Source of the DNA: an uncultured bacterium
GTDB taxonomy: Bacteria; Eisenbacteria; RBG-16-71-46
Assembly (NCBI GenBank): GCA_964609125.1
Contig: CAZSQX010000009.1
Coordinates: 33,887-97,886 of the forward strand
Reading direction: 5' to 3'
Length of the DNA stretch: 64,000 nt
The notes under the pieces were generated by a model. It did not search any database and was not told the DNA's origin. It saw nothing but the letters and a program-made list of their open reading frames with translations. Position 1 is the first letter of the stretch. Each line of letters starts with the position of its first letter. Both the position numbers and the translations under genes were made by a program. Below are positions 1-64,000 of this stretch, one piece after another.

Positions 1-633
1 GATGGTGCCGTTCGTGATCCACAGCTTCTCGCCGTTCAGGATGTACGCGCTGCCGTCCGCCGTGGGCATGGCCACGGTCGTCATGCGCGCCGGGTCGGAG
101 CCCACCTCCTTCTCGGTGAGCGCGAACGCCGAGATGGCGCCCTTCGCGAGCCGCGGCAGGAAGCGGTGCTTCTGCTCGGGCGTGCCGAACATCTTGACCG
201 GGCCGGGCACGCCGATGGACTGGTGCGCCGAGAGCAGCGCCACGATCGGGCTGCTCACCGTGGAGATGAGCGACATGGCGCGGCAGTACGTGTACTGCGA
301 CAGCTCGAGGCCGCCGTACTCGCGCGGGATCTTGATGCCGAACGCGCCGATGTCGCGCAGGCCCTGGATGGTCTCGTTCGGGATGCGCGCGTCGCGCTCG
401 ATCCGCTCGGCGTCCACCTTCTCGCGCAGGAACCGCTCGAGCGTGGCGAGGAAGCGCTCGCCGCGCTGCTGCTCCTCGGGGTCGGGCTCCGGCCACGGAT
501 GGATGAGGCTCAGGTCCAGCCGGCCCAGGAACAGCTCGCGAACGAACGACGGGGCTTCCCAGCTCGTCTCGCGCGCGCCCTCGGCGACGGCGCGGGCCTC
601 GTGCTCGCTCACGTTCGGCTTGGTCTCGCTCAT
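1..633 (-). CDS. acyl-CoA dehydrogenase (N-terminal part; 3' end runs off window start)
   Basis: Reverse-strand translation from the ATG at 633..631 gives MSETKPNVSEHEARAVAEGARETSWEAPSFVRELFLGRLDLSLIHPWPEPDPEEQQRGERFL...GAISAFALTEKEVGSDPARM...LNGEKLWITNGTI, a typical ACAD N-terminal/middle domain. This ORF is not in the supplied six-frame track but is clear by hand translation. Confidence 0.75.
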   Translation of the reverse strand, partial: MSETKPNVSEHEARAVAEGARETSWEAPSFVRELFLGRLDLSLIHPWPEPDPEEQQRGERFLATLERFLREKVDAERIERDARIPNETIQGLRDIGAFGIKIPREYGGLELSQYTYCRAMSLISTVSSPIVALLSAHQSIGVPGPVKMFGTPEQKHRFLPRLAKGAISAFALTEKEVGSDPARMTTVAMPTADGSAYILNGEKLWITNGTI

Positions 634-1005
634 GATCCCCTCGAGGTCGTGGTGCGGACCCGCGGCGGGCCTGCCGCGAGCCGGTCCCGGCCAATGTAGT
701 CCCCGGCGGAGCGCCTGCGCCAATGGTCCGGAAGGGGCAGCCGGCGCGCTCCCGCTCCGATGTTCTCGGCGGTTCGGCGTCGGTGCTTGAACGCGCGTTC
801 CGGGGCGACGGCCGGGGACGCGCCACCCTCGTCGCGAGGGGCCGCGACGCGATGCGACATGCACCCCGACCGTGCTCACGTCGTCGCCGCCCGAGCGTCC
901 ACCGTCTCCTCGTCGCGCCCCGCCTCCGCACGAACGACGCCCCTGACCGGGAGCGACCCCGGGATCCCCCCGCGCGCTGCCCCGCGCGGAGCCCCCGCCC
1001 CCGGA

Positions 1006-1455
1006 ATGTCCGAGCTCACCGGCCGCTCCTTTGAGACACGACTCGCCCCCGACCCCGCGCGCGCAGGGGTGTGGGGGACGCTCGTGCGCCACCGCCGCCC
1101 CTGCCTGCCCGCCGACGGAGCCGTGCTCGAGCTGGGCGCGGACCGGGTCGTCATCGAGCGGCGGCCCGACCATGGCTCGTGCCGCATGCGGGCGCTGGCC
1201 GAAGCCGCGGACGGGGCCGACCTGATCGTGCTGCGCGAGGGCGACCGCACGTTCTCGGGCGGCGACATCCGCGAGCCGCTCGCCTACCTGGAGAACTCCG
1301 ACCTGGTGCGCGGCACCCGCGAGACCGCAGGAACTCCGCGCGCGCGGCACGCAGATGCACTGGCTCATCCATCCTGCCGGCGACGTTCCGGCGCCGGATC
1401 GGGCTCTCGCAGGGCGTGGGCTCGAACAAGCGGACGGCCGCGCGCGAGGCGCTGA
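1006..1455 (+). CDS. hypothetical protein (weak call)
   Basis: ORF MSELTGRSFETRLAPDP...GDRTFSGGDIREPLAYLENSDLVRG lies in the gap between the acad start and the btuF-like stop. No recognisable family. In 70% GC DNA this could be a spurious ORF. Confidence 0.25.
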   Translation: MSELTGRSFETRLAPDPARAGVWGTLVRHRRPCLPADGAVLELGADRVVIERRPDHGSCRMRALAEAADGADLIVLREGDRTFSGGDIREPLAYLENSDLVRGTRETAGTPRARHADALAHPSCRRRSGAGSGSRRAWARTSGRPRARR

Positions 1456-1471
1456 GCATGCTGGCCCCGAT

Positions 1472-2413
1472 CTACCGCGCCTGAGCGGCTCCTGCCGGGC
1501 GGGGCGCCTCCCGCGCCCCGTCCCAGCGCTCCCAGCCGGCGCCCTCGTGGCCGAAGCGGAACGCGCCGGGGTGCATGGCCTCGGCGAGGCACTCGAGCGT
1601 CTCGGCCACGCGCGGGCCGGGGCGGTTGAAGAGAGCGCTGCCGTCGCCGAGGAACACGCGCCCGTCGCGCACCGCCCGGAGCCGCGGCCACTCGGGGTGC
1701 CGGACGAGGGCGCCCAGCTCGGCGCGCGTGCGCGCGAGGTCGAACCCGCACGGCGTGACCCAGATCACGTCCGGGTCGGCGGCGGCGAGCTGGCCGAACG
1801 CGACCGGGCCCGCGTGCGCGCCCGCCTCCCCCAGCACGTCCGTCGCGCCGGCGAGCTCCAGCAGCTCGGGCGTCCAATTGCCGGCCGCCATGAGCGGCTC
1901 GATCCATTCGATGCACGCGACGCGCGGCCGCCCGAGCCCGCGCGCGCGCTCGGCGATGGCGCGCATGCGCGAGCGCAGCCGGGTCACCAGCTGCACGCCG
2001 CGCTCGGGCACTCCGAGCGCGCCGGCGATCGCGCGCATGTCGGCCCACACGTCGGCGAGCGCGTCCGGGCGCATCGAGACGATGGCGGGGCGCGAGGGCA
2101 GCGCCGCGCGCACGGCCTCCTCCACGTCGCGCAGGCTGACCGCGCACACCTCGCACTGGACCTGGGTCACGATCAGCTCCGGAGCGAGCGCCGCGAGCAG
2201 GCCGTGGTCCACGAGATAGACGCCGAGGGCGTCGGAGACGAGCGTGCGCACGTCGCGGTCGATCGCGGCCGAAGGCCGGGCGGGGTCGAGCCGCGGCCGG
2301 GTCACCGCCGGGAGGCGGCGGACCCATGCGGGGTGGTCGCACTCGTGCGAGCGGCCCACGAGCCGCTCGCCACAGTCGAGCGCGCACACGATCTCGGTGC
2401 CCGAAGCGAGCAA
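1472..2413 (-). CDS. ABC-type periplasmic binding protein, BtuF/FecB-like (cobalamin/siderophore class)
   Basis: 313 aa: MLASGTEIVCALDCGERLVGRSHECDHPAWVRRLP...DPDVIWVTPCGFDLA...RDGRVFLGDGSALFNRPGPRVAETLECLAEAMHP. This is the class III helical-backbone binding-protein pattern seen in BtuF. Confidence 0.7.
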   Translation of the reverse strand: MLASGTEIVCALDCGERLVGRSHECDHPAWVRRLPAVTRPRLDPARPSAAIDRDVRTLVSDALGVYLVDHGLLAALAPELIVTQVQCEVCAVSLRDVEEAVRAALPSRPAIVSMRPDALADVWADMRAIAGALGVPERGVQLVTRLRSRMRAIAERARGLGRPRVACIEWIEPLMAAGNWTPELLELAGATDVLGEAGAHAGPVAFGQLAAADPDVIWVTPCGFDLARTRAELGALVRHPEWPRLRAVRDGRVFLGDGSALFNRPGPRVAETLECLAEAMHPGAFRFGHEGAGWERWDGAREAPRPAGAAQAR

Positions 2414-2797
2414 CGTGACGACGCGTCGTGGTTCCAGGGGACCCTCCGGGTGGACGACCGGAAGCCCCGGGCAGCGTCCGGGGCGTTCGGGGGCGGTCCC
2501 CGGTTACTACCCCGCGGGCGGCGGTTCTCTCCCGGGCTGGACCGCCCCGGGCCGCGGCAGCCCTCATCTCCCGGGCGCGCACGCCCGCCCCAATCTTCCG
2601 CCCGCGCAATCGCTTGTCCGTTCCTTGAGGGTTCGGGTATCCTGCCGCGCCCTCCGGGACAGGGCCTCCCTGCCCCGCGGGTGAATCCGCTCCCCGCCGG
2701 CCCGGCCGCCATGCCAGCTCCACCTCCCGCGCGGCCGCGGTGCGTCGGGCCCCGGCCTGCCGCCGGGATCCTCACTCAACCGCATCAGGAGCCGACG

Positions 2798-5200
<2,403 letters not shown>

Positions 5201-5223
5201 CGGGAGTGGCGGGGATCCTCGAC

Positions 5224-5250
5224 GGCCCGGTCGGCCCCGCCGACCGGGCC
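5224..5250 (+). terminator. GC-rich hairpin downstream of hppA (candidate terminator)
   Basis: ggcccggtcgg-ccccg-ccgaccgggcc forms an 11-bp perfect stem starting 24 nt after the hppA stop. There is no U-tract, as expected for a high-GC genome. Confidence 0.4.
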
Positions 5251-5612
5251 GGTCCGTTCCAGGGGGCCGTGGGCGCGGGGACCGCCGGCGGCGAGCCGGC
5301 CGCGAGCAGCCCGGCCGAGGTCGGACCGCCACCGGGGAGGCTCCGGAGGCCCGGGACCGCTCGGGCTGGCGGACGACGCTGCGGGTGGCTGGGGCGTTCG
5401 TCCTGGTCCGGCGCGCCGGCCCGCCGGGACTGGGGGGAGCGCCCGGTCAGGGGAGGACGGGCGGGCCCGGGCTTCCGCAGGACCCGGTGGCCGGAACGGC
5501 TGTGTCGTGGTCTCGCCCTCCAGGTCTCCGGAGGCTCCCCCGGCCGCGCTCGGCAACGATACCGGCCGCTCGGTGGGCGATTCTTCGTCGCTCGTCGGCT
5601 CCGGAAATTTGT

Positions 5613-5640
5613 TTGAATCCTGCAGGGTCGCCGCTAAACT
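5613..5640 (+). promoter_or_regulatory. sigma70-like promoter candidate for the downstream hydrolase gene
   Basis: TTGAAT-N16-TAAACT sits in a locally AT-richer patch about 47 nt upstream of the ATG at 5687. Confidence 0.35.
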
Positions 5641-5686
5641 CGGCCGCCGGTACCTCCGTCCCCATGGCCATGAGGGCTATCCCCCT

Positions 5687-7753
5687 ATGAGGCAATGCCG
5701 ACTGACGACCCGTCCCCGAATCGCCAGCCTCCTCGCCCTGCTCCTCGTCGCTTCGTCAGCCCAGGCCAGCACCCCCGTCCAGAACATCCGGGCGGACTTC
5801 CACGACGGCCAGACGTTCCTCACCTGGGACAACCTCCCGGGAACGGGCTGGATCTACCACGTCTTCTCGTCCTCCGCCCCGGTCACGCACGCGAAGCACC
5901 TGGACGAGGCGATCGAGCTGGCCCAGGTGGGCGACCTGAGCGCCGTGGACACCCGGATGACGTCGCTGCTCGGCGAGCAGGTGACGTTCCGAATCGCCGA
6001 GGACCAGCCGCCGCTCGAGCCCACGCGCGGGCTGTTCGTGCACACGCCGACCGTCGGCGCGCTCAATTACTACGCGGTGACCGCGGAGCGGGTCGGCTAC
6101 GGGGAGTCCCGCAAGGTGGTCGTGGGAGAGAACGTCACCGCGGAGCCGGTCTGGGAGCGCGTGCAGAAGCCCAGGCCCGTCTGGCAGCGCACGCTCCTGC
6201 GCCCCGCGGGCGAGGATTACGTGCTGTGGACGTCCAATGCGGCGTCGCCCCTGTTCCCGGCGATGGCGAACCTGCCTGGCCGCGCCACCCACGTCGGCGT
6301 CATCCGCGGGCAGCCCGGCGGCGCGCTCGTCCTGCACGGTCACGGGCGCGGCGGGAACCTGTTCAACGCGCTCTCCGGCACGGGGGTCCCGGGGGAGTGG
6401 GTGCTCGCCATCGACGACCACCTGCCCACCACGGACTACTCCTCGTTCTACTTCGGCTACGAGGTGAACTACGACGTCGAGCAGGCGACGAACTTCCCGC
6501 GCACGCAGGGAGGCCTGGTCGCCGACTTCACCGAGCGCCGGGTCCTGTACCTGCTCGACTGGGCGAACTCCGAGTTCGTGCACGACCCCGAGCGCGTCTA
6601 CGCCATGGGCGTCTCGATGGGCGGATCGTTCGCGTTCTTCCTCGCCTGGCACCATCCCGACAGGATCGCCGGGAGCCTTGCGGTGATCCCCAAGATCTGC
6701 CTCGGCTACCGCCCCGACGTCTACCCGGGGCTGCGCGAGTCCCTCGACCGCATGTGGGGCTCGCCGGACATCGATCTCCCGACCACGGCCGGGCTGCGCG
6801 TGTTCCAGTGGATGGACGGCCGGGAACAGGCGCGCATCGGCCGGCGCCGCGGCTCGGCTCCCATCGTCGGCTTCTGCGGCACCAACGACGACGTCGTCGG
6901 CTGGGGCGAGAAGGTCGCCTACTTCCAGGCGATGGAGACCGAGCGCTCGGGCGGGACCTGGTTCTGGGACGATCGCAGCCACTGGACGCCACACCAGGAG
7001 ACGGCCTGGGCGCCGATGATGGCGAGCAGCCAGCTCTACAAGTTCCGCCGCAACCAGAGCTACCCCGCGTTCAGCGGCGCCTCGAACAACTCCGACTTCG
7101 GCACGGGCGACCCCGGCACCGCCGACCCCATCGGCACCATCAACGGCTCGCTGGACTGGGACTCCGCCTCGATCACCGACGAGCAGCTCCGCTGGGAGGT
7201 GTCGCTGCGCACGCGCGGGCTCACCACCCAGGACGGCGTGCTCGGCGCGCCGGACATGGTCGAGGTGGACATCACGCCGCGTCGGGTGCAGCGATTCATC
7301 GTCGCCCAGCGCGTGGACTACCGTTACGAGGTGCGCCGTGAGACCGACGGCGCGATCGTCCAGTCCGGCATCGCCACGCCCGACGAGGACGCCATTCTCA
7401 CGCTGCCGCGCATCCAGGTGCTGCGCGCGGGCGTGCGGCTGGCCGTGTTCCCCACCGCGATCGCCGGCGTCTCGCCCGACCTCGATGTGCGGCGGCAGCC
7501 GTTCCTCTCGCTGTCGCGGAACCCGGTCCGTGGCCACGCCTCGCTCACGATCGAGTGGCCGGCCGACGGTGACGCGCGAGTGGAGCTCTACGACATGCAG
7601 GGCCGCCGCGTCCGCACCGTGTTCCAGGGCGCGGTCGCCGGGCGGCTCACCGAGCGCACCTTGCGCACCGATGGCCTGGCACCCGGGCTCTACGTGCTCG
7701 CCGCGCACCAGGGCGGAGCCCGGTCCACGCGCCGGGTCACCGTCCTCGAGTAG
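5687..7753 (+). CDS. secreted alpha/beta-hydrolase (esterase-like) with C-terminal T9SS-type sorting/Ig-like domain
   Basis: Signal peptide MRQCRLTTRPRIASLLALLLVASSAQA. GxSxG nucleophile elbow GVSMGGSFAFFLAWHHPDRI. The C-terminal ~80 aa (NPVRGHASLTIEWPADGDARVELYDMQGRRVRTVFQG...PGLYVLAA...VTVLE) resembles Por-secretion/T9SS C-terminal domains. Confidence 0.7.
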   Translation: MRQCRLTTRPRIASLLALLLVASSAQASTPVQNIRADFHDGQTFLTWDNLPGTGWIYHVFSSSAPVTHAKHLDEAIELAQVGDLSAVDTRMTSLLGEQVTFRIAEDQPPLEPTRGLFVHTPTVGALNYYAVTAERVGYGESRKVVVGENVTAEPVWERVQKPRPVWQRTLLRPAGEDYVLWTSNAASPLFPAMANLPGRATHVGVIRGQPGGALVLHGHGRGGNLFNALSGTGVPGEWVLAIDDHLPTTDYSSFYFGYEVNYDVEQATNFPRTQGGLVADFTERRVLYLLDWANSEFVHDPERVYAMGVSMGGSFAFFLAWHHPDRIAGSLAVIPKICLGYRPDVYPGLRESLDRMWGSPDIDLPTTAGLRVFQWMDGREQARIGRRRGSAPIVGFCGTNDDVVGWGEKVAYFQAMETERSGGTWFWDDRSHWTPHQETAWAPMMASSQLYKFRRNQSYPAFSGASNNSDFGTGDPGTADPIGTINGSLDWDSASITDEQLRWEVSLRTRGLTTQDGVLGAPDMVEVDITPRRVQRFIVAQRVDYRYEVRRETDGAIVQSGIATPDEDAILTLPRIQVLRAGVRLAVFPTAIAGVSPDLDVRRQPFLSLSRNPVRGHASLTIEWPADGDARVELYDMQGRRVRTVFQGAVAGRLTERTLRTDGLAPGLYVLAAHQGGARSTRRVTVLE

Positions 7754-7813
7754 CGCGCCGCGCGCGCCGCGCGGGCCCGTTTCCACGGTCCGCGCGGCAC
7801 GTCGCGCGGACCT

Positions 7814-9166
7814 TCACAGCTCGTTCCGCCGGATCACCTCGGCGTAGCGCCACGCGCTCGGGCGGATGCGCCGTTCCTGCGTGTCGAAGTCCACCTCGAC
7901 CAGCCCGAACCGGCCGCGGTAGCCGTCGGCCCACTCGAAGTTGTCGAGCAGCGACCAGTGCAGGTAGCCGAAGCAGTCCACGCCGTCCGCGATGGCGCGC
8001 GCCACCTGCCACAGGTGCATGAACAGGAACACCCAGCGGTCGTCGTCGCGCCGCGTGGGGATCCCGTTCTCGGTGATGAGGATCGGCAGCCGGTAGCGCG
8101 AGTACTCGCGCAGGAATTGCGCCAGGCCCTCCGGGTAGACCTCCCAGCCGAGGTCGTTAAGCTTCCCGCGCTGCTGCCGGTGGTCGCGCGCCGCGAGGTC
8201 GCCCACCAGGCCGGGCAGGTCGAGGCCCGAGTTCCGCACGAAGTCGCGCGTGTAGTAGTTGACGCCGATGAAGTCGAGCGTGCGCGCGATGGGCAGCCGC
8301 TCCCAGAACAGCCCCGGCACGCGCAGCGCGCCGGTGTGGAGCGCCTCCAGGAACAGGTGGTTGAACAGGTGCCCGCGCACCCGCACCGACCAGCGGTCGC
8401 GCCAGCGGCGGGGATCGTCCGGCGACAGGGCGAGCGCGTGCTTCGCGATGCTGACGCGCGCGCCGGGCTGGTGCGCGTGGATGACGTGGTAGAGCCGCAC
8501 GTGCGCGCGCAGCATGTGGCGCAGCACCTTGAGCGCGGTCGTCCAGGCCCGCGTCCGCCCCGGGGGCCACTGGCCGAGGAGCCAGCCCTTGAACACCTGC
8601 ACCACGGGCTCGTTGAGCGTGATCCAGGTGTGCGCGAGCGGGCCGAGCGCCTCCATCACCCGGGCGACGTAGCGGGCGAGGAAGCGCTCGAGGTGCGGGT
8701 CCTCCCAGCCGCCACGGGCCGCCACCCACTGCGGCAGCGTGTAGTGGACCAGCGTCACCACCGGCTCCATGCCGCGCTCGTGGAGCGCGAGCAGCACCTC
8801 GCGATAGTGCTCGAGCGCCGAGTCGTCCCAGCGGCCCTGCTCCGGCTCGATCCGGCTCCATTCCAGCGACAGCCGGTGCGCGGTGTGGCCGAGCGCGCGC
8901 GCGAGGTCGAAGTCGGCCCGAAAGCGGTTCCAGTGGTCGCACGCGGCCCCGCTCGGCTCGGGCACCCGCCCCGCCTGCTCCCACGCCCACCAGTCGTTGA
9001 GCACGTTGCCGCCCTCGACCTGGTGCGCCGAGGTCGCCGCGCCCCACAGGAACCCGTCCGGGAACCGGAAGTTCGCGGCCCCGCCCGACGCGGCGTCCCC
9101 GGACGCGGTCGGCCCCGGTTGACGGCCGTGCGCCGGTTCGGCGTACTCTGCACGGTCGTTCGGCAT
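7814..9166 (-). CDS. bglA: GH1 family beta-glucosidase
   Basis: 451 aa from the ATG at 9166 (MPNDRAEYAEP...). Family hallmarks FLWGAATSAHQVEGG, TLNEP and ITENG (catalytic nucleophile). The upstream part of the long ORF is frame artefact. Confidence 0.9.
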   Translation of the reverse strand: MPNDRAEYAEPAHGRQPGPTASGDAASGGAANFRFPDGFLWGAATSAHQVEGGNVLNDWWAWEQAGRVPEPSGAACDHWNRFRADFDLARALGHTAHRLSLEWSRIEPEQGRWDDSALEHYREVLLALHERGMEPVVTLVHYTLPQWVAARGGWEDPHLERFLARYVARVMEALGPLAHTWITLNEPVVQVFKGWLLGQWPPGRTRAWTTALKVLRHMLRAHVRLYHVIHAHQPGARVSIAKHALALSPDDPRRWRDRWSVRVRGHLFNHLFLEALHTGALRVPGLFWERLPIARTLDFIGVNYYTRDFVRNSGLDLPGLVGDLAARDHRQQRGKLNDLGWEVYPEGLAQFLREYSRYRLPILITENGIPTRRDDDRWVFLFMHLWQVARAIADGVDCFGYLHWSLLDNFEWADGYRGRFGLVEVDFDTQERRIRPSAWRYAEVIRRNEL

Positions 9167-9304
9167 TGTCAGGTGGAGTATCGGCCACGCGCCGAGGCGC
9201 TCACAAGCCATGCGCGGCCCCGTAGCGGCCCGGCGTCCCGCGGCGCGCCGCCGGGCCGCGACGCGATCCACGCGCTCCCCACCCCCACTCGCGGAGTCCC
9301 ACGC

Positions 9305-9874
9305 ATGAAGCTGGTCACGCACCGCATCCGGATCCCCAAGCGCCGCCGCTCGGCCGAGGTCGCCTCGTTCCTCGAGCAGCTCGACGACCTGAACCGGCGC
9401 CTTGTCGAGGACCTGCGCGGCATCGGCGCCGCCGAGCTGGCCTGGCAGCCGAAGCGCGGCATGAACACGATCGGCATGCTGCTCGCGCACATGGCCATCG
9501 TGGAGGTGTTCTGGACGCTGGTCGCGTTCGAACGCTCCACGCCCGAGGCGCTCGAGCAGGCGCTGGGGCTCGGCATCGACGACGACGGCATGCCGCTGCC
9601 GCCGGACGGCGCGCCGCCACGGGGCCTGCGCGGCCGCTCGCTCCGCTGGTACGCGGGGCACCTCGCCCGCGCGCGCGCGTTCTCGCGCCGGTCGTTCGCG
9701 GGCCTCGGCCCGCGCGGCCTCGAGCGCGAGGTCGAGCGGACCCGCCGCAGGGACGGGCAGCGTTCGCGCGTCAACCTGCGCTGGATCCTCTACCACGTGC
9801 TCGAGCACCAGGCCGGCCACCACGGCCAGATCCTGCTGCTCCGTCACCAGTATCGCGACCGGAGGAGGCCGTGA
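9305..9874 (+). CDS. DinB/YfiT-like (DinB_2 superfamily) metal-dependent hydrolase/thiol transferase-like protein
   Basis: 189 aa: MKLVTHRIRIPKRRRSAEVASFLEQLDDLNRRLVEDLRGIGAAELAWQPKRGMNTIGMLLAHMAIVEVFW...ILYHVLEHQAGHHGQI. The helix-bundle His motifs are typical of DinB_2. Confidence 0.75.
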   Translation: MKLVTHRIRIPKRRRSAEVASFLEQLDDLNRRLVEDLRGIGAAELAWQPKRGMNTIGMLLAHMAIVEVFWTLVAFERSTPEALEQALGLGIDDDGMPLPPDGAPPRGLRGRSLRWYAGHLARARAFSRRSFAGLGPRGLEREVERTRRRDGQRSRVNLRWILYHVLEHQAGHHGQILLLRHQYRDRRRP

Positions 9875-10431
9875 GCGAGCCCCGAAGGGTCGAGACGCGC
9901 ATCGTGCCGGCGGCGGGCTTCCGCAGTGCGGAAGTCGCGGTGAAGGTGAGCGAGATCGCCGCCGTGCACGCTCTGCTGGCGGAGGCGAGCGACGGGCTCA
10001 CGGCCGCCCAGCTCGAGCGCCAGCCGGCGCCCGGGCGCAACACCATCGGCATGCTGCTCGCGCACGTCGCGGTGGCCGAGACGCACCTCGGCCAGGTCGG
10101 GCTCCTCGGCGAGCGCGACGGCCACGTCCACGACGTGATCGGCATCACGGTGGAGGACGAGGGGATGCCGCTGGCCCCGGGCGCCGGCCCGTCCCCGGCG
10201 CTCTCCGGGCGCGAGCGCGCGTTCTTCCTGGACCTGCTCGCGCGAGCGCACGCGCACACGCGCGCCGTGTGCGCGAACCTCGAAGACGCCGACCTCGCCG
10301 CCGACATCGTGCGCCCGCCCCGTCCCGACGGCACCCAGCGCGTCTTCGACCGGCGCTACATCCTGTTCCACATGGTGGAGCACGCCGCGCTCCACCTGGG
10401 CCAGATCCGGGCGCTGCGCGCGGCGATGTAG
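9871..10431 (+). CDS. DinB_2-family paralog, in tandem with the previous gene
   Basis: GTG start overlaps the previous stop (GTGA) and is preceded by GGAGGAGG. Sequence ...PAPGRNTIGMLLAHVAVAETHL...ILFHMVEHAALHLGQIRAL parallels the upstream copy. Confidence 0.75.
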   Translation: MSEPRRVETRIVPAAGFRSAEVAVKVSEIAAVHALLAEASDGLTAAQLERQPAPGRNTIGMLLAHVAVAETHLGQVGLLGERDGHVHDVIGITVEDEGMPLAPGAGPSPALSGRERAFFLDLLARAHAHTRAVCANLEDADLAADIVRPPRPDGTQRVFDRRYILFHMVEHAALHLGQIRALRAAM

Positions 10432-10487
10432 CGCGGCCTCGCGGCCGGCCGGGCCGGTGGGGCCACCGCGCGCGGCCCGCCGGACGC

Positions 10488-10521
10488 GGGCGCGGCCCGG
10501 GCGGAAGCCCGGGCCGCGCGG
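10488..10521. terminator. perfect 13-bp GC hairpin between convergent genes (bidirectional terminator candidate)
   Basis: gcgcggcccgggc-ggaa-gcccgggccgcgc lies between the DinB-2 stop (10431) and the ahcY stop (10546). Confidence 0.5.
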
Positions 10522-10545
10522 GTCTGCAGGTCGATCCGGCGGGGC

Positions 10546-12220
<1,675 letters not shown>

Positions 12221-12293
12221 CCGGCCGCCGTCGCGGCGAGCCCCGGCGTCCGGCGAGCGAAGTCGCCCCGGGCCGACGCGATGCGGAGCCGGC

Positions 12294-12800
12294 ATGATCG
12301 CGGTGGACAGCGGCGTGCTCGTGCTGGCCGCGAACCGCCACACGCGCGAGCACGCCCGGGCCGCGGAGCTGCTCGAATCGCTCGCCGACGGCGAGCGGCC
12401 CTGGGCGCTCCCGTGGAGCGCCGCGCATGAGTTCCTGGCGTTCGTCACCCACCCGCACGCCGTGGCGCGGGCGCTGGGCCCCACGGACGCGTGGGCGTTC
12501 CTCGACGCGCTGCGAGCGAGCCCGTCGCTCCGGCTGCTCGGGCCCACCGAGCGCCACGCCGAGGCGTGCGCCGAGGTGCTGGCGCTGCGCGCGGCGGGGA
12601 CCACGGGGCTGCCGGGGTCGTTCGAGACGGCGGTGCTCCTCCGGGAGCACGGCCTGCGCGAGCTGCTCTCCCCCGACCCGGACATGCGCCTCTGGAGCTT
12701 CCTCGACGTCCGCGACCCGTTCCACGGCGAAGGCTGGGTGCCCGGCGCGCCCCCGGCGCGCCGATACCGGAGGTTCGCCCGCACCGGCGCTCGCGGATGA
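12294..12800 (+). CDS. PIN-domain toxin (VapC-like ribonuclease)
   Basis: MIAVDSGVLVLAANRHTREHARAAELLESLADG... has the PIN N-terminal acidic motif (D5 equivalent in MIAVDSGVLV) plus internal acidic residues. 73-nt gap after the antitoxin. The C-terminal ~35 aa may be over-extension. Confidence 0.6.
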   Translation: MIAVDSGVLVLAANRHTREHARAAELLESLADGERPWALPWSAAHEFLAFVTHPHAVARALGPTDAWAFLDALRASPSLRLLGPTERHAEACAEVLALRAAGTTGLPGSFETAVLLREHGLRELLSPDPDMRLWSFLDVRDPFHGEGWVPGAPPARRYRRFARTGARG

Positions 12801-12847
12801 TGCGGCGCCGCGTGTAGTGTCACGGACCCGTCCCCGAGGATCCGAGC

Positions 12848-13255
12848 ATGAGCGACGCACGAATCGCCACGACCCCCGAGCCGCCCTACTGGGTGGTCAT
12901 GTTCACGAGCCGGCATTCCGGCGCCGACCGTGATGCCTACGAGCGCATGGGCGACGCCATGGTCGCCCTCGCCGCGAAGCAGCCCGGGTTCCTCGGCGTC
13001 GAGAGCACGCGCGACGACGAGGGCGTCGGGATCACGCTCTGCTACTGGGCGAGCGAGCAGGCGATCCACGACTGGAAGCGCGTGGCGGCGCACGCCGAAG
13101 CGCAGCGGCTGGGCCACGAGCGCTGGTACGAGGACTTCGCCCTGCGCGTGGCCCGCGTCGAGCGGGCCTACACCAAGGCCACGAGCGAACGGGCGGGGCT
13201 CACGGCCGCCGAGCCCGCCACGCCGCGAGCACCTCGGCCTCGCGCCCGGGCGTGA
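12848..13255 (+). CDS. antibiotic-biosynthesis-monooxygenase (ABM)-like domain protein
   Basis: 135 aa: YWVVMFTSRHSGADRDAYERMGDAMVALAAKQPGFLGVESTRDDEGVGITLCYWASEQAIHDWKRVAAHAEAQRLGHERWYEDFALRVARVERAY. This is the ferredoxin-like ABM pattern. The 3' end overlaps the convergent epimerase by 56 nt. Confidence 0.55.
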   Translation: MSDARIATTPEPPYWVVMFTSRHSGADRDAYERMGDAMVALAAKQPGFLGVESTRDDEGVGITLCYWASEQAIHDWKRVAAHAEAQRLGHERWYEDFALRVARVERAYTKATSERAGLTAAEPATPRAPRPRARA

Positions 13256-14195
13256 GCGTGGGCGACGCCGGGCGCCGGTCGTGCGCGAGCGACCGCTCCC
13301 ATGCCAGCGTGTCGAGCGCCGTCTCCTCCAGCGGCCTCAGGCGCAGCCCCTCGGCGAGCGCGCGGGCGATACTCACGGTGTCCATCGCCTGGTCGGTCTC
13401 GTGGAGCCAGAGCGGCATCTGGAGCCAGGGTTCGACCCCCTGCCCTCGCAGGAACCCCTCGGGCACCCAGGTGAGCCGCGCATGGCCGCCGACCGCCCGC
13501 GCGATGCGCGCGAGGCAGTCCCCCAGCGTGAGCGGATCGGCGGGGCCGGTCGCGTTGAACGTTCCGCAGACGCCGCGCTCGACCAGGTCCACGAGCCAGG
13601 CCGCCAGGTCTCGCACGTCCACGAATTGCGTGGGAGCGTCCGGCGAGCCCGGCGCCAGCACCTCTCCCCCGCGCGCGAGCCGGCGCGGCCAGTACGGGAA
13701 CCGGTCGGTCGTGTCGTGCGGGCCCACGATGAGGCCCGGGCGCACCACCAGCGTGCGGGGCCCGAACGCCTCGCGCGCGGCGCGCTCGCAGAGGGCCTTC
13801 AATGCGCCGTAGTTGGCGCCGGTGATCGTCTCCGCGGCCGGATCGTCCGTCGTCGCGAGCGGCGCGTCCTCGTCCGCGCCGGCGCGGATGGGCTCGGCGT
13901 AGACCGAGACGCTGGACACGAACACGTACTGCCCGGCGACGCCCGCCAGCGCCCGCGCCGAGTCGCCGACCAGCCGTGGCACGTAGCCCGAGGGATCCAG
14001 CACCGCGTCCCACGTGCGGCCCGCCAGCACGCCGAGCCCGCCGTCCCGGTCGCCCACCAGCCGCTCGACGCCCTCGTGGAGCGAGGGGTTCGTCCGTCCG
14101 CGATTGAACAGCGTCGGCGCGTGCCCTCGCGCCCGCGCCGCCTCGACGAAGTGCCGCCCGAGGAACCGCGTGCCGCCCAGCACCAGGATCCGCAT
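13200..14195 (-). CDS. NAD-dependent epimerase/dehydratase family (extended SDR) protein
   Basis: 331 aa from the ATG at 14195: MRILVLGGTRFLGRHFVEAARARGH... (Rossmann GxxGxxG), YGALKALCE (YxxxK), PGLIVGPHD. Confidence 0.8.
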   Translation of the reverse strand: MRILVLGGTRFLGRHFVEAARARGHAPTLFNRGRTNPSLHEGVERLVGDRDGGLGVLAGRTWDAVLDPSGYVPRLVGDSARALAGVAGQYVFVSSVSVYAEPIRAGADEDAPLATTDDPAAETITGANYGALKALCERAAREAFGPRTLVVRPGLIVGPHDTTDRFPYWPRRLARGGEVLAPGSPDAPTQFVDVRDLAAWLVDLVERGVCGTFNATGPADPLTLGDCLARIARAVGGHARLTWVPEGFLRGQGVEPWLQMPLWLHETDQAMDTVSIARALAEGLRLRPLEETALDTLAWERSLAHDRRPASPTLTPGREAEVLAAWRARRP

Positions 14196-14308
14196 CGCGC
14201 CCGCTCTCCCCCGCCTTCGGTCGCCACGGGCGCGCGAGCGCCCGCGGACCGGCATGCGAAGGGGCGCCGCTCGCGCGGCGCCCCCGTGGTACCCGACCTC
14301 GTGAAGCC

Positions 14309-15445
14309 CTAGACGCCCCGGGCCAGCCGCTTCGCCACGTTCGTCTGCTCCCAGGCGAAGTCGCCGCGGCCGAAGTGGCCGTAGGCGGCGGTCTTCCGGT
14401 AGATCGGGCGGCGGAGCTCGAGCGACTCGATGATGCCCTTGGGCGTCAGGTCGAAGTGCTTTCGGATCAGCGACGTGAGCTTGTCGTCGCTCACCCTGCC
14501 GGTCCCGAACGAGTCCACCATGACGCTCACCGGCTCGGCGACGCCGATCGCGTAGGCCACCTGCACCTCGCAGCGATCGCAGAGCCCCGAGGCCACCAGG
14601 TTCTTCGCCACCCAGCGCGCCGCGTAGCAGGCGCTCCGGTCCACCTTGGTCGGGTCCTTGCCCGAGAACGCGCCGCCGCCGTGCCGGCCCATGCCGCCGT
14701 AGGTGTCCACGATGATCTTGCGGCCCGTGAGCCCGCAGTCGCCCATCGGGCCGCCGACCACGAAGTTCCCGGTCGGGTTGACGTGGAACTTGACCGGCTT
14801 GCCGTTCACGAGCCGCTTGGGCAGGAGCGGCATGACCACGTGCTTCAGGACATCGGCCTTGATGCGCTTCTGAGGCACGCTCGCGGCGTGCTGGGTGCTC
14901 ACCACCACGGTGTCCACGCGCACCGGCTTCCCGTTCTCGTATTCCACGGTGACCTGCGTCTTGCCGTCCGGTCGCAGGTAGTCCAGCGCGCCCGACTTCC
15001 GCACCTTCGCGAGCCGCATCGCGAGCTTGTGCGCGAGCATGATCGGGAGCGGCATCAGCTCGGTCGTCTCGTTGCAGGCGTAGCCGAACATCATGCCCTG
15101 GTCCCCGGCGCCGCCGGTGTTCACGCCCATGGCGATGTCGGGCGACTGGCGGTCGATCGTCGTCATCACGGCGCAGGTCTGGTAGTCGAACCCGTACGAG
15201 GCGTCGTCGTAGCCGATGTCGCGGATGACCTCGCGCACGAGGTGCGGGATCTCGACGTAGGCCTTGGTGGTGATCTCGCCCGAGACCACCGCCAGGCCGG
15301 TCGTGACCATGGTCTCGCACGCCACGCGGCTGGCGCGGTCCTGGCTGAGCATCGCGTCCAGGACGGCGTCCGAGATCTGGTCCGCGATCTTGTCCGGGTG
15401 GCCCTCGGTGACGGACTCCGACGTGAACAGTTGACGCGAGGCCAT
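14309..15445 (-). CDS. metK: S-adenosylmethionine synthetase
   Basis: [31 protein letters not shown]...[30 protein letters not shown] at 15445 with RBS CCCCAGGAG. Confidence 0.95.
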
Positions 15446-15502
15446 GATGACTCCTGGGGAGTGGCGGCGCGGAGCGGCTGCTTCCGGCACGCCGGGTGGC
15501 CG

Positions 15503-16594
15503 TCAGCGTGCGCTCGCGCGCTCCGCCAGGCGGCGTTTGAACTCGTCGATGCTCGCGATGTCGGTGGGGTCCACCCCGCCGAGCAGCGCAAGGTACAAGC
15601 TGAGGGAATCGCCGAACTGAACCAGCGACGCGAGCCTCGCCAGACGGCCCTCGCCGTGGGAGCGGATCTCGTGGACGGCCGCACCCTGGCGAGCCGCCAG
15701 CTCCGCCGCGAGGTCCAGCCGGGTCGTGACCTCGGCCGTGTCCTCGCCATCCCGCAGCACCAGCACCGCGATCGAACGCGTGGAGGGGTTCGCCACCTGC
15801 CAGCCCACGATCTCGTTGTGGTTGTGCTCGGGCACGGCGGCGGAATGGGCGAGCACCTTAGCATTTTCGTTGAGCTGCTGCCTCCAGCGGTTCGCCACCG
15901 CGGCGACGGGGCCGGGGCCCGACCACAGGTGGAGCGCCCGTCCGGCCACGGCGCGCGCCAGGCGCTTGGCAGGGTTGACCGCCTCCGGGGCCGAGGGCCC
16001 CAGCAGGGCCCGGCGCTCGCGCAGGAGCGCGCCCGCCTCGCGCCAGCCCGAGGTGGGGTCCTCGGCCCAGCCGAGATCCGCGAGCAGCGCCGTGAGCGGC
16101 ACCCAGGCGTGGAACAGCGCCGCCCGCGGCGGCATCCCGCCCGGGAGCCGGTGGAGCGGCCAGCCGCGCTCGAGCGCCAGCTCCGCGAGCGGCCCGCCCG
16201 AGGCGAGCGCCATGGCGGGGAGCCCGCGCTCCGCCGCCGCGCGGGCGAGCGCGAGCGTCTCCTCCGTCCGCCCCGAGCTGCTGCTGAGGACGACGAGCGT
16301 GTCGCGGCCCGCCCAGGCCGGCCAGCGGTAGTCGCGCACCACGAGGAATGGCCGCGGCGAGCGGTCGGCCGACCCCGCGGCGGCCAGCTCGCCCGCGATC
16401 GCCGAGCCGCCCATGCCGCCGAGCGCCAGGACCGCGGGGCTCCGGAGGGGCGGGCGCCAGGGCTCGGCCGCGAGTGCGGCGAGCGAGCGCTCGACGTGAT
16501 CCGGCTGCGCGTCGATCAGCGCGGCCATGCCGCCGGGGTCCCGGGAGCCGTAGGGCGGCTCGAGCGAACCGGCCGCCCCGCTCACGCCCGCCAC
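15503..16594 (-). CDS. bifunctional phosphoglucose/phosphomannose isomerase (SIS-domain, archaeal-type PGI/PMI)
   Basis: 363 aa: ...VLALGGMGGSAIAGELAAA...LVVLSSSSGRTEETLAL...AHSAAVPEHNHNEIVGWQ. This pattern matches the PGI/PMI subfamily of SIS proteins. The start may be the internal ATG at 16528. Confidence 0.7.
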   Translation of the reverse strand: MAGVSGAAGSLEPPYGSRDPGGMAALIDAQPDHVERSLAALAAEPWRPPLRSPAVLALGGMGGSAIAGELAAAGSADRSPRPFLVVRDYRWPAWAGRDTLVVLSSSSGRTEETLALARAAAERGLPAMALASGGPLAELALERGWPLHRLPGGMPPRAALFHAWVPLTALLADLGWAEDPTSGWREAGALLRERRALLGPSAPEAVNPAKRLARAVAGRALHLWSGPGPVAAVANRWRQQLNENAKVLAHSAAVPEHNHNEIVGWQVANPSTRSIAVLVLRDGEDTAEVTTRLDLAAELAARQGAAVHEIRSHGEGRLARLASLVQFGDSLSLYLALLGGVDPTDIASIDEFKRRLAERASAR

Positions 16595-16628
16595 CGCTCC
16601 ACCTGCCGGACCCGAAGCGCCGGCGAGC

Positions 16629-18550
<1,922 letters not shown>

Positions 18551-18554
<4 letters not shown>

Positions 18555-18820
18555 GGCTCGCCCCCGAACTTTCCGTCCACCAGCTCCTGCAGCGCGGCGA
18601 GCGCCGCCTGCTCGTCCGGGCCCTCGGCCTTGACGTGGATCATGGCCCCGGCCTCGGCGGCCAGCATCATCACGCCCATGATGCTCTTTCCGTTCACCTG
18701 CAGGCCGTCGCGCGAGACCAGGACCTCGGACTGGAAGCGCGAGGCGGTCTTCACGAACAGCGCGCAGGCCCGCGCGTGCAGGCCCAATTGGTTGCGGATG
18801 AGCAGCTCCAGCTCCGGCAC
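18551..18820 (-). CDS. ptsH: phosphocarrier protein HPr
   Basis: 89 aa: MPELELLIRNQLGLHARACALFVK (His15 region) ...NGKSIMGVMML (Ser46 region). The stop overlaps the ptsI start. Confidence 0.9.
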
Positions 18821-18830
18821 CGTCGCCTCC

Positions 18831-19598
18831 CTACGAGCCGCGTCGCAGCAGGACCATGCCCAGCGCCAGGATCCCCAGCGCGAGGGCCCAGCGCGTGGGC
18901 GATGGGCGCGCGCGCTGGGCGGTGAGCAGGCCCAGGCCGAGTCCGCCGGCGAGCGAGCACTGTACCGCGATTGGCCGGGGCTCGCCCGCCGGCGCCAGCG
19001 ACCACGCCAGCGCGATCCCGAGCAGGGCGCAGCCGATCACGGCCAGCCAGCGCATCACGCGCTCCATCCGCACGCGCAGGCTCCCCGACAGGATGCCCGG
19101 GCCCTCGCGGTAGCCCCAGCCGACGCCCGAGAACCGGAGCGCGAGGTGCGGGATCGCGTAGAGCCCCCACAGCGCGACCGCGCCCAGGGCCGGCTCGCGG
19201 TACGTCATGGCCACGAGCACGCCCACCACCGCGGCGAACGGGCGGAGCGTGAACCAGAACAGCCGGTCCCCCACGGCGGCCAGCGTCGAGCCGAGCACGG
19301 ACTTGAGCCGCGACATGCCCTGCTCGTCGCCCCCGGTGCCGGCGGCGCGCTGCTCCTCGAGCCGCACCGCCGCGCCCAGCGCGATCGAGGCGAGCGTGGG
19401 CTGGGTGTTGAAGAACGCGGTGTGCTCGGCGAGCCGCTTCACGCGCTGGCCGTGGTCGGCATAGAGCGCGCGCAGCGCCGGAGCGAGCGCGAACGCCCAG
19501 CCGATCCCCTGCTGGCGCTCGAAGTTCCACGTCGCCTGGAGCAGGTTGGCGCGGAGTCCGATCGCGAACAGCGTCCCACGGCGCACGGGCCCGCTCAC
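18831..19598 (-). CDS. PTS mannose/fructose/sorbose family EIID component
   Basis: GTG start at 19598 overlaps the IIC stop (GTGA). VSGPVRRGTLFAIGLRANLLQATWNFERQQGIGWAFALAP...HTAFFNTQPTLASIALGAAV matches the IID FNTxP signature. 255 aa. Confidence 0.8.
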   Translation of the reverse strand: MSGPVRRGTLFAIGLRANLLQATWNFERQQGIGWAFALAPALRALYADHGQRVKRLAEHTAFFNTQPTLASIALGAAVRLEEQRAAGTGGDEQGMSRLKSVLGSTLAAVGDRLFWFTLRPFAAVVGVLVAMTYREPALGAVALWGLYAIPHLALRFSGVGWGYREGPGILSGSLRVRMERVMRWLAVIGCALLGIALAWSLAPAGEPRPIAVQCSLAGGLGLGLLTAQRARPSPTRWALALGILALGMVLLRRGS

Positions 19599-20299
19599 GG
19601 CGCTCCCGCCACGAGCACGAGCCAGGCCGCCACCAGCGAGGTCGCGAACACGCCGGCGCGCTCGAGCCGCCGCTCGACGAACGCGTTGAGGAGCTGGGCG
19701 ATCCCGAACCCGATCCAGAACGGCTGGAGCAGGTTCCACACCCCGGCGATGCGCAGCGACTCGCGCTCGACCACCGGCGCGGCGGCGTGGGCGAGCGCGA
19801 GGCACACCGCGCAGGCCGCCACGCCGAGCGCGAACGCCAGCGCCACCCCCGCCCACTGCGCCTGCGCGAGCGAGCCCTCGTGGCCGCGGCGGAGCGCCGC
19901 CTCGCACCAGCGCGCGAGACCCTCGTTCCGCCGGCGCTGCCAGCGGAGCACGGGCACGTAGAGCGTGGCCGCGGTCATCCCCACCAGCACGCCGATCAGC
20001 GACGCAGCCTGACGCACGTGCTCGAACGGCGCCGCGGAGGCGAGCAGCAGCGCCACGCCCGCCCCCGCCACGCCGCCGACGGAGTAGTCCTCGGGGGTGC
20101 GCGCGCCGATCGGCAGTGTGCTGGCCGCGAGGATCTGCAGCACGATCCCCACCGCCAGCGCCGTGGGCCAGTCGCCCCACAGGAACCCGAGCACGGTGGC
20201 GGTCACGAGCGGCTGCGACACCAGCGTCTGCGCCACCGGCGTGGCGTCCAGCGCCGCGAGCCCGCCCGCGAGCAGCGTGCCGAACAGGGCGCCGTTCAT
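19595..20299 (-). CDS. PTS mannose family EIIC component
   Basis: MNGALFGTLLAGGLAALDATPVAQTLVSQPLVTATVLGFLWGDWPTALAVGIVLQILA..., 234 aa polytopic. The ATG at 20299 overlaps the IIB stop (ATGA). Confidence 0.8.
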   Translation of the reverse strand: MNGALFGTLLAGGLAALDATPVAQTLVSQPLVTATVLGFLWGDWPTALAVGIVLQILAASTLPIGARTPEDYSVGGVAGAGVALLLASAAPFEHVRQAASLIGVLVGMTAATLYVPVLRWQRRRNEGLARWCEAALRRGHEGSLAQAQWAGVALAFALGVAACAVCLALAHAAAPVVERESLRIAGVWNLLQPFWIGFGIAQLLNAFVERRLERAGVFATSLVAAWLVLVAGAP

Positions 20300-20781
20300 G
20301 GGGTGAGCGCCGGGTCGAGCGCGGGGAGCGGCGTGGCGGGCGAGGCGGGCACGTCCTGCACGCTGAGCGCGACGCCCGTCGCGAGCAGCGCGCGCGCGTC
20401 CTCCCGGTCGGCCGGCCCCAGGTAGACGTAGTCGTTGAGCTTGTCCTTGCCGGGCGCGTAGTGGAGCCCGCCCACGTTCCACTCGCGCACGGCCGCCCCC
20501 GCCTCGACGAGCCGGCGCGCGGTGGCGAGGTCCCGCACGAGCAGGAACGCCGCGTCGGGCGCGGCCGCCTCGGCGGCGTGCGCCAGGGCCGCCTCGGCCA
20601 CGCTGGCCACGCGCACCTCGATGCCGGGCGCGGCCTCGCGGAACAGCGCCCGCTCCCAGTCGCTCGCCGCCACTCCGTCGTCCACCACCCAGATGCGGTC
20701 CGGCGCGAGCCGCGCGCCCCAGGCCACGAGCACCTGTCCATGGATCAGCCGGTCGTCGATGCGATGCAGCACCCAGCTCAC
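20296..20781 (-). CDS. PTS mannose family EIIB component
   Basis: GTG at 20781 overlaps the IIA stop. VSWVLHRIDDRLIHGQVLVAWG contains the IIB(Man) phospho-His motif (R-I-D-x-R-L-I-H-G-Q-V). Confidence 0.8.
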   Translation of the reverse strand: MSWVLHRIDDRLIHGQVLVAWGARLAPDRIWVVDDGVAASDWERALFREAAPGIEVRVASVAEAALAHAAEAAAPDAAFLLVRDLATARRLVEAGAAVREWNVGGLHYAPGKDKLNDYVYLGPADREDARALLATGVALSVQDVPASPATPLPALDPALTP

Positions 20782-21164
20782 GCCGGGACTCCGCGCTGGA
20801 CCCGGATGCTGTCGCGCCCCTTCTGCTGCAGGCGCTCCGCCAGCTCGACCACGCCCATCCGCTCGCGGTTGTAGAGATAGTCGAGGAGCAGCGGCAGGTT
20901 GACGCCGGTGACGATGACCACCTCGCCGTGCCGGCGGGCCGCCGACGCGCCGCAGGTGTGGCACGAGCCGCCCCAGAAGTCCGTGAACAGCAGCCCGCCG
21001 TTCGCCCAGCCCTGGACGCGCACCTCGATCTCGCGCTCGAGGTCGTCGCGCGAGCGACCCTCGTTCGAGAGCAGTTCCACGTCCTCGATCCGGCCCACGA
21101 CGGACTCCGCCGCCCGCACCAGCGACTGCGCGAGGTCGGCGTGCGTGACGACCAGCGCCGGCAC
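20778..21164 (-). CDS. PTS mannose family EIIA component
   Basis: VPALVVTHADLAQSLVRAAESVVGRIEDVELLSNE... matches IIA(Man) (I-I-I-A-T-H-G-x-L-A). GTG at 21164. An alternative GTG at 21203 would overlap the hprK stop. Confidence 0.75.
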   Translation of the reverse strand: MPALVVTHADLAQSLVRAAESVVGRIEDVELLSNEGRSRDDLEREIEVRVQGWANGGLLFTDFWGGSCHTCGASAARRHGEVVIVTGVNLPLLLDYLYNRERMGVVELAERLQQKGRDSIRVQRGVPA

Positions 21165-21199
21165 GCGCGACGCCGGCGCGGGGTCCCCCGGCGCGGGGC

Positions 21200-22171
21200 T
21201 CACTCGGTGTCCTCGCGCACCCACGCCCGGGTGGCGCTCTTCCGCTTCATCACCTCGAGCATGTGCTGGTTGAGCTTCTCGGCCGGCGAGTAGCCGCCGT
21301 AGACCTTGACCAGGTAGTGGAGCGCGATGACCTCGGCGATGACCGTGATGTTCTTGCCGGGCGTGATCGGCACCGTCACGAGCGGCACCTCCACGCCCAG
21401 GATGTCGGTCTTCTTCTCGTCCAGCCCCACCCGCTCGTAGTCCTCGTCGTCCGACCACACGCGCAGGTTGACCTCGACCTCCACCCGCTTCTGCAGCCGG
21501 ATCGAGCGGATCCCGAAGATGGACTGGACGTCGATGATGCCGAGGCCGCGGATCTCCATGTGGTGGCGCAGGAGCTGGTTGCCGGTGCCGATCAGCACGT
21601 CGCCGTGCCGGCGCGTGATCGTGACGACGTCGTCGGCCACCAGGCGGTGGCCGCGCTCGACCAGGTCGAGCGCCGTCTCGGACTTGCCGATCGCGCTCCG
21701 CCCCGTGAACAGGAGCCCGCAGCCGTACACGTCCACGAGCGAGCCGTGCACCGTGGTCGTGGGCGCGAACATGTGGTCGAGGTACGCGGTGAGCGAGTGG
21801 ATGAACGGCGTCGTGCTCTGCGGCGTGCGCAACAGCGGCACCTGCGTCGCGTTCGCCCGCTGGACCAGGTAGGGCGGCACCTCGAGCCCCTTGCACACCA
21901 CGATCAGCGGCATCGTGAACTGGAAAAGCCGGTCGATCGCGTCGCGCACCTGCTTCGGCGACAGCGTCGCGAGGTAGGTGAGCTCGGTCTGGGCGAGGAT
22001 CTGGATGCGCTCCGGCAGGAAGTTCTCGACGAACCCCATGAGTGCCATGCCGGGCCGGTTGATGTCGCTCACGGTGATCTCGCAGCGTGAGGCGAGCGAC
22101 TCGGACATCAGCTCCAGCTGCAGGTCCTCGCGCTGGTCCTCGAACAGGCGGGCGACGCTGAGGGACTTCAC
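21200..22171 (-). CDS. hprK: HPr kinase/phosphorylase
   Basis: ...SDINRPGMALMGF...HGSLVDVYGCGLLFTGRSAIGKSETALDLVERGHRLVADD (P-loop/Walker A)...EIRGLGIIDV... aligns along its full length with B. subtilis HprK. GTG at 22171 is assumed. The ATG at 22210 would overlap hpf. Confidence 0.9.
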   Translation of the reverse strand: MKSLSVARLFEDQREDLQLELMSESLASRCEITVSDINRPGMALMGFVENFLPERIQILAQTELTYLATLSPKQVRDAIDRLFQFTMPLIVVCKGLEVPPYLVQRANATQVPLLRTPQSTTPFIHSLTAYLDHMFAPTTTVHGSLVDVYGCGLLFTGRSAIGKSETALDLVERGHRLVADDVVTITRRHGDVLIGTGNQLLRHHMEIRGLGIIDVQSIFGIRSIRLQKRVEVEVNLRVWSDDEDYERVGLDEKKTDILGVEVPLVTVPITPGKNITVIAEVIALHYLVKVYGGYSPAEKLNQHMLEVMKRKSATRAWVREDTE

Positions 22172-22178
22172 GGTCGTC

Positions 22179-22553
22179 TCAGGCCTCGTCCTCGACCATG
22201 TCGTCCTCACCCTGCCGCCGTCCCGGAGACGGCGGCATGGCGCCGTTCGCTCGCCCGGCGCGGCGCGGAGCGCTGACGCGCTTCTCCTTGCCGCGGCGTA
22301 CGCGATCCTCGAGCCGGTCCGCGGCCAGCTCGATGGCGGCGCGCGCGTCGGCGTGGGACTCGGTGATCACGACGTCCACCTGGTGCGCGCGCAGCGTGAT
22401 CTCGGCGGTGTGGAGCTTGCGCTCCTGCGACACGATGACGCGCACCTCGCGGATGCCGCCGTCGTAGCGCTGCAGCTTCTCCAGGCGCTGCTGGGTGAAG
22501 GACCGGGTCTCGGCATCGAGTTCGCAGTGACGCGCGGTCAGGTGGATCTGCAC
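22179..22553 (-). CDS. hpf: ribosome hibernation promoting factor / sigma-54 modulation protein
   Basis: MQIHLTARHCELDAETRSFTQQRLEKLQRYDGGIREVRVIVSQERKLHTAEITL is the RaiA/HPF fold. It sits in its conserved position after rpoN. Confidence 0.88.
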   Translation of the reverse strand: MQIHLTARHCELDAETRSFTQQRLEKLQRYDGGIREVRVIVSQERKLHTAEITLRAHQVDVVITESHADARAAIELAADRLEDRVRRGKEKRVSAPRRAGRANGAMPPSPGRRQGEDDMVEDEA

Positions 22554-22632
22554 GGGAGTCTCCCTGGCGCCCCCCGGCGCCGGCGGGCGGGTGGGCCCGC
22601 GACCGGACGGGGGACGTCGCGTGTGGGGCGCC

Positions 22633-24072
22633 TCACGCCACGCGCCGGCGGAGCCGGGCGGGCAGGATCTGCAATTGTTCGCGGTACTTGGCCACGGTGC
22701 GGCGGGCGATCTGCAGGCCCTTCTCGTGGAGCAGCTCGGCGATGCGCTGGTCCGAGAGCGGGTCGCGCTTGTCCTCCTCGTCGATGAGTCCCTTGATGAT
22801 GTCCTTCGCGGTGCGCGCCGAGACGTCGTCGCCGTCGTCGGTCGCGAGGCCGCTCGAGAAGAAGAACTTCAGCTCGAACACGCCGCGCGGCGTCTGCACG
22901 TACTTTCCGCTGCAGACGCGGCTGACGGTGGATTCGTGCATGTCGATCTGGCGCGCCACCTGGGCCAGCGTCAGCGGCCGCAGGAACGCGATGCCCTTGT
23001 CGAAGAACTCGCGCTGCTCGCGCACGATGCAGTTCATGACCTTGATCATCGTGCGCCGGCGCTGCTCGATGGTCTGGATGAGCCACTTGGCCGAGGCCAG
23101 CTTGCCCTGGATGTACTCGCGGGTCTGCTTCTCCTCGGCGGTCGCGTCGGGCTTTCGCTTGTTGGCGGCGATGACGCCCTCGTAGGCCGACGAGATGCGC
23201 AGGCGCGGGACGTTGCGGTCGTTGAGCATGACCACGTATTCGTCGTCCACGCGCTCGACGAGCAGGTCGGGCACGACGTACTTGGGGTCCTCGGCCGACA
23301 CCAGCGTGCCCGGCCGCGGGTGGAGCGTGGCGATCTCGTCCGAGGCCTGCTGCACCTCGAGCACGCTCACCTTGAGCAACCGCGCGATCTCCGGGAAGCG
23401 CCGGTTGACGAGGTGGTCGAAGTGGTCGTGGATCATGCGCCACGCGATCGTGTCGCGGTCGCCGCGCGCGTCGAGCTGGATGAGCAGGCATTCGCGCAGG
23501 TCGCGCGCGCCCACGCCGGCGGGCTCGAGCGCCTGCACCACGGCGAGCACCTTCTCGACCTCCTCCTGCGGCACGCCCAGCGACTCGACGATCTCCGGCA
23601 TCGGCGTGACCACCCAGCCGCGGTCGTCGAGCGAGCCCACCAGGAACTCGGCGATGCGCATGGAGCGCTCGGGCAGGTTCAGGAAGTGCAGCTGCTCGAG
23701 CAGGCTCTCGGCGAGCGTCGTGCGCGTGACCGGGACCTTCTCGAGGAACTCCATGCTGGTTTCGCTCTGCGGCACATACGTGCGGTCGAGCGAGCCGTCC
23801 TGCAGGTACTCCGACCAGTCGATCGGGTCCTCCTCGGCGGGGTCCTCGGGCTCCTCGTTGTTCTGCTCGTCGGCGGACGACTCGCGGTCGATGTCCTCCT
23901 GCTCGGTGACCTCGTCCACCTCCTCGAGCAGCGGGTTCTGCAGCACCTCCTGTTTGAGGATCTGCTGCAGCTCCAGCGTCGGCACCTGCAGCAGCTTGAG
24001 CGCCTGCTGGAGCCGGGGCGTCATGATGAGCTTCTGGGTCTGCGACAGGTGCAGCGAGTGCTTCATCTCCAT
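22633..24072 (-). CDS. rpoN: RNA polymerase sigma-54 factor
   Basis: MEMKHSLHLSQTQKLIMTPRLQQALKLLQVPTLELQQ..., C-terminal RpoN box ARRTVAKYRE. 479 aa. Confidence 0.95.
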   Translation of the reverse strand: MEMKHSLHLSQTQKLIMTPRLQQALKLLQVPTLELQQILKQEVLQNPLLEEVDEVTEQEDIDRESSADEQNNEEPEDPAEEDPIDWSEYLQDGSLDRTYVPQSETSMEFLEKVPVTRTTLAESLLEQLHFLNLPERSMRIAEFLVGSLDDRGWVVTPMPEIVESLGVPQEEVEKVLAVVQALEPAGVGARDLRECLLIQLDARGDRDTIAWRMIHDHFDHLVNRRFPEIARLLKVSVLEVQQASDEIATLHPRPGTLVSAEDPKYVVPDLLVERVDDEYVVMLNDRNVPRLRISSAYEGVIAANKRKPDATAEEKQTREYIQGKLASAKWLIQTIEQRRRTMIKVMNCIVREQREFFDKGIAFLRPLTLAQVARQIDMHESTVSRVCSGKYVQTPRGVFELKFFFSSGLATDDGDDVSARTAKDIIKGLIDEEDKRDPLSDQRIAELLHEKGLQIARRTVAKYREQLQILPARLRRRVA

Positions 24073-24090
24073 GAGATCCGTCCCCGTCGC

Positions 24091-24858
24091 CTAGAGGGTG
24101 AATCCTTCACCCAGGTAGTATTGGCGAGCCAGCGGGTTCCCGGCCAGTTCCTGCGGCGTGCCGGAGAGCTGGATGCGTCCGTCGAACATGATGTACGAGC
24201 GGTCGGTGGTGTTGAGCGTGACGCGCACGTTGTGGTCGGTGATGAGCAGGCCCAGGCCCCGGGCGCGCAGCCTTCCGATGATCTCCTGGATCTCCTCCAC
24301 CGCGATCGGGTCGATGCCCACGAACGGCTCGTCGAGCAGCATGAACGACGGTTGCCGCGACAGCGCCCGCGTGATCTCCACTCGCCGGCGCTCCCCGCCC
24401 GAGAGCTTGTGGGCGTGCCGGTCGGCGAGATGGGTGAGGTTCAGGTCGGCGAGCAGCTCCTCGAGCCGCGACTCGCGCTGGGCCGCCGTGAGCGGCATGG
24501 TCTCGAGCACGGACAGCACGTTCTCGCGCACCGTGAGCCGGCGGAAGATGCTCGGCTCCTGCGCCAGGTAGCCGAGCCCGAGCCGCGCGCGGCGGTAGAC
24601 CGGCTCCGTGGTGAGGTCGCGGCCGTCGAGGCGGATGACGCCCTCGTTCGGGCGCAGCAGCCCCACGATCATGTGGAACGTCGTGCTCTTGCCCGCGCCG
24701 TTCGGGCCGAGCAGCCCCACGACCTCGCCGCGCCGCACGTTCAGCGACACGCCCTGCACGACGCGCCACTTGCCGTAGTAGCGCACGAGCCCCTCGGCCA
24801 CGAGGCCGTCGGTGGCCACTGCGGTCGCGGTGGGGGCGTCCGGCAGCACCTCGGTCAC
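24091..24858 (-). CDS. lptB: LPS export ABC transporter ATP-binding protein
   Basis: GLLGPNGAGKSTTFHMIVGLL (Walker A), LSGGERRRVEITRAL (ABC signature), LLDEPFVGIDP (Walker B). Conserved position immediately upstream of rpoN. GTG at 24858 overlaps the upstream stop. Confidence 0.9.
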   Translation of the reverse strand: MTEVLPDAPTATAVATDGLVAEGLVRYYGKWRVVQGVSLNVRRGEVVGLLGPNGAGKSTTFHMIVGLLRPNEGVIRLDGRDLTTEPVYRRARLGLGYLAQEPSIFRRLTVRENVLSVLETMPLTAAQRESRLEELLADLNLTHLADRHAHKLSGGERRRVEITRALSRQPSFMLLDEPFVGIDPIAVEEIQEIIGRLRARGLGLLITDHNVRVTLNTTDRSYIMFDGRIQLSGTPQELAGNPLARQYYLGEGFTL

Positions 24859-25451
24859 CGGTTCCCCCCCGACGAGGGTTTCGCCGTGCCGGCGCCCGCC
24901 TGGACCGTGGCCCGGATGTCGCCGCGGAACTCGAAGTGGTGGAGGTTCGGGTCGCTCTCGAATCCCACGCCCTCGAGCACCGAGCCTTCCTTCTCCACCC
25001 GCACCAGCCGGTCGGACAGGATCCGGTTGCGGCTGTTGGAGAACTGGAGCTCCTCCGTGCTCATGCGCCAGCCCTCGACCGTCTGCAGCACCACGTCGCC
25101 GCGGGCCACCATGTCGCGGGTGCGCTGGTAGAGCTCGCCCTCGCGCGCGACGAGTTCCGAGGACTTGGCGCCGGTCTCGTCGAAGAAGTCGATGCGGACC
25201 GTGCGGGCGGTGACCAGGTCGCGGGTGGTGAACGTGGCCGCCTGCTTGGCGAACATCGTCCACTGGGCGCGTCCCGAGTCGGTCTCGGTGATGGTGAAGT
25301 CCTCGACCTCGCTGTCGGGCAGCTCGCCGGAGGCTCCCGTGCCGGAGACCTTCTTCCCGCCGCTGCAGCCCGCCGGCAGGCCGGCGAGGAGGCCCAGGAG
25401 GAGCAGCGATGCGAGGGCTGCGACCGCGTTCCGGGGAGCGACGGAGGCCAT
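24855..25451 (-). CDS. LptC/LptA-family (OstA-like beta-jellyroll) lipoprotein
   Basis: MASVAPRNAVAALASLLLLGLLAGLPAGCSGG (lipobox LAGC), then a 180-aa beta-rich domain. Its position upstream of lptB matches lptC/lptA in the conserved kds-lpt-rpoN cluster. No separate lptA is present. Confidence 0.6.
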   Translation of the reverse strand: MASVAPRNAVAALASLLLLGLLAGLPAGCSGGKKVSGTGASGELPDSEVEDFTITETDSGRAQWTMFAKQAATFTTRDLVTARTVRIDFFDETGAKSSELVAREGELYQRTRDMVARGDVVLQTVEGWRMSTEELQFSNSRNRILSDRLVRVEKEGSVLEGVGFESDPNLHHFEFRGDIRATVQAGAGTAKPSSGGNR

Positions 25452-25702
25452 TGGGGATATCCAGAAGAGGGTGTGCGGCAACGGCTTCGACGGCCACGCT
25501 AGCAAGGGCCCGGACAGGGTTCAAGCAGGCTCTGTGCCATCCGACATCCCCGCATCGCGATTGGAGTTATCGGCAGGTGGCCGTCGGGACTTTCGTCCGG
25601 CGCGGCCGGCCCGGGACGCGGGCGTCCGGGCGCGGTCGGAGCGCCGCGCGGGCCGGGCGGCGGACTTGACCGCCGCGCGGTCTCCCCTCCCAATGCCGGA
25701 CC

Positions 25703-27739
25703 ATGATGCGGACCCCCGCACTTCCCCTGCTGGCGCTGGCGGCGACGGCCCTTGCCGGCTGCGCGACACCACGCCCGCGCGACTCCGCAGATGGGCCGCT
25801 GCTCGGGCCGGCGGACCCGTTCGCGGTCCGGACCGCCGCTCTCCTCTGGCCTGGGGCCTCGAGCGCGATCCTCCTCGGCGATCCGTCGCTCCGCGCCTCG
25901 GCCGGCCCCTACGCGCTCGAATGGCGCGGGCGCTGTGGTGGCGAGGCGATGCCCGCGGGGCGCTTCGGGCGCGGCGCACCGGGATCGCCCAACGTGCGTT
26001 GGCGCGGCGACGCCGCGCGCGCCACGTGGCGGATGGAGCTCGCGCCGGTCGCCGTCGAGGTCGGCGGCGCGACGCACCTGCTCGCCTCGATCGAGCTCAC
26101 GGTCGAGGCGCACTCGGAGTCGCCGGAGCCGGTCGAGCTCGTGACCGCGCTCCGCCCCGATTCGGCGTTCCCCGTTCCGTCGCGCGGGCCCGAGCCGCCG
26201 GCGGCGCTGCGCTGGCGCGGGAGCGGCTCCGTCGCGAAGGGACCCGAGGCGCCGGAGGGGGGCGAGCTGCGGCTCACCAGCAGCACCGCGCGCGGCCGGC
26301 CGCTGCGCTGGAGGTTCCTGCTCGCGGCCTCCCCGCTCGCCGCCGGGCGCCTGGCGGAGACGTGGCGAAGGAGCCACGCCGACTGCGCCGCGCGCGCGGA
26401 ACGCGAGTGGGCCGCGATGCTGGCGCCCGCCGCCAGGCTCCGGCTCGGCGATGCGGCGCTCGAGTTGGCGGTGGCCGAAGCGCTGCTCGTGCTCGCGGGC
26501 TCGAGCGAGCGGGTGGACGGCGAACTGCGCTCGATCGGCAATCCGTTCCAGTACCGGGACACCTGGCTGCGAGACGCCGCGCGCCAGGCGAGCGCGCTCG
26601 CGCAGTGGGGCCTGCTTGGAACCGCGCGTGAGCTGGCGGCGGACCTGCTGCGTTTCCAGGGGAACGACGGTGCGGTCCTGAGCCAGCCCGGCCAGCCGGA
26701 CGGGACGGGGCAGGCGATGTGGGCGTTGGACGAGGTGTACGGACGCGACGCGGGCACCGCCGTCCCGGAATCGCTGGCTCTGGCCGCGGCCCGGGCATGG
26801 CGCTGGTGCGAGGCCCGGCGGGCGCTCGTCCGCGAGCGCGCTCCGGGGTTCGCCAACCTCATGCCGCCCGCCGATCCGCGCGACAACGAGCTGGCGGCCG
26901 GCTATCTCTTCGGCACGGACGCGTGGACGCTCGCAGGCTTTCGCGCCGGCGCCGCGCTCCTGGCGCGCGCCGGCCGGCCGTCGACCGCGGACTCGGTGCG
27001 CCGCGCGGCCGGCGCGTACGCGGCGAGCCTCGAGGCGCGCGCCGCGCGCGAGGGCGGCGTGCCCGCCCGCTGGTCGGGCCCCGCCCGCGACTGGGGCAAC
27101 TTCACCGCCCTTTTCCCCACCCGTGCGCTGCCCGCCGCGGCCGTGGCCCGCGCGCGTCTGCTCCCGGCCATCGACCACGCCGGACCGGGCGCGGGCCTCG
27201 CCCACTACGGCACGCGCGACACGCTGCACCTCTATCTCGGCGCCGATCTCGCCCTCGACGCGCTGCTCCTCGGCCGGCCGGAGCTGTGGCGTGGCTCGCT
27301 CGCCTCGATGCTCGCCGCGCGCACGGGCACCGGCGGGCTCCCCGAGATGTACTGCGTCTCCACGCGCGCGTTCGGCTGGAACCTGCCGCCGCACGCGACC
27401 TCGGCGGCGGCGCTGCTCGTCCAGGTGCGCCAGGGCCTCGTGTTCGACGCCTTCGGCGACACGCTGCGGCTGACACTCGGCACGCTCCCGGCCTGGTGGG
27501 AGCACGGCTCGAGGCTCGAGCGCGCGCCCACCCGCTGGGGACCGCTGGACCTGGACTTCCGGCGCACCGGCGACCGCGTCTCGTGGCGGTGGACGGCGGT
27601 CCCGGTCCCCACCTTGCTCGCGCTCCCGCCCGGGGCGCGCCGCGTGCCGGCGCCGGGCGACACCACGGCCGGCGGCGAGAGGCACATCGTCCTGCCCGCG
27701 GGACGGGACCGCGCGGAGGTGACGTGCCGGTTCGACTGA
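25703..27739 (+). CDS. lipoprotein with (alpha/alpha)6-barrel glycoside-hydrolase-like domain (GH15/GH63-like)
   Basis: MMRTPALPLLALAATALAGCAT (lipobox). FQYRDTWLRDAARQASALAQWG resembles the glucoamylase-family WxRD segment. 678 aa. Confidence 0.5.
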   Translation: MMRTPALPLLALAATALAGCATPRPRDSADGPLLGPADPFAVRTAALLWPGASSAILLGDPSLRASAGPYALEWRGRCGGEAMPAGRFGRGAPGSPNVRWRGDAARATWRMELAPVAVEVGGATHLLASIELTVEAHSESPEPVELVTALRPDSAFPVPSRGPEPPAALRWRGSGSVAKGPEAPEGGELRLTSSTARGRPLRWRFLLAASPLAAGRLAETWRRSHADCAARAEREWAAMLAPAARLRLGDAALELAVAEALLVLAGSSERVDGELRSIGNPFQYRDTWLRDAARQASALAQWGLLGTARELAADLLRFQGNDGAVLSQPGQPDGTGQAMWALDEVYGRDAGTAVPESLALAAARAWRWCEARRALVRERAPGFANLMPPADPRDNELAAGYLFGTDAWTLAGFRAGAALLARAGRPSTADSVRRAAGAYAASLEARAAREGGVPARWSGPARDWGNFTALFPTRALPAAAVARARLLPAIDHAGPGAGLAHYGTRDTLHLYLGADLALDALLLGRPELWRGSLASMLAARTGTGGLPEMYCVSTRAFGWNLPPHATSAAALLVQVRQGLVFDAFGDTLRLTLGTLPAWWEHGSRLERAPTRWGPLDLDFRRTGDRVSWRWTAVPVPTLLALPPGARRVPAPGDTTAGGERHIVLPAGRDRAEVTCRFD

Positions 27740-28275
27740 CGCGCTTCGCGCTCGTGGGCCTGATGGCGCTGGTCCTGGCGAGCGGGTGCGGCGCGGGCGG
27801 GACCTCGCCGGCCCTCGTCGAGCGGCCCTCGGGCGATCCGCGCCGGGACTTCGCCCGTGCCGTGGCGCTCCAGCGCGAGGGTCAGCACTGGCGGAGCGTC
27901 GAGTTCTTCCGCGCCGCCGCGCAGGCCGATCCGGCCTCGGCGCTGCTCCAGGTCGAGCTGGGCAAGGCGCTCCACAACGCGAGCATCCAGATGGACTTCT
28001 CCGGCCGCGCCGTGCGCTTCGTCGTGGGCCGGAGCCAGGACCGCGCGCGGCTCCGGCACGAGGCGCTCGCGGCGCTCGAGCGCGGGGCGGCGCTCGCTCC
28101 CGGGCCCGGCGAGCAGGTCGCCGCGTGGCTCGCGCATGCGCGCGTCCTGGAGCTGGCCGGTGACGTCGCCGGCGCACTGCTGAGCGTGGAGCGCGGGCTC
28201 GAGTCCGCGCCGGGCACGCCGGCGCTCCTGGGCGCGCGGGCCCGGCTGCTCGACCGCCTGCGGGCGGGCCGTTGA
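27724..28275 (+). CDS. small TPR-like lipoprotein
   Basis: GTG start gives VPVRLTRFALVGLMALVLASGCGAG (lipobox LASGC), followed by helical TPR-like repeats (QREGQHWRSVEFFRAAAQADPASALLQVELGKAL...). Overlaps the previous gene by 16 nt. Confidence 0.55.
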   Translation: MPVRLTRFALVGLMALVLASGCGAGGTSPALVERPSGDPRRDFARAVALQREGQHWRSVEFFRAAAQADPASALLQVELGKALHNASIQMDFSGRAVRFVVGRSQDRARLRHEALAALERGAALAPGPGEQVAAWLAHARVLELAGDVAGALLSVERGLESAPGTPALLGARARLLDRLRAGR

Positions 28276-28337
28276 GGGAAGCCCTGCCGATGGAAGCCCG
28301 GTTTGTTCGTGCGCGGCGCTCGCGGCTAGCATGCGGC

Positions 28338-29744
28338 ATGGTCCGACTCCCGATCGCCCTGCTCGTGCTCGCGTGCGTCCTGTCCGCGAGCCCCCCGCGC
28401 GCCCAGGCCGCCCCCAAAGCGGCCGCCCGGGCAGCCGCGAAGCCGGCCGCCTGGAAGCCCGCGGTGCCGTTCATCGAGGACGACTTCGGCGGCGCGCTTG
28501 CGCTCGCGAAGGAGCGGAAGCTGCCCGTGTTCATCGAGGGCTGGGCGCCCTGGTGACACTCGTGCCGGTCGATGAGGGCCTACGTCTGGACCGACAGGTC
28601 CCTCACGCGGCACGCCGGACGGTTCGTCTGGCTCAGCCTCGACTTCGAGAAGACGAAGAACGCACGCGCGCGCCGGAAGCTCGGGATCAGCGCGTTCCCA
28701 ACGCTCTACGTGGTGGACCCCGCCGACACGCACGTGGTGATCCGCTGGCTGGGGGGCGCCTCGCTGCCCCAGCTCGAGCGGCTGTTCGACGACGGTGAGC
28801 TGGCGGTGAAGGGCGGCGCCCGCGGCCCCGCGCTCGAGGCGCTGATGGCCGCCCACCGGGCCTACGGCGCCGAGCGCCACGCCGAGGCGTGCGGGCACTA
28901 CGTGCGCGCGCTCTCGCTCGCCCCCGAGGACTGGCCCGGGTACCCGCTCGCGGTCGAGTCGCTGATGTTCGCGTACATGCAGGCGGACTCCGCGGAGCCG
29001 AGCGTGCGGCTCGCCGACACCGCGTGGCCGCGGCTCCGGCGAACGCCGTCGGCGGCGATCGTGGCGAGCCTCGCGCTCGACGCCGCGGTGGAACTGCCCG
29101 ACTCGGCGCCCGGCCGCCGCAACTGGCTCTCGCGCTACGAGGCCGCCTGCCACGAGGTGCTGCAGGAGGAAGCGGGCGTGCTGCTCGCGGACGACCGTTC
29201 GGGAGTGTTCTTCTCGCTCGAGGCCGCGCGCGAGGCGGTGGGCGACTCGGCCGGGCTCCTGACACTGCGCGAACGCCATCTCGCCATGCTCGAGGCCGAG
29301 GCCGACCGTGCGGAGGAACCCGAGAAGCGCGCCGTCTACGACTCGCACCGGCTCACGCTCTACCTGGAGCTCGGGCGACCGGAGAAGGCGATCCCCATGC
29401 TGGAGCGATCGCAGCGCGACTTCCCCGGCGATTACAACCCGCCGCAGCGGCTGGCCACCGCCTACAAGGCGATGAAGCGGTGGCCCGAGGCGCTGGCCGC
29501 CTCGACCGAGGCCATGAGCCGCGCCTACGGCCCGCGCCAGTTCCTCGTGTTCAACACGCGCGCCGACATCCAGCTCGGGATGGCCGACACGCTCGCCGCC
29601 CGGCAGACACTCGTCACCGCGCTCGCGTTGGCGGAGAAGATGCCGGAGGGCCTGAAGAGCGCGAGCACGATCCGCTCGCTCAAGGCGCGGCTGGAGAAGC
29701 TGGGCGTGAAGCCCGGAAGCGCAAAGGCGGACGCGGCGCGTTAG
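28338..29744 (+). CDS. secreted thioredoxin-fold (Thioredoxin_7-like) + TPR protein with in-frame TGA at the first redox cysteine (candidate selenoprotein, UxxC)
   Basis: Two track ORFs (28272..28556 and 28572..29744) are in the same frame, separated only by TGA at 28554-28556. The read-through product is ...KLPVFIEGWAPW-[TGA]-HSCRSMRAYVWTDRSLTRHAGRFVWLSLDFEKTKNARARRKLGISAFPTLYVVD..., i.e. the WAxW-CxxC thioredoxin motif with TGA exactly at the first Cys. Signal peptide MVRLPIALLVLACVLSASPPRAQA. C-terminal TPR-like helices. Confidence 0.55.
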
Positions 29745-29769
29745 GAAACCGTTGCTCAATCCGTCTGAG

Positions 29770-30315
29770 CTACGGGGCCACGGGGGGGCCGCCGCCCTGA
29801 GCGGCCTCGCGCCTGGACCGGAACCACGCCCCGGGCCGGTGTGTGGCCGCGAGGAACGTGCCGATCCCCACGGACGCGAGGAGGTTGGCGACCGCCACCG
29901 GGAGCACGCCGATCCGCTGGAGAACGCCCGGGATCGCCACCGAGGCGCCGGTCCAGAACGCGACCTCCAGCGCCACGAACACGAGCCCGATCACGAGCAC
30001 CGGGTGGCGCGAGCGCATCTCGGCCTGGTGCGTGATCCACGACAGCACGAGCCCGAGCAGGCCGAAGGCGACGAGATGGACGACGGTGAACCTGGCCACC
30101 GCCGGCATGCTCACGCCCTGGACCGTGTCGGCCCGGAGCCCTTCGAAGAGCACGCTGCCCATGAGGGAGGGCGTGAAGAACGCGTCGCCGCGCGTGAGCA
30201 CATCGTAGACGAGGAAGAAGAGGGCGACGATGCCCCCGCCCACGCCGGCGATGTAAAGCGCGTCGTAGATGTGGTCCCCGGCCGTGTGCTTCGGTCGATC
30301 GCTCGGTTCATGCAT
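29770..30315 (-). CDS. hypothetical integral membrane protein (4-5 TM helices)
   Basis: MHEPSDRPKHTAGDHIYDALYIAGVGGGIVALFFLVYDVL...VVHLVAFGLLGLVLSWITH...VLVIGLVFVALEVAFWTGASVAIPGVL. Strong RBS AGGAGG. Divergent from the ArsR-rhodanese gene. Confidence 0.6.
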   Translation of the reverse strand: MHEPSDRPKHTAGDHIYDALYIAGVGGGIVALFFLVYDVLTRGDAFFTPSLMGSVLFEGLRADTVQGVSMPAVARFTVVHLVAFGLLGLVLSWITHQAEMRSRHPVLVIGLVFVALEVAFWTGASVAIPGVLQRIGVLPVAVANLLASVGIGTFLAATHRPGAWFRSRREAAQGGGPPVAP

Positions 30316-30501
30316 GGTGACCTCCTGCGGATGGGCGGCCCACGCACAGCATAGACCCTGCGCCGTTCCCCGGCTGCCGCCCACCGGGCCGCAGCCGTCG
30401 CGGCCGTGCAAAGCCACGGCGGTCAGGTCGCTCGGGACCCGAGGAGACGGGACGGTCCAGACGCCTCCCGGGCATTTCGTGGCTCGCGCGAGGCGAGGGA
30501 C

Positions 30502-30546
30502 TTGACGCCGGGTTCGCGAGGCACGACTATTCAAACGTTCGTTTGA
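30502..30546 (+). promoter_or_regulatory. promoter with inverted-repeat operator upstream of the ArsR-rhodanese gene
   Basis: TTGACG (30502-30507)-N17-GACTAT, followed by the inverted repeat TCAAACG-tt-CGTTTGA (30531-30546) ending 6 nt before the ATG at 30553. This is the geometry typical of ArsR/SmtB autoregulatory operators. Confidence 0.45.
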
Positions 30547-30552
30547 TAAGAG

Positions 30553-31359
30553 ATGGATCCCGGAACCCGGACCATGCCTGTAGCGACCCCGAAGCAGAGG
30601 CTGTACGCCGAGCTCGCCCGACTCGGCCGGGCGCTCGCGAGCCCGCAGCGGCTGGAGCTGCTCGAGCTCCTCGCCCAGGGCGAGCGGTCCGTGGAGGCGC
30701 TCGCGAACGTCGTGGACCTTCCGCTCGCGAACGTGTCGCATCACCTGCAGGTTCTCCGGCGGTCCGGGCTGGTCGAAGGTCGCCGGCAGGGCCTGTTCGT
30801 GCACTACCGGCTCGCCGGTGACGAAGTGTTCGACCTGCACCGGCTGCTCGCGAAGGTCGGCCGCCGGCGTCTCGGCGCGATGGACTCGATCGTGCGTCGC
30901 TACCTCGAGGGGCGGGACGGCCTCGAGCCCGTCGGCCGGTCCGAGCTCCTCCGTCGCGTGCGAGCGGGCTCGGTCACGGTGATCGACGTGCGGCCCGCGG
31001 AGGAGTTCGCGGCCGGCCACGTCCCGGGAGCGATCTCACTACCGCTGGAGGATCTCGAGGCGGGTCTCCGGCGCCTGCCCCCGAGGCGTCCGATCGTCGC
31101 CTACTGCCGCGGGCCCTACTGCGTGATGGCGTTCGAGGCGGTGCGCCGGCTCCGGGCGCGGGGCCTGGACGCGCGCCGGCTCGAGGAGGGATTCCCCGAG
31201 TGGCGCGCCGAGGGGCTGCCGGTCGCCGTGGGCGATTCCCCGGTCGCGGCGGGCGCCGGTTCCCGCGGGCTGCCTGCGCGTCGAACGCGCCCCCGCGCCG
31301 GGGGCGGCCGTCTCCCGACCGCGCGCGTCGCACGCTCCACACCGAGGACCGGCTCATGA
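30553..31359 (+). CDS. ArsR-family HTH transcriptional regulator fused to a rhodanese (sulfurtransferase) domain
   Basis: N-terminal LELLELLAQGERSVEALANVVDLPLANVSHHLQVLRRSGLV (ArsR HTH). C-terminal rhodanese with the active-site loop AYCRGPYC (catalytic Cys). The stop overlaps the next gene (ATGA). Confidence 0.8.
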   Translation: MDPGTRTMPVATPKQRLYAELARLGRALASPQRLELLELLAQGERSVEALANVVDLPLANVSHHLQVLRRSGLVEGRRQGLFVHYRLAGDEVFDLHRLLAKVGRRRLGAMDSIVRRYLEGRDGLEPVGRSELLRRVRAGSVTVIDVRPAEEFAAGHVPGAISLPLEDLEAGLRRLPPRRPIVAYCRGPYCVMAFEAVRRLRARGLDARRLEEGFPEWRAEGLPVAVGDSPVAAGAGSRGLPARRTRPRAGGGRLPTARVARSTPRTGS

Positions 31360-31706
31360 AGACGCTCCTGATCCTGAACGACCCACCGTACGGGTCGGAG
31401 CGGTCCTACAACGGACTTCGGCTCGCGGGCTCGCTCGCCAGGCGGGAGGGTGAAGAGGTCCGCGTGTTCCTGATGGGCGACGCGGCGGCCTGCGCCCGGT
31501 CCGGGCAGAAGGTGCCGTCCGGCCACTACTGCATCCAGACCATGCTGGCCGCGGTCACACGACACGGCGGCCGGGTCGGTGTCTGCGGGACCTGCATGGA
31601 TGCCCGCGGACTCGTGGACGCGGACCTCGTCGAGGGAGCCCACCGGAGCAGCATGGACGAACTCACGGCGTGGACGCTCGAGGTGGACCGCACGCTCGTC
31701 TTCTGA
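31356..31706 (+). CDS. DsrE/DsrF-like (TusD-like) sulfur-relay family protein
   Basis: 116 aa: MKTLLILNDPPYGSERSYNGLRLAGSLARREGEEVRVFLMGDAAACA...GVCGTCMDARGL is the DsrE-fold pattern with conserved Cys. RBS GAGGA. Confidence 0.7.
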   Translation: MKTLLILNDPPYGSERSYNGLRLAGSLARREGEEVRVFLMGDAAACARSGQKVPSGHYCIQTMLAAVTRHGGRVGVCGTCMDARGLVDADLVEGAHRSSMDELTAWTLEVDRTLVF

Positions 31707-31719
31707 CCGAGGTGCTCGC

Positions 31720-32880
31720 ATGAACGGGAACGGAAGCACGGTCCTGGTCCTGGGCGGCGGCGTGGGCGGCGTCGTGGCGGCCCGCGAGCTGCGCCGGCGG
31801 CTGCCGCGGCGTCACCGGGTCGTGCTGATCGAGCGCGGCACGGCCTTCTCCTTCGCCCCCTCCTACCTCTGGGTGCTGACCGGTGCGCGCACGGCGGCCG
31901 GCATCACGCGGCCGCTGTCGCGGCTGGCCCGCCACGGCATCGAGGTGGTCCAGGGCGAGATCGAGCGCATCGATGCCGGCCGACGAAGCGTCTCGGTCGG
32001 CGGCCGGACCCTGCACGGGGACCATCTCGTGGTGGCGCTCGGGGCCGAGTTCGCTCCCGAGACGATCCCGGGCCTCGCCGAGTCGGGCGCGAACCTCTAC
32101 GACCTCGAGGGGAGCGAACGCATCCGGGACGCGCTCTCCACCCTCCGGGGCGGGCGGCTCGCGCTGCTCACGGCGACACCCGCCTACCGCTGCCCGGCCG
32201 CGCCCTACGAGGCCGCGATGCTCATCGAGTCCGTGCTGCGACGCCGGGGCGTCCGCGACCGGGTGCGACTGGACTTCTACGCCGCGGAGCCCGGGCCCAT
32301 GGGCGTGGCCGGACCGGACGTGTCGCGCGCGGTCCGGGGCATGATCGAGGCGAAGGGTGTGACGTATCATCCGGGGCTCCAGGTCCGGAGCGTGGACCCC
32401 GGGCAGCGTGTGCTCCGCTTCGAGGACGGCACGACGGCGGAGTTCGACCAGCTGGTCTACGTCCCGCCGCACCGCGCGCCGAGGGTCGCGCGCGAGTCCG
32501 GGCTCGTCGGTCCGAGCGGGTGGATGCAGGTGGACCGGCATCTCCTCACGACGGAGCACGAAGGGGTCTGCGCCATCGGTGACGTGGTCTCCATCCCGCT
32601 GCAGATGGGGAAGCCCCTCCCGAAGGCGGGCGTGTTCGCGCATGCCGAGGCCATCGTGGTCGCGAGGAACATCGCCCGGACGATCACGGGGCGGGGCGAG
32701 CCGGCGAGCTTCGACGGCCATGGCGAGTGCTTCGTCGAGGTCGGGGACTCGCGGGCCGGATTCGGCAGGGGGAACTTCTATGCGGAGCCGGCACCGCAGG
32801 TGCGGCTCCACCCGCCCGGCCGCTGGTGGCACCTCGGCAAGCTGGCGTTCGAGCAGTACTGGCTGCGGCGCGTGCTGTAG
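31720..32880 (+). CDS. sqr: sulfide:quinone oxidoreductase-like FAD-dependent pyridine nucleotide-disulfide oxidoreductase
   Basis: MNGNGSTVLVLGGGVGGVVAAREL (FAD GxGxxG), Cys-containing YRCPAAPYE and HGECFVEVGD segments. 386 aa. Co-oriented with the ArsR-Rhd and DsrE genes. Confidence 0.75.
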   Translation: MNGNGSTVLVLGGGVGGVVAARELRRRLPRRHRVVLIERGTAFSFAPSYLWVLTGARTAAGITRPLSRLARHGIEVVQGEIERIDAGRRSVSVGGRTLHGDHLVVALGAEFAPETIPGLAESGANLYDLEGSERIRDALSTLRGGRLALLTATPAYRCPAAPYEAAMLIESVLRRRGVRDRVRLDFYAAEPGPMGVAGPDVSRAVRGMIEAKGVTYHPGLQVRSVDPGQRVLRFEDGTTAEFDQLVYVPPHRAPRVARESGLVGPSGWMQVDRHLLTTEHEGVCAIGDVVSIPLQMGKPLPKAGVFAHAEAIVVARNIARTITGRGEPASFDGHGECFVEVGDSRAGFGRGNFYAEPAPQVRLHPPGRWWHLGKLAFEQYWLRRVL

Positions 32881-33082
32881 GCAGGAGCGGGCGTCGAGCC
32901 TCTCACGCGCGGGCCGCCGAGAACACGAGCGGCGCCCGGGCGGTCCACGCCCGCGACCCGGGCGCCCCGGAACTCCCGCGCGACGGCGATCGCCGCGCCG
33001 AGCGCGGCCACGGTGGCGAGGCCGCCGGGCTTCCCGTGGAGACGCATACGGGCTCCTCCGGAGTCCCGCGGAGCCCGCCCCG

Positions 33083-34054
33083 CTACCCCGCCCGCAGGCA
33101 GTCGTGCAGGTGCAGCACGCCGAGCGGGGCGCGACGCTCGTCCACGACGACCAGCGCGGTGATGGGGCCCTGGGGGCGATCCTCCATCACGCGTACCGCG
33201 GTCGCGACCAGCTCCTCCGGGCCGATGGTCGAGGGGGTGCGCGACATGACGTCGGCGGCGGCGAGGCCCCAGGGATCGGCGTTCCGGAGCAGGATGCGCT
33301 TGAAGTCGCCGTCGCTCACCACGCCGGCGAGCGCGCCGTCGGCGGCGAGCACGGTGGTGATGCCGAGGCGCTTGTCCATGATCTCGAGCATCACGTCGCG
33401 GAGCTTCGTGGCCTCGAACACGCGCGGCAGCGTGTCGCCGCCGTGCATCAGCTCGCGCACGCGGCGCGACGCGGCGCGGCCGATGACGCCGCCGGGGTGC
33501 AGGTAGCGGAAGTCCTCCGGCTTGAATCCGCGGAGCTGCATCAGCGCCACGGCGAGGCAGTCGCCCACCACCTGCGTGAGCGTGACGCTGGTCGTGGGCG
33601 TCAGGTCCATGGGGCACGCTTCCGTGACCGGCCCCAGCACGATGGCGGCGGCGCTTCGCCTGGCGAGCGGCGAGCCGGGCTGCGAGACCACGGCCACGAC
33701 CGGGATGCCGAGGCGCTCGACGTAGGGCAGCAGCGCCAGCAGTTCCTCGGTGGCGCCGCTCTTCGAGAGGAACAGCCCCGCGTCGCCGCGCGCGAACAGG
33801 CCGGCGTCGCCGTGGAGCGCGTCGGCCGGGTGCAGGAACACGGCGGGCGTGCCGGTGCTCGTGAGCGTGGCGGCGATCTTCTGGCCGATCAGCCCGCTCT
33901 TCCCCACGCCCGAGACCACGATCTTGCCGCGGCAGTCGGCGAGCGTCTCCACCGCCTTCGTGAAGTCGGCGCCGAGGCGCGACTCGAGCGCGGCCACCGC
34001 CGCCGCCTCGACGCGCACCACCTCGCGGGCCAGCTCGAGCGGATCCTGCTTCAT
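33083..34054 (-). CDS. kdsD: arabinose-5-phosphate isomerase (KpsF/GutQ family, SIS + tandem CBS)
   Basis: ...KIVVSGVGKSGLIGQKIAATLTSTGTPAVFLHPADALHGD... SIS domain, then CBS pair (VMSRTPSTIGPEELVATAVRVMEDR...). ATG at 34054. Confidence 0.88.
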   Translation of the reverse strand: MKQDPLELAREVVRVEAAAVAALESRLGADFTKAVETLADCRGKIVVSGVGKSGLIGQKIAATLTSTGTPAVFLHPADALHGDAGLFARGDAGLFLSKSGATEELLALLPYVERLGIPVVAVVSQPGSPLARRSAAAIVLGPVTEACPMDLTPTTSVTLTQVVGDCLAVALMQLRGFKPEDFRYLHPGGVIGRAASRRVRELMHGGDTLPRVFEATKLRDVMLEIMDKRLGITTVLAADGALAGVVSDGDFKRILLRNADPWGLAAADVMSRTPSTIGPEELVATAVRVMEDRPQGPITALVVVDERRAPLGVLHLHDCLRAG

Positions 34055-34213
34055 GGCGACGCCTCGTTTCACCTGGGACAACTCAGCCTCCCCGGCAGTG
34101 GGACCTTCGCCACCCTAGCGCCATCGGGCGCGCCGCGCACGGCCCGCGACGCCCGGGCCGGGTTTCCCGGCGCGACGCCCGGCCGTCGGCAGGCATGGCA
34201 CGCGGCCCCGCGC

Positions 34214-34756
34214 TCACACGGCCTCGTAGCGCTCCAGCACCTTCCGCCACGTGCCGTTGTGCCGCAGCACGCGCTCCACCGCCTCGCGCACGGCGCCGAA
34301 GCCGGCGCGCGCCTCGGTCACGGTGCGCGCGACGCGGATCACCTGCGGCGAGGCGTCGGCCACGGCGATGGGCCAGCCGACCCGCTTCATGAGCGGCACG
34401 TCGGGAAGGTCGTCGCCCACCATGGCGCACTCCTCCCAGCGCACGCCCTCGCGCGCCAGCACCTGCTCGGCGAGCGCGACCTTGTCCTTCACGCCCAGGT
34501 GGTGCTCGAGGTTGAGGTCATGCATGCGCGCGGCCACCGCCAGCGAGTCGCGGCCGCTGATCACCACCGGGCGCACGCCCAGTTCGCGCGCCCACTCGAG
34601 CGCGAGACCGTCGCGCACGTAGAAGTTCCGGTGATCGCCGGTCCGGGCGAACCCGATGACTCCGTCGGTGAGCGTGCCGTCCACGTCCAGGAACAGCACG
34701 CGCACCGGTGTGGCGTCGGGCGCGTCGGGGGCGGACGGACGTTCGGCGGGCGGCAT
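34214..34756 (-). CDS. kdsC: 3-deoxy-D-manno-octulosonate 8-phosphate phosphatase (HAD family)
   Basis: VRVLFLDVDGTLTDG (HAD motif I), ...MVGDDLPDVPLMKRVGW (motif III). 180 aa. Confidence 0.85.
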   Translation of the reverse strand: MPPAERPSAPDAPDATPVRVLFLDVDGTLTDGVIGFARTGDHRNFYVRDGLALEWARELGVRPVVISGRDSLAVAARMHDLNLEHHLGVKDKVALAEQVLAREGVRWEECAMVGDDLPDVPLMKRVGWPIAVADASPQVIRVARTVTEARAGFGAVREAVERVLRHNGTWRKVLERYEAV

Positions 34757-34761
34757 GGCGC

Positions 34762-35652
34762 TCAGGCCCGCCGCGCGCCGGCGGGCGAGCCCTGCACCGC
34801 CTCGTGCACGCGCATCGCCTCGTCCAGGAACGCGGCCGCATGCGCGAGCGGGAGCTGCGTGGCCGCGTCCGAGAGCGCGCGCTCGGGCTCGGGGTGCGTC
34901 TCGAAGAACAGGCCGTCCACGCCGCAGGCCACCGCCGCGCGCATGAGCGGGAACGCGAACCGCGTGTCGCCGCCCGTCTCGCCGGCGCGCGCCGCACGGA
35001 CGTCGCGCCCGCCCGCCGCCCCGGACCCACCTTCCGGATGGGCGTCGCGCCGCTGCAGGCTGTGCGTGGCGTCGAACAGCACGGGCCACCCGAGCTCGCG
35101 CATGGTGACGAGGCCGCGCATGTCCACCACCAGGTCCCCGTGGCCGAACGTGGTGCCGCGCTCGGTGAGCAGGATGCGCTCGGCGCCTGCGCCGCGCAGC
35201 TTCTCGACCACGAGGCGCATGTCGGCGGGCGCCAGGAACTGGCCCTTCTTCACGTTCACCGCGCGACCCGTGCGGGCGGCGGCCTCGAGCAGCGCCGTCT
35301 GCCGGCACAGGAAGGCCGGGATCTGGAGCGCGTCGGCCACCTCGGCCGCGGCGCGAGCCTCGCCGGACTCGTGGATGTCCGTGATCACCGGCACGCCCAG
35401 CTCGCGCTTCACGCGCGCCAGCGCCTCGAGCCCCTCGTCGCCGGGGAGCCCCGCAAACGTTGCGCCGCTCGAACGGTTGGCCTTCCGGTAGCTGGCCTTG
35501 AACACGTACGGGAGCCCGCGCTTCGCGGTCAGCTCCTGGAGCCGCGCGGCCACGCTGAGGCAGAGCTCGGCGCTCTCCACCACGCACGGGCCGGCCACGA
35601 CCAGCAGCGCGGGGCCGCCGGCGGCGGCGTCGCCGATCCGGAACGCGTTCAC
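34762..35652 (-). CDS. kdsA: 2-dehydro-3-deoxyphosphooctonate aldolase (KDO-8-phosphate synthase)
   Basis: VNAFRIGDAAAGGPALLVVAGPCVVES...PYVFKASYRKANRSS...PVITDIHE...FDATHSLQ... are KdsA hallmarks. GTG at 35652 overlaps the pyrG stop. Confidence 0.88.
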   Translation of the reverse strand: MNAFRIGDAAAGGPALLVVAGPCVVESAELCLSVAARLQELTAKRGLPYVFKASYRKANRSSGATFAGLPGDEGLEALARVKRELGVPVITDIHESGEARAAAEVADALQIPAFLCRQTALLEAAARTGRAVNVKKGQFLAPADMRLVVEKLRGAGAERILLTERGTTFGHGDLVVDMRGLVTMRELGWPVLFDATHSLQRRDAHPEGGSGAAGGRDVRAARAGETGGDTRFAFPLMRAAVACGVDGLFFETHPEPERALSDAATQLPLAHAAAFLDEAMRVHEAVQGSPAGARRA

Positions 35653-37325
35653 GCGCGCGGGGCCTCGGCGCGCGGGCCCTTCTCGGCGGCGGGCGCGTAG
35701 TCGTTGTTGCCGAGCCGTGCGGCGCGGCGCTCGAGCGAGGCGCGCACGAAGTCGCGGAACAACGGGTGCGGCTCGTGCGGCCGGCTCCGAAGCTCGGGGT
35801 GGAACTGGACGGCGAGGAACCACGGATGGTCCGGCAGCTCGATGATCTCGACCAGCTCACGTCCCACGCACTTGCCCGAGAGCACGAGGCCGCGCGAGGT
35901 GAGCTGCTGGGCGTAGCGGTTGTTCAGCTCGTAACGATGCCGGTGTCGCTCGTTCACCTCGGGCACGTCGTACGCCCGGATCGCGAGGCTCCCCGGGCGC
36001 AGCGCGCAGCGGTAGGCGCCCAGCCGCATGGTGCCGCCCTTCTCGGTGACGGCGGCCTGGTCGGCGAGCAGGTCGATGACCTTGTGCTCGCTCGCCGGGT
36101 CGAACTCGCTGGAGTTGGCGTCGGCCCAGCCCACGACGTTTCGCGCGAACTCGATGGTGGCCACCTGCATGCCGAGACAGATGCCGAAGTAGGGCACGCT
36201 CTTCTCGCGCGCGAACCGCGCCGCGGCGATCTTGCCCTCGATGCCGCGCTCGCCGAAGCCGCCCGGCACCAGGACGCCGTCCGCGTCGCCGAGCATGGCC
36301 GGCGCGCCCTTCGACTCCACGTCGGTGCTCTCGACCCAGCGCAGGTTCACGCGCGCCCGGTTCGCGGCCCCTGAGTGGACGAACGCCTCGATGATGCTCT
36401 TGTAGGCGTCGCGCACGTGCGTGTACTTGCCGACCACGGCGATCTCGCACTGCTTCTCGGGCTTCGTCACCCGGCGCACGAACTCGTTCCAGGCGTGCAG
36501 GTCCGGCGGCTGCATGCTCTTGTCCGGCAGGCCGAGCATGTCCACCACGAGGTCGTCGAGGCCGCCGTCGTGGAACACGCCCGGGACCTCGTAGATGCTG
36601 CCCACGTCGGTGGCGGCGATGACCGCCTCGGCCGGGACGTTGCAGAAGAGGGCGATCTTCTCGCGCACGTCGGAGGACAGCGGAGTCTCGCTCCGGCACA
36701 GCAGGATGTCGGGCTGGATGCCGATCTCGCGCAGCTCCTTCACGGAGTGCTGCGTGGGCTTGGTCTTCACCTCGCCCGCGGCCCTGATGAACGGAACCAG
36801 CGTGACGTGGACGAACAGCACGTCCTTCCGGTGCTCGAGCTTCAGCTGCCGGACGGCTTCCAGGAACGGCAGCGACTCGATGTCGCCGACGGTGCCGCCG
36901 ATCTCGACGATGTGCACGTCGGCCTCGGTCGTCAGCGACAGGGAGTGGATGCGCTTCTTGATCTCGTCGGTGACGTGCGGGATCACCTGCACGGTGCGGC
37001 CCAGATAGTCGCCGCGCCGCTCGCGCGACAGGATGGAGTCGTAGATCTGTCCCGCCGTGACGTTGTGGCCGCGCGTCACCGAGGTGTGCAGGAAGCGCTC
37101 GTAGTGCCCGAGGTCGAGGTCGGTTTCGGCGCCGTCGTCGGTGACGTAGACCTCGCCGTGCTGGAACGGGCTCATCGTGCCCGGGTCGATGTTCAGGTAG
37201 GGGTCGAGCTTCTGGATCGTGACCCGGAAGCCGCGCGCCTTGAGCAGCAGCCCCAGCGACGCCGCGGCGATCCCCTTGCCGAGCGACGAGACCACCCCAC
37301 CGGTCACGACGACGATCTTGGCCAT
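35649..37325 (-). CDS. pyrG: CTP synthase
   Basis: MAKIVVVTGGVVSSLGKGIAAASLGLLLKARGF... and C-terminal glutamine amidotransferase GICLGMQ. 558 aa. Confidence 0.95.
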   Translation of the reverse strand: MAKIVVVTGGVVSSLGKGIAAASLGLLLKARGFRVTIQKLDPYLNIDPGTMSPFQHGEVYVTDDGAETDLDLGHYERFLHTSVTRGHNVTAGQIYDSILSRERRGDYLGRTVQVIPHVTDEIKKRIHSLSLTTEADVHIVEIGGTVGDIESLPFLEAVRQLKLEHRKDVLFVHVTLVPFIRAAGEVKTKPTQHSVKELREIGIQPDILLCRSETPLSSDVREKIALFCNVPAEAVIAATDVGSIYEVPGVFHDGGLDDLVVDMLGLPDKSMQPPDLHAWNEFVRRVTKPEKQCEIAVVGKYTHVRDAYKSIIEAFVHSGAANRARVNLRWVESTDVESKGAPAMLGDADGVLVPGGFGERGIEGKIAAARFAREKSVPYFGICLGMQVATIEFARNVVGWADANSSEFDPASEHKVIDLLADQAAVTEKGGTMRLGAYRCALRPGSLAIRAYDVPEVNERHRHRYELNNRYAQQLTSRGLVLSGKCVGRELVEIIELPDHPWFLAVQFHPELRSRPHEPHPLFRDFVRASLERRAARLGNNDYAPAAEKGPRAEAPRA

Positions 37326-37419
37326 GGCCCTCATCTCCCTGTCGGGGGCTGCGCGCTGCTATGAAGTCGGATGAACGAAGTGACCCAAACGTCTGTTCGC
37401 GAACGGGTTGAAGTGCGCA

Positions 37420-38217
37420 CTACCGAACGGTGCGGCCGGCCTCCTGGGTGACCCGACGCGGCCCGCGGCGCTCCAGGGCCGCGAGCTGCTCGGGTGTGTC
37501 CACGCCGGCGAACGGCTGCTCGCCCAGGACCACCCGGATGCGCACGCCGCGCTCGAGCGCCCGCAGCTGCTCGAGCCGCTCGGCCTGCTCCAGTCGCCCC
37601 GGCGGCCACGACGCGAACGCCAGCAGGAGCCCGCGCCGGAAAGCATACACGCCCGCATGGCGGAGCGCCGGACCGCCCCGCGAGCCGCCCGCGATGTCGG
37701 CGCGGCTGAAGTAGAGCGCGAAGCCGGCGGCGTCCAGCACCACCTTCACGACGTCCGGCGACCCCAGCGCCGAGGAGTCCGGCTCGTGATGCGCGATCGT
37801 CCCCATCTCGAGCGATTCGTCGGCGCGCATGGCCTCGACGAGCCGCGAGACCGCCGCCGACTCCAGCTCCGGCTCGTCGCCCTGGAGGTTCAGCACGACG
37901 GCGGCGCCCGGCCGCCGCCGCGCCACCTCGGCGACGCGGTCGGTGCCGCTCGCGCACTCGGGCGAAGTCATCTCGACCGCGGCCCCGAAGCCGCGCGCCA
38001 CCGAGGCGATCCGCTCGTCGTCCGTGGCGACCACCAGCTCGTCCAGTCCGCCCGCGGCGCGCGCCCGCTCCCAGACGTGCTGGAGCATGGGCTTCCCCCA
38101 CAGCTTCGCGAGGGGCTTGCCCGGAAAGCGAGACGCGCCGTAGCGGGCGGGGATGACGCCCAGCACGGCGCGAGCGGATTCGGCAGGACCCGTTGGCACG
38201 GGATTGGAAAATAGCAC
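37420..38217 (-). CDS. kdsB: 3-deoxy-manno-octulosonate cytidylyltransferase (CMP-KDO synthetase)
   Basis: ...VLGVIPARYGASRFPGKPLAKLWGKPMLQHVWERA...NLQGDEPEL... The exact start is uncertain (ATG at 38217 or an internal site). Confidence 0.85.
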   Translation of the reverse strand: MLFSNPVPTGPAESARAVLGVIPARYGASRFPGKPLAKLWGKPMLQHVWERARAAGGLDELVVATDDERIASVARGFGAAVEMTSPECASGTDRVAEVARRRPGAAVVLNLQGDEPELESAAVSRLVEAMRADESLEMGTIAHHEPDSSALGSPDVVKVVLDAAGFALYFSRADIAGGSRGGPALRHAGVYAFRRGLLLAFASWPPGRLEQAERLEQLRALERGVRIRVVLGEQPFAGVDTPEQLAALERRGPRRVTQEAGRTVR

Positions 38218-38271
38218 GTGGCCGGAGCCGGGTCGAATCGGCGCCGAAGGTGCGGCGGAGTGGCGGATCCC

Positions 38272-39204
38272 CTACCCCTTCAGCTCCCCGACCATGTCCG
38301 ACACGTCCTTCGCCGACTTGTGCAGCGCCGCCTGGTCGGCGTCCGACAGCTTGAGCTGCACGATCTTCTCCACGCCCTTCGCGCCCAGGATGATCGGCAC
38401 GCCGATGTACAGTCCCTTGAGTCCGTACTCGCCGTCGAGCGCCACCGAGCACGGCACCAGTCGCTTCTGATCGAGCAGGATGGCCTCGACCATCTCGACC
38501 GCGGACATGGCGGGCGCGTAGTAGGCCGAGCCGGTCTTGAGAAGCTTCACGATCTCGGCGCCGCCGTCGCGCGTGCGCTGGACGATCTGGGCCAGCCGCT
38601 CGGGCGCGATCAGCTCCTCCACCGGGATGCCGCCGGCCACCGTGTACTTCGTCACCGGGACCATCGAGTCGCCGTGGCCGCCCAGCACCATGGCCTGGAT
38701 GTCGGCGCCCGAGATGCCCAGCTCGATCGCCAGGAACGCGCGGAACCGGGCGCTGTCGAGGATGCCGGCCATGCCCAGCACGCGCTGCTTCGGCAGGCCG
38801 CTCACGTGCCCGAAGTACCAGGTCATCACGTCGAGGGGGTTCGTGACCACGACCACGACGGCGTTCGGGGCGTGCTGCTTCACCGCCTCGGCGGCGGGCT
38901 TGACGATCTCGGCGTTCGCCTTGAGCAGGTCGGAGCGCGACATGCCGGGCTTCCGCGGGAAGCCGGCGGTCATGACGACGACGTCCGAGCCCTTCACGTC
39001 GGCGAGGTTCGTCGAACCGGTCATGCGCACGCCCTTGTGCCAGAGCGGCGCGGCCTCCTCCATGTCGAGCGCCTTGCCCTGCGGCATGCCCTCCATCTCG
39101 GGGCGGTCGATGAGCGTGACGTCGGCGAGCCCACGCTCCGCGATGTACAGCGCGGCGCTCGCGCCGACGTTGCCGGCGCCGATGACTGCGACCTTGTTCT
39201 TCAC
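38272..39204 (-). CDS. mdh: malate dehydrogenase (LDH-like MDH family)
   Basis: VKNKVAVIGAGNVGASAALYIAERGLADVTLIDR...VVVVTNPLDVMT... GTG start with RBS GGAGGG. Confidence 0.92.
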   Translation of the reverse strand: MKNKVAVIGAGNVGASAALYIAERGLADVTLIDRPEMEGMPQGKALDMEEAAPLWHKGVRMTGSTNLADVKGSDVVVMTAGFPRKPGMSRSDLLKANAEIVKPAAEAVKQHAPNAVVVVVTNPLDVMTWYFGHVSGLPKQRVLGMAGILDSARFRAFLAIELGISGADIQAMVLGGHGDSMVPVTKYTVAGGIPVEELIAPERLAQIVQRTRDGGAEIVKLLKTGSAYYAPAMSAVEMVEAILLDQKRLVPCSVALDGEYGLKGLYIGVPIILGAKGVEKIVQLKLSDADQAALHKSAKDVSDMVGELKG

Positions 39205-39348
39205 GGGATCCCTCCAGCGTGGCGGCCGGCGCCGGCGGCGTCCGGGGACGGGCGACGGCGGGCGGGGTTCAGGTCAGCGAAACGCCGCCACCGTTCGAAT
39301 GGGGCCGGTGGCGGCGCGAGTCGCGGTTGTTGCCGGGAAGCGGGAGGA

Positions 39349-39618
39349 CTAGTTGGTCTCGGCCACCGACGGCACGACGTGGACCCGCTTCCGCGTGCGG
39401 CCGAAGCGCGAGAACTCCACCTTGCCGTCCACGAGCGCGAACAGCGTGTCGTCCTTGGCCCGGGACACGTTGCGCCCGGGGAAGAACACGGTGCCGCGCT
39501 GGCGCACGATGATGGTGCCCGCGGTCACGCTCTCGCCGCCGAAGCGCTTGATGCCGAGCCGCTTCGCATTGGAGTCGCGACCGTTCTTGGTCGAGGACTG
39601 ACCCTTCTTGTGAGCCAT
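39349..39618 (-). CDS. rpmA: 50S ribosomal protein L27
   Basis: [43 protein letters not shown]. Confidence 0.97.
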
Positions 39619-39631
39619 GGCGCTCTCTCCT

Positions 39632-39943
39632 TCAGCCGGAGATCGAGGTCACGCGGATGCGCGTGAGCTCGTCGCGGTAGCCGCGGCGGCGGCGATACTC
39701 GCGCCGGCGCTTGAACTTGAAGATGCGGAGCTTCTCGCCGCGCCGGTGCTCGAGGATCTCGGCCGAGACCTTCGCGCCCTTCACGGTGGGGCGGCCGACC
39801 GAGATCCGGTCGCCGTCGCCCACGAGCAGCACCTGGTCGAAGGTGAGCTCGTGGCCGGGCTCGCCCTCGAGGCGCGGCACGTCGAGGACTTCCTCGGGCG
39901 TGACCTTGGTCTGCACACCCGAGATGTGCACGATCGCGTACAT
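39632..39943 (-). CDS. rplU: 50S ribosomal protein L21
   Basis: [27 protein letters not shown]... 103 aa. RBS GCCAGGAGAG. Confidence 0.95.
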
Positions 39944-40171
39944 GGGGACTGGCTCTCCTGGCGGCCGCGGGACGAGGTCCCGGAGCATTCGGATGGGCCC
40001 ACCCGGGGGGCCCGGGCCGGCCGGCCCTCCCGCGCCGTACGGCCGGAGGGTGGTGGTGGAACCGGGATTCTCTATCATGGCGCGCGAGTCGATGTCAATC
40101 GGGCCGCGCGCAGTGGCTTGCGGGCCCGGCCCGGCGCCAGCCCCGTGCTCCCGAACCGAACGGAGTCCCCG

Positions 40172-40879
40172 ATGCGTACGACCCTCGAACCACCCGCGCC
40201 CGCGCCACCGCGCTCCGACCTGCGCCGGCCGCCGGCCGCCGTGTCGCGGCCGCTCGCGTCCGCGGACCCCGACCCGGCCCGACCGCGGCCGGGCCCTGGC
40301 TTCCGCCCGCTCGCCCTCACGCTGCTCGCCCTGGAACTCTTCGCCTGCGCCCCCGTGGTGCCGGCGAGCGGGCCGCCCGGCTCCGCTTCCCCCCCGCGCG
40401 CGGTCTCGCCGGCGGCGCGGCTCGACGCCGACGACCCGCTCTGCGCTCCGCTCCTCCTCGAGGCCGACCCGGGCTTCGGAACGCACGTGGTGCTCCGCCG
40501 CCTGCCCACGGCAGCGGACTTCGACGACCTGAGCTTCATCACCGGGCTCCGCCAGGTGATCGTGGCGCTCCCCGAGTGGCCGTCCGGCTACGCGGACATC
40601 CGCCCGATCCAGCAGGCGATCCTTCCGGCCGGCACCGAGCTGCTGGTCCTGCTCCCCGGCTGGCCACCGACGCGCGAGGCGCTCGGCGCGTGGAACCTGC
40701 TCACCGCGAGCCTGCGCGTCATCCTGGTCGTGGACGGCCCGCCGGCGGACCGCGCGCTCATCCTGGAGCTCAACCGCATGCGTCCGCTCGAGCGCGTGAT
40801 CGCGCAGATGGATCACCCGTCGCGGAGCGGCTTCGAGCGGCTGCAGCGGCCGCTCTCGTTCCGTGTGCTGCGGAACTGA
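40172..40879 (+). CDS. hypothetical lipoprotein with Pro-rich N-terminal region
   Basis: MRTTLEPPAPAPPRSDLRRPPAAVSRPLASADPDPARPRPGPGFRPLALTLLALELFACAPV (candidate lipobox LFAC). No family recognised. Confidence 0.4.
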   Translation: MRTTLEPPAPAPPRSDLRRPPAAVSRPLASADPDPARPRPGPGFRPLALTLLALELFACAPVVPASGPPGSASPPRAVSPAARLDADDPLCAPLLLEADPGFGTHVVLRRLPTAADFDDLSFITGLRQVIVALPEWPSGYADIRPIQQAILPAGTELLVLLPGWPPTREALGAWNLLTASLRVILVVDGPPADRALILELNRMRPLERVIAQMDHPSRSGFERLQRPLSFRVLRN

Positions 40880-40889
40880 CGGCCGGCCC

Positions 40890-41147
40890 TCAGCTCCGCG
40901 TGTACCGCCACAGCGCGCGGCCGAACATCGCGATGCCCACCACCCACGGCAGCCCGCCCACGGCGAAGAGCCAGGGGTAGTCCGGGGCGCGCAGCGCCCA
41001 GGCGAAGATCAGCGTGCCCGCCACGGCGAACAGGCTCGCGCCCACCATGCTGGCGACCGCCCGTTCGCGCGCCTTGGAATCGACCTCGGCAGGCGGGCTC
41101 TGGGTTCGCTCCTGGGCAGGGTCGTCCGGACCCGTGGCCTGGGTCAC
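40890..41147 (-). CDS. small membrane protein (2 predicted TM helices)
   Basis: 85 aa: ...MVGASLFAVAGTLIFAWALRAPDYPWLFAVGGLPWVVGIAMFGRAL. Confidence 0.4.
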   Translation of the reverse strand: MTQATGPDDPAQERTQSPPAEVDSKARERAVASMVGASLFAVAGTLIFAWALRAPDYPWLFAVGGLPWVVGIAMFGRALWRYTRS

Positions 41148-41352
41148 GCGCGCCTCCCGCGGGCGGGGGGACCCGATCGGTGGGATCTGGGGATGCTCCC
41201 GGCGCGGGGGATACCGGGCGAACTGGCGACCCGGTCACGCTACGCCTCGCGGGACCGCCATCGCAAGGGCCAGTTCGCGCCACGCCCGCCTGGCCCCGGC
41301 GAGCCCTCGCCTCGCCGGGGACGCGGGTCGCGGGAACGTGCGCACCCGGAGC

Positions 41353-42903
41353 TCACGTCCCCGGCACCGCCCCCACGACCTGCTTGGTCAGGTCGGCCTT
41401 CTTGTCGCTCAGGACGCGCATCTCGCCGCGCTTGAGCTGGGGGTCGTCCTTGAGGTCCACCTGCAGCTTGAAGCGCTTCTCCAACTCCGCGAACCGCCTC
41501 GCCTCGGCCTCGACGAAGTAGAGCGCCACGTCGGGCGACACCTTCACGGTGATGCGCCGGTGGCCGCCCAGCGCCGTCACCCGTCGCATCGCGCGCTCGA
41601 GCTTCACGAGCATGGTCTCGTTGCTCGGCACCTTGCCGAGGCCGCCGCAGGTGGGGCAGTCCTCGGTGTAGTAGTGGAGCAGCGACGAGCGCTCGCGCTG
41701 CCGCGTCATCTCGACCAGGCCCAGGTCCGAGACCGCGAAGGCCTTGGTGCGGGCCCGGTCCTTCCGCAGCTCGTTCCGCAGCGTGTCGAGCACGGCGCGC
41801 TTGTTGGACTCCGACTCCATGTCGATGAAGTCCACCACGATGATGCCGCCGATGTCGCGCAGCCGGAGCTGGCGCGGCACCTCCACGGCGGCCTCCATGT
41901 TGGTGCGGAAGATGGTCTCCTCCTGGTTCTTCTTCCCGGTGAACCGGCCGGTGTTCACGTCCACCGCGACGAGCGCCTCGGCGTGGTCGATGCAGATGTA
42001 GCCGCCCTTCTTCAGCCACACCTTCCGCTCGAAGGTCTTCTCGATCTGCGGCTCGATGCCGAACGCGTCGAAGATGGGGTCCTTGCCCTTGTAGTGCCTG
42101 ACCCGGTCCGCCAGCTCCGGGCTCACGGCCTTGAGATACCCCTGGATCTCCGAGAACGAATCGGGGTCGTCGATGAACACCTCCTCGACTTCATCGGTGA
42201 AGAGGTCGCGGATCAGGCCCGCCGACATCTCCAGCTCGCGGTGGAGCAGCGCCGGCGGCCGGGCGCTCGCCGACTTCTTCTCGATCTTCTGCCACAGCCG
42301 CGTGAGGTGCCGGATGTCGGCGGCGTACTCGGCGTCGCCCTTGCCCTCGCCCGCCGTGCGGGCGATCACGCCGACGCCCTTCGGTTTCAGGTCCGAGAGG
42401 ATGGCCTTGATGCGCTGGCGCTCGGCGCGCTCCTCGATCCGGCGCGAGACGCCGATGTGGTCCACGCCCGGCATCAGCACGCAGAAGCGGCCCGGCAGGC
42501 TCACCTGCTGGGTCACGCGCGGGCCCTTGGTGCCGATGGACTCCTTGGTGATCTGGACCAGTACCTCCTGGCCCTTCTTCAAGTGGTCCTCGATCTTGGG
42601 CACCGGCGCGCGGCGGCGGCGCTTGGGGTCGCCGGTCGTCTCGTCGGCGTCCGAGAGATCCTCGAGGCCCGAGAGCGACTCGGCCAGGTCCGAGGCGTGC
42701 AGGAACCCGGTCTTCGGCAGCCCCATGTCCACGAACGCGGACTGCATCCCCGGCAGCACCGCGTTCACGCGGGCCTTGTAGATGTCCCCCACGTTCCGGC
42801 GCTGCTCGGCGCGTTCCACGAACAGCTCCGCCAGCTCGTCGTTCTCGAGGATCGCGACGCGGGTCTCATAGGAGTCCGCGTTGATGATGATGCGCTGTTT
42901 CAC
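41353..42903 (-). CDS. rng: ribonuclease G/E family endoribonuclease (Rng/CafA-like)
   Basis: VKQRIIINADSYETRVAILENDELAELFVERAEQRRNVGDIYKARV (S1 domain)...GGIIVVDFIDMESE...CPTCGGLG. GTG at 42903 with RBS GGAAGGA. 516 aa. Confidence 0.9.
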   Translation of the reverse strand: MKQRIIINADSYETRVAILENDELAELFVERAEQRRNVGDIYKARVNAVLPGMQSAFVDMGLPKTGFLHASDLAESLSGLEDLSDADETTGDPKRRRRAPVPKIEDHLKKGQEVLVQITKESIGTKGPRVTQQVSLPGRFCVLMPGVDHIGVSRRIEERAERQRIKAILSDLKPKGVGVIARTAGEGKGDAEYAADIRHLTRLWQKIEKKSASARPPALLHRELEMSAGLIRDLFTDEVEEVFIDDPDSFSEIQGYLKAVSPELADRVRHYKGKDPIFDAFGIEPQIEKTFERKVWLKKGGYICIDHAEALVAVDVNTGRFTGKKNQEETIFRTNMEAAVEVPRQLRLRDIGGIIVVDFIDMESESNKRAVLDTLRNELRKDRARTKAFAVSDLGLVEMTRQRERSSLLHYYTEDCPTCGGLGKVPSNETMLVKLERAMRRVTALGGHRRITVKVSPDVALYFVEAEARRFAELEKRFKLQVDLKDDPQLKRGEMRVLSDKKADLTKQVVGAVPGT

Positions 42904-42937
42904 GGCGTCCTTCCCGGACGCGCGTTCGGGCTTCCGC

Positions 42938-45625
42938 CTATCGTGGAGCGAGCAGGGCGAGCGGTCCGCACCGCTCGCCGTCCCGGTCCGCCCACAACGC
43001 CGTGCGTTCCACGTCCACGGCGCGGGGTTCGGCCTCGGGCACCAGCAGGCCGAGGAGGTCGTCGGGCCGGGCGGACGCACGCAGGGCGAAGCGCAGGTGC
43101 AGGTCCAGCACGGCCGGGGACTCCTCGGCGCTGGCGGTCAATTCCAGGATCGAAGGCTTGGCGTCGAATTCGCGTGCCTTGTCCTCGCTCCTGCGCCGCA
43201 CGACGATGGCCTCGCGCGCGAGCAGGCGCGCGATCCGGTCGTGAAGCTGCGAGCGCAGCTGGGCGGCCGGGATCCCGGCCTCGGCGAGGTAGCTGGCCGG
43301 GAACCGCACCCGGTAGCTCGCGCCCTCCAGCTGGCTCATGAGCGAGGGAGTCTTGAACAGGATGGGCCGGAAGCGGATCACCCGGAGACCGTCGGGCAGC
43401 ACGGCGTTCAACCTCTCGGCGAGGTCCACGCCCGGCGGCCGGGTCAGCTCCAGGTCGAACACTTCGGCCCGCGAACGAAATCCCAGGGGCAGGGGCGGCC
43501 CGAACGACATCCGGATGTGCGGGTGATGCCCCTGGGTGAAGGCGAGCGGCAGCCCGGAGCGGCGGAGTGCCCGCTCCCAGGTCCGCATGAGGTCCAGGTG
43601 CGAGACGAACCGCAGGCTCGCGGCCTTCTCGAACTCGACCCGGAACCGCGTGCTGGTGGCCACGCCGCCCGCGGTCGCGTGCGTGCCGTTCCGGCCCGTG
43701 GGCGCCCGGTGGGCGCGGGCTCGGCGGCCGTACGCGGGCGCCGGTAGCGTGGCGAGGATCTGATCCAGGTCCAGCTTCGGGTGCGGCCGCCTGACCCACG
43801 GCCGCTGGTTGCAGTCCACGACGCCGCAGGCGAAGCAGACGTCCTCCAGGCGGCAGTCGTCGAGGACGCCCGCCTTCTCGGCGCGGCGCAGGTCGCGGAC
43901 GAGGAACTTCTTCGTGACCGGCGACTGCACCACGTCCCACGGCTGCTCCTGCTCGGGGTCGCGCTCCTTCAGGTAGCGCTCGGGGTCGACGCCCGCCTCG
44001 GCGAACACGTCGAGCCAGGTGGCGAAGCGCAGGTGCTCGCTCCATGCGTCGAACCGGCAGCCGCGCCGGTACGCCGCCTCGATCACCGAGCCCAGCCGGC
44101 GGTCGCCGCGCGTGAACACGCCCTCGAGCAGGCTCGTCTCGGCGTCACGGTACTTCAGCGTGATGGGCCGGCCCCTGACCGCCTCGCGCAGCACGCCGAG
44201 CCGGCGGTTCAGCTCCGGCGTGTCCACCTGCGCCGCCCACGCGAACGGCGTGTGCGGCTTGGGCACGTGCGGCGAGACGCTCACGTTGATCCGGAACGAG
44301 CGGTTGCCCGCCTCGCGCGCCGCGTTCCACGCCTTGTGCCCCAGGTCGAGGATCGCGCGCAGGTCGTCGTCGGTCTCGGTCGGGAGCCCGCACATGAAGT
44401 AGAGCTTGGCGCCGGTGTAGCCCTCGCGCGCCGCGGTCGCGACCGACGCGAGCAGCTCCGCCTCGGTGTGGTTCTTGTTGATGACGTCCCGCATCCGCTG
44501 GCTGCCCGCCTCGGGCGCGAGCGTGATGCTGCCCTTCTTCTGGGCGGCGATGCGCCGGGCCACGTCCGCGGGCACGTTGTCCGGGCGCGTGGACGGCAGC
44601 GACAGCTGGACCCGCGTCGGGCACAGGAGGTCGGCGAGCGCGTTCACCTGCTCCACGATCTGGGTGTGGTCGGTGGTCGAGAGCGAGATGAGCGAGACCT
44701 CCTCGAGCCCCGTGCCCTGGAGCCCGCGCAGCACCTCGCCCACCACCTGGTTCGCCGGCTTCTCGCGCACCGGCCGGTTGATCATGCCCGCCTGGCAGAA
44801 GCGGCAGCCGCGCGTGCAGCCCCGCATCACCTCCACCGACAGCCGGTCGTGCGTGATCTCCCCCACCGGGACGAGCGGCATGGCCGGGTAGTACTCGGCC
44901 TTCAGCTCCTTCACGTACGCCGACCACACGCGCGCCGGCCAGCCCGGCCGCGCGCGCGGCACCTGCCACCCCTCCGGCGTCGTCACCACGTCGTATCCCG
45001 ACGGCACGTACGTCCCCGGCACGTGCGCGAGCCGCCGCAGCAGCGCGGGGCGCGTCCAGCCCTCGTGCTTCGCCCGCTTCACCAGGTCCACCACGCGGTG
45101 GATGACCTCCTCGCCGTCGCCGATCACGAACGCGTCCACGAACTCGGCCATGGGCTCCGGGCTGAACGCCTGCGCGCCGCCGGCGATCACCAGTGGGTGG
45201 CACGCGTCGCGCTCGATGCTCCGGAGCGGCAGGCCGGCCAGCTCGAGCATCATGAGCACGTTCGTGTACTGGAGCTCGTACTGGAGCGAGAAGCCGAGCA
45301 CGTCGAAGCGCGAGGCGGGCTCGTGCGAGTCGTTGGAGAAGAGCGGGATGCCGAGCCGGCGCATCTCGGCCTCGGCGTCGGGCCACGGGGCGAACGCCAG
45401 CTCGCAGGCGACGTCCGGGCGCGCGTTCAGCACGTGGTGGAGGATGCGGATGCCGAGGTTCGAGAGCCCGATCTCGTAGGCGTCCGGGAACGCGATCAGC
45501 ACGCGCACGTCGGCCGACTCCAGGCGCTTGGGCGGCTCGCCCAGCGCGTGCCCGAGGTAGCGGTTCGGCTTGGAGACGCGCGGGAGCAACTGGTGGGCGA
45601 TCAGTTCCTGGACCGGCACCATCAT
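42938..45625 (-). CDS. fused TIGR03960-type B12-binding radical-SAM protein + TIGR03936 (DUF2344) domain
   Basis: 895 aa single ORF: N-terminal cobalamin-binding-like and radical-SAM core VEVMRGCTRGCRFCQAG (CxxxCxxC). C-terminal ~250 aa FVSHLDLMRTWERALRRSGLPLAFTQGHHPHIRMSFGPPLPLG is the DUF2344 signature. These two are usually separate neighbouring genes next to rng. Confidence 0.8.
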   Translation of the reverse strand: MMVPVQELIAHQLLPRVSKPNRYLGHALGEPPKRLESADVRVLIAFPDAYEIGLSNLGIRILHHVLNARPDVACELAFAPWPDAEAEMRRLGIPLFSNDSHEPASRFDVLGFSLQYELQYTNVLMMLELAGLPLRSIERDACHPLVIAGGAQAFSPEPMAEFVDAFVIGDGEEVIHRVVDLVKRAKHEGWTRPALLRRLAHVPGTYVPSGYDVVTTPEGWQVPRARPGWPARVWSAYVKELKAEYYPAMPLVPVGEITHDRLSVEVMRGCTRGCRFCQAGMINRPVREKPANQVVGEVLRGLQGTGLEEVSLISLSTTDHTQIVEQVNALADLLCPTRVQLSLPSTRPDNVPADVARRIAAQKKGSITLAPEAGSQRMRDVINKNHTEAELLASVATAAREGYTGAKLYFMCGLPTETDDDLRAILDLGHKAWNAAREAGNRSFRINVSVSPHVPKPHTPFAWAAQVDTPELNRRLGVLREAVRGRPITLKYRDAETSLLEGVFTRGDRRLGSVIEAAYRRGCRFDAWSEHLRFATWLDVFAEAGVDPERYLKERDPEQEQPWDVVQSPVTKKFLVRDLRRAEKAGVLDDCRLEDVCFACGVVDCNQRPWVRRPHPKLDLDQILATLPAPAYGRRARAHRAPTGRNGTHATAGGVATSTRFRVEFEKAASLRFVSHLDLMRTWERALRRSGLPLAFTQGHHPHIRMSFGPPLPLGFRSRAEVFDLELTRPPGVDLAERLNAVLPDGLRVIRFRPILFKTPSLMSQLEGASYRVRFPASYLAEAGIPAAQLRSQLHDRIARLLAREAIVVRRRSEDKAREFDAKPSILELTASAEESPAVLDLHLRFALRASARPDDLLGLLVPEAEPRAVDVERTALWADRDGERCGPLALLAPR

Positions 45626-45932
45626 GGCGAGGCGAGGCTCTCCGGGGCAGCGGGACCGCGGGGGAGTCGAACCCCCGCGAGGGCCGGCGGCGTCGGAGAC
45701 GCCCGGGGGATGCGCCGTTCCCGGGGCGCCTCCTCCTGCCGGATGACGCGCGGAAGCTAGCACGCGGGCGGTCCCGCGCGCCAGCATGGCCGGCGCTGCA
45801 ACCCGTTGCGGGAGTGATGCTCACGCGCGTCGCGCCCGGCGGGCGCGCCGCCCCGCGGCGGCGGGACGAAGCCCCGCGAGTCTGCTAGTTTGCGGGTGAT
45901 CCTGTCCGGCCCGCCTGGAGAGCGACTCCCCC

Positions 45933-46625
45933 ATGAAGGTCTCCGACCGCACCTACTTCGTGCTCCGCCGGCTGCACTCGCTCTCCGGCGTGGTCCCGGT
46001 CGGCGTCTTCCTCGTCGAGCACCTGTTCACGAACGCGCGCTCGCTCCAGGGGCCGGCGGCGTTCGACCAGGCCGCCGCCGAGCTGGCGCGCATCCCGTTC
46101 GTGGTCCTGATCGAGGCGTTCGGGATCTGGCTCCCGATCCTGTTCCATCTCGTGCTCGGCATCTTCATCGCCAGCACCTCGAAGGCCAACCTCTCCCGCC
46201 ACGGGAACGAGCGGAACTGGCACTACGTGCTCCAGCGCGCGAGCGGCATCCTGCTCGTGTTCTTCATCCTGTTCCACACCTGGTCCACGCGCTTCGATCA
46301 GGGCTACCTGGAATCGGCGAGCGCGTACGACTTCGTGTACCGCCACCTCGAGAACCCCGCCGTGCTCGCGTTCTACGCGCTCGGGATCCTCGCCGCGAGC
46401 TACCACCTGGGGAACGGGCTCTACGGCTTCGCCGTCCACTGGGGGCTCGTCACCGGACACGGCGCACAGCGGCTGGCGGGGCGCGTCGGGCTCGCGGTGG
46501 GAGTGGCGCTCGCCGCGCTCGGGCTCGCGTCGCTGCTCGGCTTCCGCGGCCTGCGGCTCGATTTCCTGCAGAAGCCGCACGCGCAGGAACACGGCGCCGT
46601 CGTCCTGCAGGGGGGGCGGCGCTGA
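45933..46625 (+). CDS. sdhC: succinate dehydrogenase/fumarate reductase cytochrome b subunit (single 5-TM anchor, type B)
   Basis: 230 aa polytopic with His ligands (LVEHLF..., FHLVLG..., ILFHTWST..., YHLGNGL). Directly precedes sdhA with an ATGA overlap. Confidence 0.8.
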   Translation: MKVSDRTYFVLRRLHSLSGVVPVGVFLVEHLFTNARSLQGPAAFDQAAAELARIPFVVLIEAFGIWLPILFHLVLGIFIASTSKANLSRHGNERNWHYVLQRASGILLVFFILFHTWSTRFDQGYLESASAYDFVYRHLENPAVLAFYALGILAASYHLGNGLYGFAVHWGLVTGHGAQRLAGRVGLAVGVALAALGLASLLGFRGLRLDFLQKPHAQEHGAVVLQGGRR

Positions 46626-48436
46626 TGGCCGCCCCGCGCGTGGCGGTCGTGGGCGGCGGGCTCGCCGGGCTCATGACCACGATCAAGCTCGCCGAGGCGG
46701 GCGTGGCCGTGGACCTGTTCTCGATCGTGCCGGTCAAGCGCTCGCACTCGGTGTGCGCGCAGGGCGGCATCAACGGCGCCGTGAACGTGAAGGGCGAGAA
46801 CGACTCGCCCGAGATCCACTTCACCGACACCTGCCGCGGCGGCGACTTCCTCGCCCACCAGCCGCCCGTGAAGGGCATGTGCTACGCCGCGCCCGGCATC
46901 ATCTACCTGTTCGACCGGATGGGCGTGACGTTCAACCGCACGCCCGAGGGGCTGCTCGACTTCCGCCGCTTCGGCGGCACGCTCCACCACCGCACCGCGT
47001 TCGCCGGCGCCACCACCGGCCAGCAGCTCCTCTACGCGCTCGACGAGCAGGTGCGCCGCCACGAGGCCGGCGGGCTCGTGAAGAAGTACGAGGGCTGGGA
47101 GTTCGTCGGGCTCGTTCGCGACGACTCCGGCACGTGCGTCGGGCTCACCGCGCTCGACCTGCGCGGCATGAAGCCGCGCGCGTTCGCCGCCGACGCGGTC
47201 GTGCTCGCCACCGGCGGGCCGGGGCTCATGTTCGGCCGCAGCACGAACTCGCTCATCAACTCCGGCTCCGCGGCGGCCGCCGCGTACCTGGACGGCGCCG
47301 ACTACGGGAACGGCGAGTTCATCCAGGTCCACCCCACCGCGATCCCCGGCATGGACAAGCTGCGGCTCATGAGCGAATCGGCGCGCGGCGAGGGCGGGCG
47401 CGTGTGGGTGCCGCGGCGGAAGGGCGACGCGCGCAAGCCGCGCGAGATCCCCGAGGCCGAGCGCTGGTACTTCCTCGAGGAGAAGTACCCCAAGTACAAG
47501 AACCTCGTGCCGCGCGACGTGGCGAGCCGCGAGATCCACCAGGTGTGCGTGGAGATGGGGCTCGGCGTGGGCGGCGAGATGGTCGTGTACCTGGACCTCA
47601 CGCACGTGCCGCGCGCCACGCTCATGAAAAAGCTCGAGGGCATCCTCGAGATTTACGAGAAGTTCACGGGCGAGGACCCGTGCGAGGTGCCGATGCGCAT
47701 CTTCCCCGCCGTCCACTATTCCATGGGCGGCCTGTGGGTGGACTACGCGCGCACGAGCGACGGGTTCCTGGACCTGGCGAGCCCGAGGAACCAGGCCACG
47801 AGCGTGCCCGGGCTGTACGCGGTGGGCGAGTGCGACTACCAGTACCACGGCGCCAACCGGCTGGGCGCGAACTCGCTCCTGTCCTGCGTCTACGCCGGGC
47901 AGGTCGCGGGGCCCGCGGTGCTCGCCTACCTCGCGGCTCGGAAGGACGCGGGCGAGCGGGACTCCCCGGCGCTCGCCGCGTCGGAGAGGCGCTGGAGCGG
48001 GCGTTTCACGGAGCTGGCCACGCGCGAGGGGCCCGAGAACCCGTACCGGCTCGCGGACGAGATGGGCCGCTGGATGCTCGAGAACGTCACCATCGTCCGC
48101 CACAACGCGAAGCTCCGCGAGACGGACGACAAGCTGCAGGAGCTGATCGAGCGCTGGGGTCGAGCCAGCGTGCTGGACCACGGCACGTGGGCCAACGCGC
48201 CGCTCTCGTTCCTGAACCAGCTCTGGAACATGCTGCACCTGGCGCGCGTCGTGACGCTGGGCGCGCTCGCGCGCGACGAGAGCCGCGGCGCGCACTACAA
48301 GCCCGAGTTCCCGCGTCGGGACGACGCGAACTGGCTGAAGACCACGGTGGCGAGCCACGCCGAGGCGGGCCCGCGGTTCCGCTACGACCCCGTGGACGTG
48401 TCGCTCTGCAAGCCCGTGGAACGGAGGTACGACTGA
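46625..48436 (+). CDS. sdhA: succinate dehydrogenase flavoprotein subunit
   Basis: MAAPRVAVVGGGLAGL...RSHSVCAQGGINGA (FAD His attachment region)...HYSMGG... Confidence 0.95.
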   Translation: MAAPRVAVVGGGLAGLMTTIKLAEAGVAVDLFSIVPVKRSHSVCAQGGINGAVNVKGENDSPEIHFTDTCRGGDFLAHQPPVKGMCYAAPGIIYLFDRMGVTFNRTPEGLLDFRRFGGTLHHRTAFAGATTGQQLLYALDEQVRRHEAGGLVKKYEGWEFVGLVRDDSGTCVGLTALDLRGMKPRAFAADAVVLATGGPGLMFGRSTNSLINSGSAAAAAYLDGADYGNGEFIQVHPTAIPGMDKLRLMSESARGEGGRVWVPRRKGDARKPREIPEAERWYFLEEKYPKYKNLVPRDVASREIHQVCVEMGLGVGGEMVVYLDLTHVPRATLMKKLEGILEIYEKFTGEDPCEVPMRIFPAVHYSMGGLWVDYARTSDGFLDLASPRNQATSVPGLYAVGECDYQYHGANRLGANSLLSCVYAGQVAGPAVLAYLAARKDAGERDSPALAASERRWSGRFTELATREGPENPYRLADEMGRWMLENVTIVRHNAKLRETDDKLQELIERWGRASVLDHGTWANAPLSFLNQLWNMLHLARVVTLGALARDESRGAHYKPEFPRRDDANWLKTTVASHAEAGPRFRYDPVDVSLCKPVERRYD

Positions 48437-48461
48437 TGGCGAGCGAGGGGGGCGCCGGGCG

Positions 48462-49211
48462 ATGAGCCGGACCATCGAGCTGCGGATCCGGCGGCAGGAC
48501 TCGCCCACGGCTCGGTCGCGCTGGGAGGAATTCACGCTCCCCTGGCAGGCCAACATGAACGTGGTCTCGTGCCTGATGGAGATCCGCAAGCACCCGGTCA
48601 CGCGACAGGGCCAGCCCACGACGCCCGTCCACTGGGAGGCGTCGTGCCTCGAGGAGGTCTGCGGCTCGTGCACGATGCTCGTGAACGGGAAGCCGCGGCA
48701 GTCGTGCACCGTGCTCGTGGACTCGCTCGGGCCCGGGCCGGTGACGCTCGAGCCGCTCACCAAGTTCCCCGTCGTGCGCGACCTCCAGGTGGACCGCTCG
48801 CCCATGTTCGACGCCCTGAAGCGCGTGAAGGCGTGGATCCCCATCGACGGCTCGTACGATCTGGGCCCGGGGCCGCGCCTCTCGCCCACGGAGCAGGAGA
48901 TCGCCTACGCGTTCTCGCGCTGCATGACTTGCGGCTGCTGCATGGAGGCGTGCCCGCAGTACAACGAGAAGTCCGACTTCATCGGGCCGGCGCCGATCGC
49001 CCAGGTGCGCCTGTTCAACAGCCACCCCACCGGGCGCATGAACGCGCACGAGCGGCTGGACGCCATCATGGGCCGCGGCGGTCTCGTGGACTGCGGGAAC
49101 GCCCAGGCCTGCGTCGAGGCCTGTCCGAAGGACATCCCGCTCACCGAGGCGTTCGGCGAGCTGGGCCGGCAGACCACGCTGCTGTGGCTCAAGCGGCTGT
49201 TCGGGAAGTGA
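48462..49211 (+). CDS. sdhB: succinate dehydrogenase iron-sulfur subunit
   Basis: CLEEVCGSCTMLVNG (2Fe-2S), CMTCGCCMEACP and CGNAQACVEACP (4Fe-4S/3Fe-4S) cysteine clusters. Confidence 0.95.
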   Translation: MSRTIELRIRRQDSPTARSRWEEFTLPWQANMNVVSCLMEIRKHPVTRQGQPTTPVHWEASCLEEVCGSCTMLVNGKPRQSCTVLVDSLGPGPVTLEPLTKFPVVRDLQVDRSPMFDALKRVKAWIPIDGSYDLGPGPRLSPTEQEIAYAFSRCMTCGCCMEACPQYNEKSDFIGPAPIAQVRLFNSHPTGRMNAHERLDAIMGRGGLVDCGNAQACVEACPKDIPLTEAFGELGRQTTLLWLKRLFGK

Positions 49212-49284
49212 GCCGCCCGCCGCGGCGCCCGCGGTCGCGCGCGGCGGCGCGGCGCCCCGGCCCCGGCCGCCGGGCGGCGCACCC

Positions 49285-50199
49285 GTGAGCCCGGGTTTCG
49301 CGGACGACCGCACGCACGGCTCGAGCGCCGTGAGCGGCTCGTTCCTGGACGAGCTCGAGCGCTGGGCGCTCACGGACCGGAGCCCGGACGCCGCCGCGCT
49401 CCGCGCCGCGCTGCTCGAATGGCTGCGCGCCGCGCAGGCGGCGCAGCCGAGCCTCGCGCTCGTCCACCAGTTCGCCGCGCGCGCGCTCGCCGTGGCCGAC
49501 ACCGGCGTCGCGCGCGGGGACGGCGTCGCCGAGCTCCGGCGCCACCTGATCGCGAGCTGCGAGGCCGAGCGCGAGGACCTGGCGCGCGCCGTGACCGAGG
49601 CCGCCAGGATCGCCGCCCAGCTCGTCACCGCGCGCGAGCCGCTGGTCGCCACGCTGTCCGCGAGCGACGGCGTGCTGGCCGCGCTCCGCGAGCTGGCCTC
49701 GGGCGGCCGCAAGGTGCGCGTGCTCGTGGCCGAGAGCCGGCCGCGGCTCGAGGGCCGCGACGCGGCGCGCGCGCTCGCCGGGGCCGGCATCGAGACCTGG
49801 CTCGTGGCCGACGCCGCGCTCCCGCTGCTCGTCTCCCAGGCGCATGCCGTGTGGCTCGGCGCCGACGCCGTGACCGAGGCCGGCGTGCTCAACAAGATCG
49901 GCTCCTACACCGTGGCGCTCGCCGCGCGCGAGCACGGCGTGCCCGTGTGGGCGATCGCCGCGCGGCGGAAGCTCCTGCCGGCGGCCACGCCCGCGCTCGC
50001 CATCCGCGAGATGCCCGGCGCGGAGCTGTGGGAGTCGCCGCCGCCCGGCGTCCGCCCGCGCAACGTGTACTTCGAGCTGGTACCCGCCGCGCTCCTGCGT
50101 GGCGTCGTGGTGGAGGACGGCGTGCTGGGTGCGACCGAATGCGCCGTGGCCGCCCGCGACCGCGCGCTCCCCGCCGCGCTCGCCGCCGCCACCGGGTGA
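49285..50199 (+). CDS. eIF-2B alpha/beta/delta-like family protein (MtnA/ribose-1,5-bisphosphate isomerase-like)
   Basis: 304 aa: ...RVLVAESRPRLEGRDAARALAGAGIETWLVADAA...VLNKIGSYTVALAAREHGVPVWAIA matches the IF-2B family. Shorter than canonical MtnA, so function is uncertain. Confidence 0.6.
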   Translation: MSPGFADDRTHGSSAVSGSFLDELERWALTDRSPDAAALRAALLEWLRAAQAAQPSLALVHQFAARALAVADTGVARGDGVAELRRHLIASCEAEREDLARAVTEAARIAAQLVTAREPLVATLSASDGVLAALRELASGGRKVRVLVAESRPRLEGRDAARALAGAGIETWLVADAALPLLVSQAHAVWLGADAVTEAGVLNKIGSYTVALAAREHGVPVWAIAARRKLLPAATPALAIREMPGAELWESPPPGVRPRNVYFELVPAALLRGVVVEDGVLGATECAVAARDRALPAALAAATG

Positions 50200-50708
50200 G
50201 CACGGTGGAGTACGCGGTCGAGCCCATGCGCGAGGCCGACGCCGAGGCCGTGCTCCGGATCTACGCCGAGGGCATCGCCACCGGCCAGGCCACGTTCCGG
50301 AGCGGGGCGCCGGCGTGGCCCGAGTGGCACGCGGGACACCTCCCGCATCCCCGCCTCGTGGCTCGTGCGAGGGACGGGCGAGTGCTCGGCTGGTGCGCGC
50401 TCTCCCCCACCTCGCGGCGCGAGGTCTACGCCGGCGTGGTCGAGGAAAGCGTGTACGTGGCCGCCGACGCCCGCGGCCGCGGCGTGGGCCGCGCGCTGCT
50501 CGAGGCCATGGTGCGCGAGTCCGAGGCCGCGGGCATCTGGACCCTGCAGGCCGGCATCTTCCCCGAGAACGAGGCCAGCATCGCCGTGCACGAGGCGTGC
50601 GGCTTCCGCGCCGTGGGCCTGCGCGAACGGATCGGCCGCCACGACGGCCGCTGGCGCGACGTCCTGCTCATGGAGCGGCGGAGCAGGGTGGCGGGGCGCG
50701 ACGAGTGA
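50196..50708 (+). CDS. GNAT family N-acetyltransferase (phosphinothricin/PAT-like)
   Basis: VEYAVEPMREADAEAVLRIYAEGIATGQATF...YVAADARGRGVGRALLEAMVRESEAAGIWTLQAGIFPENEASIAVHEACGFRAVG. The start is ambiguous (GTG at 50196 or 50205, or ATG at 50226). Confidence 0.8.
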   Translation: MSTVEYAVEPMREADAEAVLRIYAEGIATGQATFRSGAPAWPEWHAGHLPHPRLVARARDGRVLGWCALSPTSRREVYAGVVEESVYVAADARGRGVGRALLEAMVRESEAAGIWTLQAGIFPENEASIAVHEACGFRAVGLRERIGRHDGRWRDVLLMERRSRVAGRDE

Positions 50709-50873
50709 GCCTTCGCACCAGCCGCGCGAGCCCGAGCGCCGCGAGCAGCAGCCCGCCGAGCCGCCGGCGGTGAGCAGCGCGTGCCCGGCGAAGCCCGCGT
50801 CGCGCCAGGCGCCGTTCGCCGCGGACACGGTCCGCTCCTTCGACGCCGATGTCCGCCCTGCGCCGACCCCGCG

Positions 50874-52789
50874 CTACCGCCGGTCGAACTCGGCCCGCGC
50901 GACGGCCTCCCCGCCGGTGGTGAGGTCGCGGACCAGGACCTCCACGCGGTAGCGCCCGGGCGGGAGCCCCTGGACCGGGACGCTGAAGTACTGGCGCCGA
51001 GGGTTCCCGCGCGTGGTCTCGCGTCGCGTCACCTCGATCGGCGCCGGCAGCGGTCGCGGCTGGAGGAACCTGCCGAACCAGGAGCGCCGGTCGTGCCCAC
51101 CGGGCGTCACCTTGCAGACATACTCGAAGTTCGCGTTCCCGTCGGCGCCGGGCGCGAGGTGGTAGATCTCACAGTAGGCGTGGAGCTGATCGCCGCCGAG
51201 CGGGAGCAGGCCGGTGGCGGGCTCCAGCCGAAGCCCGCCCCCCGGCTGGACGGTCACCTCCGGCTCGCCGCACACGACGACCAGGTCGCTGAGGGCGAGC
51301 CCTCTCCGCCGCTCCGGGACGAGCACGTCTCGCGTGAGCACCGAGCGGCGGTCGGCGCCGTCGTCCATGCGCACCGCCACCCGGTACCGGCCCGGCGGCA
51401 GCTCCGCCGTGAAGCTCGCCGCGCGAGCCGCCGCGGCGTCGCAGGCGGACGGGCCCAGCTCGGCCTCGCCCCGGGCCACCACCTGCGACGCCGTGTCGAG
51501 CACGGCCCAGTCGGCCCGGAGCCGCGCGCCCGGCGCGGCGGCGCCCTCGACGTGCGCGAGCAGCTGACGCGAGCCCCCGCCCTCGAACTGCGCCAGCGCG
51601 AAGCCCGTCTCCAGCGGCTCGCTCGCCGGCGGGATCGTACGGAACACGGCCCAGCCGCCCTGCACGCCCATCAGCTCGGGCCGGCGCGCCAGCGACTCGG
51701 GGAACGCGTACACGTGCGTGCCGTAGCGGGCCCGGTAGTGCCCCTGCGGGTGGGCGGCGTTCAACCACGCCCGCATCCCCAGCTCGGGGTACGTCCAGCA
51801 GAGCCACGTGCCGAACGTGGAGGAGAGCGGGTTCAGCAGCGAGTTCCGCTCCACGAACCGCGGCGCTCCGAAGCGCACGTAGAGCGCGCCGCGTGCGTCC
51901 AGCTCGCCGAGGTCGTCCACGCCGTAGAGGAGCAGCGCGTGCGTGAGCCGGGCCCAGAACTCGAGCTGCGCCTCGTTCTCGGCCGACACCGGGTCGGGGT
52001 CCGCCGCCTTCCAGAACCGGAGGTCGCGGGCCGCACGCTTCGAGGGGTCGAGCGCCCGGTAGGCCTGGGCCGCCCCGTAGGTGAGGAGCGGCGAGAGGTC
52101 CTCGTAGCGCGCGCGCAACTCGGCCGGGAGCGCAGGAATCGCCCTGGCGAACGTGCGGTCGGCGAGCCGGGACTCACCCGCGTACTGCGACGCGTAGCCG
52201 AGCAGCAGCCATGCCTCGGGCCGGTTCGCCGCCGCGCGCGCGGCCAGCTCGGCCACCGCGAGCGCGTCGCGCGGCTCGCGCGCGTCCTCGAGCAGCGGCA
52301 CCAGCGACTGGCCGTGCGCGAAGTCGTGGGGCGCGAGCTTGAGCCCGCGCGCGAGACAGGCGATGGCGTGGTCGCGCGCCTCCTCTTCGGCCGTGGCCAG
52401 CCAGTCGCGGCGCCAGCTCTCGCCGAGCAGGAAGTGCCCGGCCGCCAGGTCCGGCTCGCGCAGCACCTCGGCCTCGGCGAGCGCCCGCGCCTGCCGGTAC
52501 ATGCCGCCCTCGGCGTAAAGCCGGCCCAGCGCGAGCGCGATGTCGGGGACCCGGGCTGGAGCCGCGCCGCGGCTTCGAGCTGCCGGCGCGCGAACTGCCG
52601 CTGCTCGGGCGTGCCCCTGGCGAGCCGGCGGAGCGCGTCGCGGTGGAGGCGCTGGGCCTCGGCGGCCGCGTCCGAGGGCGCGGCGCTCGAAGGCCCGGCG
52701 CCGAGCGCACCCGCGAGCAGCGCCGACAGCAGCACGGCGCAGGCGCCTCCGGGGAGAGCTGCGATCGTCCGCGTTCCCGAACCGAGCAT
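50874..52789 (-). pseudogene. exported TPR-repeat protein interrupted by a 1-nt frameshift in a C-run (pseudogene or homopolymer sequencing error)
   Basis: Signal peptide plus TPR-like helices from the ATG at 52789 (MLGSGTRTIAALPGGACAVLLSALLAGALGAGP...QRQFARRQLEAAARLQPGSP) stop making sense after ggg-tcc-cc|g-aca. The adjacent frame continues seamlessly as ...DIALALGRLYAEGGMYRQARALAEAEVLREPDLAAGHFLLGE... (track ORF 50874..52502). Inserting one C at about 52534-52537 restores a single ~638-aa ORF. Confidence 0.55.
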
Positions 52790-52984
52790 GCGATCGGACC
52801 CCTCATGGCCGCCCGTCGCGGAAGGTGCGAGTGCTCGCGGGAAAGCCTACCACGGAACCGGGCCGGCGCGACCTGTCCTTCGAACGCGCCTCGAACGCTC
52901 GGCTCGACCGCACCCCGCCGCGGGCCGACGTGCCGGACCGCCGGGGGAGCACACGGCTCCCCCGGTCCGCCGGTGGATGTCGTC

Positions 52985-53374
52985 CTACTTCAATCGCACC
53001 AGTCGCCCCTTGCGACGCACGATGTTCTTGTAGTCCCACTGGACTTCCCGCGCCTCGGCCAGCCAGCGCCGCAGCTTCGACGCGTCCACCTGATCGGCGG
53101 AGGTGTACCGGGCCTCGGCGGCCTTGAAGCTCCCCTCCTTCCTCAGCCCTCCCTCCTTGAAGGACTGGCCGCTCCAGAAGAGCAGGCGCACGCAGTCCTT
53201 CAGCTTGCTGTAGCCGACGATCGGGTTGCCGTCGAGGAACCACACCGGATGGGCGTGCCAGACCTTGTTCTCCGCCTCGGGCAGATGGCGGTCGATCTGC
53301 TCCGCCAGGATCCTGCAGATGGCCCGGTCGGCCGGAGCCAGGGCCGCGTTGTACTTCGTGGTGTCGGGGTGCAT
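52985..53374 (-). CDS. DUF1801 (YdhG-like) domain protein
   Basis: 129 aa: MHPDTTKYNAALAPADRAICRILAEQIDRHLPEAENKVWHAHPVWFLDGNPIVGYSKLKDCVRLLFWSGQSF. Confidence 0.6.
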   Translation of the reverse strand: MHPDTTKYNAALAPADRAICRILAEQIDRHLPEAENKVWHAHPVWFLDGNPIVGYSKLKDCVRLLFWSGQSFKEGGLRKEGSFKAAEARYTSADQVDASKLRRWLAEAREVQWDYKNIVRRKGRLVRLK

Positions 53375-53428
53375 CAGGGTCTCCTCATGACTCGGACCGG
53401 CGGAAGCCGCCGATGCCTGTGACGCGTC

Positions 53429-53890
53429 TCATGCCGCCTGCACTTCGCGATGGGTTCCCGGGCGCGGCCTGACGCCCGCGGCATCGGTAGCGGCCCGGCT
53501 ACGCATCCGAAGGCCCCGGCGCCCATCCGACCTCCTGGTCCAACGATCCGCACGGGACATGACCTCCCCGATGAACGGCCCCTCCGCGTCGGTGTAGGCG
53601 AGTCGTTCGCCCTGGAGCTGTCCCGCCAGGCCTCGCTTGAACTCCGCGTAGCGAACGCGTTCCTCGGGATGGACGCGCAGGTAGTCGCGGAACAACAGCG
53701 CGAACTGCTCGGCCCAGCTGCCGGCTCGCCTCACGTGGACGTGGGTCCTCCGCGTACCGGCCGGCTCGCGAAAGTGTCGCTTCGTCCGCTCGGAACTGTC
53801 GGGGCGAAACACCAGCCCCAGCCCCTCGATCGGCACGCGATAGGCACCCGCCGGATCGAGCGTGTGGTCATGGTCCGAGGACGATGGCAT
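53429..53890 (-). pseudogene. GrpB-family (UPF0157) C-terminal fragment lacking the N-terminal nucleotidyltransferase region (gene remnant)
   Basis: ...THVHVRRAGSWAEQFALLFRDYLRVHPEERVRYAEFKRGLAGQLQGERLAYTDAEGPFIGEVMSRA matches the GrpB C-terminal half. The N-terminal ~70 aa are absent, and the reading frame overlaps the 3' end of the upstream gene by 23 nt. Confidence 0.4.
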
Positions 53891-54926
53891 CCGCAATTTC
53901 GTAGTGTTCGTCGCCGATGCGGATCCGGTGCATGTCGCCGTCCCTGGTGGCGCGAAGCTCCGGGTAGCCGTCGGCCTGGCTCGTGTCGGCACCGATGGGC
54001 CTGCCCATTCGGAAGTAGATCGTGCGGGTGCGGCCGTCGGGCTTCCTGACGACGACCGTGGCGTAACCCCCACCCGCGCGAGCGACACCGAACTCGCATG
54101 GACCCGTCCCCTGGCCCGCAGCGAACGCGCAGGGCAGCGACCCGCTCGCGTCGAACCTGCCCTGGCCTGCGCGCGACGCGGAGTCGTCCGGGCCCATGGC
54201 CACGCTGCCATCGGGCGAGACCGCGCCCCGCAGGTACTCCGCGGCCACATAGCCCCGCGGGCCTCCGCCGAGTCGCTGCACGTCGCACCACGTGCGGCCC
54301 TGGTCGCGCCGACAGCCGCCGAGATTGTCGAGGATGGCTCCGGGGCGGCACCTCGCGAGAATCCTGGATGAGGTACTCGGCGCTTCTCGCAGGTTCAGCG
54401 TCGCTGTGACCTCCCAGTTGCGCGGCCCGCCGTTCTCGGGGGCCGCCTGCAGGAAGGCGCCGGAGCTCGTGCTGCCGTTGCGCTCCCACACGTAGATGCC
54501 GCCGTCCGCCATGAGACTCAGGTACAGGCGATCGTCCTTCAGCAGGAACGACCGGACGAACCTGGACCGTGCGACGATCTCCTCGTCCATGCTCGGCGGC
54601 GGGCACAGCGCGCGCGTCGCCGCGAGCGGGCCGAACTCGAACCCGCCGCTGGCGGCGCCGCTGTCCGGTGCGGCAGACCAGGTGCCCGTGGCACGGTTGC
54701 AGTTGAGCTGCATCGCGACCTTACCGTCACCGTGCAGCCACAGGGTGTAGAGCGAACCCTCGGCCGGGCGCGTGATGCCCTGCCGATCGTCCATCGACTG
54801 GAACTCGACGAGGCGCCAGTGCGTGCCGGCCAGCGGCGCGGTGGCCGCTTCGGCACCTCGCGACACCGAACCGGCCGCCACGACGAGCAGGGTCAGCGCA
54901 CCAGCGGCCGCAAGTCTGGCCTTCAC
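53868..54926 (-). CDS. secreted protein with META/HslJ-like (DUF306) domain, SH3b-like domain and Cys-containing C-terminal beta domain
   Basis: GTG at 54926 with RBS GGAGGAGG. Signal peptide VKARLAAAGALTLLVVAAGSVSRGAEA. GTHWRLVEFQSMDDRQG...LYLSLMADGGIYVWER (META-like). TATLNLREAPSTSSRILARCRPGAILDNLGGC...WCDVQ (SH3b-like). Confidence 0.55.
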   Translation of the reverse strand: MKARLAAAGALTLLVVAAGSVSRGAEAATAPLAGTHWRLVEFQSMDDRQGITRPAEGSLYTLWLHGDGKVAMQLNCNRATGTWSAAPDSGAASGGFEFGPLAATRALCPPPSMDEEIVARSRFVRSFLLKDDRLYLSLMADGGIYVWERNGSTSSGAFLQAAPENGGPRNWEVTATLNLREAPSTSSRILARCRPGAILDNLGGCRRDQGRTWCDVQRLGGGPRGYVAAEYLRGAVSPDGSVAMGPDDSASRAGQGRFDASGSLPCAFAAGQGTGPCEFGVARAGGGYATVVVRKPDGRTRTIYFRMGRPIGADTSQADGYPELRATRDGDMHRIRIGDEHYEIADAIVLGP

Positions 54927-55038
54927 CTGCGCGTCCTCCTCCGGCACAGGCTCCACAACCGCGGCGGATTCAGCGGCGGCGCGGTACGCTGTGCCCTGCA
55001 TGCCGTTGCCGGGGGCAGCCGGGCATGGCATCCCCCGC

Positions 55039-56130
55039 TCACTTCGTCACCACATACCAGTTGTTCTGGATGTCATGCGCAAGTCGGTGCGTCGTGATCG
55101 AGCGAAACCCCGCCTTCTGCAGGTATTCGCGTGTCTTCTCCTCGCCCCACATGGCACCCAGCCCTTCCCCGCCTTGCGCGAGCGACACCGTCATGCAGTG
55201 CATGCACGAAATGCTGTAAAGGAATGTGCCGATCGGGTGTTCGATGTCCCTGTGCAAGTGGCTCGTGCCGCTGATGTCCTGCATGAGATACACGCCGTCG
55301 GCCTTCAAGGTCCTGTAAATGGCCTTGAGCACGTTGAGCGGCTTGGCTTGGTCGTGTATCGCATCGAAGGTCGTCACGAAATCGAACGCCTCCGGCTCGG
55401 CGGTGGCGTCGAAGTCGCTGAGATCGGCGGCGATGAACTCGACGTTCGTCAGGCCTTCTTTCGCCGCCGCCTCCCGAGCGTACGCGATGGCTTCGCGCGA
55501 GAGATCCATGCCGACGAAGCGGCTGCTCGGATAGAGTGTGGCGAGCCGCGTGAGGATGCGACCCCGGCCGCAGCCAGCGTCGAGCACGCGTATGCCTTTC
55601 TCCAGCCGCTCGGTCAATCCCGGGGCGAGCGGCAGGATGTGCAACTCGAGCGATGACAACACCGACTGGCCGCTATCCTCGGCCATCACCTCGTGGAAAC
55701 GCGGGAACTTCTCGTAGGGCACGCCGCCGCCCTTCCTGAAGCACTCGACGATGTCATCCTCCACACAACCCATCACGGCGATGTATTGCCCGAACACCGC
55801 CATGTTGTCGGCCGCGGCCGCCCGCGTCAGGAACGCCGCATGTTCCGCCGGCAACCAGTAGCGCTTGCCGGCGGGATCGAAGTCGACCACTCCACCGGTC
55901 ACCATCGCCCCAAGCCACTCGCGGACATAACGCTCGTTCAGCCCCGCTCGGGCTGCGATCTCTTCCGAGCGTGCCGGCGACAACCGGCTCATGACATCGA
56001 ACAATCCGGTGCGATGGCCGATGGAAACCATCAGACAAAGAGCACCGTGGTTCAGCGCGGTCAGTACCCTTGCGGCGAACGCCTCCGCCTTCGCCCGATC
56101 GAAAGGAGACTGCGCGTCCTTCACCGACAT
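55039..56130 (-). CDS. class I SAM-dependent methyltransferase with N-terminal helical (winged-helix-like) domain
   Basis: 363 aa from the ATG at 56130 (RBS GGAGGTG). VLDAGCGRGRILTRLATLYPSSRFVGMDLS (motif I GxGxG), ...FDFVTTFDAIHD. Confidence 0.75.
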   Translation of the reverse strand: MSVKDAQSPFDRAKAEAFAARVLTALNHGALCLMVSIGHRTGLFDVMSRLSPARSEEIAARAGLNERYVREWLGAMVTGGVVDFDPAGKRYWLPAEHAAFLTRAAAADNMAVFGQYIAVMGCVEDDIVECFRKGGGVPYEKFPRFHEVMAEDSGQSVLSSLELHILPLAPGLTERLEKGIRVLDAGCGRGRILTRLATLYPSSRFVGMDLSREAIAYAREAAAKEGLTNVEFIAADLSDFDATAEPEAFDFVTTFDAIHDQAKPLNVLKAIYRTLKADGVYLMQDISGTSHLHRDIEHPIGTFLYSISCMHCMTVSLAQGGEGLGAMWGEEKTREYLQKAGFRSITTHRLAHDIQNNWYVVTK

Positions 56131-56330
56131 GACTTCCACCTCCGAGGTCTGGCAGGTCGACCACGCCGCCTGGCGCCACGGTTCAGCGGCGGCGCGAAGC
56201 GCCGCCCCCTGCCTTCCGGCTTTCGCCGCCGATCCTCCCCGGGGCCCCATCGAGCGAACGTGGACGCTGGAGCTTGGCGGGGCCGCGAAGCGGGATCGCC
56301 ACCGCATCTGTAGCCTGGTTCAACGTGTCG

Positions 56331-56788
56331 TCAGGGCGCCCCTCGCAACGCCGAAAGTGCCTTCCCGGGGATCGCGAGCAGGCCCGCATGGTACAGGTCG
56401 TGCTGAGGCGCGCCGTAGAACCGAATATACACCGGGTGCTCCGAACCCGGCTCCTGCGAATGGCGCTCCGCGGGGAAGGCCCGCACGGCATTCTGAAGCT
56501 GCAGATTCAGCGCTTTCGAGGTGCGCCGGCTCTCGCGCCAGGCGTCCGCACCAAACTCCGGAACCGGAGTCCACTCGTCCTCCGGCGGGAGCCGCGCACG
56601 CTCACCACGAACCCGCCGAAGAAGCAGGGGTACCCGCCGGTCATTTGAAGAACGAGCTCCCAAATGCTGTGAGCGACGGCGGTCGGATGTGGTGCCGAGG
56701 CTTCCGCCGACGCACCCGCCAGCACTTCGAGCACCGTAGGCCCGTGCCAGGACTCGCCACGAAAGGCTCGCCCGATCTGGGCTGCCAT
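56331..56788 (-). pseudogene. third DinB_2-family gene, apparently frameshifted
   Basis: The N-terminal half is in one frame (MAAQIGRAFRGESWHGPTVLEVLAGASAEASAPHPTAVAHSIWELVLQMTGG..., from the ATG at 56788). The C-terminal half is in another frame (...LQLQNAVRAFPAERHSQEPGSEHPVYIRFYGAPQHDLYHAGLLAI..., track ORF 56331..56663). Combined length of 152 aa fits the family. Confidence 0.4.
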
Positions 56789-57003
56789 GTTCTCAAGATT
56801 CGGGGGAATCGTCTCCCATTCGGCCGCGTCGGCCCAACGCCCAACAACAACGGCGGCGCTCACCGCCGTTCGCGCCGAGCGGTTGTCGGGCGGCGCCGTC
56901 GGGACTCCGAGCACTCCGCGATGCCGGCGATGCCAGGTCGGCGGGCCCGGTCCGGGTGGAGAAGCTCGGAGTGGACCCGTCCGGCGTCCCCGCGTGCACG
57001 ACG

Positions 57004-58272
57004 TCACGGTCCGAGCCGCCGTTCCGCGGACCGCGCGTGTGCCTCGAGTCCTTCGAGGCGACCCAGCCACGCCGCGTCCTCGACCAGCTCCCGGGCGCCG
57101 GCGGCATCGTCGATCGCCAGCCACGTGCGCACGCGCAGGAACGTCAGCACCGAAAGACCGCCGGCGGAGCGAGCCGCGCCCCCGGTGGGCAGGGCGTGGT
57201 TGGGCCCCGCGCCGTAGTCTCCCAGCACCTCCGCGGCCGCGCTGCCGACGAACAGCGCGCCGTAGTGACGCAGCCGTGGCGCCACGCACGCGGCGTCCGC
57301 GACGTGAAGCTCCAGATGCTCCGGCGCCAGGAGGTCGCACGCGGCGACGCCCTCGGCCAGGTCGCGCACCACGACGGCTCCCCCGTTGGCCAAAGCCGCG
57401 CGGGCGATGACGGCGGTCGGCAGCGTTTCGAGCTGGCGCAGCAGCTCGGCCGAGACCTCCTCGGCGATCGCGGCGCCGACGCTCACGAGGACCGGCACCG
57501 CGCTCGGATCGTGCTCGGCCTGCGCGAGGAGATCCGCCGCGACCATTCCCGCGTCGGCCGTCGCGTCGGCCAGCACCACGAGCTCGGAAGGTCCAGCCAG
57601 GGCATCGATGGCGACGTGCCCCGCGACCCGCTGCTTGGCGGCGGTCACGTACGCGTTGCCCGGGCCCACGACGGCGTCGCATCGCGGCACCGGGCCGGCA
57701 CCGAAGGCGAGCGCCGCGATGGCCTGCGCGCCGCCGGCCGCGAGGAATCCGTCCGCGTTCGCCAGCGCGGCGGCGGCGAGCGTGAGCGGCGCAGGCCGCG
57801 GACTGGCCACCCACACCTCCAGGACGCCCGCCTCACGCGCCGTGAGCGCGGTCATGAGCACGGAGGACGGAAGCGGGTAACGGCCGCCGGGGGCGTAGCA
57901 CCCCGCTCGCTCCACGGGGGCGATGAAGTGGCCGGCCCTGCCGCCCGGGATCGTTGTCTCGAACGTCCCGAGGGTCGCGCGCTGTCCGCGCGCGAACGCG
58001 CGAATGCGGTGCGCGATCCGCTCCAGCCGTTCGCGGTCCCCTGGCTCCAGCGCCGCGAGCGCCGATGCGAGGGCCTCGCGCGGCAGGACGAGCGGTGCAC
58101 CGGGCGCCAGGTCGCCCAGCCTCTCCGAGTGCTCCCTGAGCGCGACCTCGCCGCGCACACGCACGTCGCGCACGATCTCGGCCGCGGTCTCCTGCACCTC
58201 CGAGGGCGTGTGGCCGCCCATCCGGGCCGCCATCTCCCGTGCCGTTCGGCGCGGGAAGCCGTCGGTCATCAC
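57004..58272 (-). CDS. hisD: histidinol dehydrogenase
   Basis: ...GGAQAIAALAFGAGPVPRCDAVVGPGNAYVTAAKQRV...AQAEHDPSAVPVLV... GTG at 58272 overlaps the upstream stop. Confidence 0.93.
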   Translation of the reverse strand: MMTDGFPRRTAREMAARMGGHTPSEVQETAAEIVRDVRVRGEVALREHSERLGDLAPGAPLVLPREALASALAALEPGDRERLERIAHRIRAFARGQRATLGTFETTIPGGRAGHFIAPVERAGCYAPGGRYPLPSSVLMTALTAREAGVLEVWVASPRPAPLTLAAAALANADGFLAAGGAQAIAALAFGAGPVPRCDAVVGPGNAYVTAAKQRVAGHVAIDALAGPSELVVLADATADAGMVAADLLAQAEHDPSAVPVLVSVGAAIAEEVSAELLRQLETLPTAVIARAALANGGAVVVRDLAEGVAACDLLAPEHLELHVADAACVAPRLRHYGALFVGSAAAEVLGDYGAGPNHALPTGGAARSAGGLSVLTFLRVRTWLAIDDAAGARELVEDAAWLGRLEGLEAHARSAERRLGP

Positions 58273-59522
58273 TTCGGCTCCATCGGCCGGCGCGTCACCG
58301 CGAGCCGCCGGCGTCCAAGCTCAGACTCGACATCGGCGAGGGTCGCGCCCGCCCGCGCGATCGCCGCCAGCACCAGGTAGAGTACGTCGGCGGCTTCGTG
58401 CACCACGTCGTCGCGCGTGGCGGCGCGCGCCAGCTCGGCGGCCTCCTCGGCGAGCTTCGCCTCCAGCAGGCCGGGCCTGGTCAGCAGCCGGACCGTCCCG
58501 GACCCGGTATCGCCGCCGGCTCGGCGCGCGGCGATGACGCGCTCGAGCGAGCCAAGATCGAAGCGGTCGCGAAAGCAGCTGCGCGTGCGGCGGTGGCAGA
58601 AGCCCGCTCCCTGCTGGCGCACGACGAATCGCAGCGCGTCGCGGTCGCAATCCGCGTCCACGCCCAGCAGTCGCTGGGTGTTCCCCGACGATTCACCCTT
58701 GACCCAGATGGCGGAGCGCGATCGCGACCAATAGATGCCTCGGCGCTCGGCCACCGCGCGGCGCAGCGAAGCCGCGCTGCTCCATGCGAGACCCAGCATC
58801 CTCCCCGATTCGTCGCAGACGACGGTGGGCCACAGTCCGTCCGGTCCCGCGCGAAGCACCGCGGCGACGGCATCCCCAAGGTCCATCCGCCCGGTGTAGA
58901 GCGCCATCCCCACCTGCGCATCGGCGCCGAGGCGATCGAGCTCGGCGATCTCGCCGGGCGAGGTGATGCCTCCGGCGGCGGTGACGCGGGCGTCGCCTGC
59001 CGCGGTTACCGCGGCGCGTACGAGGCTCGCGTCGAACCCTTCCATCCCTCCTTCGCGCTCCACCTGGGTGAGGAGAAAGCCGCCCACATGCGGCGCGAGC
59101 GAGCGGATGACATCGAGCGCCGGCTGCCCGGTCTTCGCGCGCCAGCCGTCCACCACGACCTCGCCGCGCACCGAGTCCACGGCGGCGATCACGCGATCGC
59201 GGGGCAGGGCGCCGCAGAGCTCGGGCGACGCCGCGGTGCCGACCATGATCCGCTCGGCGCCGGCGTCGAGCCACGCGCGCGCGGTCTCGAGGTCGCGAAT
59301 GCCGCCCCCTACGCGACACGCCGCTCGACGCACCATCGTCCGGATGATGGCGGCGTTCGATCCGCGGCCCAGCGCCGCATCGAGGTCCACCACGGCGACC
59401 TCGCCCGCCACCGCGAACTGCTCGAGGCGCTCCAGCGGGTCCCCACCGTCGAGCACGAGCTCGCGCCCCTGCCGCAACTGCACCGCGCGTCCGTTCATCA
59501 GGTCGATGCTGGGGACGATCAT
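58269..59522 (-). CDS. hisA/hisIE: fused HisA (ProFAR isomerase) + HisIE (PR-AMP cyclohydrolase / PR-ATP pyrophosphatase)
   Basis: N-terminal [19 protein letters not shown]...[27 protein letters not shown] (HisA TIM-barrel). The C-terminal ~170 aa contain ...[49 protein letters not shown] (HisI) and ...[36 protein letters not shown] (HisE). Confidence 0.85.
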
Positions 59523-60922
59523 CGCCGCACCCGCACACCGCGGCCGGCCAGATCCGCCTTGATCGCCGCCACCGTGTCATCGCCGTCGTGGAACACGGAG
59601 GCGGCCAGCACCGCTTCCGCCCCCGCCGCAAGCGCCTCGGCCACGTGCGCTCGCGTGCCGATGCCCCCCGAGGCGATCACCGGCACGGTGACCGCGCCGC
59701 GCACGGCGCGCACCAGCTCGACATCGCAGCCGGCACGCGTGCCGTCGCGGTCCCAGCTCGTGAGCAGGATCTCGCCCGCGCCGAGCGCCGCCCCGTCCCG
59801 CGCCCACTCGACCGCGTCCCGTCCCGCGCGCTCCCGGCCGCCCATGACCAGCACCTCCCAGCCCCTGCCGGAGCGGCGCGCGTCCACGGCGAGCACCACG
59901 CACTGGCGCCCGAACTCGCGCGCCAGCTCGTCGAGCAGTTGCGGACGTGCCACCGCGGCGCTGTTCACGCTCACCTTGTCCGCGCCGGCGGCCAGGAGGG
60001 CGCGCGCGTCCTCCACCGACCGAACGCCGCCACCGGCCGTGAGCGGGATGCCGAGGGCCGCCCGCACCCGGTGCACCGTCTCCACCTGCGTCGCGCGCGA
60101 CGCGGGCGAGGCGGCGATGTCGAGCACGACGAGCTCGTCGGCGCCCTGCGCTTCGTAGATCGCCGCCTGCTCGGCGGGATCGCCGGCGTCGCGCAGACCG
60201 GTGAACTGCACGCCCTTCACGACGCGTCCATCCTGCACGTCCAGGCAGGGCACGAGTCGCACGGCGAGCCCGGTCCCACGGGGCGGCGGCGCCGGCGCGG
60301 CGCCGGGCGCCGGGTCCACACGGAGCCCTCCCGCCACGAGCCAGCGTCGCACCAGCTCGCTTCCCGCGGGGCCGGACAGCTCGGGATGGAACTGGCACGC
60401 GAGCAGCGCGCCGCGTTCCAGCGCGGCGACGAACCTCGCACCGTGCGTCGTCCAGGCCGCCGCCCACCCGGGCGGCGCGTCCCGCAGCGCGTACGAGTTG
60501 GCGAAGGCGGCTTCCATCGTCGTGACGTGCCGGCACGACGCGTCCGGATCCACCCGGTTCCACCCCAGGTGTGGCACGCGCACGCCGGCCGGCAGGCGCC
60601 GGCACGTGCCGGGCAGCAAGCCGAGGCCGGCGATCCCCGGACTCTCCTCGCTCGCCTCGCACAACAGCTGGAGCCCGAGGCAGATGGCGAGCAGGGGCGT
60701 TCCCTCGAGCGCGGCGTCACGCACGGCGTCGTCGAGTCCCTTCGCGCGCAGCATGGCCATCCCCGCGCCGAACGCCCCCACACCCGGCAGCACGAGGCGC
60801 CGGGCCCGGCGCACCACGTCCGCCTCGGCGGACACCGTGGTCCGAACACCCAGCCGCGCGAACGCCCCGCGAACCGATGCGAGATTCGCCACGCCGGAAT
60901 CCACGATCACGACGTCGGTCAC
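59519..60922 (-). CDS. hisHF: fused imidazole glycerol phosphate synthase HisH (glutaminase) + HisF (cyclase)
   Basis: N-terminal [25 protein letters not shown]...ICLGLQLL (GATase catalytic Cys)...FHPE. Pro/Ala linker. C-terminal [22 protein letters not shown]...[16 protein letters not shown]...VIASGGIG (HisF). 467 aa. Confidence 0.88.
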
Positions 60923-61506
60923 AGCGTTCCCTTGGTGGACGGCACGTCGTCGAATCCGGATGGCGCCACCGCCTGGCGAAGCGCGAGCGCGACGGCCTTG
61001 AACGCCGCCTCGGCGCGATGGTGGTCGTTGTCGCCCTTGAGCACATCGGCGTGCAGCGTGAGCCGCGCGGCGGTCGCGAACGAGCGGAGCACGTGCGGGA
61101 CGTTTTCCGCCGAGAGCGTGCCGAGGGCGCCGCGCGTCAGGCCGAGCTGGACGTCCGCGAACGGCCGCCCCGAGAGATCCACCGCCACGCGCGCCAGCGC
61201 CTCGTCGAGCGGGGCCAGCGCCCAGCCGAACCGCGCGATGCCGCGGCGGTCGCCGAGCGCCCGATCCAGCGCCTCACCGAGCGCGAGCGCGGCGTCTTCC
61301 GCGGAGTGATGATCGTCCACGTGCAGGTCGCCGTCGCACCGCAACGTGAGATCGAGCCGCGCGTGCCGCGCAAGGGCGGTCAGCAGGTGGTCGAGAAAGC
61401 CGATGCCGGTGCGCACGTCAGCGCGCCCTCCGCCGTCGAGGTCGAGCTCGACGACCACGGTCGTCTCCGCCGTCCGGCGCTCCACCCGCGCGCGTCGCGC
61501 GTTCAT
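60919..61506 (-). CDS. hisB: imidazoleglycerol-phosphate dehydratase (monofunctional)
   Basis: [27 protein letters not shown]...[18 protein letters not shown]...[15 protein letters not shown]. 195 aa. No HAD phosphatase domain. Confidence 0.9.
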
Positions 61507-63236
61507 GGAAGCACCTCCAGGAGGTCCGACAGCCGATCGAGCACCAGCGTCGCGCCGGCCGCGGTGAGAGCGCGGGCCGCCGCGTCGCGCGATTCCCCGG
61601 GGGCGATGGCGCCGAGCGGCAGGACGCCGGCGGCGCGGGCCGCGCTCGCGTCGTCGGGCGTGTCGCCGACCATCCATCCCCGCGTTGCGCCGAGTCGCCG
61701 GAGCGCCAGCAGGACCGGCGCAGGATCCGGCTTGTTGGGCGCGTCCTCGAGCGCCACGACCGTGCGGACCAGGTCGCGGATCCCGGCGCGGTCCAGAAAC
61801 CATTCCGCCTCGGCGCACGGCCGGCCGGTGACGATGCCGAGCGGAAGCCTGGCGGCGAGCGCCGCGAGCACATCGCGCGGGACGATGAGCCGCTCCGATT
61901 CGCGCAGCCCCGGCGTCCCGTCGGTGCCCAGGTAGCGCGCCTGGTAGCGGGCCGTGACTTCCTCCAGGGAACGCTCCACGCCGTGCGCGGCGAGCAGCCG
62001 CCGGGTCAGCACCCAGTCGTTGCTCGCGTCCCCGCGCAGCGTGGCCTGGAACACTTCATTGCGGCTTACGTCCACGCCGAAGTCGCGGGCCGTGGCAAGC
62101 ACGCAGGCGCGGTAGGAGACCTCGACGTCCGCCAGCACCCCGTCCAGGTCGAGCAGCAGCGCCTCCGGGGCCAGGGCCAGGTCGAACGCGGCCGTCAGGT
62201 GCGCGAACGCCTCCGCGTCCCCGGGAAGCGTGACGCGCAGCCCGGTGGCAGCGGCCGGCCGATCGGGAAAGTCGCGGACATGGATGCCCTGTGCGGCGAG
62301 CGCGGCGTGCACGAAGGCCGCGCGTCGCCCGAACTCGGCGTACACGAAGTTGGCCTGCGATCGCCGCGGCGCGAGGCCGCGCGCGGCAAGCAGCTCGGAC
62401 AGCGCGGCGCGCTCGCGGCGCACCTGCGCGACGTGGGCCGCCATCCCCGCGTCGCCGCGCTCGAGCTGCATCGCCGCGAATGCGACGGACGGTCCCGCGA
62501 CGGAATACGGCCCGCCGGCCGCGCGCAGCGTCGCGATCACTTCGGCCGGTCCCAGCAGGTAACCCACCCGGCACCCCGCAAGTCCACGCGCTTTGGAGAA
62601 CGTGCGCGCCACGACCACGTTCGGGAGCGCGAGCGCGGCCGCCGTGAGGTCCTCGTCCGCATACTCGACGTACGCGTGGTCGAGGAGGATCAGGGCGTCG
62701 GGCGCGGCGGAAGCGAGGCGCCGGACATCGTCGATCGCGGCGACCTCGCCGGTCGGGTTGTTCGGGCTCACGATGGCGACGAGCGCGGTGCGCTCCTCCA
62801 GGCGCTCGAGCATCGCCGCGGTCGGGAACGGGCCTGCCGCCCACGGCACCCGAACAAGCGTGCCGCCGGCCAGTGCCGCGTAGCGGTCGAGCATCTCGAA
62901 GCTGGGGTCGGGCACGAGCATCGTCGCGCCCGCCGAAAGGAACGCCCGACAGCATCGGTCGATGGCCTCGTCGGCGCCGGCCGTGACCAGCACCCGCGCG
63001 GGTTCGACGCCATTCCGATGCGCGAGCGCCGCCTCGAGCGCCGCCGCGTCGGGATAACGCCGCAGCAGCTCCGGCCCGGCGGCGCGCAGCGCGTCCACCA
63101 TGAGGGCGAGTGCGGGTACGGGTCCCTCGTTGCCGTCGAGCTTGAGCCGGATGGCGCCCGGTGGCGGCTGCCGCCGACGATAGGCCAGGGCGGAAGGCAC
63201 GCGGGACAGCGGACCGGCTTTCAGGGAAGGACTCAT
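61503..63236 (-). CDS. hisC: histidinol-phosphate aminotransferase fused to a C-terminal HAD-family hydrolase domain (putative histidinol-phosphatase)
   Basis: N-terminal PLP aminotransferase (...IRLKLDGNEGPVP..., TFSKARGLAGCRVGY (PLP Lys)). C-terminal ~210 aa LLLDLDGVLADVE (HAD motif I DxDGV)...GIVTGRP...WMVGDTPDD (motif III/IV). Confidence 0.8.
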   Translation of the reverse strand: MSPSLKAGPLSRVPSALAYRRRQPPPGAIRLKLDGNEGPVPALALMVDALRAAGPELLRRYPDAAALEAALAHRNGVEPARVLVTAGADEAIDRCCRAFLSAGATMLVPDPSFEMLDRYAALAGGTLVRVPWAAGPFPTAAMLERLEERTALVAIVSPNNPTGEVAAIDDVRRLASAAPDALILLDHAYVEYADEDLTAAALALPNVVVARTFSKARGLAGCRVGYLLGPAEVIATLRAAGGPYSVAGPSVAFAAMQLERGDAGMAAHVAQVRRERAALSELLAARGLAPRRSQANFVYAEFGRRAAFVHAALAAQGIHVRDFPDRPAAATGLRVTLPGDAEAFAHLTAAFDLALAPEALLLDLDGVLADVEVSYRACVLATARDFGVDVSRNEVFQATLRGDASNDWVLTRRLLAAHGVERSLEEVTARYQARYLGTDGTPGLRESERLIVPRDVLAALAARLPLGIVTGRPCAEAEWFLDRAGIRDLVRTVVALEDAPNKPDPAPVLLALRRLGATRGWMVGDTPDDASAARAAGVLPLGAIAPGESRDAAARALTAAGATLVLDRLSDLLEVLP

Positions 63237-64000
63237 GGGACGATCTGCGCGAGCGCGGACACGACCACGTCGGTGCCCCCCGCGGCCTTGATCGCGGGGA
63301 TCACCTGCGGCAGGGCGTCGCGCGGCACGGCCGCCTTCACGGCGAAGCTCCCGTTGCCGTACAGCGGGGAGACCGTTGGCCGGCGCATGCACGGCAGCAC
63401 CGCGACGACGCGATCGAGACACTCCGAGGACGCATTGACCTCGACCATCACGCGCCGCCGGGCCTCGAGCACGCTGGCGAGCACGAGCCTGAGGTCCTCG
63501 ATGCGCCGGCGCTTCGCGGGATGGGTCCATGCGGCCGGGCTTGCATACAGGCGCGTGGATGAGGTCATCACCGTGTCGAGGATCGTGAGCCCATTCGCCT
63601 GGAGGGTGGCCCCCGTCGCGGTGTTGTCGACGATGACATCCGCGTCCTCCGGCGGGAACACTTCCGTGGCGCCGTAGGAACGCACGCACTCCGCGTCGAG
63701 CCCGCGGCTGGCGATCCACGCCCGCGTCAGCTGCTCGTACTCGGAGGCGACCACGAGATGCCGCTCCGGGAGCCGGCCTTCGCGGAGCAGTGTGTCGGGC
63801 GCGGCCGCCACCACGCGGACGAGCTCGAGGCCGGTGTCGAGCACCTCCACCACGTCCGCGCGGAGTTCGGCCACCCAGTCCGCTCCGGCGAAGCCCACGT
63901 CGCGGCTGCCCAACATGAGCATCTCCACGATGTTCTGCGGCTTGAGGACCTTGGCCTCGGTTGCCTCGAGGCGCACGTGGGGCCGGTAGCCGCGGGCGGT
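63233..64000 (-). CDS. hisG: ATP phosphoribosyltransferase, long form with C-terminal regulatory domain (5' end beyond window)
   Basis: ...LMLGSRDVGFAGADWV...DVIVDNTATGATLQANGL... plus C-terminal ...NASSECLDRVVAVLPCMRRPTVSPLYGNGSFAVKAAV. The reading frame stays open to the window end. Confidence 0.85.
   Translation of the reverse strand, partial: TARGYRPHVRLEATEAKVLKPQNIVEMLMLGSRDVGFAGADWVAELRADVVEVLDTGLELVRVVAAAPDTLLREGRLPERHLVVASEYEQLTRAWIASRGLDAECVRSYGATEVFPPEDADVIVDNTATGATLQANGLTILDTVMTSSTRLYASPAAWTHPAKRRRIEDLRLVLASVLEARRRVMVEVNASSECLDRVVAVLPCMRRPTVSPLYGNGSFAVKAAVPRDALPQVIPAIKAAGGTDVVVSALAQIVP

Follow-up and report, generated by a model that had tools for sequence, protein, structure and literature searches.

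A predicted autoregulated arsR-rhodanese/dsrE/sqr operon with a candidate persulfide-sensing repressor between the kds and lpt genes of an Eisenbacteria contig

We found that three genes, arsR-rhd, dsrE and sqr, form one operon, with predicted autoregulation, between the kdsD and lptC genes of an Eisenbacteria contig. The first gene encodes an ArsR/SmtB repressor fused to a rhodanese domain, a predicted variant of the ArsR-type persulfide sensors with persulfide as the candidate signal. Gene order marks the three-gene cassette as an accessory unit that can change its place within this lineage and stands outside the envelope cluster. Coordinates are given in Table 1 and refer to the window, the whole 64 kb stretch of DNA analysed.

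Table 1 Features of the lptC-kdsD interval and its flanks.
Feature	Position	Strand	Remarks
Left flank: hprK, hpf, rpoN, lptB, lptC	rpoN 22633-24072	-	
lptC	24855-25505 (ATG at 25451)	-	Left boundary of interval; PF06835; TIGR04409 82 bits vs cut-off 38
Lipoprotein, 678 aa	25703-27739	+	Lipobox LAGC; no Pfam/NCBIfam family match
Small TPR lipoprotein	27730-28275	+	Lipobox LASGC; GTG start; TPR_14
Secreted Thioredoxin_7 + TPR protein, selenoprotein candidate	28338-29744	+	TGA 28554-28556, motif W-U-H-S-C
SECIS-like hairpin (suggestive)	28561-28614	+	Begins 5 nt past TGA; RNAalifold
Membrane protein, 181 aa, function unassigned	29770-30315	-	Divergent from arsR-rhd
Predicted arsR-rhd operon promoter	30502-30530	+	-35 TTGACG 30502-30507; 17-nt spacer; -10 GACTAT 30525-30530
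Putative operator palindrome TCAAACGTTCGTTTGA (7-2-7)	30531-30546		Family core TCAA-N8-TTGA; spans expected transcription start
arsR-rhd, ArsR/SmtB winged-helix repressor fused to rhodanese, 261 aa	30574-31359	+	Pfam HTH_20/HTH_5 + Rhodanese
dsrE, DsrE/YchN-like small sulfur-carrier candidate, 116 aa	31356-31706	+	C77-G-T-C80; PF02635 1.2e-23
sqr, SQR-like flavoprotein, 386 aa	31720-32880	+	Pyr_redox_2; nearest to type III SQR profile
kdsD (SIS + CBS)	33083-34081	-	Right boundary of interval; convergent with sqr
Right flank: kdsD, kdsC, kdsA, pyrG, kdsB	kdsD 33083-34081	-	

The interval between lptC and kdsD holds six plus-strand genes and one minus-strand membrane gene. A preliminary description of this DNA had counted seven on the plus strand, but the TGA-interrupted reading frame is one gene; its gene positions, ATGA overlap and palindrome were all located as given. 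GC content across the cassette (0.70-0.74, versus 0.68-0.76 in the flanks) is ordinary for the genome, and only positions 25500-28500 (0.77-0.78) are richer than the remainder. The 678-aa lipoprotein gene lies in the most GC-rich section of the interval and is missing from the relative L015; no homologue of the small TPR lipoprotein was detectable at the corresponding place in that relative. Pfam and NCBIfam searches with the 181-aa membrane protein returned zero matches, and none of its 135 homologues carries a Pfam family, the sole organism-named one being from Candidatus Eiseniibacteriota. Two homologues of its gene lie in unrelated contexts, and the gene does not stand beside the cassette in the related contigs L004, L006 and L008. 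It is located within the window-specific 3.3 kb, yet is no conserved partner of the cassette.

We compared the gap between kdsD and lptC across Candidatus Eisenbacteria relatives, whose kdsD orthologues in Eisenbacteria MAGs are 78-86% identical. The thioredoxin-TPR gene with its in-frame TGA always lies in this gap, and the remaining content varies between genomes. The 3.3 kb that carries the membrane gene and arsR-rhd/dsrE/sqr is missing there in all six relatives with sequence past kdsD: kdsD directly abuts the thioredoxin-TPR gene in L012 and L014, two unknown genes (L011) or FlgD_ig, FG-GAP and multicopper-oxidase genes (L015) follow kdsD in relatives that also keep the thioredoxin-TPR gene, and the cassette was not found in the short sequence past kdsD in L010 and L013. 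Only these 3.3 kb (29745-33082) and the 678-aa gene are specific to the window. kdsD and the thioredoxin-TPR gene converge, and the site between their 3' ends, where the cassette is found, differs in content among relatives; L004, L006 and L008 carry the same three genes together at three further locations. An earlier proposal of a 7 kb insert therefore stands as far as a non-envelope interval separates kds from lpt, but this interval is composite and the thioredoxin-TPR gene is a conserved resident.

The related idea that the insert splits an otherwise contiguous kds-lpt cluster holds in part. Wherever the sequence of a relative continues past kdsD, neither lptC nor lptB adjoins that gene, and in L015, the sole contig spanning both clusters, the distance is ~8 kb; kdsD-kdsC-lptC...lptB are contiguous in a spirochaete contig (L067). 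Compared with the proteobacterial kdsD-kdsC-lptC-lptA-lptB-rpoN-hpf cluster, this lineage has the same genes in the same relative order on one strand, arranged as kdsB-pyrG-kdsA-kdsC-kdsD, a gap of 2-8 kb and lptC-lptB-rpoN-hpf-hprK. In contrast to the proteobacterial cluster, the gap always contains the thioredoxin-TPR gene, and lptB directly follows lptC with lptA absent between the two.

The TGA of the thioredoxin-TPR gene and both flanking peptides are kept in the L012 and L015 orthologues. RNAalifold on three orthologues folded the region 3' of the TGA into a hairpin of 20 pairs (-25.3 kcal/mol) with a fully conserved 7-bp basal stem and two compensatory pairs. Because only three sequences were compared and the region is coding, this SECIS-like element is suggestive only.

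The earlier description of arsR-rhd, dsrE and sqr as a module proved sound: the module is real and conserved, and comparison shows a single operon structure, with identical gene order in orthologues at 71-83% identity. The dsrE ATG overlaps the arsR-rhd stop as ATGA, an overlap retained in L004 and L008, and in distant members (L138, L139, L143, L164, L168) the three genes are still associated, in rearranged order. The DsrE-like protein matches E. coli YchN (1JX7) over its full length (3.4e-21). The SQR-like protein scores 205 bits (E 1.5e-60) against NF049943, below the cut-off of 525 bits of this selenoprotein-subtype model, the only type III SQR model available. It aligns over its full length with A. 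ferrooxidans SQR (1e-39), is ~50 aa shorter at the C-terminus and lacks the Cys128 equivalent, but keeps the equivalents of Cys160 and Cys356, the two essential redox cysteines of the characterised SQR. Neither a persulfide dioxygenase (PDO) nor a sulfite/thiosulfate exporter was found beside the cassette; a Lactamase_B gene in L006 was considered as a PDO and rejected, being of the lactonase/MPH type.

The palindrome TCAAACG tt CGTTTGA directly abuts the -10 element, and this overlap of operator and promoter is shared with orthologues. A strict consensus promoter scan called nothing at 30502-30530, because GACTAT agrees with TATAAT at only 3/6 positions; the layout TTGAC(A/G)-N17-(G/T)(A/T)CTA(T/C) abutting the palindrome nevertheless recurs in L004, L006 and L008. 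Four independent orthologues, each at a different genomic location, carry exact copies of the core TCAAAC-N4-GTTTGA and the adjoining promoter. Within the window this core has one match, even at one mismatch, and it was found in 0/100 shuffles. Across the wider family, the form TAT-TCAA-N8-TTGA-ATA is present in 58 of 83 upstream regions, compared to 22 of 3782 control windows (0.6%), at a median position of -40 from the start codon. Its symmetric TAT/ATA flanks (relative to TCAA, A at -5 in 74% and T at -1 in 81%) appeared although the search pattern did not impose them. The inverted repeat is thus conserved upstream of orthologous regulators and beyond, so an unconserved repeat, the ground proposed earlier for dismissing the operator, does not apply. 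Together, these data strongly support the palindrome as the putative arsR-rhd binding site.

ArsR-rhodanese scores 81 bits against NF033788 (cut-off 55). An alternative start exists at ATG 30553; an identical database protein is annotated at 261 aa. The AlphaFold2 model (mean pLDDT 83.6) is confident for both domains, followed by a disordered tail at residues 224-261. The recognition helix is typical of ArsR proteins, with N53, S55, H57 and L58 invariant. The HTH domain contains no cysteine and no ArsR metal site of a known kind, and no cysteine is conserved there across the family alignment. Both cysteines of the rhodanese catalytic loop, C178-R-G-P-Y-C183, are invariant in 120/120 homologues and in 110/110 aligned sequences. 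Since the HTH lacks cysteines and the loop holds two invariant ones, the rhodanese loop is the likely sensor, in agreement with the earlier placement of the sensor in this domain.

The earlier view of the single polypeptide as an unusual architecture has to be abandoned, as databases contain many such fused repressors: there are 475 clusters (representatives at 50% identity with E<=1e-30), nearly all ~220-230 aa long and matching end to end, and all of the best 120 homologues carry HTH_20/HTH_5 and Rhodanese. Most members at 50-60% identity do not lie beside dsrE/sqr, and the family as a whole may therefore respond to more than sulfide. Such members adjoin fatty-acid-hydroxylase-like or VTT-rhodanese membrane proteins and methyltransferases, and rhodanese- or DsrE-type proteins recur as neighbours elsewhere in the family. 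Our literature search found no paper naming an inducer for any two-domain member.

As the whole explanation we favour, with modest confidence, an autoregulated sulfide operon under a persulfide-sensing ArsR-rhodanese repressor. The protein, probably a dimer as ArsR proteins are, would bind TCAAAC-N4-GTTTGA next to the -10 element, cover the transcription start and block RNA polymerase, and the regulator would therefore repress its own gene together with the translationally coupled dsrE and sqr. The SQR-like flavoprotein would oxidise sulfide to enzyme-bound sulfane sulfur, to be passed to thiol acceptors, namely the YchN/DsrE-like protein and the rhodanese domain. Cys178 would become persulfidated and then form a di- or polysulfide link to Cys183 in the same loop, which may alter the protein, release it from DNA and induce the operon. 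In this scheme we infer the identity of the signal, the loop chemistry and the direction of regulation.

A different input to the same repressor, operator and operon is fairly unlikely, in our estimate. The loop would sense another thiol-reactive species, such as selenium (selenide/selenite), tellurite, arsenite, thiosulfate, cyanide or peroxide, and the flavoprotein and DsrE-like protein would handle that species, not sulfide. Selenium links are consistent with this: the flavoprotein also matches the selenoprotein-subtype SQR model and TIGR03169 (a family N-terminal to SelD), the HTH scores weakly against TsoR, regulator of a selenoprotein operon, the selenoprotein candidate lies 0.8 kb upstream of the cassette and a SelB gene lies ~6 kb from it in the relative L005. 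In L004, L006 and L008, however, the selenoprotein gene has no linkage with the cassette, and it stays at the kdsD site where the cassette is absent. Elsewhere in the family SAM methyltransferases adjoin the regulator gene, one of them matching TehB weakly, but the recurring neighbours are sulfur-transfer folds, and retention of both essential SQR cysteines also argues for sulfide. Very unlikely, in our judgement, is a purely enzymatic rhodanese that passes on SQR-derived sulfur while the HTH autorepresses constitutively or takes another input. Its fold and catalytic cysteine do match active single-domain rhodanese, and fusions to SQR or PDO in which the rhodanese serves solely as a pathway enzyme are reported to be frequent (PMC9163753). 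Yet the CRGPYC loop is the only conserved reactive site in a protein whose HTH offers neither cysteines nor known metal sites, its second cysteine at +5 is more strictly kept than catalysis alone requires, and fusion, linker helices and operator are conserved together over hundreds of clusters.

The position of the cassette could also be ancestral, with no insertion in the window and with loss in those relatives where kdsD and the thioredoxin-TPR gene adjoin. Around the cassette we found neither a tRNA nor an integrase nor flanking repeats, the GC and GC3 of the cassette match the host and its proteins are nearest to other Eisenbacteria-type sequences, as ancestry would predict. We nonetheless regard it as improbable: six relatives have other content, or nothing, past kdsD, the cassette sits elsewhere in three contigs, and relocation, which we prefer, is a more economical account than several independent losses.

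The closest known regulators are BigR, SqrR and HlyU, which fall in cluster 4 of a published sequence similarity network (SSN; PMC10054925). Like ArsR-rhodanese, they are ArsR/SmtB winged-helix repressors with a palindromic operator at a sulfide-oxidation promoter and genomic linkage to SQR and sulfurtransferases, and the HTH described here structurally matches SqrR and HlyU. They differ in being single-domain proteins of ~100-120 aa that sense within the HTH, where the cysteine pair of HlyU forms a tetrasulfide bridge (PMC10054925), whereas the candidate dithiol of the two-domain protein sits in the fused rhodanese loop. That network excluded sequences >150 residues, and the ArsR-rhodanese family was therefore left unclassified.

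The best solved-structure match to the HTH is Mycobacterium Mb0332/Rv0324 (PDB 2KKO and 3GW2, 'fragment 1-100'; E 4.8e-19, 47% identity, TM 0.89). The fragment shares 52-59% identity with the HTH of genuine two-domain members, and two incomplete sequences, 63-66% identical to it, run into the DVRPxEE..AGHIPGA rhodanese motif of the family. Mb0332/Rv0324 is thus probably a family member; full-length Rv0324 presumably carries a rhodanese domain. The links reported for Rv0324 concern drug tolerance, in contrast to the dsrE-sqr operon here. Its deletion causes bedaquiline hypersensitivity (PMC9480834). In EMSA, Rv0324 was seen to bind the promoter of its own gene (PMC9953421), in keeping with the operator proposed here; the Rv0324 literature that we found reports no inducer, operator sequence or role of the C-terminal domain.

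E. coli YgaV-YgaP likewise pairs an ArsR-type regulator with a rhodanese, and the YgaP rhodanese domain matches that of ArsR-rhodanese. YgaV and YgaP are two proteins, with YgaP membrane-anchored, whereas ArsR-rhodanese is a single soluble polypeptide. Rhodanese is also fused to sulfide-pathway components in SQR-RHOD and PDO-RHOD proteins, the latter including CstB and BpPRF (PMC9163753, PMC12934615), and ArsR-rhodanese structurally matches 5VE3/5VE5 and 3TP9. In those fusions the rhodanese is catalytic and its partner is an enzyme; in ArsR-rhodanese, the partner is a DNA-binding domain.

The gene map of the window confirms the genes that the preliminary description placed between the lpt and kds clusters, except that six plus-strand genes lie there and not the seven it had counted. 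Three of the six form the cassette, an arsR-rhd/dsrE/sqr operon at 30574-32880. Short metagenome contigs carry an identical ArsR-rhodanese protein within the same gene order, and for the regulator, kdsD and the membrane protein the closest named relatives come from Candidatus Eisenbacteria (Eiseniibacteriota) MAGs. Window GC is ~73%, and the gene for the 678-aa lipoprotein, which has no Pfam, NCBIfam or PDB sequence match, occupies the GC-richest stretch of the region (0.77-0.78). In the left flank there is no lptA between lptC and lptB (the E. coli order is lptC-lptA-lptB), and LptC carries the lipobox LPAGC. The convergent sqr and kdsD stop codons are 200 bp apart, and a terminator scan between them called none. 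A minus-strand ORF of 89 aa in public gene calls (L001 4174-4443) overlaps the end of sqr and is probably spurious. An Rfam search of 25000-33500 returned nothing real.

Features in and around the interval between the lpt and kds clusters
Feature	Position	Strand	Remark
hprK, hpf, rpoN, lptB, lptC	lptC 24855-25505	-	left flank; lptB directly after lptC (24091-25505)
678-aa lipoprotein	25703-27739	+	no family match
Small TPR lipoprotein	27730-28275	+	
Secreted Thioredoxin_7+TPR protein	28338-29744	+	in-frame TGA at 28554-28556
Hairpin after UGA	28561-28614		
Membrane gene	29770-30315	-	
Second inverted repeat	30477-30488 and 30515-30526		12 nt, 92% complementary
Palindrome TCAAACG-tt-CGTTTGA	30531-30546		
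ArsR-rhodanese	30574 (or 30553) to 31359	+	
Arg/Pro/Gly-rich tail, residues 224-261	31240-31359		predicted disordered
DsrE/YchN-like protein	31356-31706	+	ATGA overlap with arsR-rhd
SQR-like flavoprotein	31720-32880	+	
sqr-kdsD intergenic region	32881-33082		
kdsD, kdsC, kdsA, pyrG, kdsB	kdsD 33083-34081	-	right flank

The region had been described as a 7 kb insert that splits an otherwise contiguous kds-lpt cluster. We searched KdsD in one genome per species and mapped the window proteins onto the matches. The cassette was absent beside kdsD in all six Eisenbacteria relatives with sequence past that gene (L010-L015), which supports the view that it is an addition at this place. The second half of the claim did not hold, since lptC and lptB were directly next to kdsD in none of the six, and the sole contig that spans both clusters, L015, has ~8 kb between them (7.6 kb in the window). 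What follows kdsD is a convergent thioredoxin-TPR gene with stop codons 10 bp apart in L012, the same gene ~90 bp off in L014, and two unknown genes and then the thioredoxin-TPR gene in L011. L015 carries FlgD_ig, FG-GAP/ASPIC and multicopper-oxidase genes, the thioredoxin-TPR gene, a 186-aa ORF and lptC-lptB; the 678-aa gene is missing from this interval, and a 229-aa ORF considered as a counterpart of the small TPR lipoprotein is not homologous to it. L013 has a plus-strand ORF of unknown function, and L010 shows no homologue of any window gene in 2.4 kb. In more distant genomes, Nitrospira has the order kdsB-pyrG-x-kdsD with no lptC or lptB homologue detected within up to 10 kb of flanking sequence, and kdsD-kdsC-lptC...lptB is kept on a spirochaete contig.

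These gene orders indicate that in the Eisenbacteria lineage the two envelope clusters are neighbours yet never contiguous, that the gap has one permanent occupant, the thioredoxin-TPR gene, and that both flanks of this gene, chiefly the convergent kdsD junction, gather differing cargo by genome. The window's cargo at that junction is 29745-33082, comprising the membrane gene and the cassette; the membrane gene was rejected as a module member, as its homologues occur in unrelated contexts and are missing beside the cassette elsewhere. Several variable cargoes occupy the conserved gap, the 'insert' being one of them. Searches around the cassette turned up neither a tRNA nor a meaningful repeat on its flanks, and its GC does not shift; without such marks of a mobile element or a change in composition, the cassette more likely reached its place at kdsD by relocation within the phylum than by foreign acquisition. 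The synteny is ordinary, a variable spot between convergent genes and not a case of disrupted envelope-gene regulation.

The resident gene itself is likely to encode a periplasmic selenoprotein. In the window, L012 and L015 an in-frame TGA lies in W-U-H-[S/T]-C of the Thioredoxin_7 domain, which spans the site once Cys is substituted. The three orthologues are 64-69% identical, with the peptide conserved on both sides of the TGA. A SECIS-like hairpin starts 5 nt after the UGA; in a comparison of three sequences only, its 7-bp base is conserved throughout and two of its pairs are compensatory. The window holds neither tRNA-Sec nor selB, and SelB is encoded on the related Eisenbacteria contig L005. 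There, selB and a TPR-repeat sigma-54 activator (4-1320, 1873-4338) lie a few kb upstream of the cassette.

The regulator of the cassette combines two recognizable domains in one chain. Its ArsR/SmtB winged helix matches HTH_20 (3.2e-12), HTH_5 (1.3e-11) and NF033788 (81 bits, cut-off 55), has a recognition helix typical of ArsR/SmtB with N53, S55, H57 and L58 invariant, and by structure comparison resembles SmtB, CzrA, NolR, HlyU and SqrR. The rhodanese domain (PF00581, 58 bits, cut-off 22) resembles BH2092, Alr3790 and YgaP; with C178 at the catalytic position, where the active-site loop starts, this C-terminal part has the single-domain-type rhodanese fold and may be active. AlphaFold2 predicts both domains with confidence (mean pLDDT 83.6, pTM 0.74) and leaves the final 38 residues disordered. 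The ArsR-rhodanese proteins of the cassette clade outlast most of the family, which stops at about residue 220, and in the window the extra ~40 residues reach the overlapping dsrE start. Structure searches found no solved structure that spans both domains.

A single ArsR-rhodanese polypeptide had been considered unusual, and this proved wrong. HTH_20/HTH_5 and Rhodanese occur together in all 120 top homologues (the best 120 of at least 7766 at E<=1e-5), and when 1.84 billion representatives at 50% identity were scanned exhaustively with HMMER, 475 proteins reached E<=1e-30. Nearly all of these have 215-240 aa, and their matches run from residue ~7 to residue ~220. The family, to which the window regulator belongs, is recognized by HTH plus Rhodanese in one chain of ~220-270 aa, with the motifs VAYCRGPYC and DVRPxEE..GHxPGA invariant. 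Conservation within the family is striking: a sample of 26 top-hit members, several of which lie on very long contigs, is still 55-77% identical to the window protein, with 48 invariant columns. Our literature search found no paper on such a fusion. The ArsR sequence-similarity network of the Giedroc laboratory left out all sequences longer than 150 residues, which explains why the two-domain family is missing from the persulfide-sensor literature (PMC10054925).

The preliminary description also proposed the 7-2-7 palindrome before arsR-rhd as an autoregulatory operator. It was read from the sequence and then confirmed by pattern search, the repeat scan having passed over its short loop; it is unique in the 64 kb and arose in 0 of 100 shuffles. 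Four orthologues with 71-100% identity, in four distinct genomic places, share TTGAC(A/G)-17 nt-(G/T)(A/T)CTA(T/C) followed immediately by TCAAAC-N4-GTTTGA. A strict sigma-70 consensus scan called no promoter for arsR-rhd, and the putative promoter rests on this conserved -35/N17/-10 layout. The second inverted repeat, TCGTGGCTCGCG / CGCGAGGCACGA, brackets the -35 hexamer and may be chance in GC-rich DNA. Across 83 non-redundant upstream regions of the wider family, TCAA-N8-TTGA was present in 58, at a median position of -40 from the start codon, compared to 22 of 3782 equal-sized control stretches on the same contigs (0.6%). Bases not forced by the search pattern are conserved on its left (T 77%, A 92%, T 81%) and right (A 75%, T 94%, A 68%), and from this symmetry the true site would measure ~22-26 bp, roughly A-n-TAT-TCAA-N8-TTGA-ATA-n-T.

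With its core exact in the four orthologues and shared family-wide, the palindrome is well supported by comparison as the predicted operator of an autoregulated cassette, and the operator is, on the same comparison, apparently real and common to the whole family. The -10 hexamer, with A at position 2 and T at position 6, coincides with its left flank. A dimer bound here would cover the -10 and the transcription start, the classical layout of occlusion-type repression. A similar TCAA...TTGA core is found in other ArsR/SmtB operators, e.g. that of CadC, which is a lead only.

The two enzymes encoded with the regulator fit sulfur transfer. The SQR-like flavoprotein matches Pyr_redox_2 and aligns over its full length with A. 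ferrooxidans SQR (3SZF/3T2Z, E 1e-39), with Cys at the equivalents of the essential redox pair Cys160 and Cys356 and no equivalent of Cys128. It has 386 aa vs 437, stopping ~50 aa short at the C-terminus, the end where a membrane- and quinone-binding region is expected of an SQR, and its top curated profile is NF049943 (type III SQR, selenoprotein subtype) at 205 bits vs a cut-off of 525. The small protein (PF02635, 84 bits) is a full-length homologue of E. coli YchN (1JX7, 3.4e-21), and its C77-G-T-C80 lines up with the YchN CKTC at the TusD/DsrE active-site Cys position. The TusD/DsrE equivalog models score below cut-off (24 vs 89 bits), which marks the protein as YchN-like rather than as DsrE proper. 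In combination with the rhodanese, the two proteins could plausibly provide a route from sulfide via sulfane sulfur to a thiol carrier. Neither a persulfide dioxygenase nor an exporter adjoins the cassette.

Two related contigs repeat the order arsR-rhd/dsrE/sqr: L004, where a chromate-transporter gene and NFACT lie alongside, and L006, where the neighbour is a Lactamase_B gene; this gene was considered as a persulfide dioxygenase and instead resembles lactonases and methyl-parathion hydrolases. In L008, arsR-rhd and dsrE follow a carboxyltransferase gene and the contig stops just inside the next ORF. The ATGA overlap is retained in L004 and L008. For family members at 50-60% identity, a DsrE/YchN homologue is nearby in 16 of 80 metagenome loci and an SQR-like gene in 5 of 80, in the same, divergent or permuted order. 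Elsewhere (loci L090-L169) the commonest neighbours are other than dsrE and sqr, namely a VTT(DedA)-rhodanese membrane fusion at 21 loci and a divergent fatty-acid-hydroxylase-like membrane protein at 18, with SAM methyltransferases at several others. Examples of family neighbours are L110 36-908 and L151 354-1340. The theme of the family is sulfur transfer, not always sulfide oxidation.

Among solved structures, the HTH domain finds its best match in 'fragment 1-100' of Mb0332, the Mycobacterium bovis orthologue of Rv0324. The HTH of two-domain members shares 52-59% identity with this fragment, and two incomplete sequences, 63-66% identical to it, run on into the family rhodanese motif. Full-length Rv0324 we take to be ~226 aa with a C-terminal rhodanese domain. 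These similarities make Rv0324 a probable member of the two-domain family; membership stays probable because every entry matched in the search with the fragment was truncated or frameshifted. In EMSA, Rv0324 shifts the DNA of its own promoter (PMC9953421), and its deletion results in bedaquiline hypersensitivity (PMC9480834). In the literature that we found, no inducer of Rv0324 is reported, no binding motif is given and nothing joins Rv0324 with a rhodanese. Should Rv0324 belong to the family, its connection with bedaquiline tolerance would raise the question of persulfide or H2S sensing. The operator consensus, the promoter layout and the two invariant cysteines are handles valid across hundreds of clusters, and they probably extend to this M. 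tuberculosis drug-tolerance regulator.

Where such a regulator would sense its signal can be narrowed down by comparison. Features of metal or arsenic sensing were not seen: the alpha3 CxC is absent, the region reading LAQGERSV, and the alpha5 consensus of the family holds no conserved His/Asp/Glu ligand set. Residues 1-120 contain no Cys, and no HTH column is Cys-conserved among 120 homologues (column 47 has Cys in 7%). Apart from C178 and C183, both in the rhodanese active-site loop C-R-G-P-Y-C, the protein has no cysteines; the two are each invariant in both sets of sequences aligned, 120/120 and 110/110. Sulfide or persulfide, the signal originally suggested for the cassette, is plausible. 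We tentatively suggest, as a possibility short of probable, that two-domain ArsR-rhodanese proteins are widespread, uncharacterised one-component sulfane-sulfur sensors in which the CRGPYC loop, with its invariant second Cys, takes the signal enzymatically and relays it to a Cys-free HTH domain acting on one common operator type, TAT-TCAA-N8-TTGA-ATA. If true, this would account for a large family omitted, by length, from the main classification of ArsR proteins (PMC10054925), and the fused sulfurtransferase domain would lend the regulator the substrate selectivity of an enzyme active site.

The regulator scores 46 bits against the BigR profile NF040642, vs a cut-off of 155. In the known bacterial persulfide sensors (BigR/SqrR, CstR, FisR), cysteines of the regulator itself react. 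BigR/SqrR carry a Cys pair inside the ArsR domain that forms a di- or tetrasulfide, whereas the HTH domain of the window regulator has no such pair, which places it outside BigR/SqrR as these are defined. In conclusion, the ArsR-rhodanese protein would be a testable variant of ArsR-type persulfide sensing within a large and neglected family, one that can still act like BigR/SqrR if its rhodanese loop supplies the dithiol.

Follow-up and report, generated by a model that had tools for sequence, protein, structure and literature searches.

A very probable selenocysteine codon (in-frame TGA) in the redox centre of an exported thioredoxin-like/TPR protein of Eisenbacteria

In the 64,000-nt stretch of uncultured Eisenbacteria DNA analysed here (the window), the in-frame TGA at 28554-28556 (+ strand) very probably specifies selenocysteine (Sec) in the active site of an exported thioredoxin-like/TPR protein. 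The TGA is the sole interruption between two ORFs of the same frame, and read-through yields ...FIEGWAPW, the TGA-encoded residue and then HSCRSMRAYVWTD..., giving the active-site motif W-A-P-W-U73-H-S-C76. Residue 73, the Sec, occupies the first position of UxxC, with the resolving Cys at position 76 (codon 28563-28565). An earlier, sequence-only reading had proposed this read-through as WAPW-U-HSC, and it is borne out by frame and translation; the selenoprotein interpretation as a whole is backed by the TGA and Cys codons of orthologues, by a hairpin found in TGA forms, by the coding signal that flanks the TGA on each side and by independent assemblies. Confidence is high that TGA 28554-28556 is a genuine Sec codon, and only slightly lower that 28338-29744 is a single gene for an exported selenoprotein.

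Reading frame and domain architecture

The complete gene spans 28338-29744 (+ strand) and comprises 468 codons including Sec73, with the stop TAG at 29742-29744. The start codon is likely ATG 28338 (MVRLPIALLVLAC...), which opens a signal peptide, and is preferred to the TTG at 28272 from which the gene had initially been read. GC3 periodicity runs unbroken across 28554-28556, and this is the single TGA in the 64-kb window that has coding-type GC3 periodicity and an open frame for 50 codons on each side. Elsewhere in the window TGA is a normal stop, as in rpoN, where Pfam domains reach the last residues of the protein. Gene callers render the locus as proteins of 72 aa and 390 aa, with the same split on every contig; the TGA-form entries examined are all annotated as a truncated "TPR repeat protein", in which the signal peptide and the redox centre are lost.

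The read-through protein begins with a Sec-type signal peptide (28338-28412, + strand), whose cleavage site was placed by eye between MVRLPIALLVLACVLSASPPRAQA and A. All orthologues, Sec and Cys forms alike, begin with M followed by a hydrophobic stretch and a site resembling AxA. A lipoprotein reading of the window's signal peptide, based on its LVLAC lipobox, was discarded, as orthologues do not conserve that Cys. A Thioredoxin_7/DsbD-gamma-like Trx-fold domain follows (28476-28721, + strand; aa 47-128), and then an all-alpha TPR superhelix of about eight repeats (28830-29702, + strand; aa ~165-455) with the invariant polar motifs DDRSG, RAVYDSHR, DYNPxxRL and AYGPR. Pfam searches returned Thioredoxin_7 (PF13899) at 1.3e-9 and 38.4 bits, above the curated cut-off of 27, together with TPR families; the CxxC position at the start of helix 1 and a conserved cis-Pro loop are also present. 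Pfam and the orthologue N-termini agree with the architecture first suggested from the sequence, namely a signal peptide, a Thioredoxin_7/DsbD-gamma-like fold and a C-terminal TPR region. No NCBIfam model scored above cut-off for the family of the window protein.

Orthologues and the hairpin downstream of the TGA

Widespread among soil-dwelling Eisenbacteria and Acidobacteriota, the gene family has relatives in 546 stretches of GTDB species-representative genomes. The orthologues compared came from Ca. Eisenbacteria, Acidobacteriota/Thermoanaerobaculia and others among these genomes and share 43-76% amino-acid identity. In this comparison, which had been suggested on the basis of the sequence, the aligned codon is TGA in 67 of 79 informative orthologues (68 TGA with the window added) and TGC or TGT in the other 12, within an otherwise invariant motif W-A-P-W-[U/C]-H-x-C-R-S. 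An in-frame UGA is therefore aligned to a homologue's Cys with both flanks conserved, the pattern by which selenoproteins are recognised. In every orthologue the codon is preceded by an in-frame ORF that carries a signal peptide and the conserved segment LPFIEDDY...WAPW, and this in-frame conservation indicates selection on the signal peptide and on the N-terminal half of the Trx fold in TGA forms. Among the best 120 protein-database clusters, 99 are fragments of 358-393 aa that begin just past the TGA, and 21 are full-length proteins with Cys. A scan of all loci for other in-frame TGAs gave ordinary gene ends and no further selenoprotein candidate.

Sec forms outnumber Cys forms by about 5:1. 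Since the Cys forms are scattered tips within Sec clades of the tree, Sec appears to be ancestral in the family and to have given way to Cys about nine times.

A stem-loop lies directly 3' of the UGA inside the ORF, as is characteristic of bacterial SECIS elements; hairpins of this type also occur within the coding sequence of other bacterial selenoprotein genes. This SECIS-type hairpin (28561-28614, + strand) starts 4 nt past the UGA; the family-wide model gives it 21 pairs, three of which are shifted by one register around T28599 in the window. Its apical loop (28587-28592) begins 30 nt after the UGA; in most members it reads UCAC or UUCACC, without the G that the bSECISearch consensus expects there. 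Two helices had been sketched from the sequence: the outer one (gtgccg/cggcac) is part of the conserved hairpin, while the inner one (ggacc-gaca-ggtcc) is specific to the window and is not the conserved apical stem.

Across the family, 85.3% of the hairpin cells are paired against 33-52% in slid controls, a comparison that favours the structure because it was derived from the sequences also tested. Double-change cells number 22 versus 7.7 in shuffles, and compensatory changes fall at synonymous third positions, with pair 24-48 having gone from GC to AU and to CG on three occasions each. Sec forms are 85% paired at -22.7 kcal/mol, compared with 65% and -8.5 kcal/mol in Cys forms, which have lost the hairpin except for one TGT orthologue (L040) that looks like a recent switch. 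In synonymous-codon shuffling the z-score is -1.96 for Sec forms and -0.09 for Cys forms; TGA-form hairpins are ~7 kcal/mol more stable than their shuffles (Wilcoxon p = 1e-11) and Cys forms are not, and for the window hairpin 2.4% of 1000 shuffles are equally stable. The hairpin is thus selected at synonymous sites, and in TGA forms only.

Synonymous-codon shuffling and the contrast with Cys forms are the informative tests. Against dinucleotide shuffles the window hairpin alone has no significant excess of stability (z = -0.95), because any sequence of 73% GC folds well. RNAalifold, applied to the 67-sequence alignment, returned five near-invariant pairs and did not recover the hairpin; the structure was therefore taken from single-sequence folds and tested with controls. 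No Rfam family reached its gathering threshold in the window, and around the TGA there were chance matches only (E up to 10).

Selenocysteine machinery and alternative readings of the TGA

With the exception of one tRNA-Sec, neither the window nor 1.17 Mb of orthologue loci yielded selA, selB, selD or selC; tblastn with the E. coli SelA, SelB and SelD queries gave no match in the window and 80 loci, and the 64-kb window contains no tRNA. Their absence from the window had been stated at the outset. The exception, which is also the only direct evidence of Sec machinery, is a tRNA-Sec (RF01852, 71 bits, UCA anticodon, G73) located ~9 kb from a TGA-form gene on an Acidobacteriota contig (L058), where its neighbours are TonB, ExbB, prepilin peptidase and similar ORFs and no sel genes.

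One base separates TGC from TGA, and the window has no sel genes; these points would fit a pseudogene created by nonsense mutation, or else an error of sequencing or assembly at 28554-28556, alternatives of the kind listed in the sequence-only reading. The orthologues and assemblies reduce them to a negligible probability. Sixty-seven further species-level genomes share this TGA, with purifying selection acting on the sequence to either side, and the hairpin maintained at synonymous sites is specific to TGA forms; together with the independent assemblies, these effectively refute a pseudogene. The identical protein is encoded on seven contigs, and the four examined, from four different metagenome samples of the same organism, all carry the TGA; since independent assemblies from at least four samples share it, an assembly error is excluded. 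A genuine stop after a 72-aa secreted peptide, followed by an independent 390-aa TPR protein starting at ATG 28572, is slightly less remote but still very improbable. It would agree with the split made by gene callers on every contig and with the position of that ATG, 15 nt past the TGA; however, it would cut the Trx fold at its active site and leave the 390-aa product without a signal peptide, whereas Cys-form orthologues are one continuous protein whose sequence at the junction is the same. Within ...CRSM..., M is an internal position that the family conserves (L in one orthologue, L010), and a hairpin confined to TGA forms would not be expected of two separate genes.

The least improbable alternative, though still unlikely, is that the UGA is recoded as something other than Sec: as Cys by a selC* tRNACys(UCA), as Ser by an acidobacterial allo-tRNA acting as opal suppressor, or by low-level near-cognate read-through. 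Such a reading would suit loci in which selA and selD were not seen, and it has precedents, in that Acidobacteria possess tRNASec-like allo-tRNAs that may be nonsense suppressors and some deltaproteobacteria possess selC* tRNACys(UCA) with a second SelB; selC* was, however, not found in Acidobacteria (PMC5389517). The tRNA of contig L058 is a full-length match to the Rfam tRNA-Sec model (71 bits versus 47), has discriminator G73 rather than the U73 of selC* tRNACys and, as judged by hand, an acceptor/T branch of the 8/5 type rather than 8/4 or 9/3. The UGA stands at the nucleophilic Cys of CxxC, a classic Sec site, and a general suppressor would need no local hairpin and would not be limited to one TGA per 64 kb. 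Selenocysteine remains the preferred reading of this codon.

Proposed function and related protein families

In the decoding that we propose, UGA 28554 would be read as Sec during translation, with the mRNA hairpin at 28561-28614 recruiting SelB and Sec-tRNASec to the ribosome. The signal peptide would then be cleaved upon export by the Sec pathway, and the mature protein would be a periplasmic thiol-disulfide (or sulfenate) reductase or isomerase. The selenolate of U73 would attack client disulfides or oxidised cysteines and Cys76 would resolve the selenenylsulfide, while the TPR groove may hold clients in much the way that CnoX/YbbN, the cytoplasmic Trx-TPR chaperedoxin, binds its own; re-reduction would presumably come from a membrane electron donor of the DsbD/CcdA type. 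By this analogy, we tentatively hypothesize a periplasmic selenol-based disulfide/sulfenate reductase with a client-binding TPR groove. More doubtful is the wider proposition that this is the founding member of an exported, Sec-ancestral class of chaperedoxin-like selenoproteins, that Eisenbacteria and Acidobacteriota of soils need selenium to protect the redox state of envelope proteins, through a selenolate Trx domain that would repair the oxidised cysteines of clients bound in a highly conserved TPR groove (DDRSG / DxHR / DYNP / YGPR), and that the Sec trait is here documented for the first time in the candidate phylum Eisenbacteria; no paper pairing "selenocysteine" with "Eisenbacteria" was found in the library searched.

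Two co-directional lipoprotein genes lie upstream, at 25703-27739 (+ strand, lipobox LAGC) and about 27724-28275 (+ strand, lipobox LASGC), as had been read from the sequence. ArsR-rhodanese, DsrE and SQR-like genes do occur nearby (30553-32880), as that reading noted, but the functional link it drew was rejected, the module being conserved with the gene at no other locus. Neighbourhood clustering over the orthologue loci revealed no family-wide conserved partner and none hinting at a substrate or electron donor.

In CnoX/YbbN (E. coli 3qou, Salmonella 3qdn), as in the window protein, an N-terminal Trx domain precedes a TPR domain. CnoX is cytoplasmic, lacks Sec and has about four TPRs, the motif of E. 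coli YbbN being SxxC; the window protein has a signal peptide, about eight TPRs, UxxC and a Trx domain of the Thioredoxin_7 type. A structure model of a Cys-form orthologue (P0028), 61% identical to the window protein, had 3qou as its top PDB match in a whole-chain Foldseek search (E 8.7e-6); since the TM-score is low (0.19-0.31), the modelled likeness is one of architecture and not demonstrated whole-protein homology. No YbbN-type NCBIfam model matched, and the signal peptide in all orthologues argues against a cytoplasmic location. Some homologues are named "thioredoxin-like negative regulator of GroEL" in their source entries. Compared with exported DsbD gamma and Thioredoxin_7 proteins (2fwe, 1vrs, 2kuc, 3f9u), the window protein has no DsbD beta (membrane) or alpha domain, and its family is distinguished by an H-S/T active-site dipeptide, the TPR fusion and Sec. 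The three-domain DsbD architecture (alpha, beta, gamma) is absent: NF001419 reached 24.6 bits where its cut-off is 330, with the gamma-like region alone aligned.

No NCBIfam selenoprotein model matched the window protein above cut-off. NF041199 (Trx7/PDZ selenoprotein) is likewise a predicted selenoprotein that combines Thioredoxin_7 with a protein-binding module, but it is a CxxU protein, with Sec at the resolving position and PDZ as partner, whereas the window protein combines UxxC with TPR. NF041199, SaoT (NF040730) and HUIPC (NF047660) gave no match to the window protein at E < 0.1, and TsoB (NF045694) reached 19.4 bits, far under its cut-off of 805.

The UxxC Trx-fold selenoproteins listed in Table 1 of a 2026 inventory (Trx PF00085, thiol:disulfide interchange PF13098, DsbA-like, DsbG-like and thiol-disulfide isomerase-like; PMC13188914) likewise carry Sec at the N-terminal nucleophilic Cys, have Cys-containing homologues and a SECIS directly downstream in the ORF, and several are exported. 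Sec in a UxxC Trx fold being well established, the present family is an extension rather than a surprise. In contrast to those proteins, its Sec forms dominate and look ancestral, and its hosts are soil Eisenbacteria and Acidobacteriota rather than anaerobic deltaproteobacteria or clostridia. In the accessible text of the inventory, which covers 119 families, the combination of signal peptide, Thioredoxin_7 and ~300 aa of TPR was not found, and neither TPR nor tetratricopeptide is mentioned (PMC13188914); to the extent of that text, the family adds a Thioredoxin_7-TPR architecture and widens the range of Sec use to soil phyla that have received little study.

A dominant Sec form with derived Cys forms makes the family a good system for asking what Sec offers beyond Cys. 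In most bacterial selenoprotein families, unlike here, the Sec form is not known to dominate over derived Cys forms. The 62 natural SECIS variants, with their matched Cys-form controls, provide material for better models of bacterial SECIS elements.

Reading frame and integrity of the TGA codon

Translated in frame, positions 28272-29744 of the window contain a single stop, the TGA at 28554-28556, in the context LPVFIEGWAPW-*-HSCRSMRAYVWTD. The likely start is the ATG at 28338 on the forward strand, giving the N-terminus MVRLPIALLVLACVLSASPPRAQA/A with a signal peptide cleaved before A; from this start the TGA is codon 73 and the partner Cys is codon 76. When the stop is replaced by Cys, Pfam identifies Thioredoxin_7 at residues 47-128 (1.3e-9, above cut-off) and TPR_12/TPR_19 over the C-terminal part. 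The sequence-only reading of a TGA at the first Cys of a thioredoxin CxxC motif is confirmed. The window has a G+C content of 73%, and GC3 is ~0.94 on either side of the TGA.

Three other accounts of this codon were considered. A reassigned genetic code is ruled out, since TGA terminates the ordinary genes rpoN, hprK and lptC elsewhere in the window and TGA 28554-28556 is the only one in 64 kb flanked on both sides by 50 codons of open frame that show coding periodicity. A TGC-to-TGA pseudogene and an assembly error, both raised from the sequence alone, are excluded by independent assemblies: seven recorded contigs encode the identical protein, and the four that were fetched, taken from three JGI metagenomes and an independent Logan assembly, all carry the TGA and show 0-2 base differences from the window across 3.4-5.2 kb. 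Together with the TGA/Cys interchange and the TGA-form hairpin described below, these assemblies led us to judge the selenoprotein interpretation of 28338-29744 correct, and the UGA at 28554 very probably encodes selenocysteine.

Sec/Cys interchange and the SECIS-type hairpin

A protein search with the read-through sequence as query returned 950 relatives. Of the 120 top clusters, 99 have lengths of 289-393 aa (a few shortened further by contig ends), and those of their members that were aligned start at a Met directly past the CxxC motif; the remaining 21 are full-length (442-488 aa) and carry WAPWCHxC. This split is the footprint of gene callers halting at a conserved TGA, and the GenBank and JGI entries of TGA forms were truncated in every case looked at. 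A GTDB scan with one genome per species revealed 546 stretches encoding relatives, and in the best 80 loci, which were fetched, the codon proposed for a Cys/Sec comparison aligns to TGA in 67 and to TGC/TGT in 12, while one locus begins too late to tell. Most hosts belong to Candidatus Eisenbacteria or to Acidobacteriota (Thermoanaerobaculia, Vicinamibacteria, Holophagales), with 43-76% protein identity to the window. In all TGA forms an in-frame upstream ORF encodes a signal peptide together with the conserved segment LPFIEDDYxxALxxAxxxxxPxFxExWAPW, a pattern that indicates purifying selection on the part preceding the TGA. Neighbour-joining places the 12 Cys forms at about nine separate points within the Sec forms, as tips or small clades, which indicates that Sec is probably ancestral and was repeatedly substituted by Cys. 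Five copies binned as Methylomirabilota (L005), Verrucomicrobiia (L006), Terriglobales (L019), Saccharimonadales (L038) and Deltaproteobacteria (L063) nest among Eisenbacteria sequences, L005 and L006 being near-identical around the motif, and this nesting suggests mis-binning rather than broad phyletic spread.

When the 72 nt starting at the TGA were folded one sequence at a time, one long hairpin came up repeatedly, modelled here as 21 pairs (28561-28614, forward strand; alignment columns 8-61). Of the two helices proposed previously, the outer gtgccg/cggcac belongs to this conserved hairpin, and the inner ggacc/ggtcc is peculiar to the window sequence. In the ungapped alignment of the 67 TGA forms, standard pairs occupy 85.3% of cells, a value to be read with the hairpin model having been derived from the same sequences, against 33-52% in controls where the 3' partner was displaced by 1-3 columns; double-change cells number 22, versus 7.7 ± 2.2 in shuffles. 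Several compensatory changes fall on synonymous third positions; at pair 24-48, for instance, AGG/GCC has become AGA/GCU three times and CGC/xCG three times. At these 21 pairs only 65% of cells are paired in the 12 Cys forms, whose mean imposed-structure energy is -8.5 kcal/mol versus -22.7 kcal/mol for Sec forms (Mann-Whitney p ~1e-6 to 1e-5). Against synonymous-codon resampling, in which each protein sequence and the family codon usage are kept, TGA forms are ~7 kcal/mol more stable (mean z = -1.96; 98% below zero; Wilcoxon p = 1e-11) and Cys forms are no more stable (z = -0.09); for the window hairpin, 2.4% of 1000 resamplings are equally stable. RNAalifold by itself did not recover the hairpin, a dinucleotide shuffle of the window hairpin gave a z of only -0.95, and Rfam held no family matching it. 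The usual bacterial SECIS consensus has a G in the apical loop, which is absent from most members. One Cys form, L040 (1157-1228), is exceptional in combining TGT at the Sec position with a nearly intact hairpin (86% paired, -23.7 kcal/mol), and looks like a very recent Sec-to-Cys switch caught ahead of hairpin decay.

Selenocysteine machinery and genomic neighbourhood

As the sequence-only reading had it, the window carries no sel genes: a tRNA search of it found no tRNA, and E. coli SelA, SelB and SelD used as tblastn queries gave no match in the window or in any of the loci (1.17 Mb), an outcome that is expected and uninformative when only a few genes per multi-megabase genome are covered. 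A tRNA-Sec was detected in L058 (19441-19535), a TGA-form locus on a 563-kb Acidobacteriota MAG contig, ~9 kb downstream of the target orthologue. It has a UCA anticodon and G73 and matches the Rfam tRNA-Sec model at full length (71.1 bits; gathering score 47); its neighbours are tonB/exbB and prepilin peptidase genes, with no adjacent sel genes. A UCA tRNA could instead be a tRNASec-like tRNACys, which has a U73 discriminator, or an 8/4 or 9/3 allo-tRNA suppressor of the kind described in Acidobacteria (PMC5389517); G73 argues against the former, and a hand-drawn structure unlike either suppressor type against the latter.

Upstream of the target lies an hprK-rpoN-lptC cluster (21200-25505, reverse strand), and the rpoN/lptC neighbourhood is common to 12 loci of the window subclade, Sec and Cys forms alike. 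The two co-directional lipoprotein genes noticed beside the target are borne out by their lipoboxes: located directly upstream (25703-28275, forward strand) and lacking Pfam matches above threshold, they encode a 678-aa protein with LAGC and a ~183-aa protein with LASGC and faint TPR_14 similarity, and L006, a close relative, is the only fetched locus in which they reappear. Downstream lies a compact sulfur-handling module (30553-32880) whose co-directional genes encode an ArsR-HTH/rhodanese fusion, DsrE (~31356-31706) and an SQR/FCSD-like flavoprotein. Neither the ArsR-rhodanese gene nor the DsrE gene turned up again among the 80 related loci, and the SQR-like gene is matched only distantly, in L025 alone; the suggested link to sulfur/selenium trafficking is therefore most likely a coincidence, and the target gene behaves as a stand-alone unit. 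A reverse-strand ORF of 416 aa (29770-31020) has no Pfam match; gene callers on sibling contigs give just a 181-aa product there (29770-30315), without a homologue in the related loci.

Family assignment, architecture and proposed function

In the commonest bacterial selenoprotein pattern, Sec comes first in a UxxC motif of a thioredoxin fold, Cys homologues exist and the SECIS is intragenic. Among the 119 prokaryotic selenoprotein families of a 2026 inventory (PMC13188914) are Trx, thiol:disulfide interchange protein, DsbA-like, DsbG-like and thiol-disulfide isomerase-like families, as well as a Trx7/PDZ family whose motif is CxxU, whereas the window protein has UxxC with TPR. No Thioredoxin_7-TPR family was found in the part of its Table 1 that the comparison covered, and in a term search of the whole paper TPR, tetratricopeptide, Acidobacteria and Eisenbacteria were all absent. 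NCBIfam had no model at cut-off and its named Trx-like selenoprotein models did not match, deep-Sep and BSepDB do not mention TPR, and no paper in the literature searched pairs 'selenocysteine' with 'Eisenbacteria'. The target is therefore rated a new family within the well-known UxxC thioredoxin-fold selenoproteins. Its unusual traits are the dominant, probably ancestral Sec and the exported Trx-TPR architecture; the concept itself is not new, and its value lies in annotation, SECIS modelling and Sec-versus-Cys evolution.

For P0028, a full-length Cys-form orthologue with 61% identity to the window protein, AlphaFold gave a confident model (pLDDT 89.8, pTM 0.86) with a disordered signal region, a thioredoxin fold at residues ~47-160 and a TPR superhelix of ~16 helices at residues 166-456. 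At the sequence level, the Trx domain is nearest to the Thioredoxin_7 protein 2kuc (1.8e-14) and the DsbD gamma domain (1.7e-8). The best whole-chain Foldseek match, with low TM-scores, is E. coli YbbN/CnoX (3qou), a chaperedoxin that shares the Trx-TPR arrangement but is cytoplasmic, whereas the window protein is exported. Invariant polar motifs in the TPR part (DDRSG, RAVYDSHR, DYNPxxRL, AYGPR) suggest a specific binding surface, not a generic scaffold. From these analogies we hypothesize, at somewhat short of even chances for the whole scheme, that the protein may act in the periplasm as a selenol-based reductase or isomerase, in which clients would be held by the TPR groove, the selenenylsulfide would be resolved by Cys76 and recycling would fall to a DsbD/CcdA-type system; this functional model is tentative. 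In loci L052 and L073 the open frame past the Sec codon extends for 569 and 687 codons, versus the usual ~385, which could reflect a C-terminal extension, a fusion or a lost stop codon.

What the first reader, a model, noticed from the sequence alone, without database searches (positions are those of the whole stretch)
57004..64000. Compact histidine operon with three gene fusions (hisHF, hisA-hisIE, hisC-HAD) and monofunctional hisB
hisG-hisC-hisB-hisHF-hisAIE-hisD are transcribed head-to-tail with overlapping stop/start codons. HisH and HisF are fused into one 467-aa protein, as in fungal HIS7, with a Pro/Ala linker. HisA carries HisI and HisE domains at its C-terminus (417 aa). HisC has a ~210-aa C-terminal HAD hydrolase domain (DxDGV...GDTPDD) while HisB is IGPD-only. 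The missing histidinol-phosphatase step is therefore most plausibly supplied by the HisC-HAD fusion. This would channel the HisC product directly to dephosphorylation. The HisC-HAD and HisA-HisIE combinations are not the textbook arrangements.
Basis: seen in the sequence. Interest (0 to 1): 0.55.

Follow-up and report, generated by a model that had tools for sequence, protein, structure and literature searches.

The report
Compact histidine operon with fused enzymes
This soil-type bacterium packs all ten steps of histidine synthesis into six overlapping genes. One gene joins the aminotransferase to a phosphatase domain that very probably supplies the pathway step whose enzyme is most often still unidentified in bacterial genomes.

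Summary
On the minus strand, 57004 to the window end at 64000, lie hisG (cut by the window end), hisC~HAD, hisB (dehydratase only), hisH~F, hisA~I~E and hisD. Every junction is a 4-nt ATGA or GTGA overlap, and no reading frame is interrupted. Domain searches confirm all three fusions.

The HAD domain is a C1-capped subfamily-IA phosphatase of the function-unknown family TIGR01548, with all four catalytic motifs intact. It is very probably the histidinol-phosphate phosphatase (HolPase). In 80 genomes from about ten phyla it occupies the same slot, hisG-[hisC~]HAD-hisB-hisH-hisF-hisA~I~E-hisD. The same family is also fused to other his enzymes in eukaryotes: HAD~IGPD, HisD~HAD~IGPD, HisD~HisC~HAD~IGPD and HisA~I~E~D~C~HAD.

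HisC~HAD and HisA~I~E define a widespread operon type that I did not find in the his-fusion literature. HisH~F is largely a Gemmatimonadota trait, of prokaryotic sequence type rather than HIS7-like. Substrate channelling is untested, and no experiment supports the phosphatase assignment.

Novelty: a new variant of a known kind. Interest about 0.6, because HolPase is the most common gap in amino-acid pathway annotation.

The parts
63233..64000 (-). hisG, long-form ATP phosphoribosyltransferase (step 1). The 5' end lies beyond the window.
   Evidence: Pfam HisG 115.7 bits plus HisG_C 69.4 bits. TIGR00070 aligns from model position 35. The frame stays open to base 64000.
61503..63236 (-). hisC~HAD, 577 aa: histidinol-phosphate aminotransferase fused to a HAD phosphatase (steps 7 and 8). 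ATG at 63236 overlaps the hisG stop (ATGA).
   Evidence: More than 1850 homologues; the top 120 are all 532-586 aa with the same two domains. AF2 full-length model: pLDDT 89.5, pTM 0.87.
62181..63236 (-). HisC domain (residues 1-352). Contains SPNNPTG, LDHAY and the PLP-lysine motif TFSKARG.
   Evidence: Aminotran_1_2 152.7 bits. Best NCBIfam match is TIGR01141 hisC, 219 bits, below the equivalog cut-off of 276.55. Motifs were read in the translation.
61506..62180 (-). HAD domain (residues 353-577), the proposed histidinol-phosphate phosphatase. Motif I D363-x-D365-G-V; motif II T470; motif III K502; motif IV G524-D525-T-P-D528-D529. A helical C1 cap lies between motifs I and II.
   Evidence: HAD_2 54.3 bits and Hydrolase 53 bits. 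TIGR01548 130.9 bits. Motifs are invariant in 81 sequences. AF2 model pLDDT 95.7. Foldseek returns C1-capped HAD-IA phosphatases.
60919..61506 (-). hisB, monofunctional imidazoleglycerol-phosphate dehydratase (step 6), 195 aa.
   Evidence: IGPD 198.6 bits and no other domain. NF002111 248 bits, above its cut-off of 231, aligned 2-195 to 2-194/194.
59519..60922 (-). hisH~F, 467 aa: imidazole glycerol phosphate synthase (step 5) as one chain.
   Evidence: TIGR01855 hisH 166 bits and TIGR00735 hisF 304 bits, both above cut-off. Catalytic Cys (ICLGLQ), HPE, and HisF CLDV / VDA were read in the translation.
60329..60922 (-). HisH glutaminase domain (residues 1-198).
   Evidence: GATase at 5-195.
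60269..60328 (-). Pro/Ala-rich linker (about residues 199-218).
   Evidence: Sequence. In relatives the linkers are 15-60 aa long and unconserved.
59522..60268 (-). HisF cyclase domain (residues 219-467).
   Evidence: His_biosynth 255.8 bits. PDB: HisF-LUCA 302 bits, T. thermophilus HisF 278 bits, yeast HIS7 180 bits.
58269..59522 (-). hisA~I~E, 417 aa: ProFAR isomerase, PR-AMP cyclohydrolase and PR-ATP diphosphatase (steps 4, 3 and 2).
   Evidence: About 7600 homologues; the top 120 are all 395-429 aa with the three domains.
58857..59522 (-). HisA domain (residues 1-222).
   Evidence: His_biosynth 144 bits. TIGR00007 138 bits, below its cut-off of 228.95, so this is a divergent HisA. Best PDB matches are actinobacterial HisA at 78 bits.
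58563..58841 (-). HisI domain (residues 228-320), with its three Cys (DCD, FCH, SCF).
   Evidence: PRA-CH 89.5 bits. Cysteines were read in the translation.
58272..58562 (-). HisE domain (residues 321-417).
   Evidence: PRA-PH 43.8 bits. TIGR03188 51.1 bits, above its cut-off of 42.7.
57004..58272 (-). hisD, histidinol dehydrogenase (steps 9-10), 422 aa. GTG at 58272 overlaps the hisA~I~E stop.
   Evidence: Histidinol_dh 411 bits. TIGR00069 392 bits, above cut-off.
56854..56868 (-). Terminator-like GC hairpin followed by a T-rich tail, 135 nt downstream of the hisD stop.
   Evidence: Consensus scan: 1 site found against 0.4 expected from shuffles, so the support is weak.

Best explanation
This is the complete histidine biosynthesis operon of a Gemmatimonadales bacterium. 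Six translationally coupled genes encode all ten reactions.
- HisG (long form): step 1.
- HisA~I~E: steps 2 (E), 3 (I) and 4 (A).
- HisH~F: step 5.
- HisB: step 6.
- HisC~HAD: steps 7 and 8.
- HisD: steps 9-10.

Proposed role of the HAD domain. The C-terminal HAD domain of HisC is a Mg-dependent aspartyl-phosphatase of subfamily IA, with a helical C1 cap. It belongs to the TIGR01548-type family. I propose it hydrolyses L-histidinol phosphate, the product of the HisC domain on the same chain, to histidinol. It therefore replaces the HisB-N, PHP-type or IMPase-type phosphatases used by other organisms.

Consequences of the fusions. They fix a 1:1 stoichiometry of consecutive or interacting activities.
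- HisC runs into the HAD through only about 3 residues, from helix 341-355 to strand 359-362, and the model is confident there. The two active sites are probably held in a fixed geometry.
- The HisH~F linker, by contrast, is long and variable.

Shown versus inferred.
- Shown: gene order, domain content, intact catalytic motifs, conservation of the arrangement across phyla, and occurrence of the same HAD family in several other his fusions.
- Inferred: the substrate of the HAD domain, operon-level co-transcription, and the rigid domain packing.
- Not shown: channelling.
For: 1. Domain content and intact frames.
2. All four HAD catalytic motifs are invariant in the window sequence and 80 relatives. 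The AF2 model has pLDDT 95.7 and the C1-capped HAD-IA fold.
3. A genome scan with the HAD alignment returned 80 loci. They come from Gemmatimonadota, Planctomycetota (Phycisphaerae), Myxococcota, Acidobacteriota (Thermoanaerobaculia), Krumholzibacteriia, Sumerlaeota, Methylomirabilota, Acidimicrobiia and gamma-proteobacterial MAGs.
4. In these loci the HAD always lies between hisG/hisC and hisB, in the order hisG-hisC~HAD-hisB-hisH-hisF-hisA~I~E-hisD. It is fused to HisC in 69 of 80, stands alone in 5, and is cut by a contig end in 6.
5. Stand-alone versions sit in the identical slot (L001, L003, L085). They retain vestiges of the HisC C-terminus.
6. The same HAD family (542 clusters at E<=1e-30) also occurs in four other architectures:
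   - HAD~IGPD: Lagenidium P0479, and P0493.
   - HisD~HAD~IGPD: P0485 and P0507.
   - HisD~HisC~HAD~IGPD: P0501.
   - HisA~I~E~HisD~HisC~HAD: Protostelium P0407.
   Histidinol phosphate is the only pathway intermediate that needs dephosphorylation (established pathway knowledge).
7. No other phosphatase-type domain is present in the operon, and HisB lacks the N-terminal phosphatase.
8. A characterised precedent exists. The archaeal HAD HolPase nmHisN is a C1-capped HAD encoded between hisC and hisB (PMC10804674).
9. The full-length AF2 model has pTM 0.87, with junction pLDDT about 95.
Against: - No experimental data exist for any member of this family.
- The window's HAD scores 130.9 bits against TIGR01548, just below the 140.2 cut-off. 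That family has no assigned function.
- The rest of the genome could not be inspected, so a second HolPase (PHP, IMPase or PA0335-like) elsewhere is not excluded.
- Two cap residues are relaxed in Gemmatimonadota. The cap Lys, conserved in 95% of non-Gemmatimonadota members, is T399 here. The Tyr of the SYR motif is Gln in some Gemmatimonadales.
- HisC and HisA score below the NCBIfam equivalog cut-offs, so both are divergent.
- A pTM value is not evidence of channelling.
Confidence: 0.85

Rival explanations
1. The HAD domain is a housekeeping phosphatase, for example a phosphoglycolate or sugar-phosphate phosphatase. It became attached to HisC by chance, and the real histidinol-phosphatase is encoded elsewhere in the genome.
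For: After TIGR01548, the next-best NCBIfam matches are phosphoglycolate phosphatase models (58 bits and lower, all far below their cut-offs). The closest solved structures are generic HAD-IA enzymes of various specificities at about 20% identity. The rest of the genome was not available.
Against: A chance attachment would not be conserved in the same operon slot across about ten phyla. Nor would it recur as HAD~IGPD, HisD~HAD~IGPD and A~I~E~D~C~HAD fusions in eukaryotes. Where the HAD stands alone, it is still inside the his operon.
Confidence: 0.07
2. The HAD domain is a catalytically dead or regulatory module, for example a ligand sensor or an oligomerisation domain for HisC, rather than an enzyme.
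For: Two cap residues that are conserved elsewhere in the family are relaxed in Gemmatimonadota.
Against: The nucleophile Asp, the general acid Asp, the motif II Thr, the motif III Lys and the motif IV acidic residues are invariant in all 81 sequences, including every Gemmatimonadota member. Loss of catalysis normally erodes these residues first.
Confidence: 0.03
3. The fusions in this window are assembly or sequencing artefacts, such as lost stop codons or frameshifts, and the genes are in fact separate.
For: High-GC metagenome assemblies do contain frameshifts. Some related loci show split versions that look like errors: L002 against L001, L014 with AI+E, and L034 and L062 with a HisC fragment in another frame.
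Against: The same fused lengths are found in hundreds to thousands of independent sequences. HisH~F is fused in 13 of 14 other Gemmatimonadota assemblies, with lineage-specific linkers. The alignments run collinearly through the junctions.
Confidence: 0.01
4. The phosphatase acts on histidinol phosphate but also has a second physiological substrate, such as phosphoserine. This would resemble what was once considered for Desulfovibrio HolPase candidates.
For: HAD-IA enzymes are often promiscuous. Phosphoserine and histidinol phosphate share the R-CH(NH3+)-CH2-OPO3 skeleton (PMC5764234).
Against: Nothing in the sequence or its context speaks to this. nmHisN was specific for HolP among ten substrates (PMC10804674).
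Confidence: 0.04

Closest known systems
Archaeal HAD-type histidinol-phosphate phosphatases nmHisN (Nmar_1556, Nitrosopumilus maritimus) and toHisN (Thermococcus onnurineus). Source: Kinateder et al. 2024, PMC10804674.
   Same: A HAD fold with a single helical C1 cap inserted after motif I. The gene sits in the his cluster between hisC and hisB. The window has a Tyr-Arg pair shortly after motif I (SYR), the same pair the paper reports for its Euryarchaeota and delta-proteobacterial clusters.
   Different: Here the domain is covalently fused to HisC and is bacterial. The published fingerprint (Y24-D25-K56-E64) could not be aligned, because no nmHisN sequence was obtainable. The Lys I tentatively equate with K56 is Thr in the window and non-Lys throughout Gemmatimonadota.
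HisB (HisNB) of E. coli and Salmonella: bifunctional histidinol-phosphatase / IGP dehydratase.
   Same: A HAD-superfamily HolPase fused to another his enzyme inside the his operon. Eukaryotic relatives of the window's HAD are even fused to IGPD in the same N-to-C order (P0479, P0493).
   Different: HisB-N is a capless HAD-IIIA enzyme related to GmhB (PMC9798254). The window's HAD is a C1-capped HAD-IA and scores only 44.9 bits on TIGR01656, whose cut-off is 84.15. The fusion partner here is HisC, the preceding step, not HisB. The window's HisB is monofunctional.
TIGR01548 (HAD-SF-IA-hyp1), an NCBIfam/TIGRFAM 'hypothetical equivalog' with no assigned function.
   Same: It is the best family match: 130.9 bits over the whole core and cap. 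Close relatives P0190 and P0188 pass the cut-off, and JGI and NCBI name the stand-alone relatives 'TIGR01548 family'.
   Different: The window's domain falls 9 bits short of the curated cut-off. The family carries no functional annotation, so membership says nothing about function.
Eukaryotic HisHF: yeast HIS7 and plant HISN4.
   Same: The same domain order, glutaminase then cyclase, in one polypeptide catalysing step 5.
   Different: The window's protein is 467 aa against about 550 aa. Its HisF half is much closer to prokaryotic HisF (302 and 278 bits) than to yeast HIS7 (180 bits, aligned in two stretches). Fused forms arise repeatedly among split relatives and carry unrelated linkers. It is therefore an independent fusion. 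It is also not the plant-like delta-proteobacterial HisHF discussed by Fani et al. 2007 (PMC1963479).
Amoebozoan his polyproteins: Acanthamoeba HisH~F~A~I~E~D~G (PMC6029752) and Protostelium nocturnum P0407, HisA~I~E~D~C~HAD.
   Same: The A~I~E and C~HAD junctions are the same. The window's HisA~I~E is 49% identical to P0407 over all 417 residues with 4 gaps. HisC~HAD is 35% identical over 572 residues and collinear through the junction. The order HF-AIE-D matches the operon.
   Different: In the bacterium these are separate, translationally coupled genes. The eukaryotic proteins join further units. The direction of transfer is unknown. P0407 comes from a transcriptome assembly.
MtlD of Acinetobacter baumannii: mannitol-1-phosphate dehydrogenase fused to a HAD phosphatase.
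   Same: A C1-capped HAD-IA phosphatase domain fused to the enzyme that makes its phosphorylated substrate. It is among the top structural matches (7ocu and related entries).
   Different: Unrelated pathway and about 19% identity. The resemblance is one of design only.

Membership tests
HAD superfamily phosphatase | Motif I DxDx[TV], carrying the nucleophile and the general acid Asp. | tested here: met
   D363-L-D365-G-V. Invariant in 81 sequences.
HAD superfamily phosphatase | Motif II Thr/Ser, motif III Lys, and motif IV acidic residues (GDxxxD/DD). | tested here: met
   T470 (VTGR), K502 (KPDP) and G524-D525-T-P-D528-D529. Invariant or nearly so.
HAD subfamily IA (C1 cap) | An alpha-helical cap module inserted between motifs I and II. 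| tested here: met
   The AF2 model (pLDDT 95.7) has helices at 25-35, 42-50, 57-67 and 74-86 between strand 9-12 and strand 116-119. The best Foldseek matches are C1-capped HAD-IA enzymes, TM 0.65-0.76. This rests on a predicted structure, not a solved one.
TIGR01548 (HAD-SF-IA-hyp1) | Whole-protein score at or above the curated cut-off of 140.2 bits. | tested here: not met
   130.9 bits for the isolated domain and 127.8 bits within the full protein. Relatives P0190 (141.5) and P0188 (147) pass. The window's clade sits at the edge of the model.
nmHisN/toHisN-type archaeal HolPase | Cap fingerprint Y24-D25(R)-K56(R)-E64(D) (PMC10804674). | not testable with these tools
   No nmHisN or toHisN sequence could be obtained, and the paper's supplement is not held. 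By eye, SYR fits Y-R and the invariant D407 of NDW could be E64/D64. The residue 8 positions before D407 is T399, not Lys. This mapping is my inference only.
nmHisN/toHisN-type archaeal HolPase | Encoded within the his cluster, next to hisC and hisB. | tested here: met
   Window gene order and 80 related loci.
HisB-N (enterobacterial HAD-IIIA HolPase) | Capless HAD-IIIA core matching TIGR01656 at or above 84.15 bits, fused N-terminally to IGPD. | tested here: not met
   TIGR01656 gives 44.9 bits. A C1 cap is present. The window's HisB has no N-terminal extension.
PHP-type (HisK/HisJ) or IMPase-type (HisN) HolPase | A PHP or inositol-monophosphatase domain. | tested here: not met
   No such Pfam domain occurs in any of the six operon products. 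The rest of the genome was not available.
Histidinol-phosphate aminotransferase HisC | Class I/II aminotransferase fold with the PLP lysine, and hisC equivalog score. | tested here: inconclusive
   Aminotran_1_2 scores 152.7 bits, and the SK lysine, NPTG and DxAY motifs are present. TIGR01141 hisC is the best match at 219 bits but below its cut-off of 276.55. The assignment rests on operon context and collinearity with his polyproteins.
Eukaryotic HIS7/HISN4-type HisHF | HisH and HisF in one chain, in the order H then F. | tested here: met
Eukaryotic HIS7/HISN4-type HisHF | Sequence affinity to, and insertions shared with, the eukaryotic bifunctional proteins (Fani 2007). | tested here: not met
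   Yeast HIS7 (1jvn) scores 180 bits in two stretches, against 278-302 bits for prokaryotic-type HisF. The protein is 467 aa against 555 aa. The NJ tree places the fused forms among split bacterial relatives.
Bifunctional HisIE | PRA-CH followed by PRA-PH in one chain. | tested here: met
   PRA-CH at 245-317 and PRA-PH at 325-405. NF002747 HisIE scores 123.6 bits, below its cut-off of 187. The unit is here preceded by HisA.

The most novel reading that the evidence does not exclude
The TIGR01548-type HAD is a further, independently recruited lineage of histidinol-phosphate phosphatase. It would fill the 'missing HisN' gap for Gemmatimonadota, Phycisphaerae, Myxococcota, Thermoanaerobaculia and several candidate phyla, and also for oomycetes and Amoebozoa.

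In addition, the operon type hisG-hisC~HAD-hisB-hisH-hisF-hisA~I~E-hisD would share its HisA~I~E and HisC~HAD fusion junctions by descent with the giant eukaryotic his polyproteins (Protostelium A~I~E~D~C~HAD, Acanthamoeba H~F~A~I~E~D~G). Pre-fused his genes would then have crossed between bacteria and eukaryotes. The HAD~IGPD proteins of oomycetes would be a convergent copy of the enterobacterial HisNB design.
Probability: 0.5. Interest if true: 0.7.

Novelty: new variant of a known kind. Interest (0 to 1): 0.6.

Why it matters
Histidinol-phosphate phosphatase is the one step of histidine synthesis served by unrelated enzymes in different lineages, and it is the step most often missing from genome annotation. 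It was the most common low-confidence step in GapMind, affecting 28% of 148 prototrophs (PMC7311316). It is unannotated in about 32% of histidine-producing organisms in KEGG (PMC10804674).

The fusion seen here, with its conserved operon slot and its recurrence in other his fusions, gives a specific and cheaply testable candidate for several large, mostly uncultured phyla and for some protists. Current pipelines name these proteins only 'aminotransferase', 'TIGR01548 family hydrolase', 'phosphoribosyl-ATP diphosphatase' or 'IGPD'. Metabolic reconstructions of these organisms will therefore wrongly show gaps at steps 3, 4 and 8.

The finding also adds hisA and hisC to the list of his genes known to take part in fusions. 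It points to a shared origin of bacterial and amoebozoan fused his genes.

Tried and rejected
1. Direct comparison with the characterised archaeal HolPases nmHisN and toHisN. The fingerprint comparison is therefore only a by-eye mapping.

2. I suspected that the acidic 340-aa relatives (P0188, P0195) were haloarchaeal and would bridge to the Euryarchaeota cluster of Kinateder et al. The context shows a Gram-negative bacterium (Omp85, OmpH) and no his genes nearby. Idea dropped.

3. PDB sequence and fold searches for a close solved homologue of the HAD domain returned only generic HAD-IA enzymes at about 20% identity. They give no information on specificity.

4. Six literature searches found no description of a HisC~HAD or bacterial HisA~I~E fusion. 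This library lacks most subscription journals, so absence is not proof.

5. The short ORFs downstream of hisD (56331-56788) looked to me like a frameshifted DinB-like gene. Pfam finds nothing in either piece, so this is not claimed.

6. HisH~F as a relative of fungal or plant HIS7 was rejected on scores and the tree.

7. Whether the genome lacks other HolPase types could not be checked, because only 64 kb is available.

Full report
**What is in the window**

The region 57004-64000 has about 75% G+C. It carries six head-to-tail genes on the minus strand:
- hisG, 63233 to beyond 64000.
- hisC~HAD, 61503-63236, 577 aa.
- hisB, 60919-61506, 195 aa.
- hisH~F, 59519-60922, 467 aa.
- hisA~I~E, 58269-59522, 417 aa.
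- hisD, 57004-58272, 422 aa.

Each stop codon overlaps the next start by four bases (ATGA or GTGA), the classic signature of translational coupling. hisG is cut by the window end. Its match to TIGR00070 begins at model position 35, so 30-35 residues are missing. A weak terminator-like hairpin lies 135 nt after hisD.

The closest named relatives of these proteins are Gemmatimonadales MAG proteins at 82-88% identity. The window therefore comes from a member of the Gemmatimonadota.

**Domain content**

- HisC~HAD: Aminotran_1_2 at 58-346, followed by a HAD hydrolase at 358-538.
- HisB: IGPD only, aligned end to end with 194-aa HisB models.
- HisH~F: GATase at 5-195 and His_biosynth at 222-448. 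The hisH and hisF equivalogs are both above cut-off.
- HisA~I~E: His_biosynth at 1-213, PRA-CH at 245-317 and PRA-PH at 325-405.
- HisD and long-form HisG are ordinary.

The catalytic signatures can be read directly in the translations:
- HisH: Cys and H-P-E.
- HisF and HisA: the two Asp.
- HisI: three Cys.
- HisE: the acidic helices.
- HisC: the SK lysine.
- IGPD: the two DxHH motifs.
- HisD: QAEHD.

HisC and HisA are divergent, scoring below their NCBIfam equivalog cut-offs.

**The fusions are real**

They are not assembly errors.
- HisC~HAD has more than 1850 homologues. The best 120 are all 532-586 aa with both domains.
- HisA~I~E has about 7600 homologues. The best 120 are all 395-429 aa with three domains.
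- HisH~F is fused in 13 of 14 other Gemmatimonadota assemblies.

**What the HAD domain is**

It has all four HAD motifs: D363-x-D365-G-V, T470, K502 and G524-D525-T-P-D528-D529. These are invariant across the window sequence and 80 relatives.

An AlphaFold2 model (pLDDT 95.7) shows a Rossmannoid core with a four-helix C1 cap inserted after motif I, which is the subfamily IA layout. The nearest solved structures are generic HAD-IA phosphatases at about 20% identity, so they say nothing about substrate.

The best curated family is TIGR01548, a 'hypothetical equivalog' with no function. The window scores 130.9 bits against a cut-off of 140.2, and close relatives pass. The domain is not the enterobacterial HisB-N type: TIGR01656 gives 44.9 bits against 84.15, and a cap is present.

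**Why it is very probably the histidinol-phosphate phosphatase**

*A conserved operon slot.* A scan of one genome per species with an alignment of the HAD domain returned 80 loci; at least 296 relatives exist. I mapped the ten his domains onto stop-to-stop ORFs of these loci.
- Almost every locus reads hisG - hisC~HAD - hisB - hisH - hisF - hisA~I~E - hisD, on one strand.
- The taxa are Gemmatimonadota, Planctomycetota (mainly Phycisphaerae), Myxococcota and other 'delta-proteobacterial' MAGs, and Acidobacteriota (Thermoanaerobaculia). Also represented are Krumholzibacteriia, Sumerlaeota, Methylomirabilota, Acidimicrobiia and two gamma-proteobacterial MAGs.
- The HAD is fused to HisC in 69 loci, cut by a contig end in 6, and separate in 5. 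In two of those five, a HisC fragment lies upstream in another frame.

*Stand-alone copies in the same slot.* Where the HAD is a separate gene, it still sits between hisG and hisB (L001, L003, L085).
- These stand-alone proteins keep a vestige of the HisC C-terminus. P0187 aligns to window residues 274-577 and P0133 to 338-577.
- The stand-alone Longimicrobiales copy nests inside the fused Gemmatimonadota clade.
- They therefore look like secondary truncations of a fused ancestor.

*Recurrence in other his fusions.* An exhaustive HMMER search found 542 clusters (at 50% identity) with E<=1e-30. Beyond the dominant HisC~HAD form, the same HAD occurs in these architectures:

| Architecture | Proteins | Source |
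|---|---|---|
| HAD~IGPD | P0479; P0493 | Lagenidium giganteum (oomycete), named 'IGPD' by UniRef; JGI |
| HisD~HAD~IGPD | P0485, P0507 | marine eukaryote transcriptome |
| HisD~HisC~HAD~IGPD | P0501 | ENA contig |
| HisA~I~E~HisD~HisC~HAD | P0407 | Protostelium nocturnum (Amoebozoa) |

*Pathway logic.* A phosphatase that is repeatedly welded to HisC, HisD and HisB has only one plausible substrate. Histidinol phosphate is the sole intermediate that must be dephosphorylated.

*A characterised precedent.* The archaeal HolPase nmHisN is likewise a C1-capped HAD encoded between hisC and hisB (PMC10804674).

I put the probability of this assignment at about 0.85. What remains open is that no member has been assayed and that the rest of this genome could not be searched for another HolPase.

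**An unexplained detail**

Two cap residues are well conserved elsewhere in the family but relaxed in Gemmatimonadota.
- The Lys eight residues before the invariant Asp of the NNDW motif is K in 95% of the other 65 sequences. In the window it is T399.
- The Tyr of the SYR motif is Gln in some Gemmatimonadales.

Glu446 and Trp479 are, conversely, specific to Gemmatimonadota. Kinateder et al. define nmHisN by Y24, D25 (R in their Euryarchaeota and delta-proteobacterial clusters), K56 and E64. The window's S-Y-R and N-D-W would fit Y, R and E/D. I could not obtain an nmHisN sequence, however, so this mapping is unverified and membership of that family is untested.

**How the three fusions differ**

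*HisC~HAD and HisA~I~E.* These two define the operon type and are found in all the phyla listed. A~I~E is fused in 61 loci; the remaining loci are cut or frameshifted.

*HisH~F.* This is mostly a Gemmatimonadota character: 13 of 14 loci, against 2 of 24 in Planctomycetota and 1 of 19 in Myxococcota.
- In a neighbour-joining tree of the HisF domain, the Gemmatimonadota fused forms make one clade.
- The three other fused forms sit among split relatives.
- The linkers are 15-60 residues long and unrelated.
- The operon has hisH directly followed by hisF, so loss of one stop codon is enough to fuse them, and this evidently happened several times.
- The HisF half is prokaryotic in sequence: 302 bits to reconstructed HisF-LUCA and 278 bits to Thermus HisF, against 180 bits to yeast HIS7. 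The resemblance to HIS7 is convergent.
- This also differs from the plant-like HisHF reported from two delta-proteobacteria (PMC1963479).

*Junction geometry.* The junctions differ physically.
- In the full-length AF2 model (pLDDT 89.5, pTM 0.87), the last HisC helix (341-355) runs into the first HAD strand (359-362) through three residues, at pLDDT about 95. This suggests a fixed arrangement.
- The HisH~F linker looks flexible.
- Neither observation demonstrates channelling. Functional stand-alone HADs in the same slot show that the fusion is not required.

**Link to eukaryotes**

The window's HisA~I~E aligns with the N-terminal 420 residues of the Protostelium polyprotein at 49% identity with four gaps, straight through both domain junctions. 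HisC~HAD aligns with its C-terminal 560 residues at 35%, again through the junction.

Acanthamoeba has a PCR-verified HisH~F~A~I~E~D~G protein (PMC6029752) whose order HF-AIE-D matches the operon. Some bacterial relatives have gone further along the same path: HisF~A~I~E in L013 and HisA~I~E~D in L080. In a rough NJ tree, the six eukaryotic HADs form one clade among bacterial sequences.

The junctions thus appear to be homologous between bacteria and eukaryotes, which implies transfer of already-fused genes. The direction is not resolved, the trees carry no support values, and P0407 comes from a transcriptome.

**Comparison with the literature**

Reviews of his gene fusions list hisA/hisF elongation, hisIE, hisNB, hisHF and hisIED (PMC1963479). 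They name hisD, N, B, H, F, I and E as the fusion-prone genes (PMC10138114). Neither hisA nor hisC appears.

Six full-text searches found no description of HisC~HAD or of a bacterial HisA~I~E. The only paper mentioning TIGR01548 is unrelated.

Pipelines label these proteins 'histidinol-phosphate aminotransferase', 'aminotransferase class I/II', 'TIGR01548 family hydrolase' or 'phosphoribosyl-ATP diphosphatase'. Steps 3, 4 and 8 therefore go unrecorded. The library lacks most subscription journals, so prior description elsewhere cannot be excluded.

**Verdict**

- The kind of thing is known: a his operon, his gene fusions, and a HAD-type HolPase.
- Three aspects are a new variant: the particular phosphatase lineage, its partner HisC, and the HisA~I~E unit.
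- These features are widespread rather than a curiosity of this genome.
- Interest is moderate to good, because HolPase is the most frequent unresolved step in amino-acid pathway annotation (PMC7311316, PMC10804674), and this candidate can be tested by simple complementation.

Noticed in passing
L013:10926-12935 and L080:11785-14364: Relatives carry still larger fusions along the same operon. L013, a delta-proteobacterial MAG, has HisF~A~I~E in one ORF. L080, a Phycisphaeraceae MAG, has HisA~I~E~D in one ORF. These are based on stop-to-stop ORFs in single assemblies.
   Followed up: partly
P0407 (Protostelium nocturnum, 1501 aa); P0479 (Lagenidium giganteum, 464 aa); P0507 and P0485; P0501: Eukaryotic or eukaryote-like his polyproteins contain the same HAD family: A~I~E~D~C~HAD, HAD~IGPD, D~HAD~IGPD and D~C~HAD~IGPD. 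The HAD~IGPD form may explain why TIGR01548 members were historically labelled 'imidazoleglycerol-phosphate dehydratase' (my recollection of the TIGRFAM comment, not checked here).
   Followed up: partly
window 62040-62042 (T399) and 62112-62114 (Y375); alignment: The cap Lys, conserved in 95% of non-Gemmatimonadota HADs, is replaced by V, I, M, T or R throughout Gemmatimonadota. The SYR tyrosine is Gln in some Gemmatimonadales. All catalytic motifs remain invariant. No explanation yet.
   Followed up: partly
window 56331-56788 (-): Just downstream of hisD and the terminator-like hairpin lie two overlapping short ORFs in different frames (93 aa and 110 aa). They look like one gene broken by a frameshift. 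Neither piece has a Pfam match.
   Followed up: partly
window 55039-56307 (-) and 53868-55031 (-): The next genes downstream are an Rv2258c-like winged-HTH plus SAM-methyltransferase protein and a META plus SH3_3 domain protein. Both are unrelated to histidine synthesis and mark the end of the operon.
   Followed up: yes
window 42938-45787 (-) and 45890-48436 (+): A 949-aa radical SAM protein (Radical_SAM_N2, Radical_SAM, DUF2344). Also an SdhA/FrdA-type flavoprotein whose longest ORF has about 250 extra N-terminal residues, probably an over-called start.
   Followed up: no
L055 (Gemmatimonadales MAG): This is the only Gemmatimonadota locus with separate hisH and hisF. Its HisF and HAD group with Myxococcota and Planctomycetota sequences rather than with other Gemmatimonadota in the NJ trees. 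Possible causes are operon transfer or a mis-binned contig.
   Followed up: no
L084:7001-8023 (P0188, 340 aa): A member of the same HAD family with a 120-aa acidic N-terminal extension that resembles the HisC C-terminal subdomain. It lies outside any his cluster, next to Omp85/OmpH genes. Its role there is unknown.
   Followed up: partly
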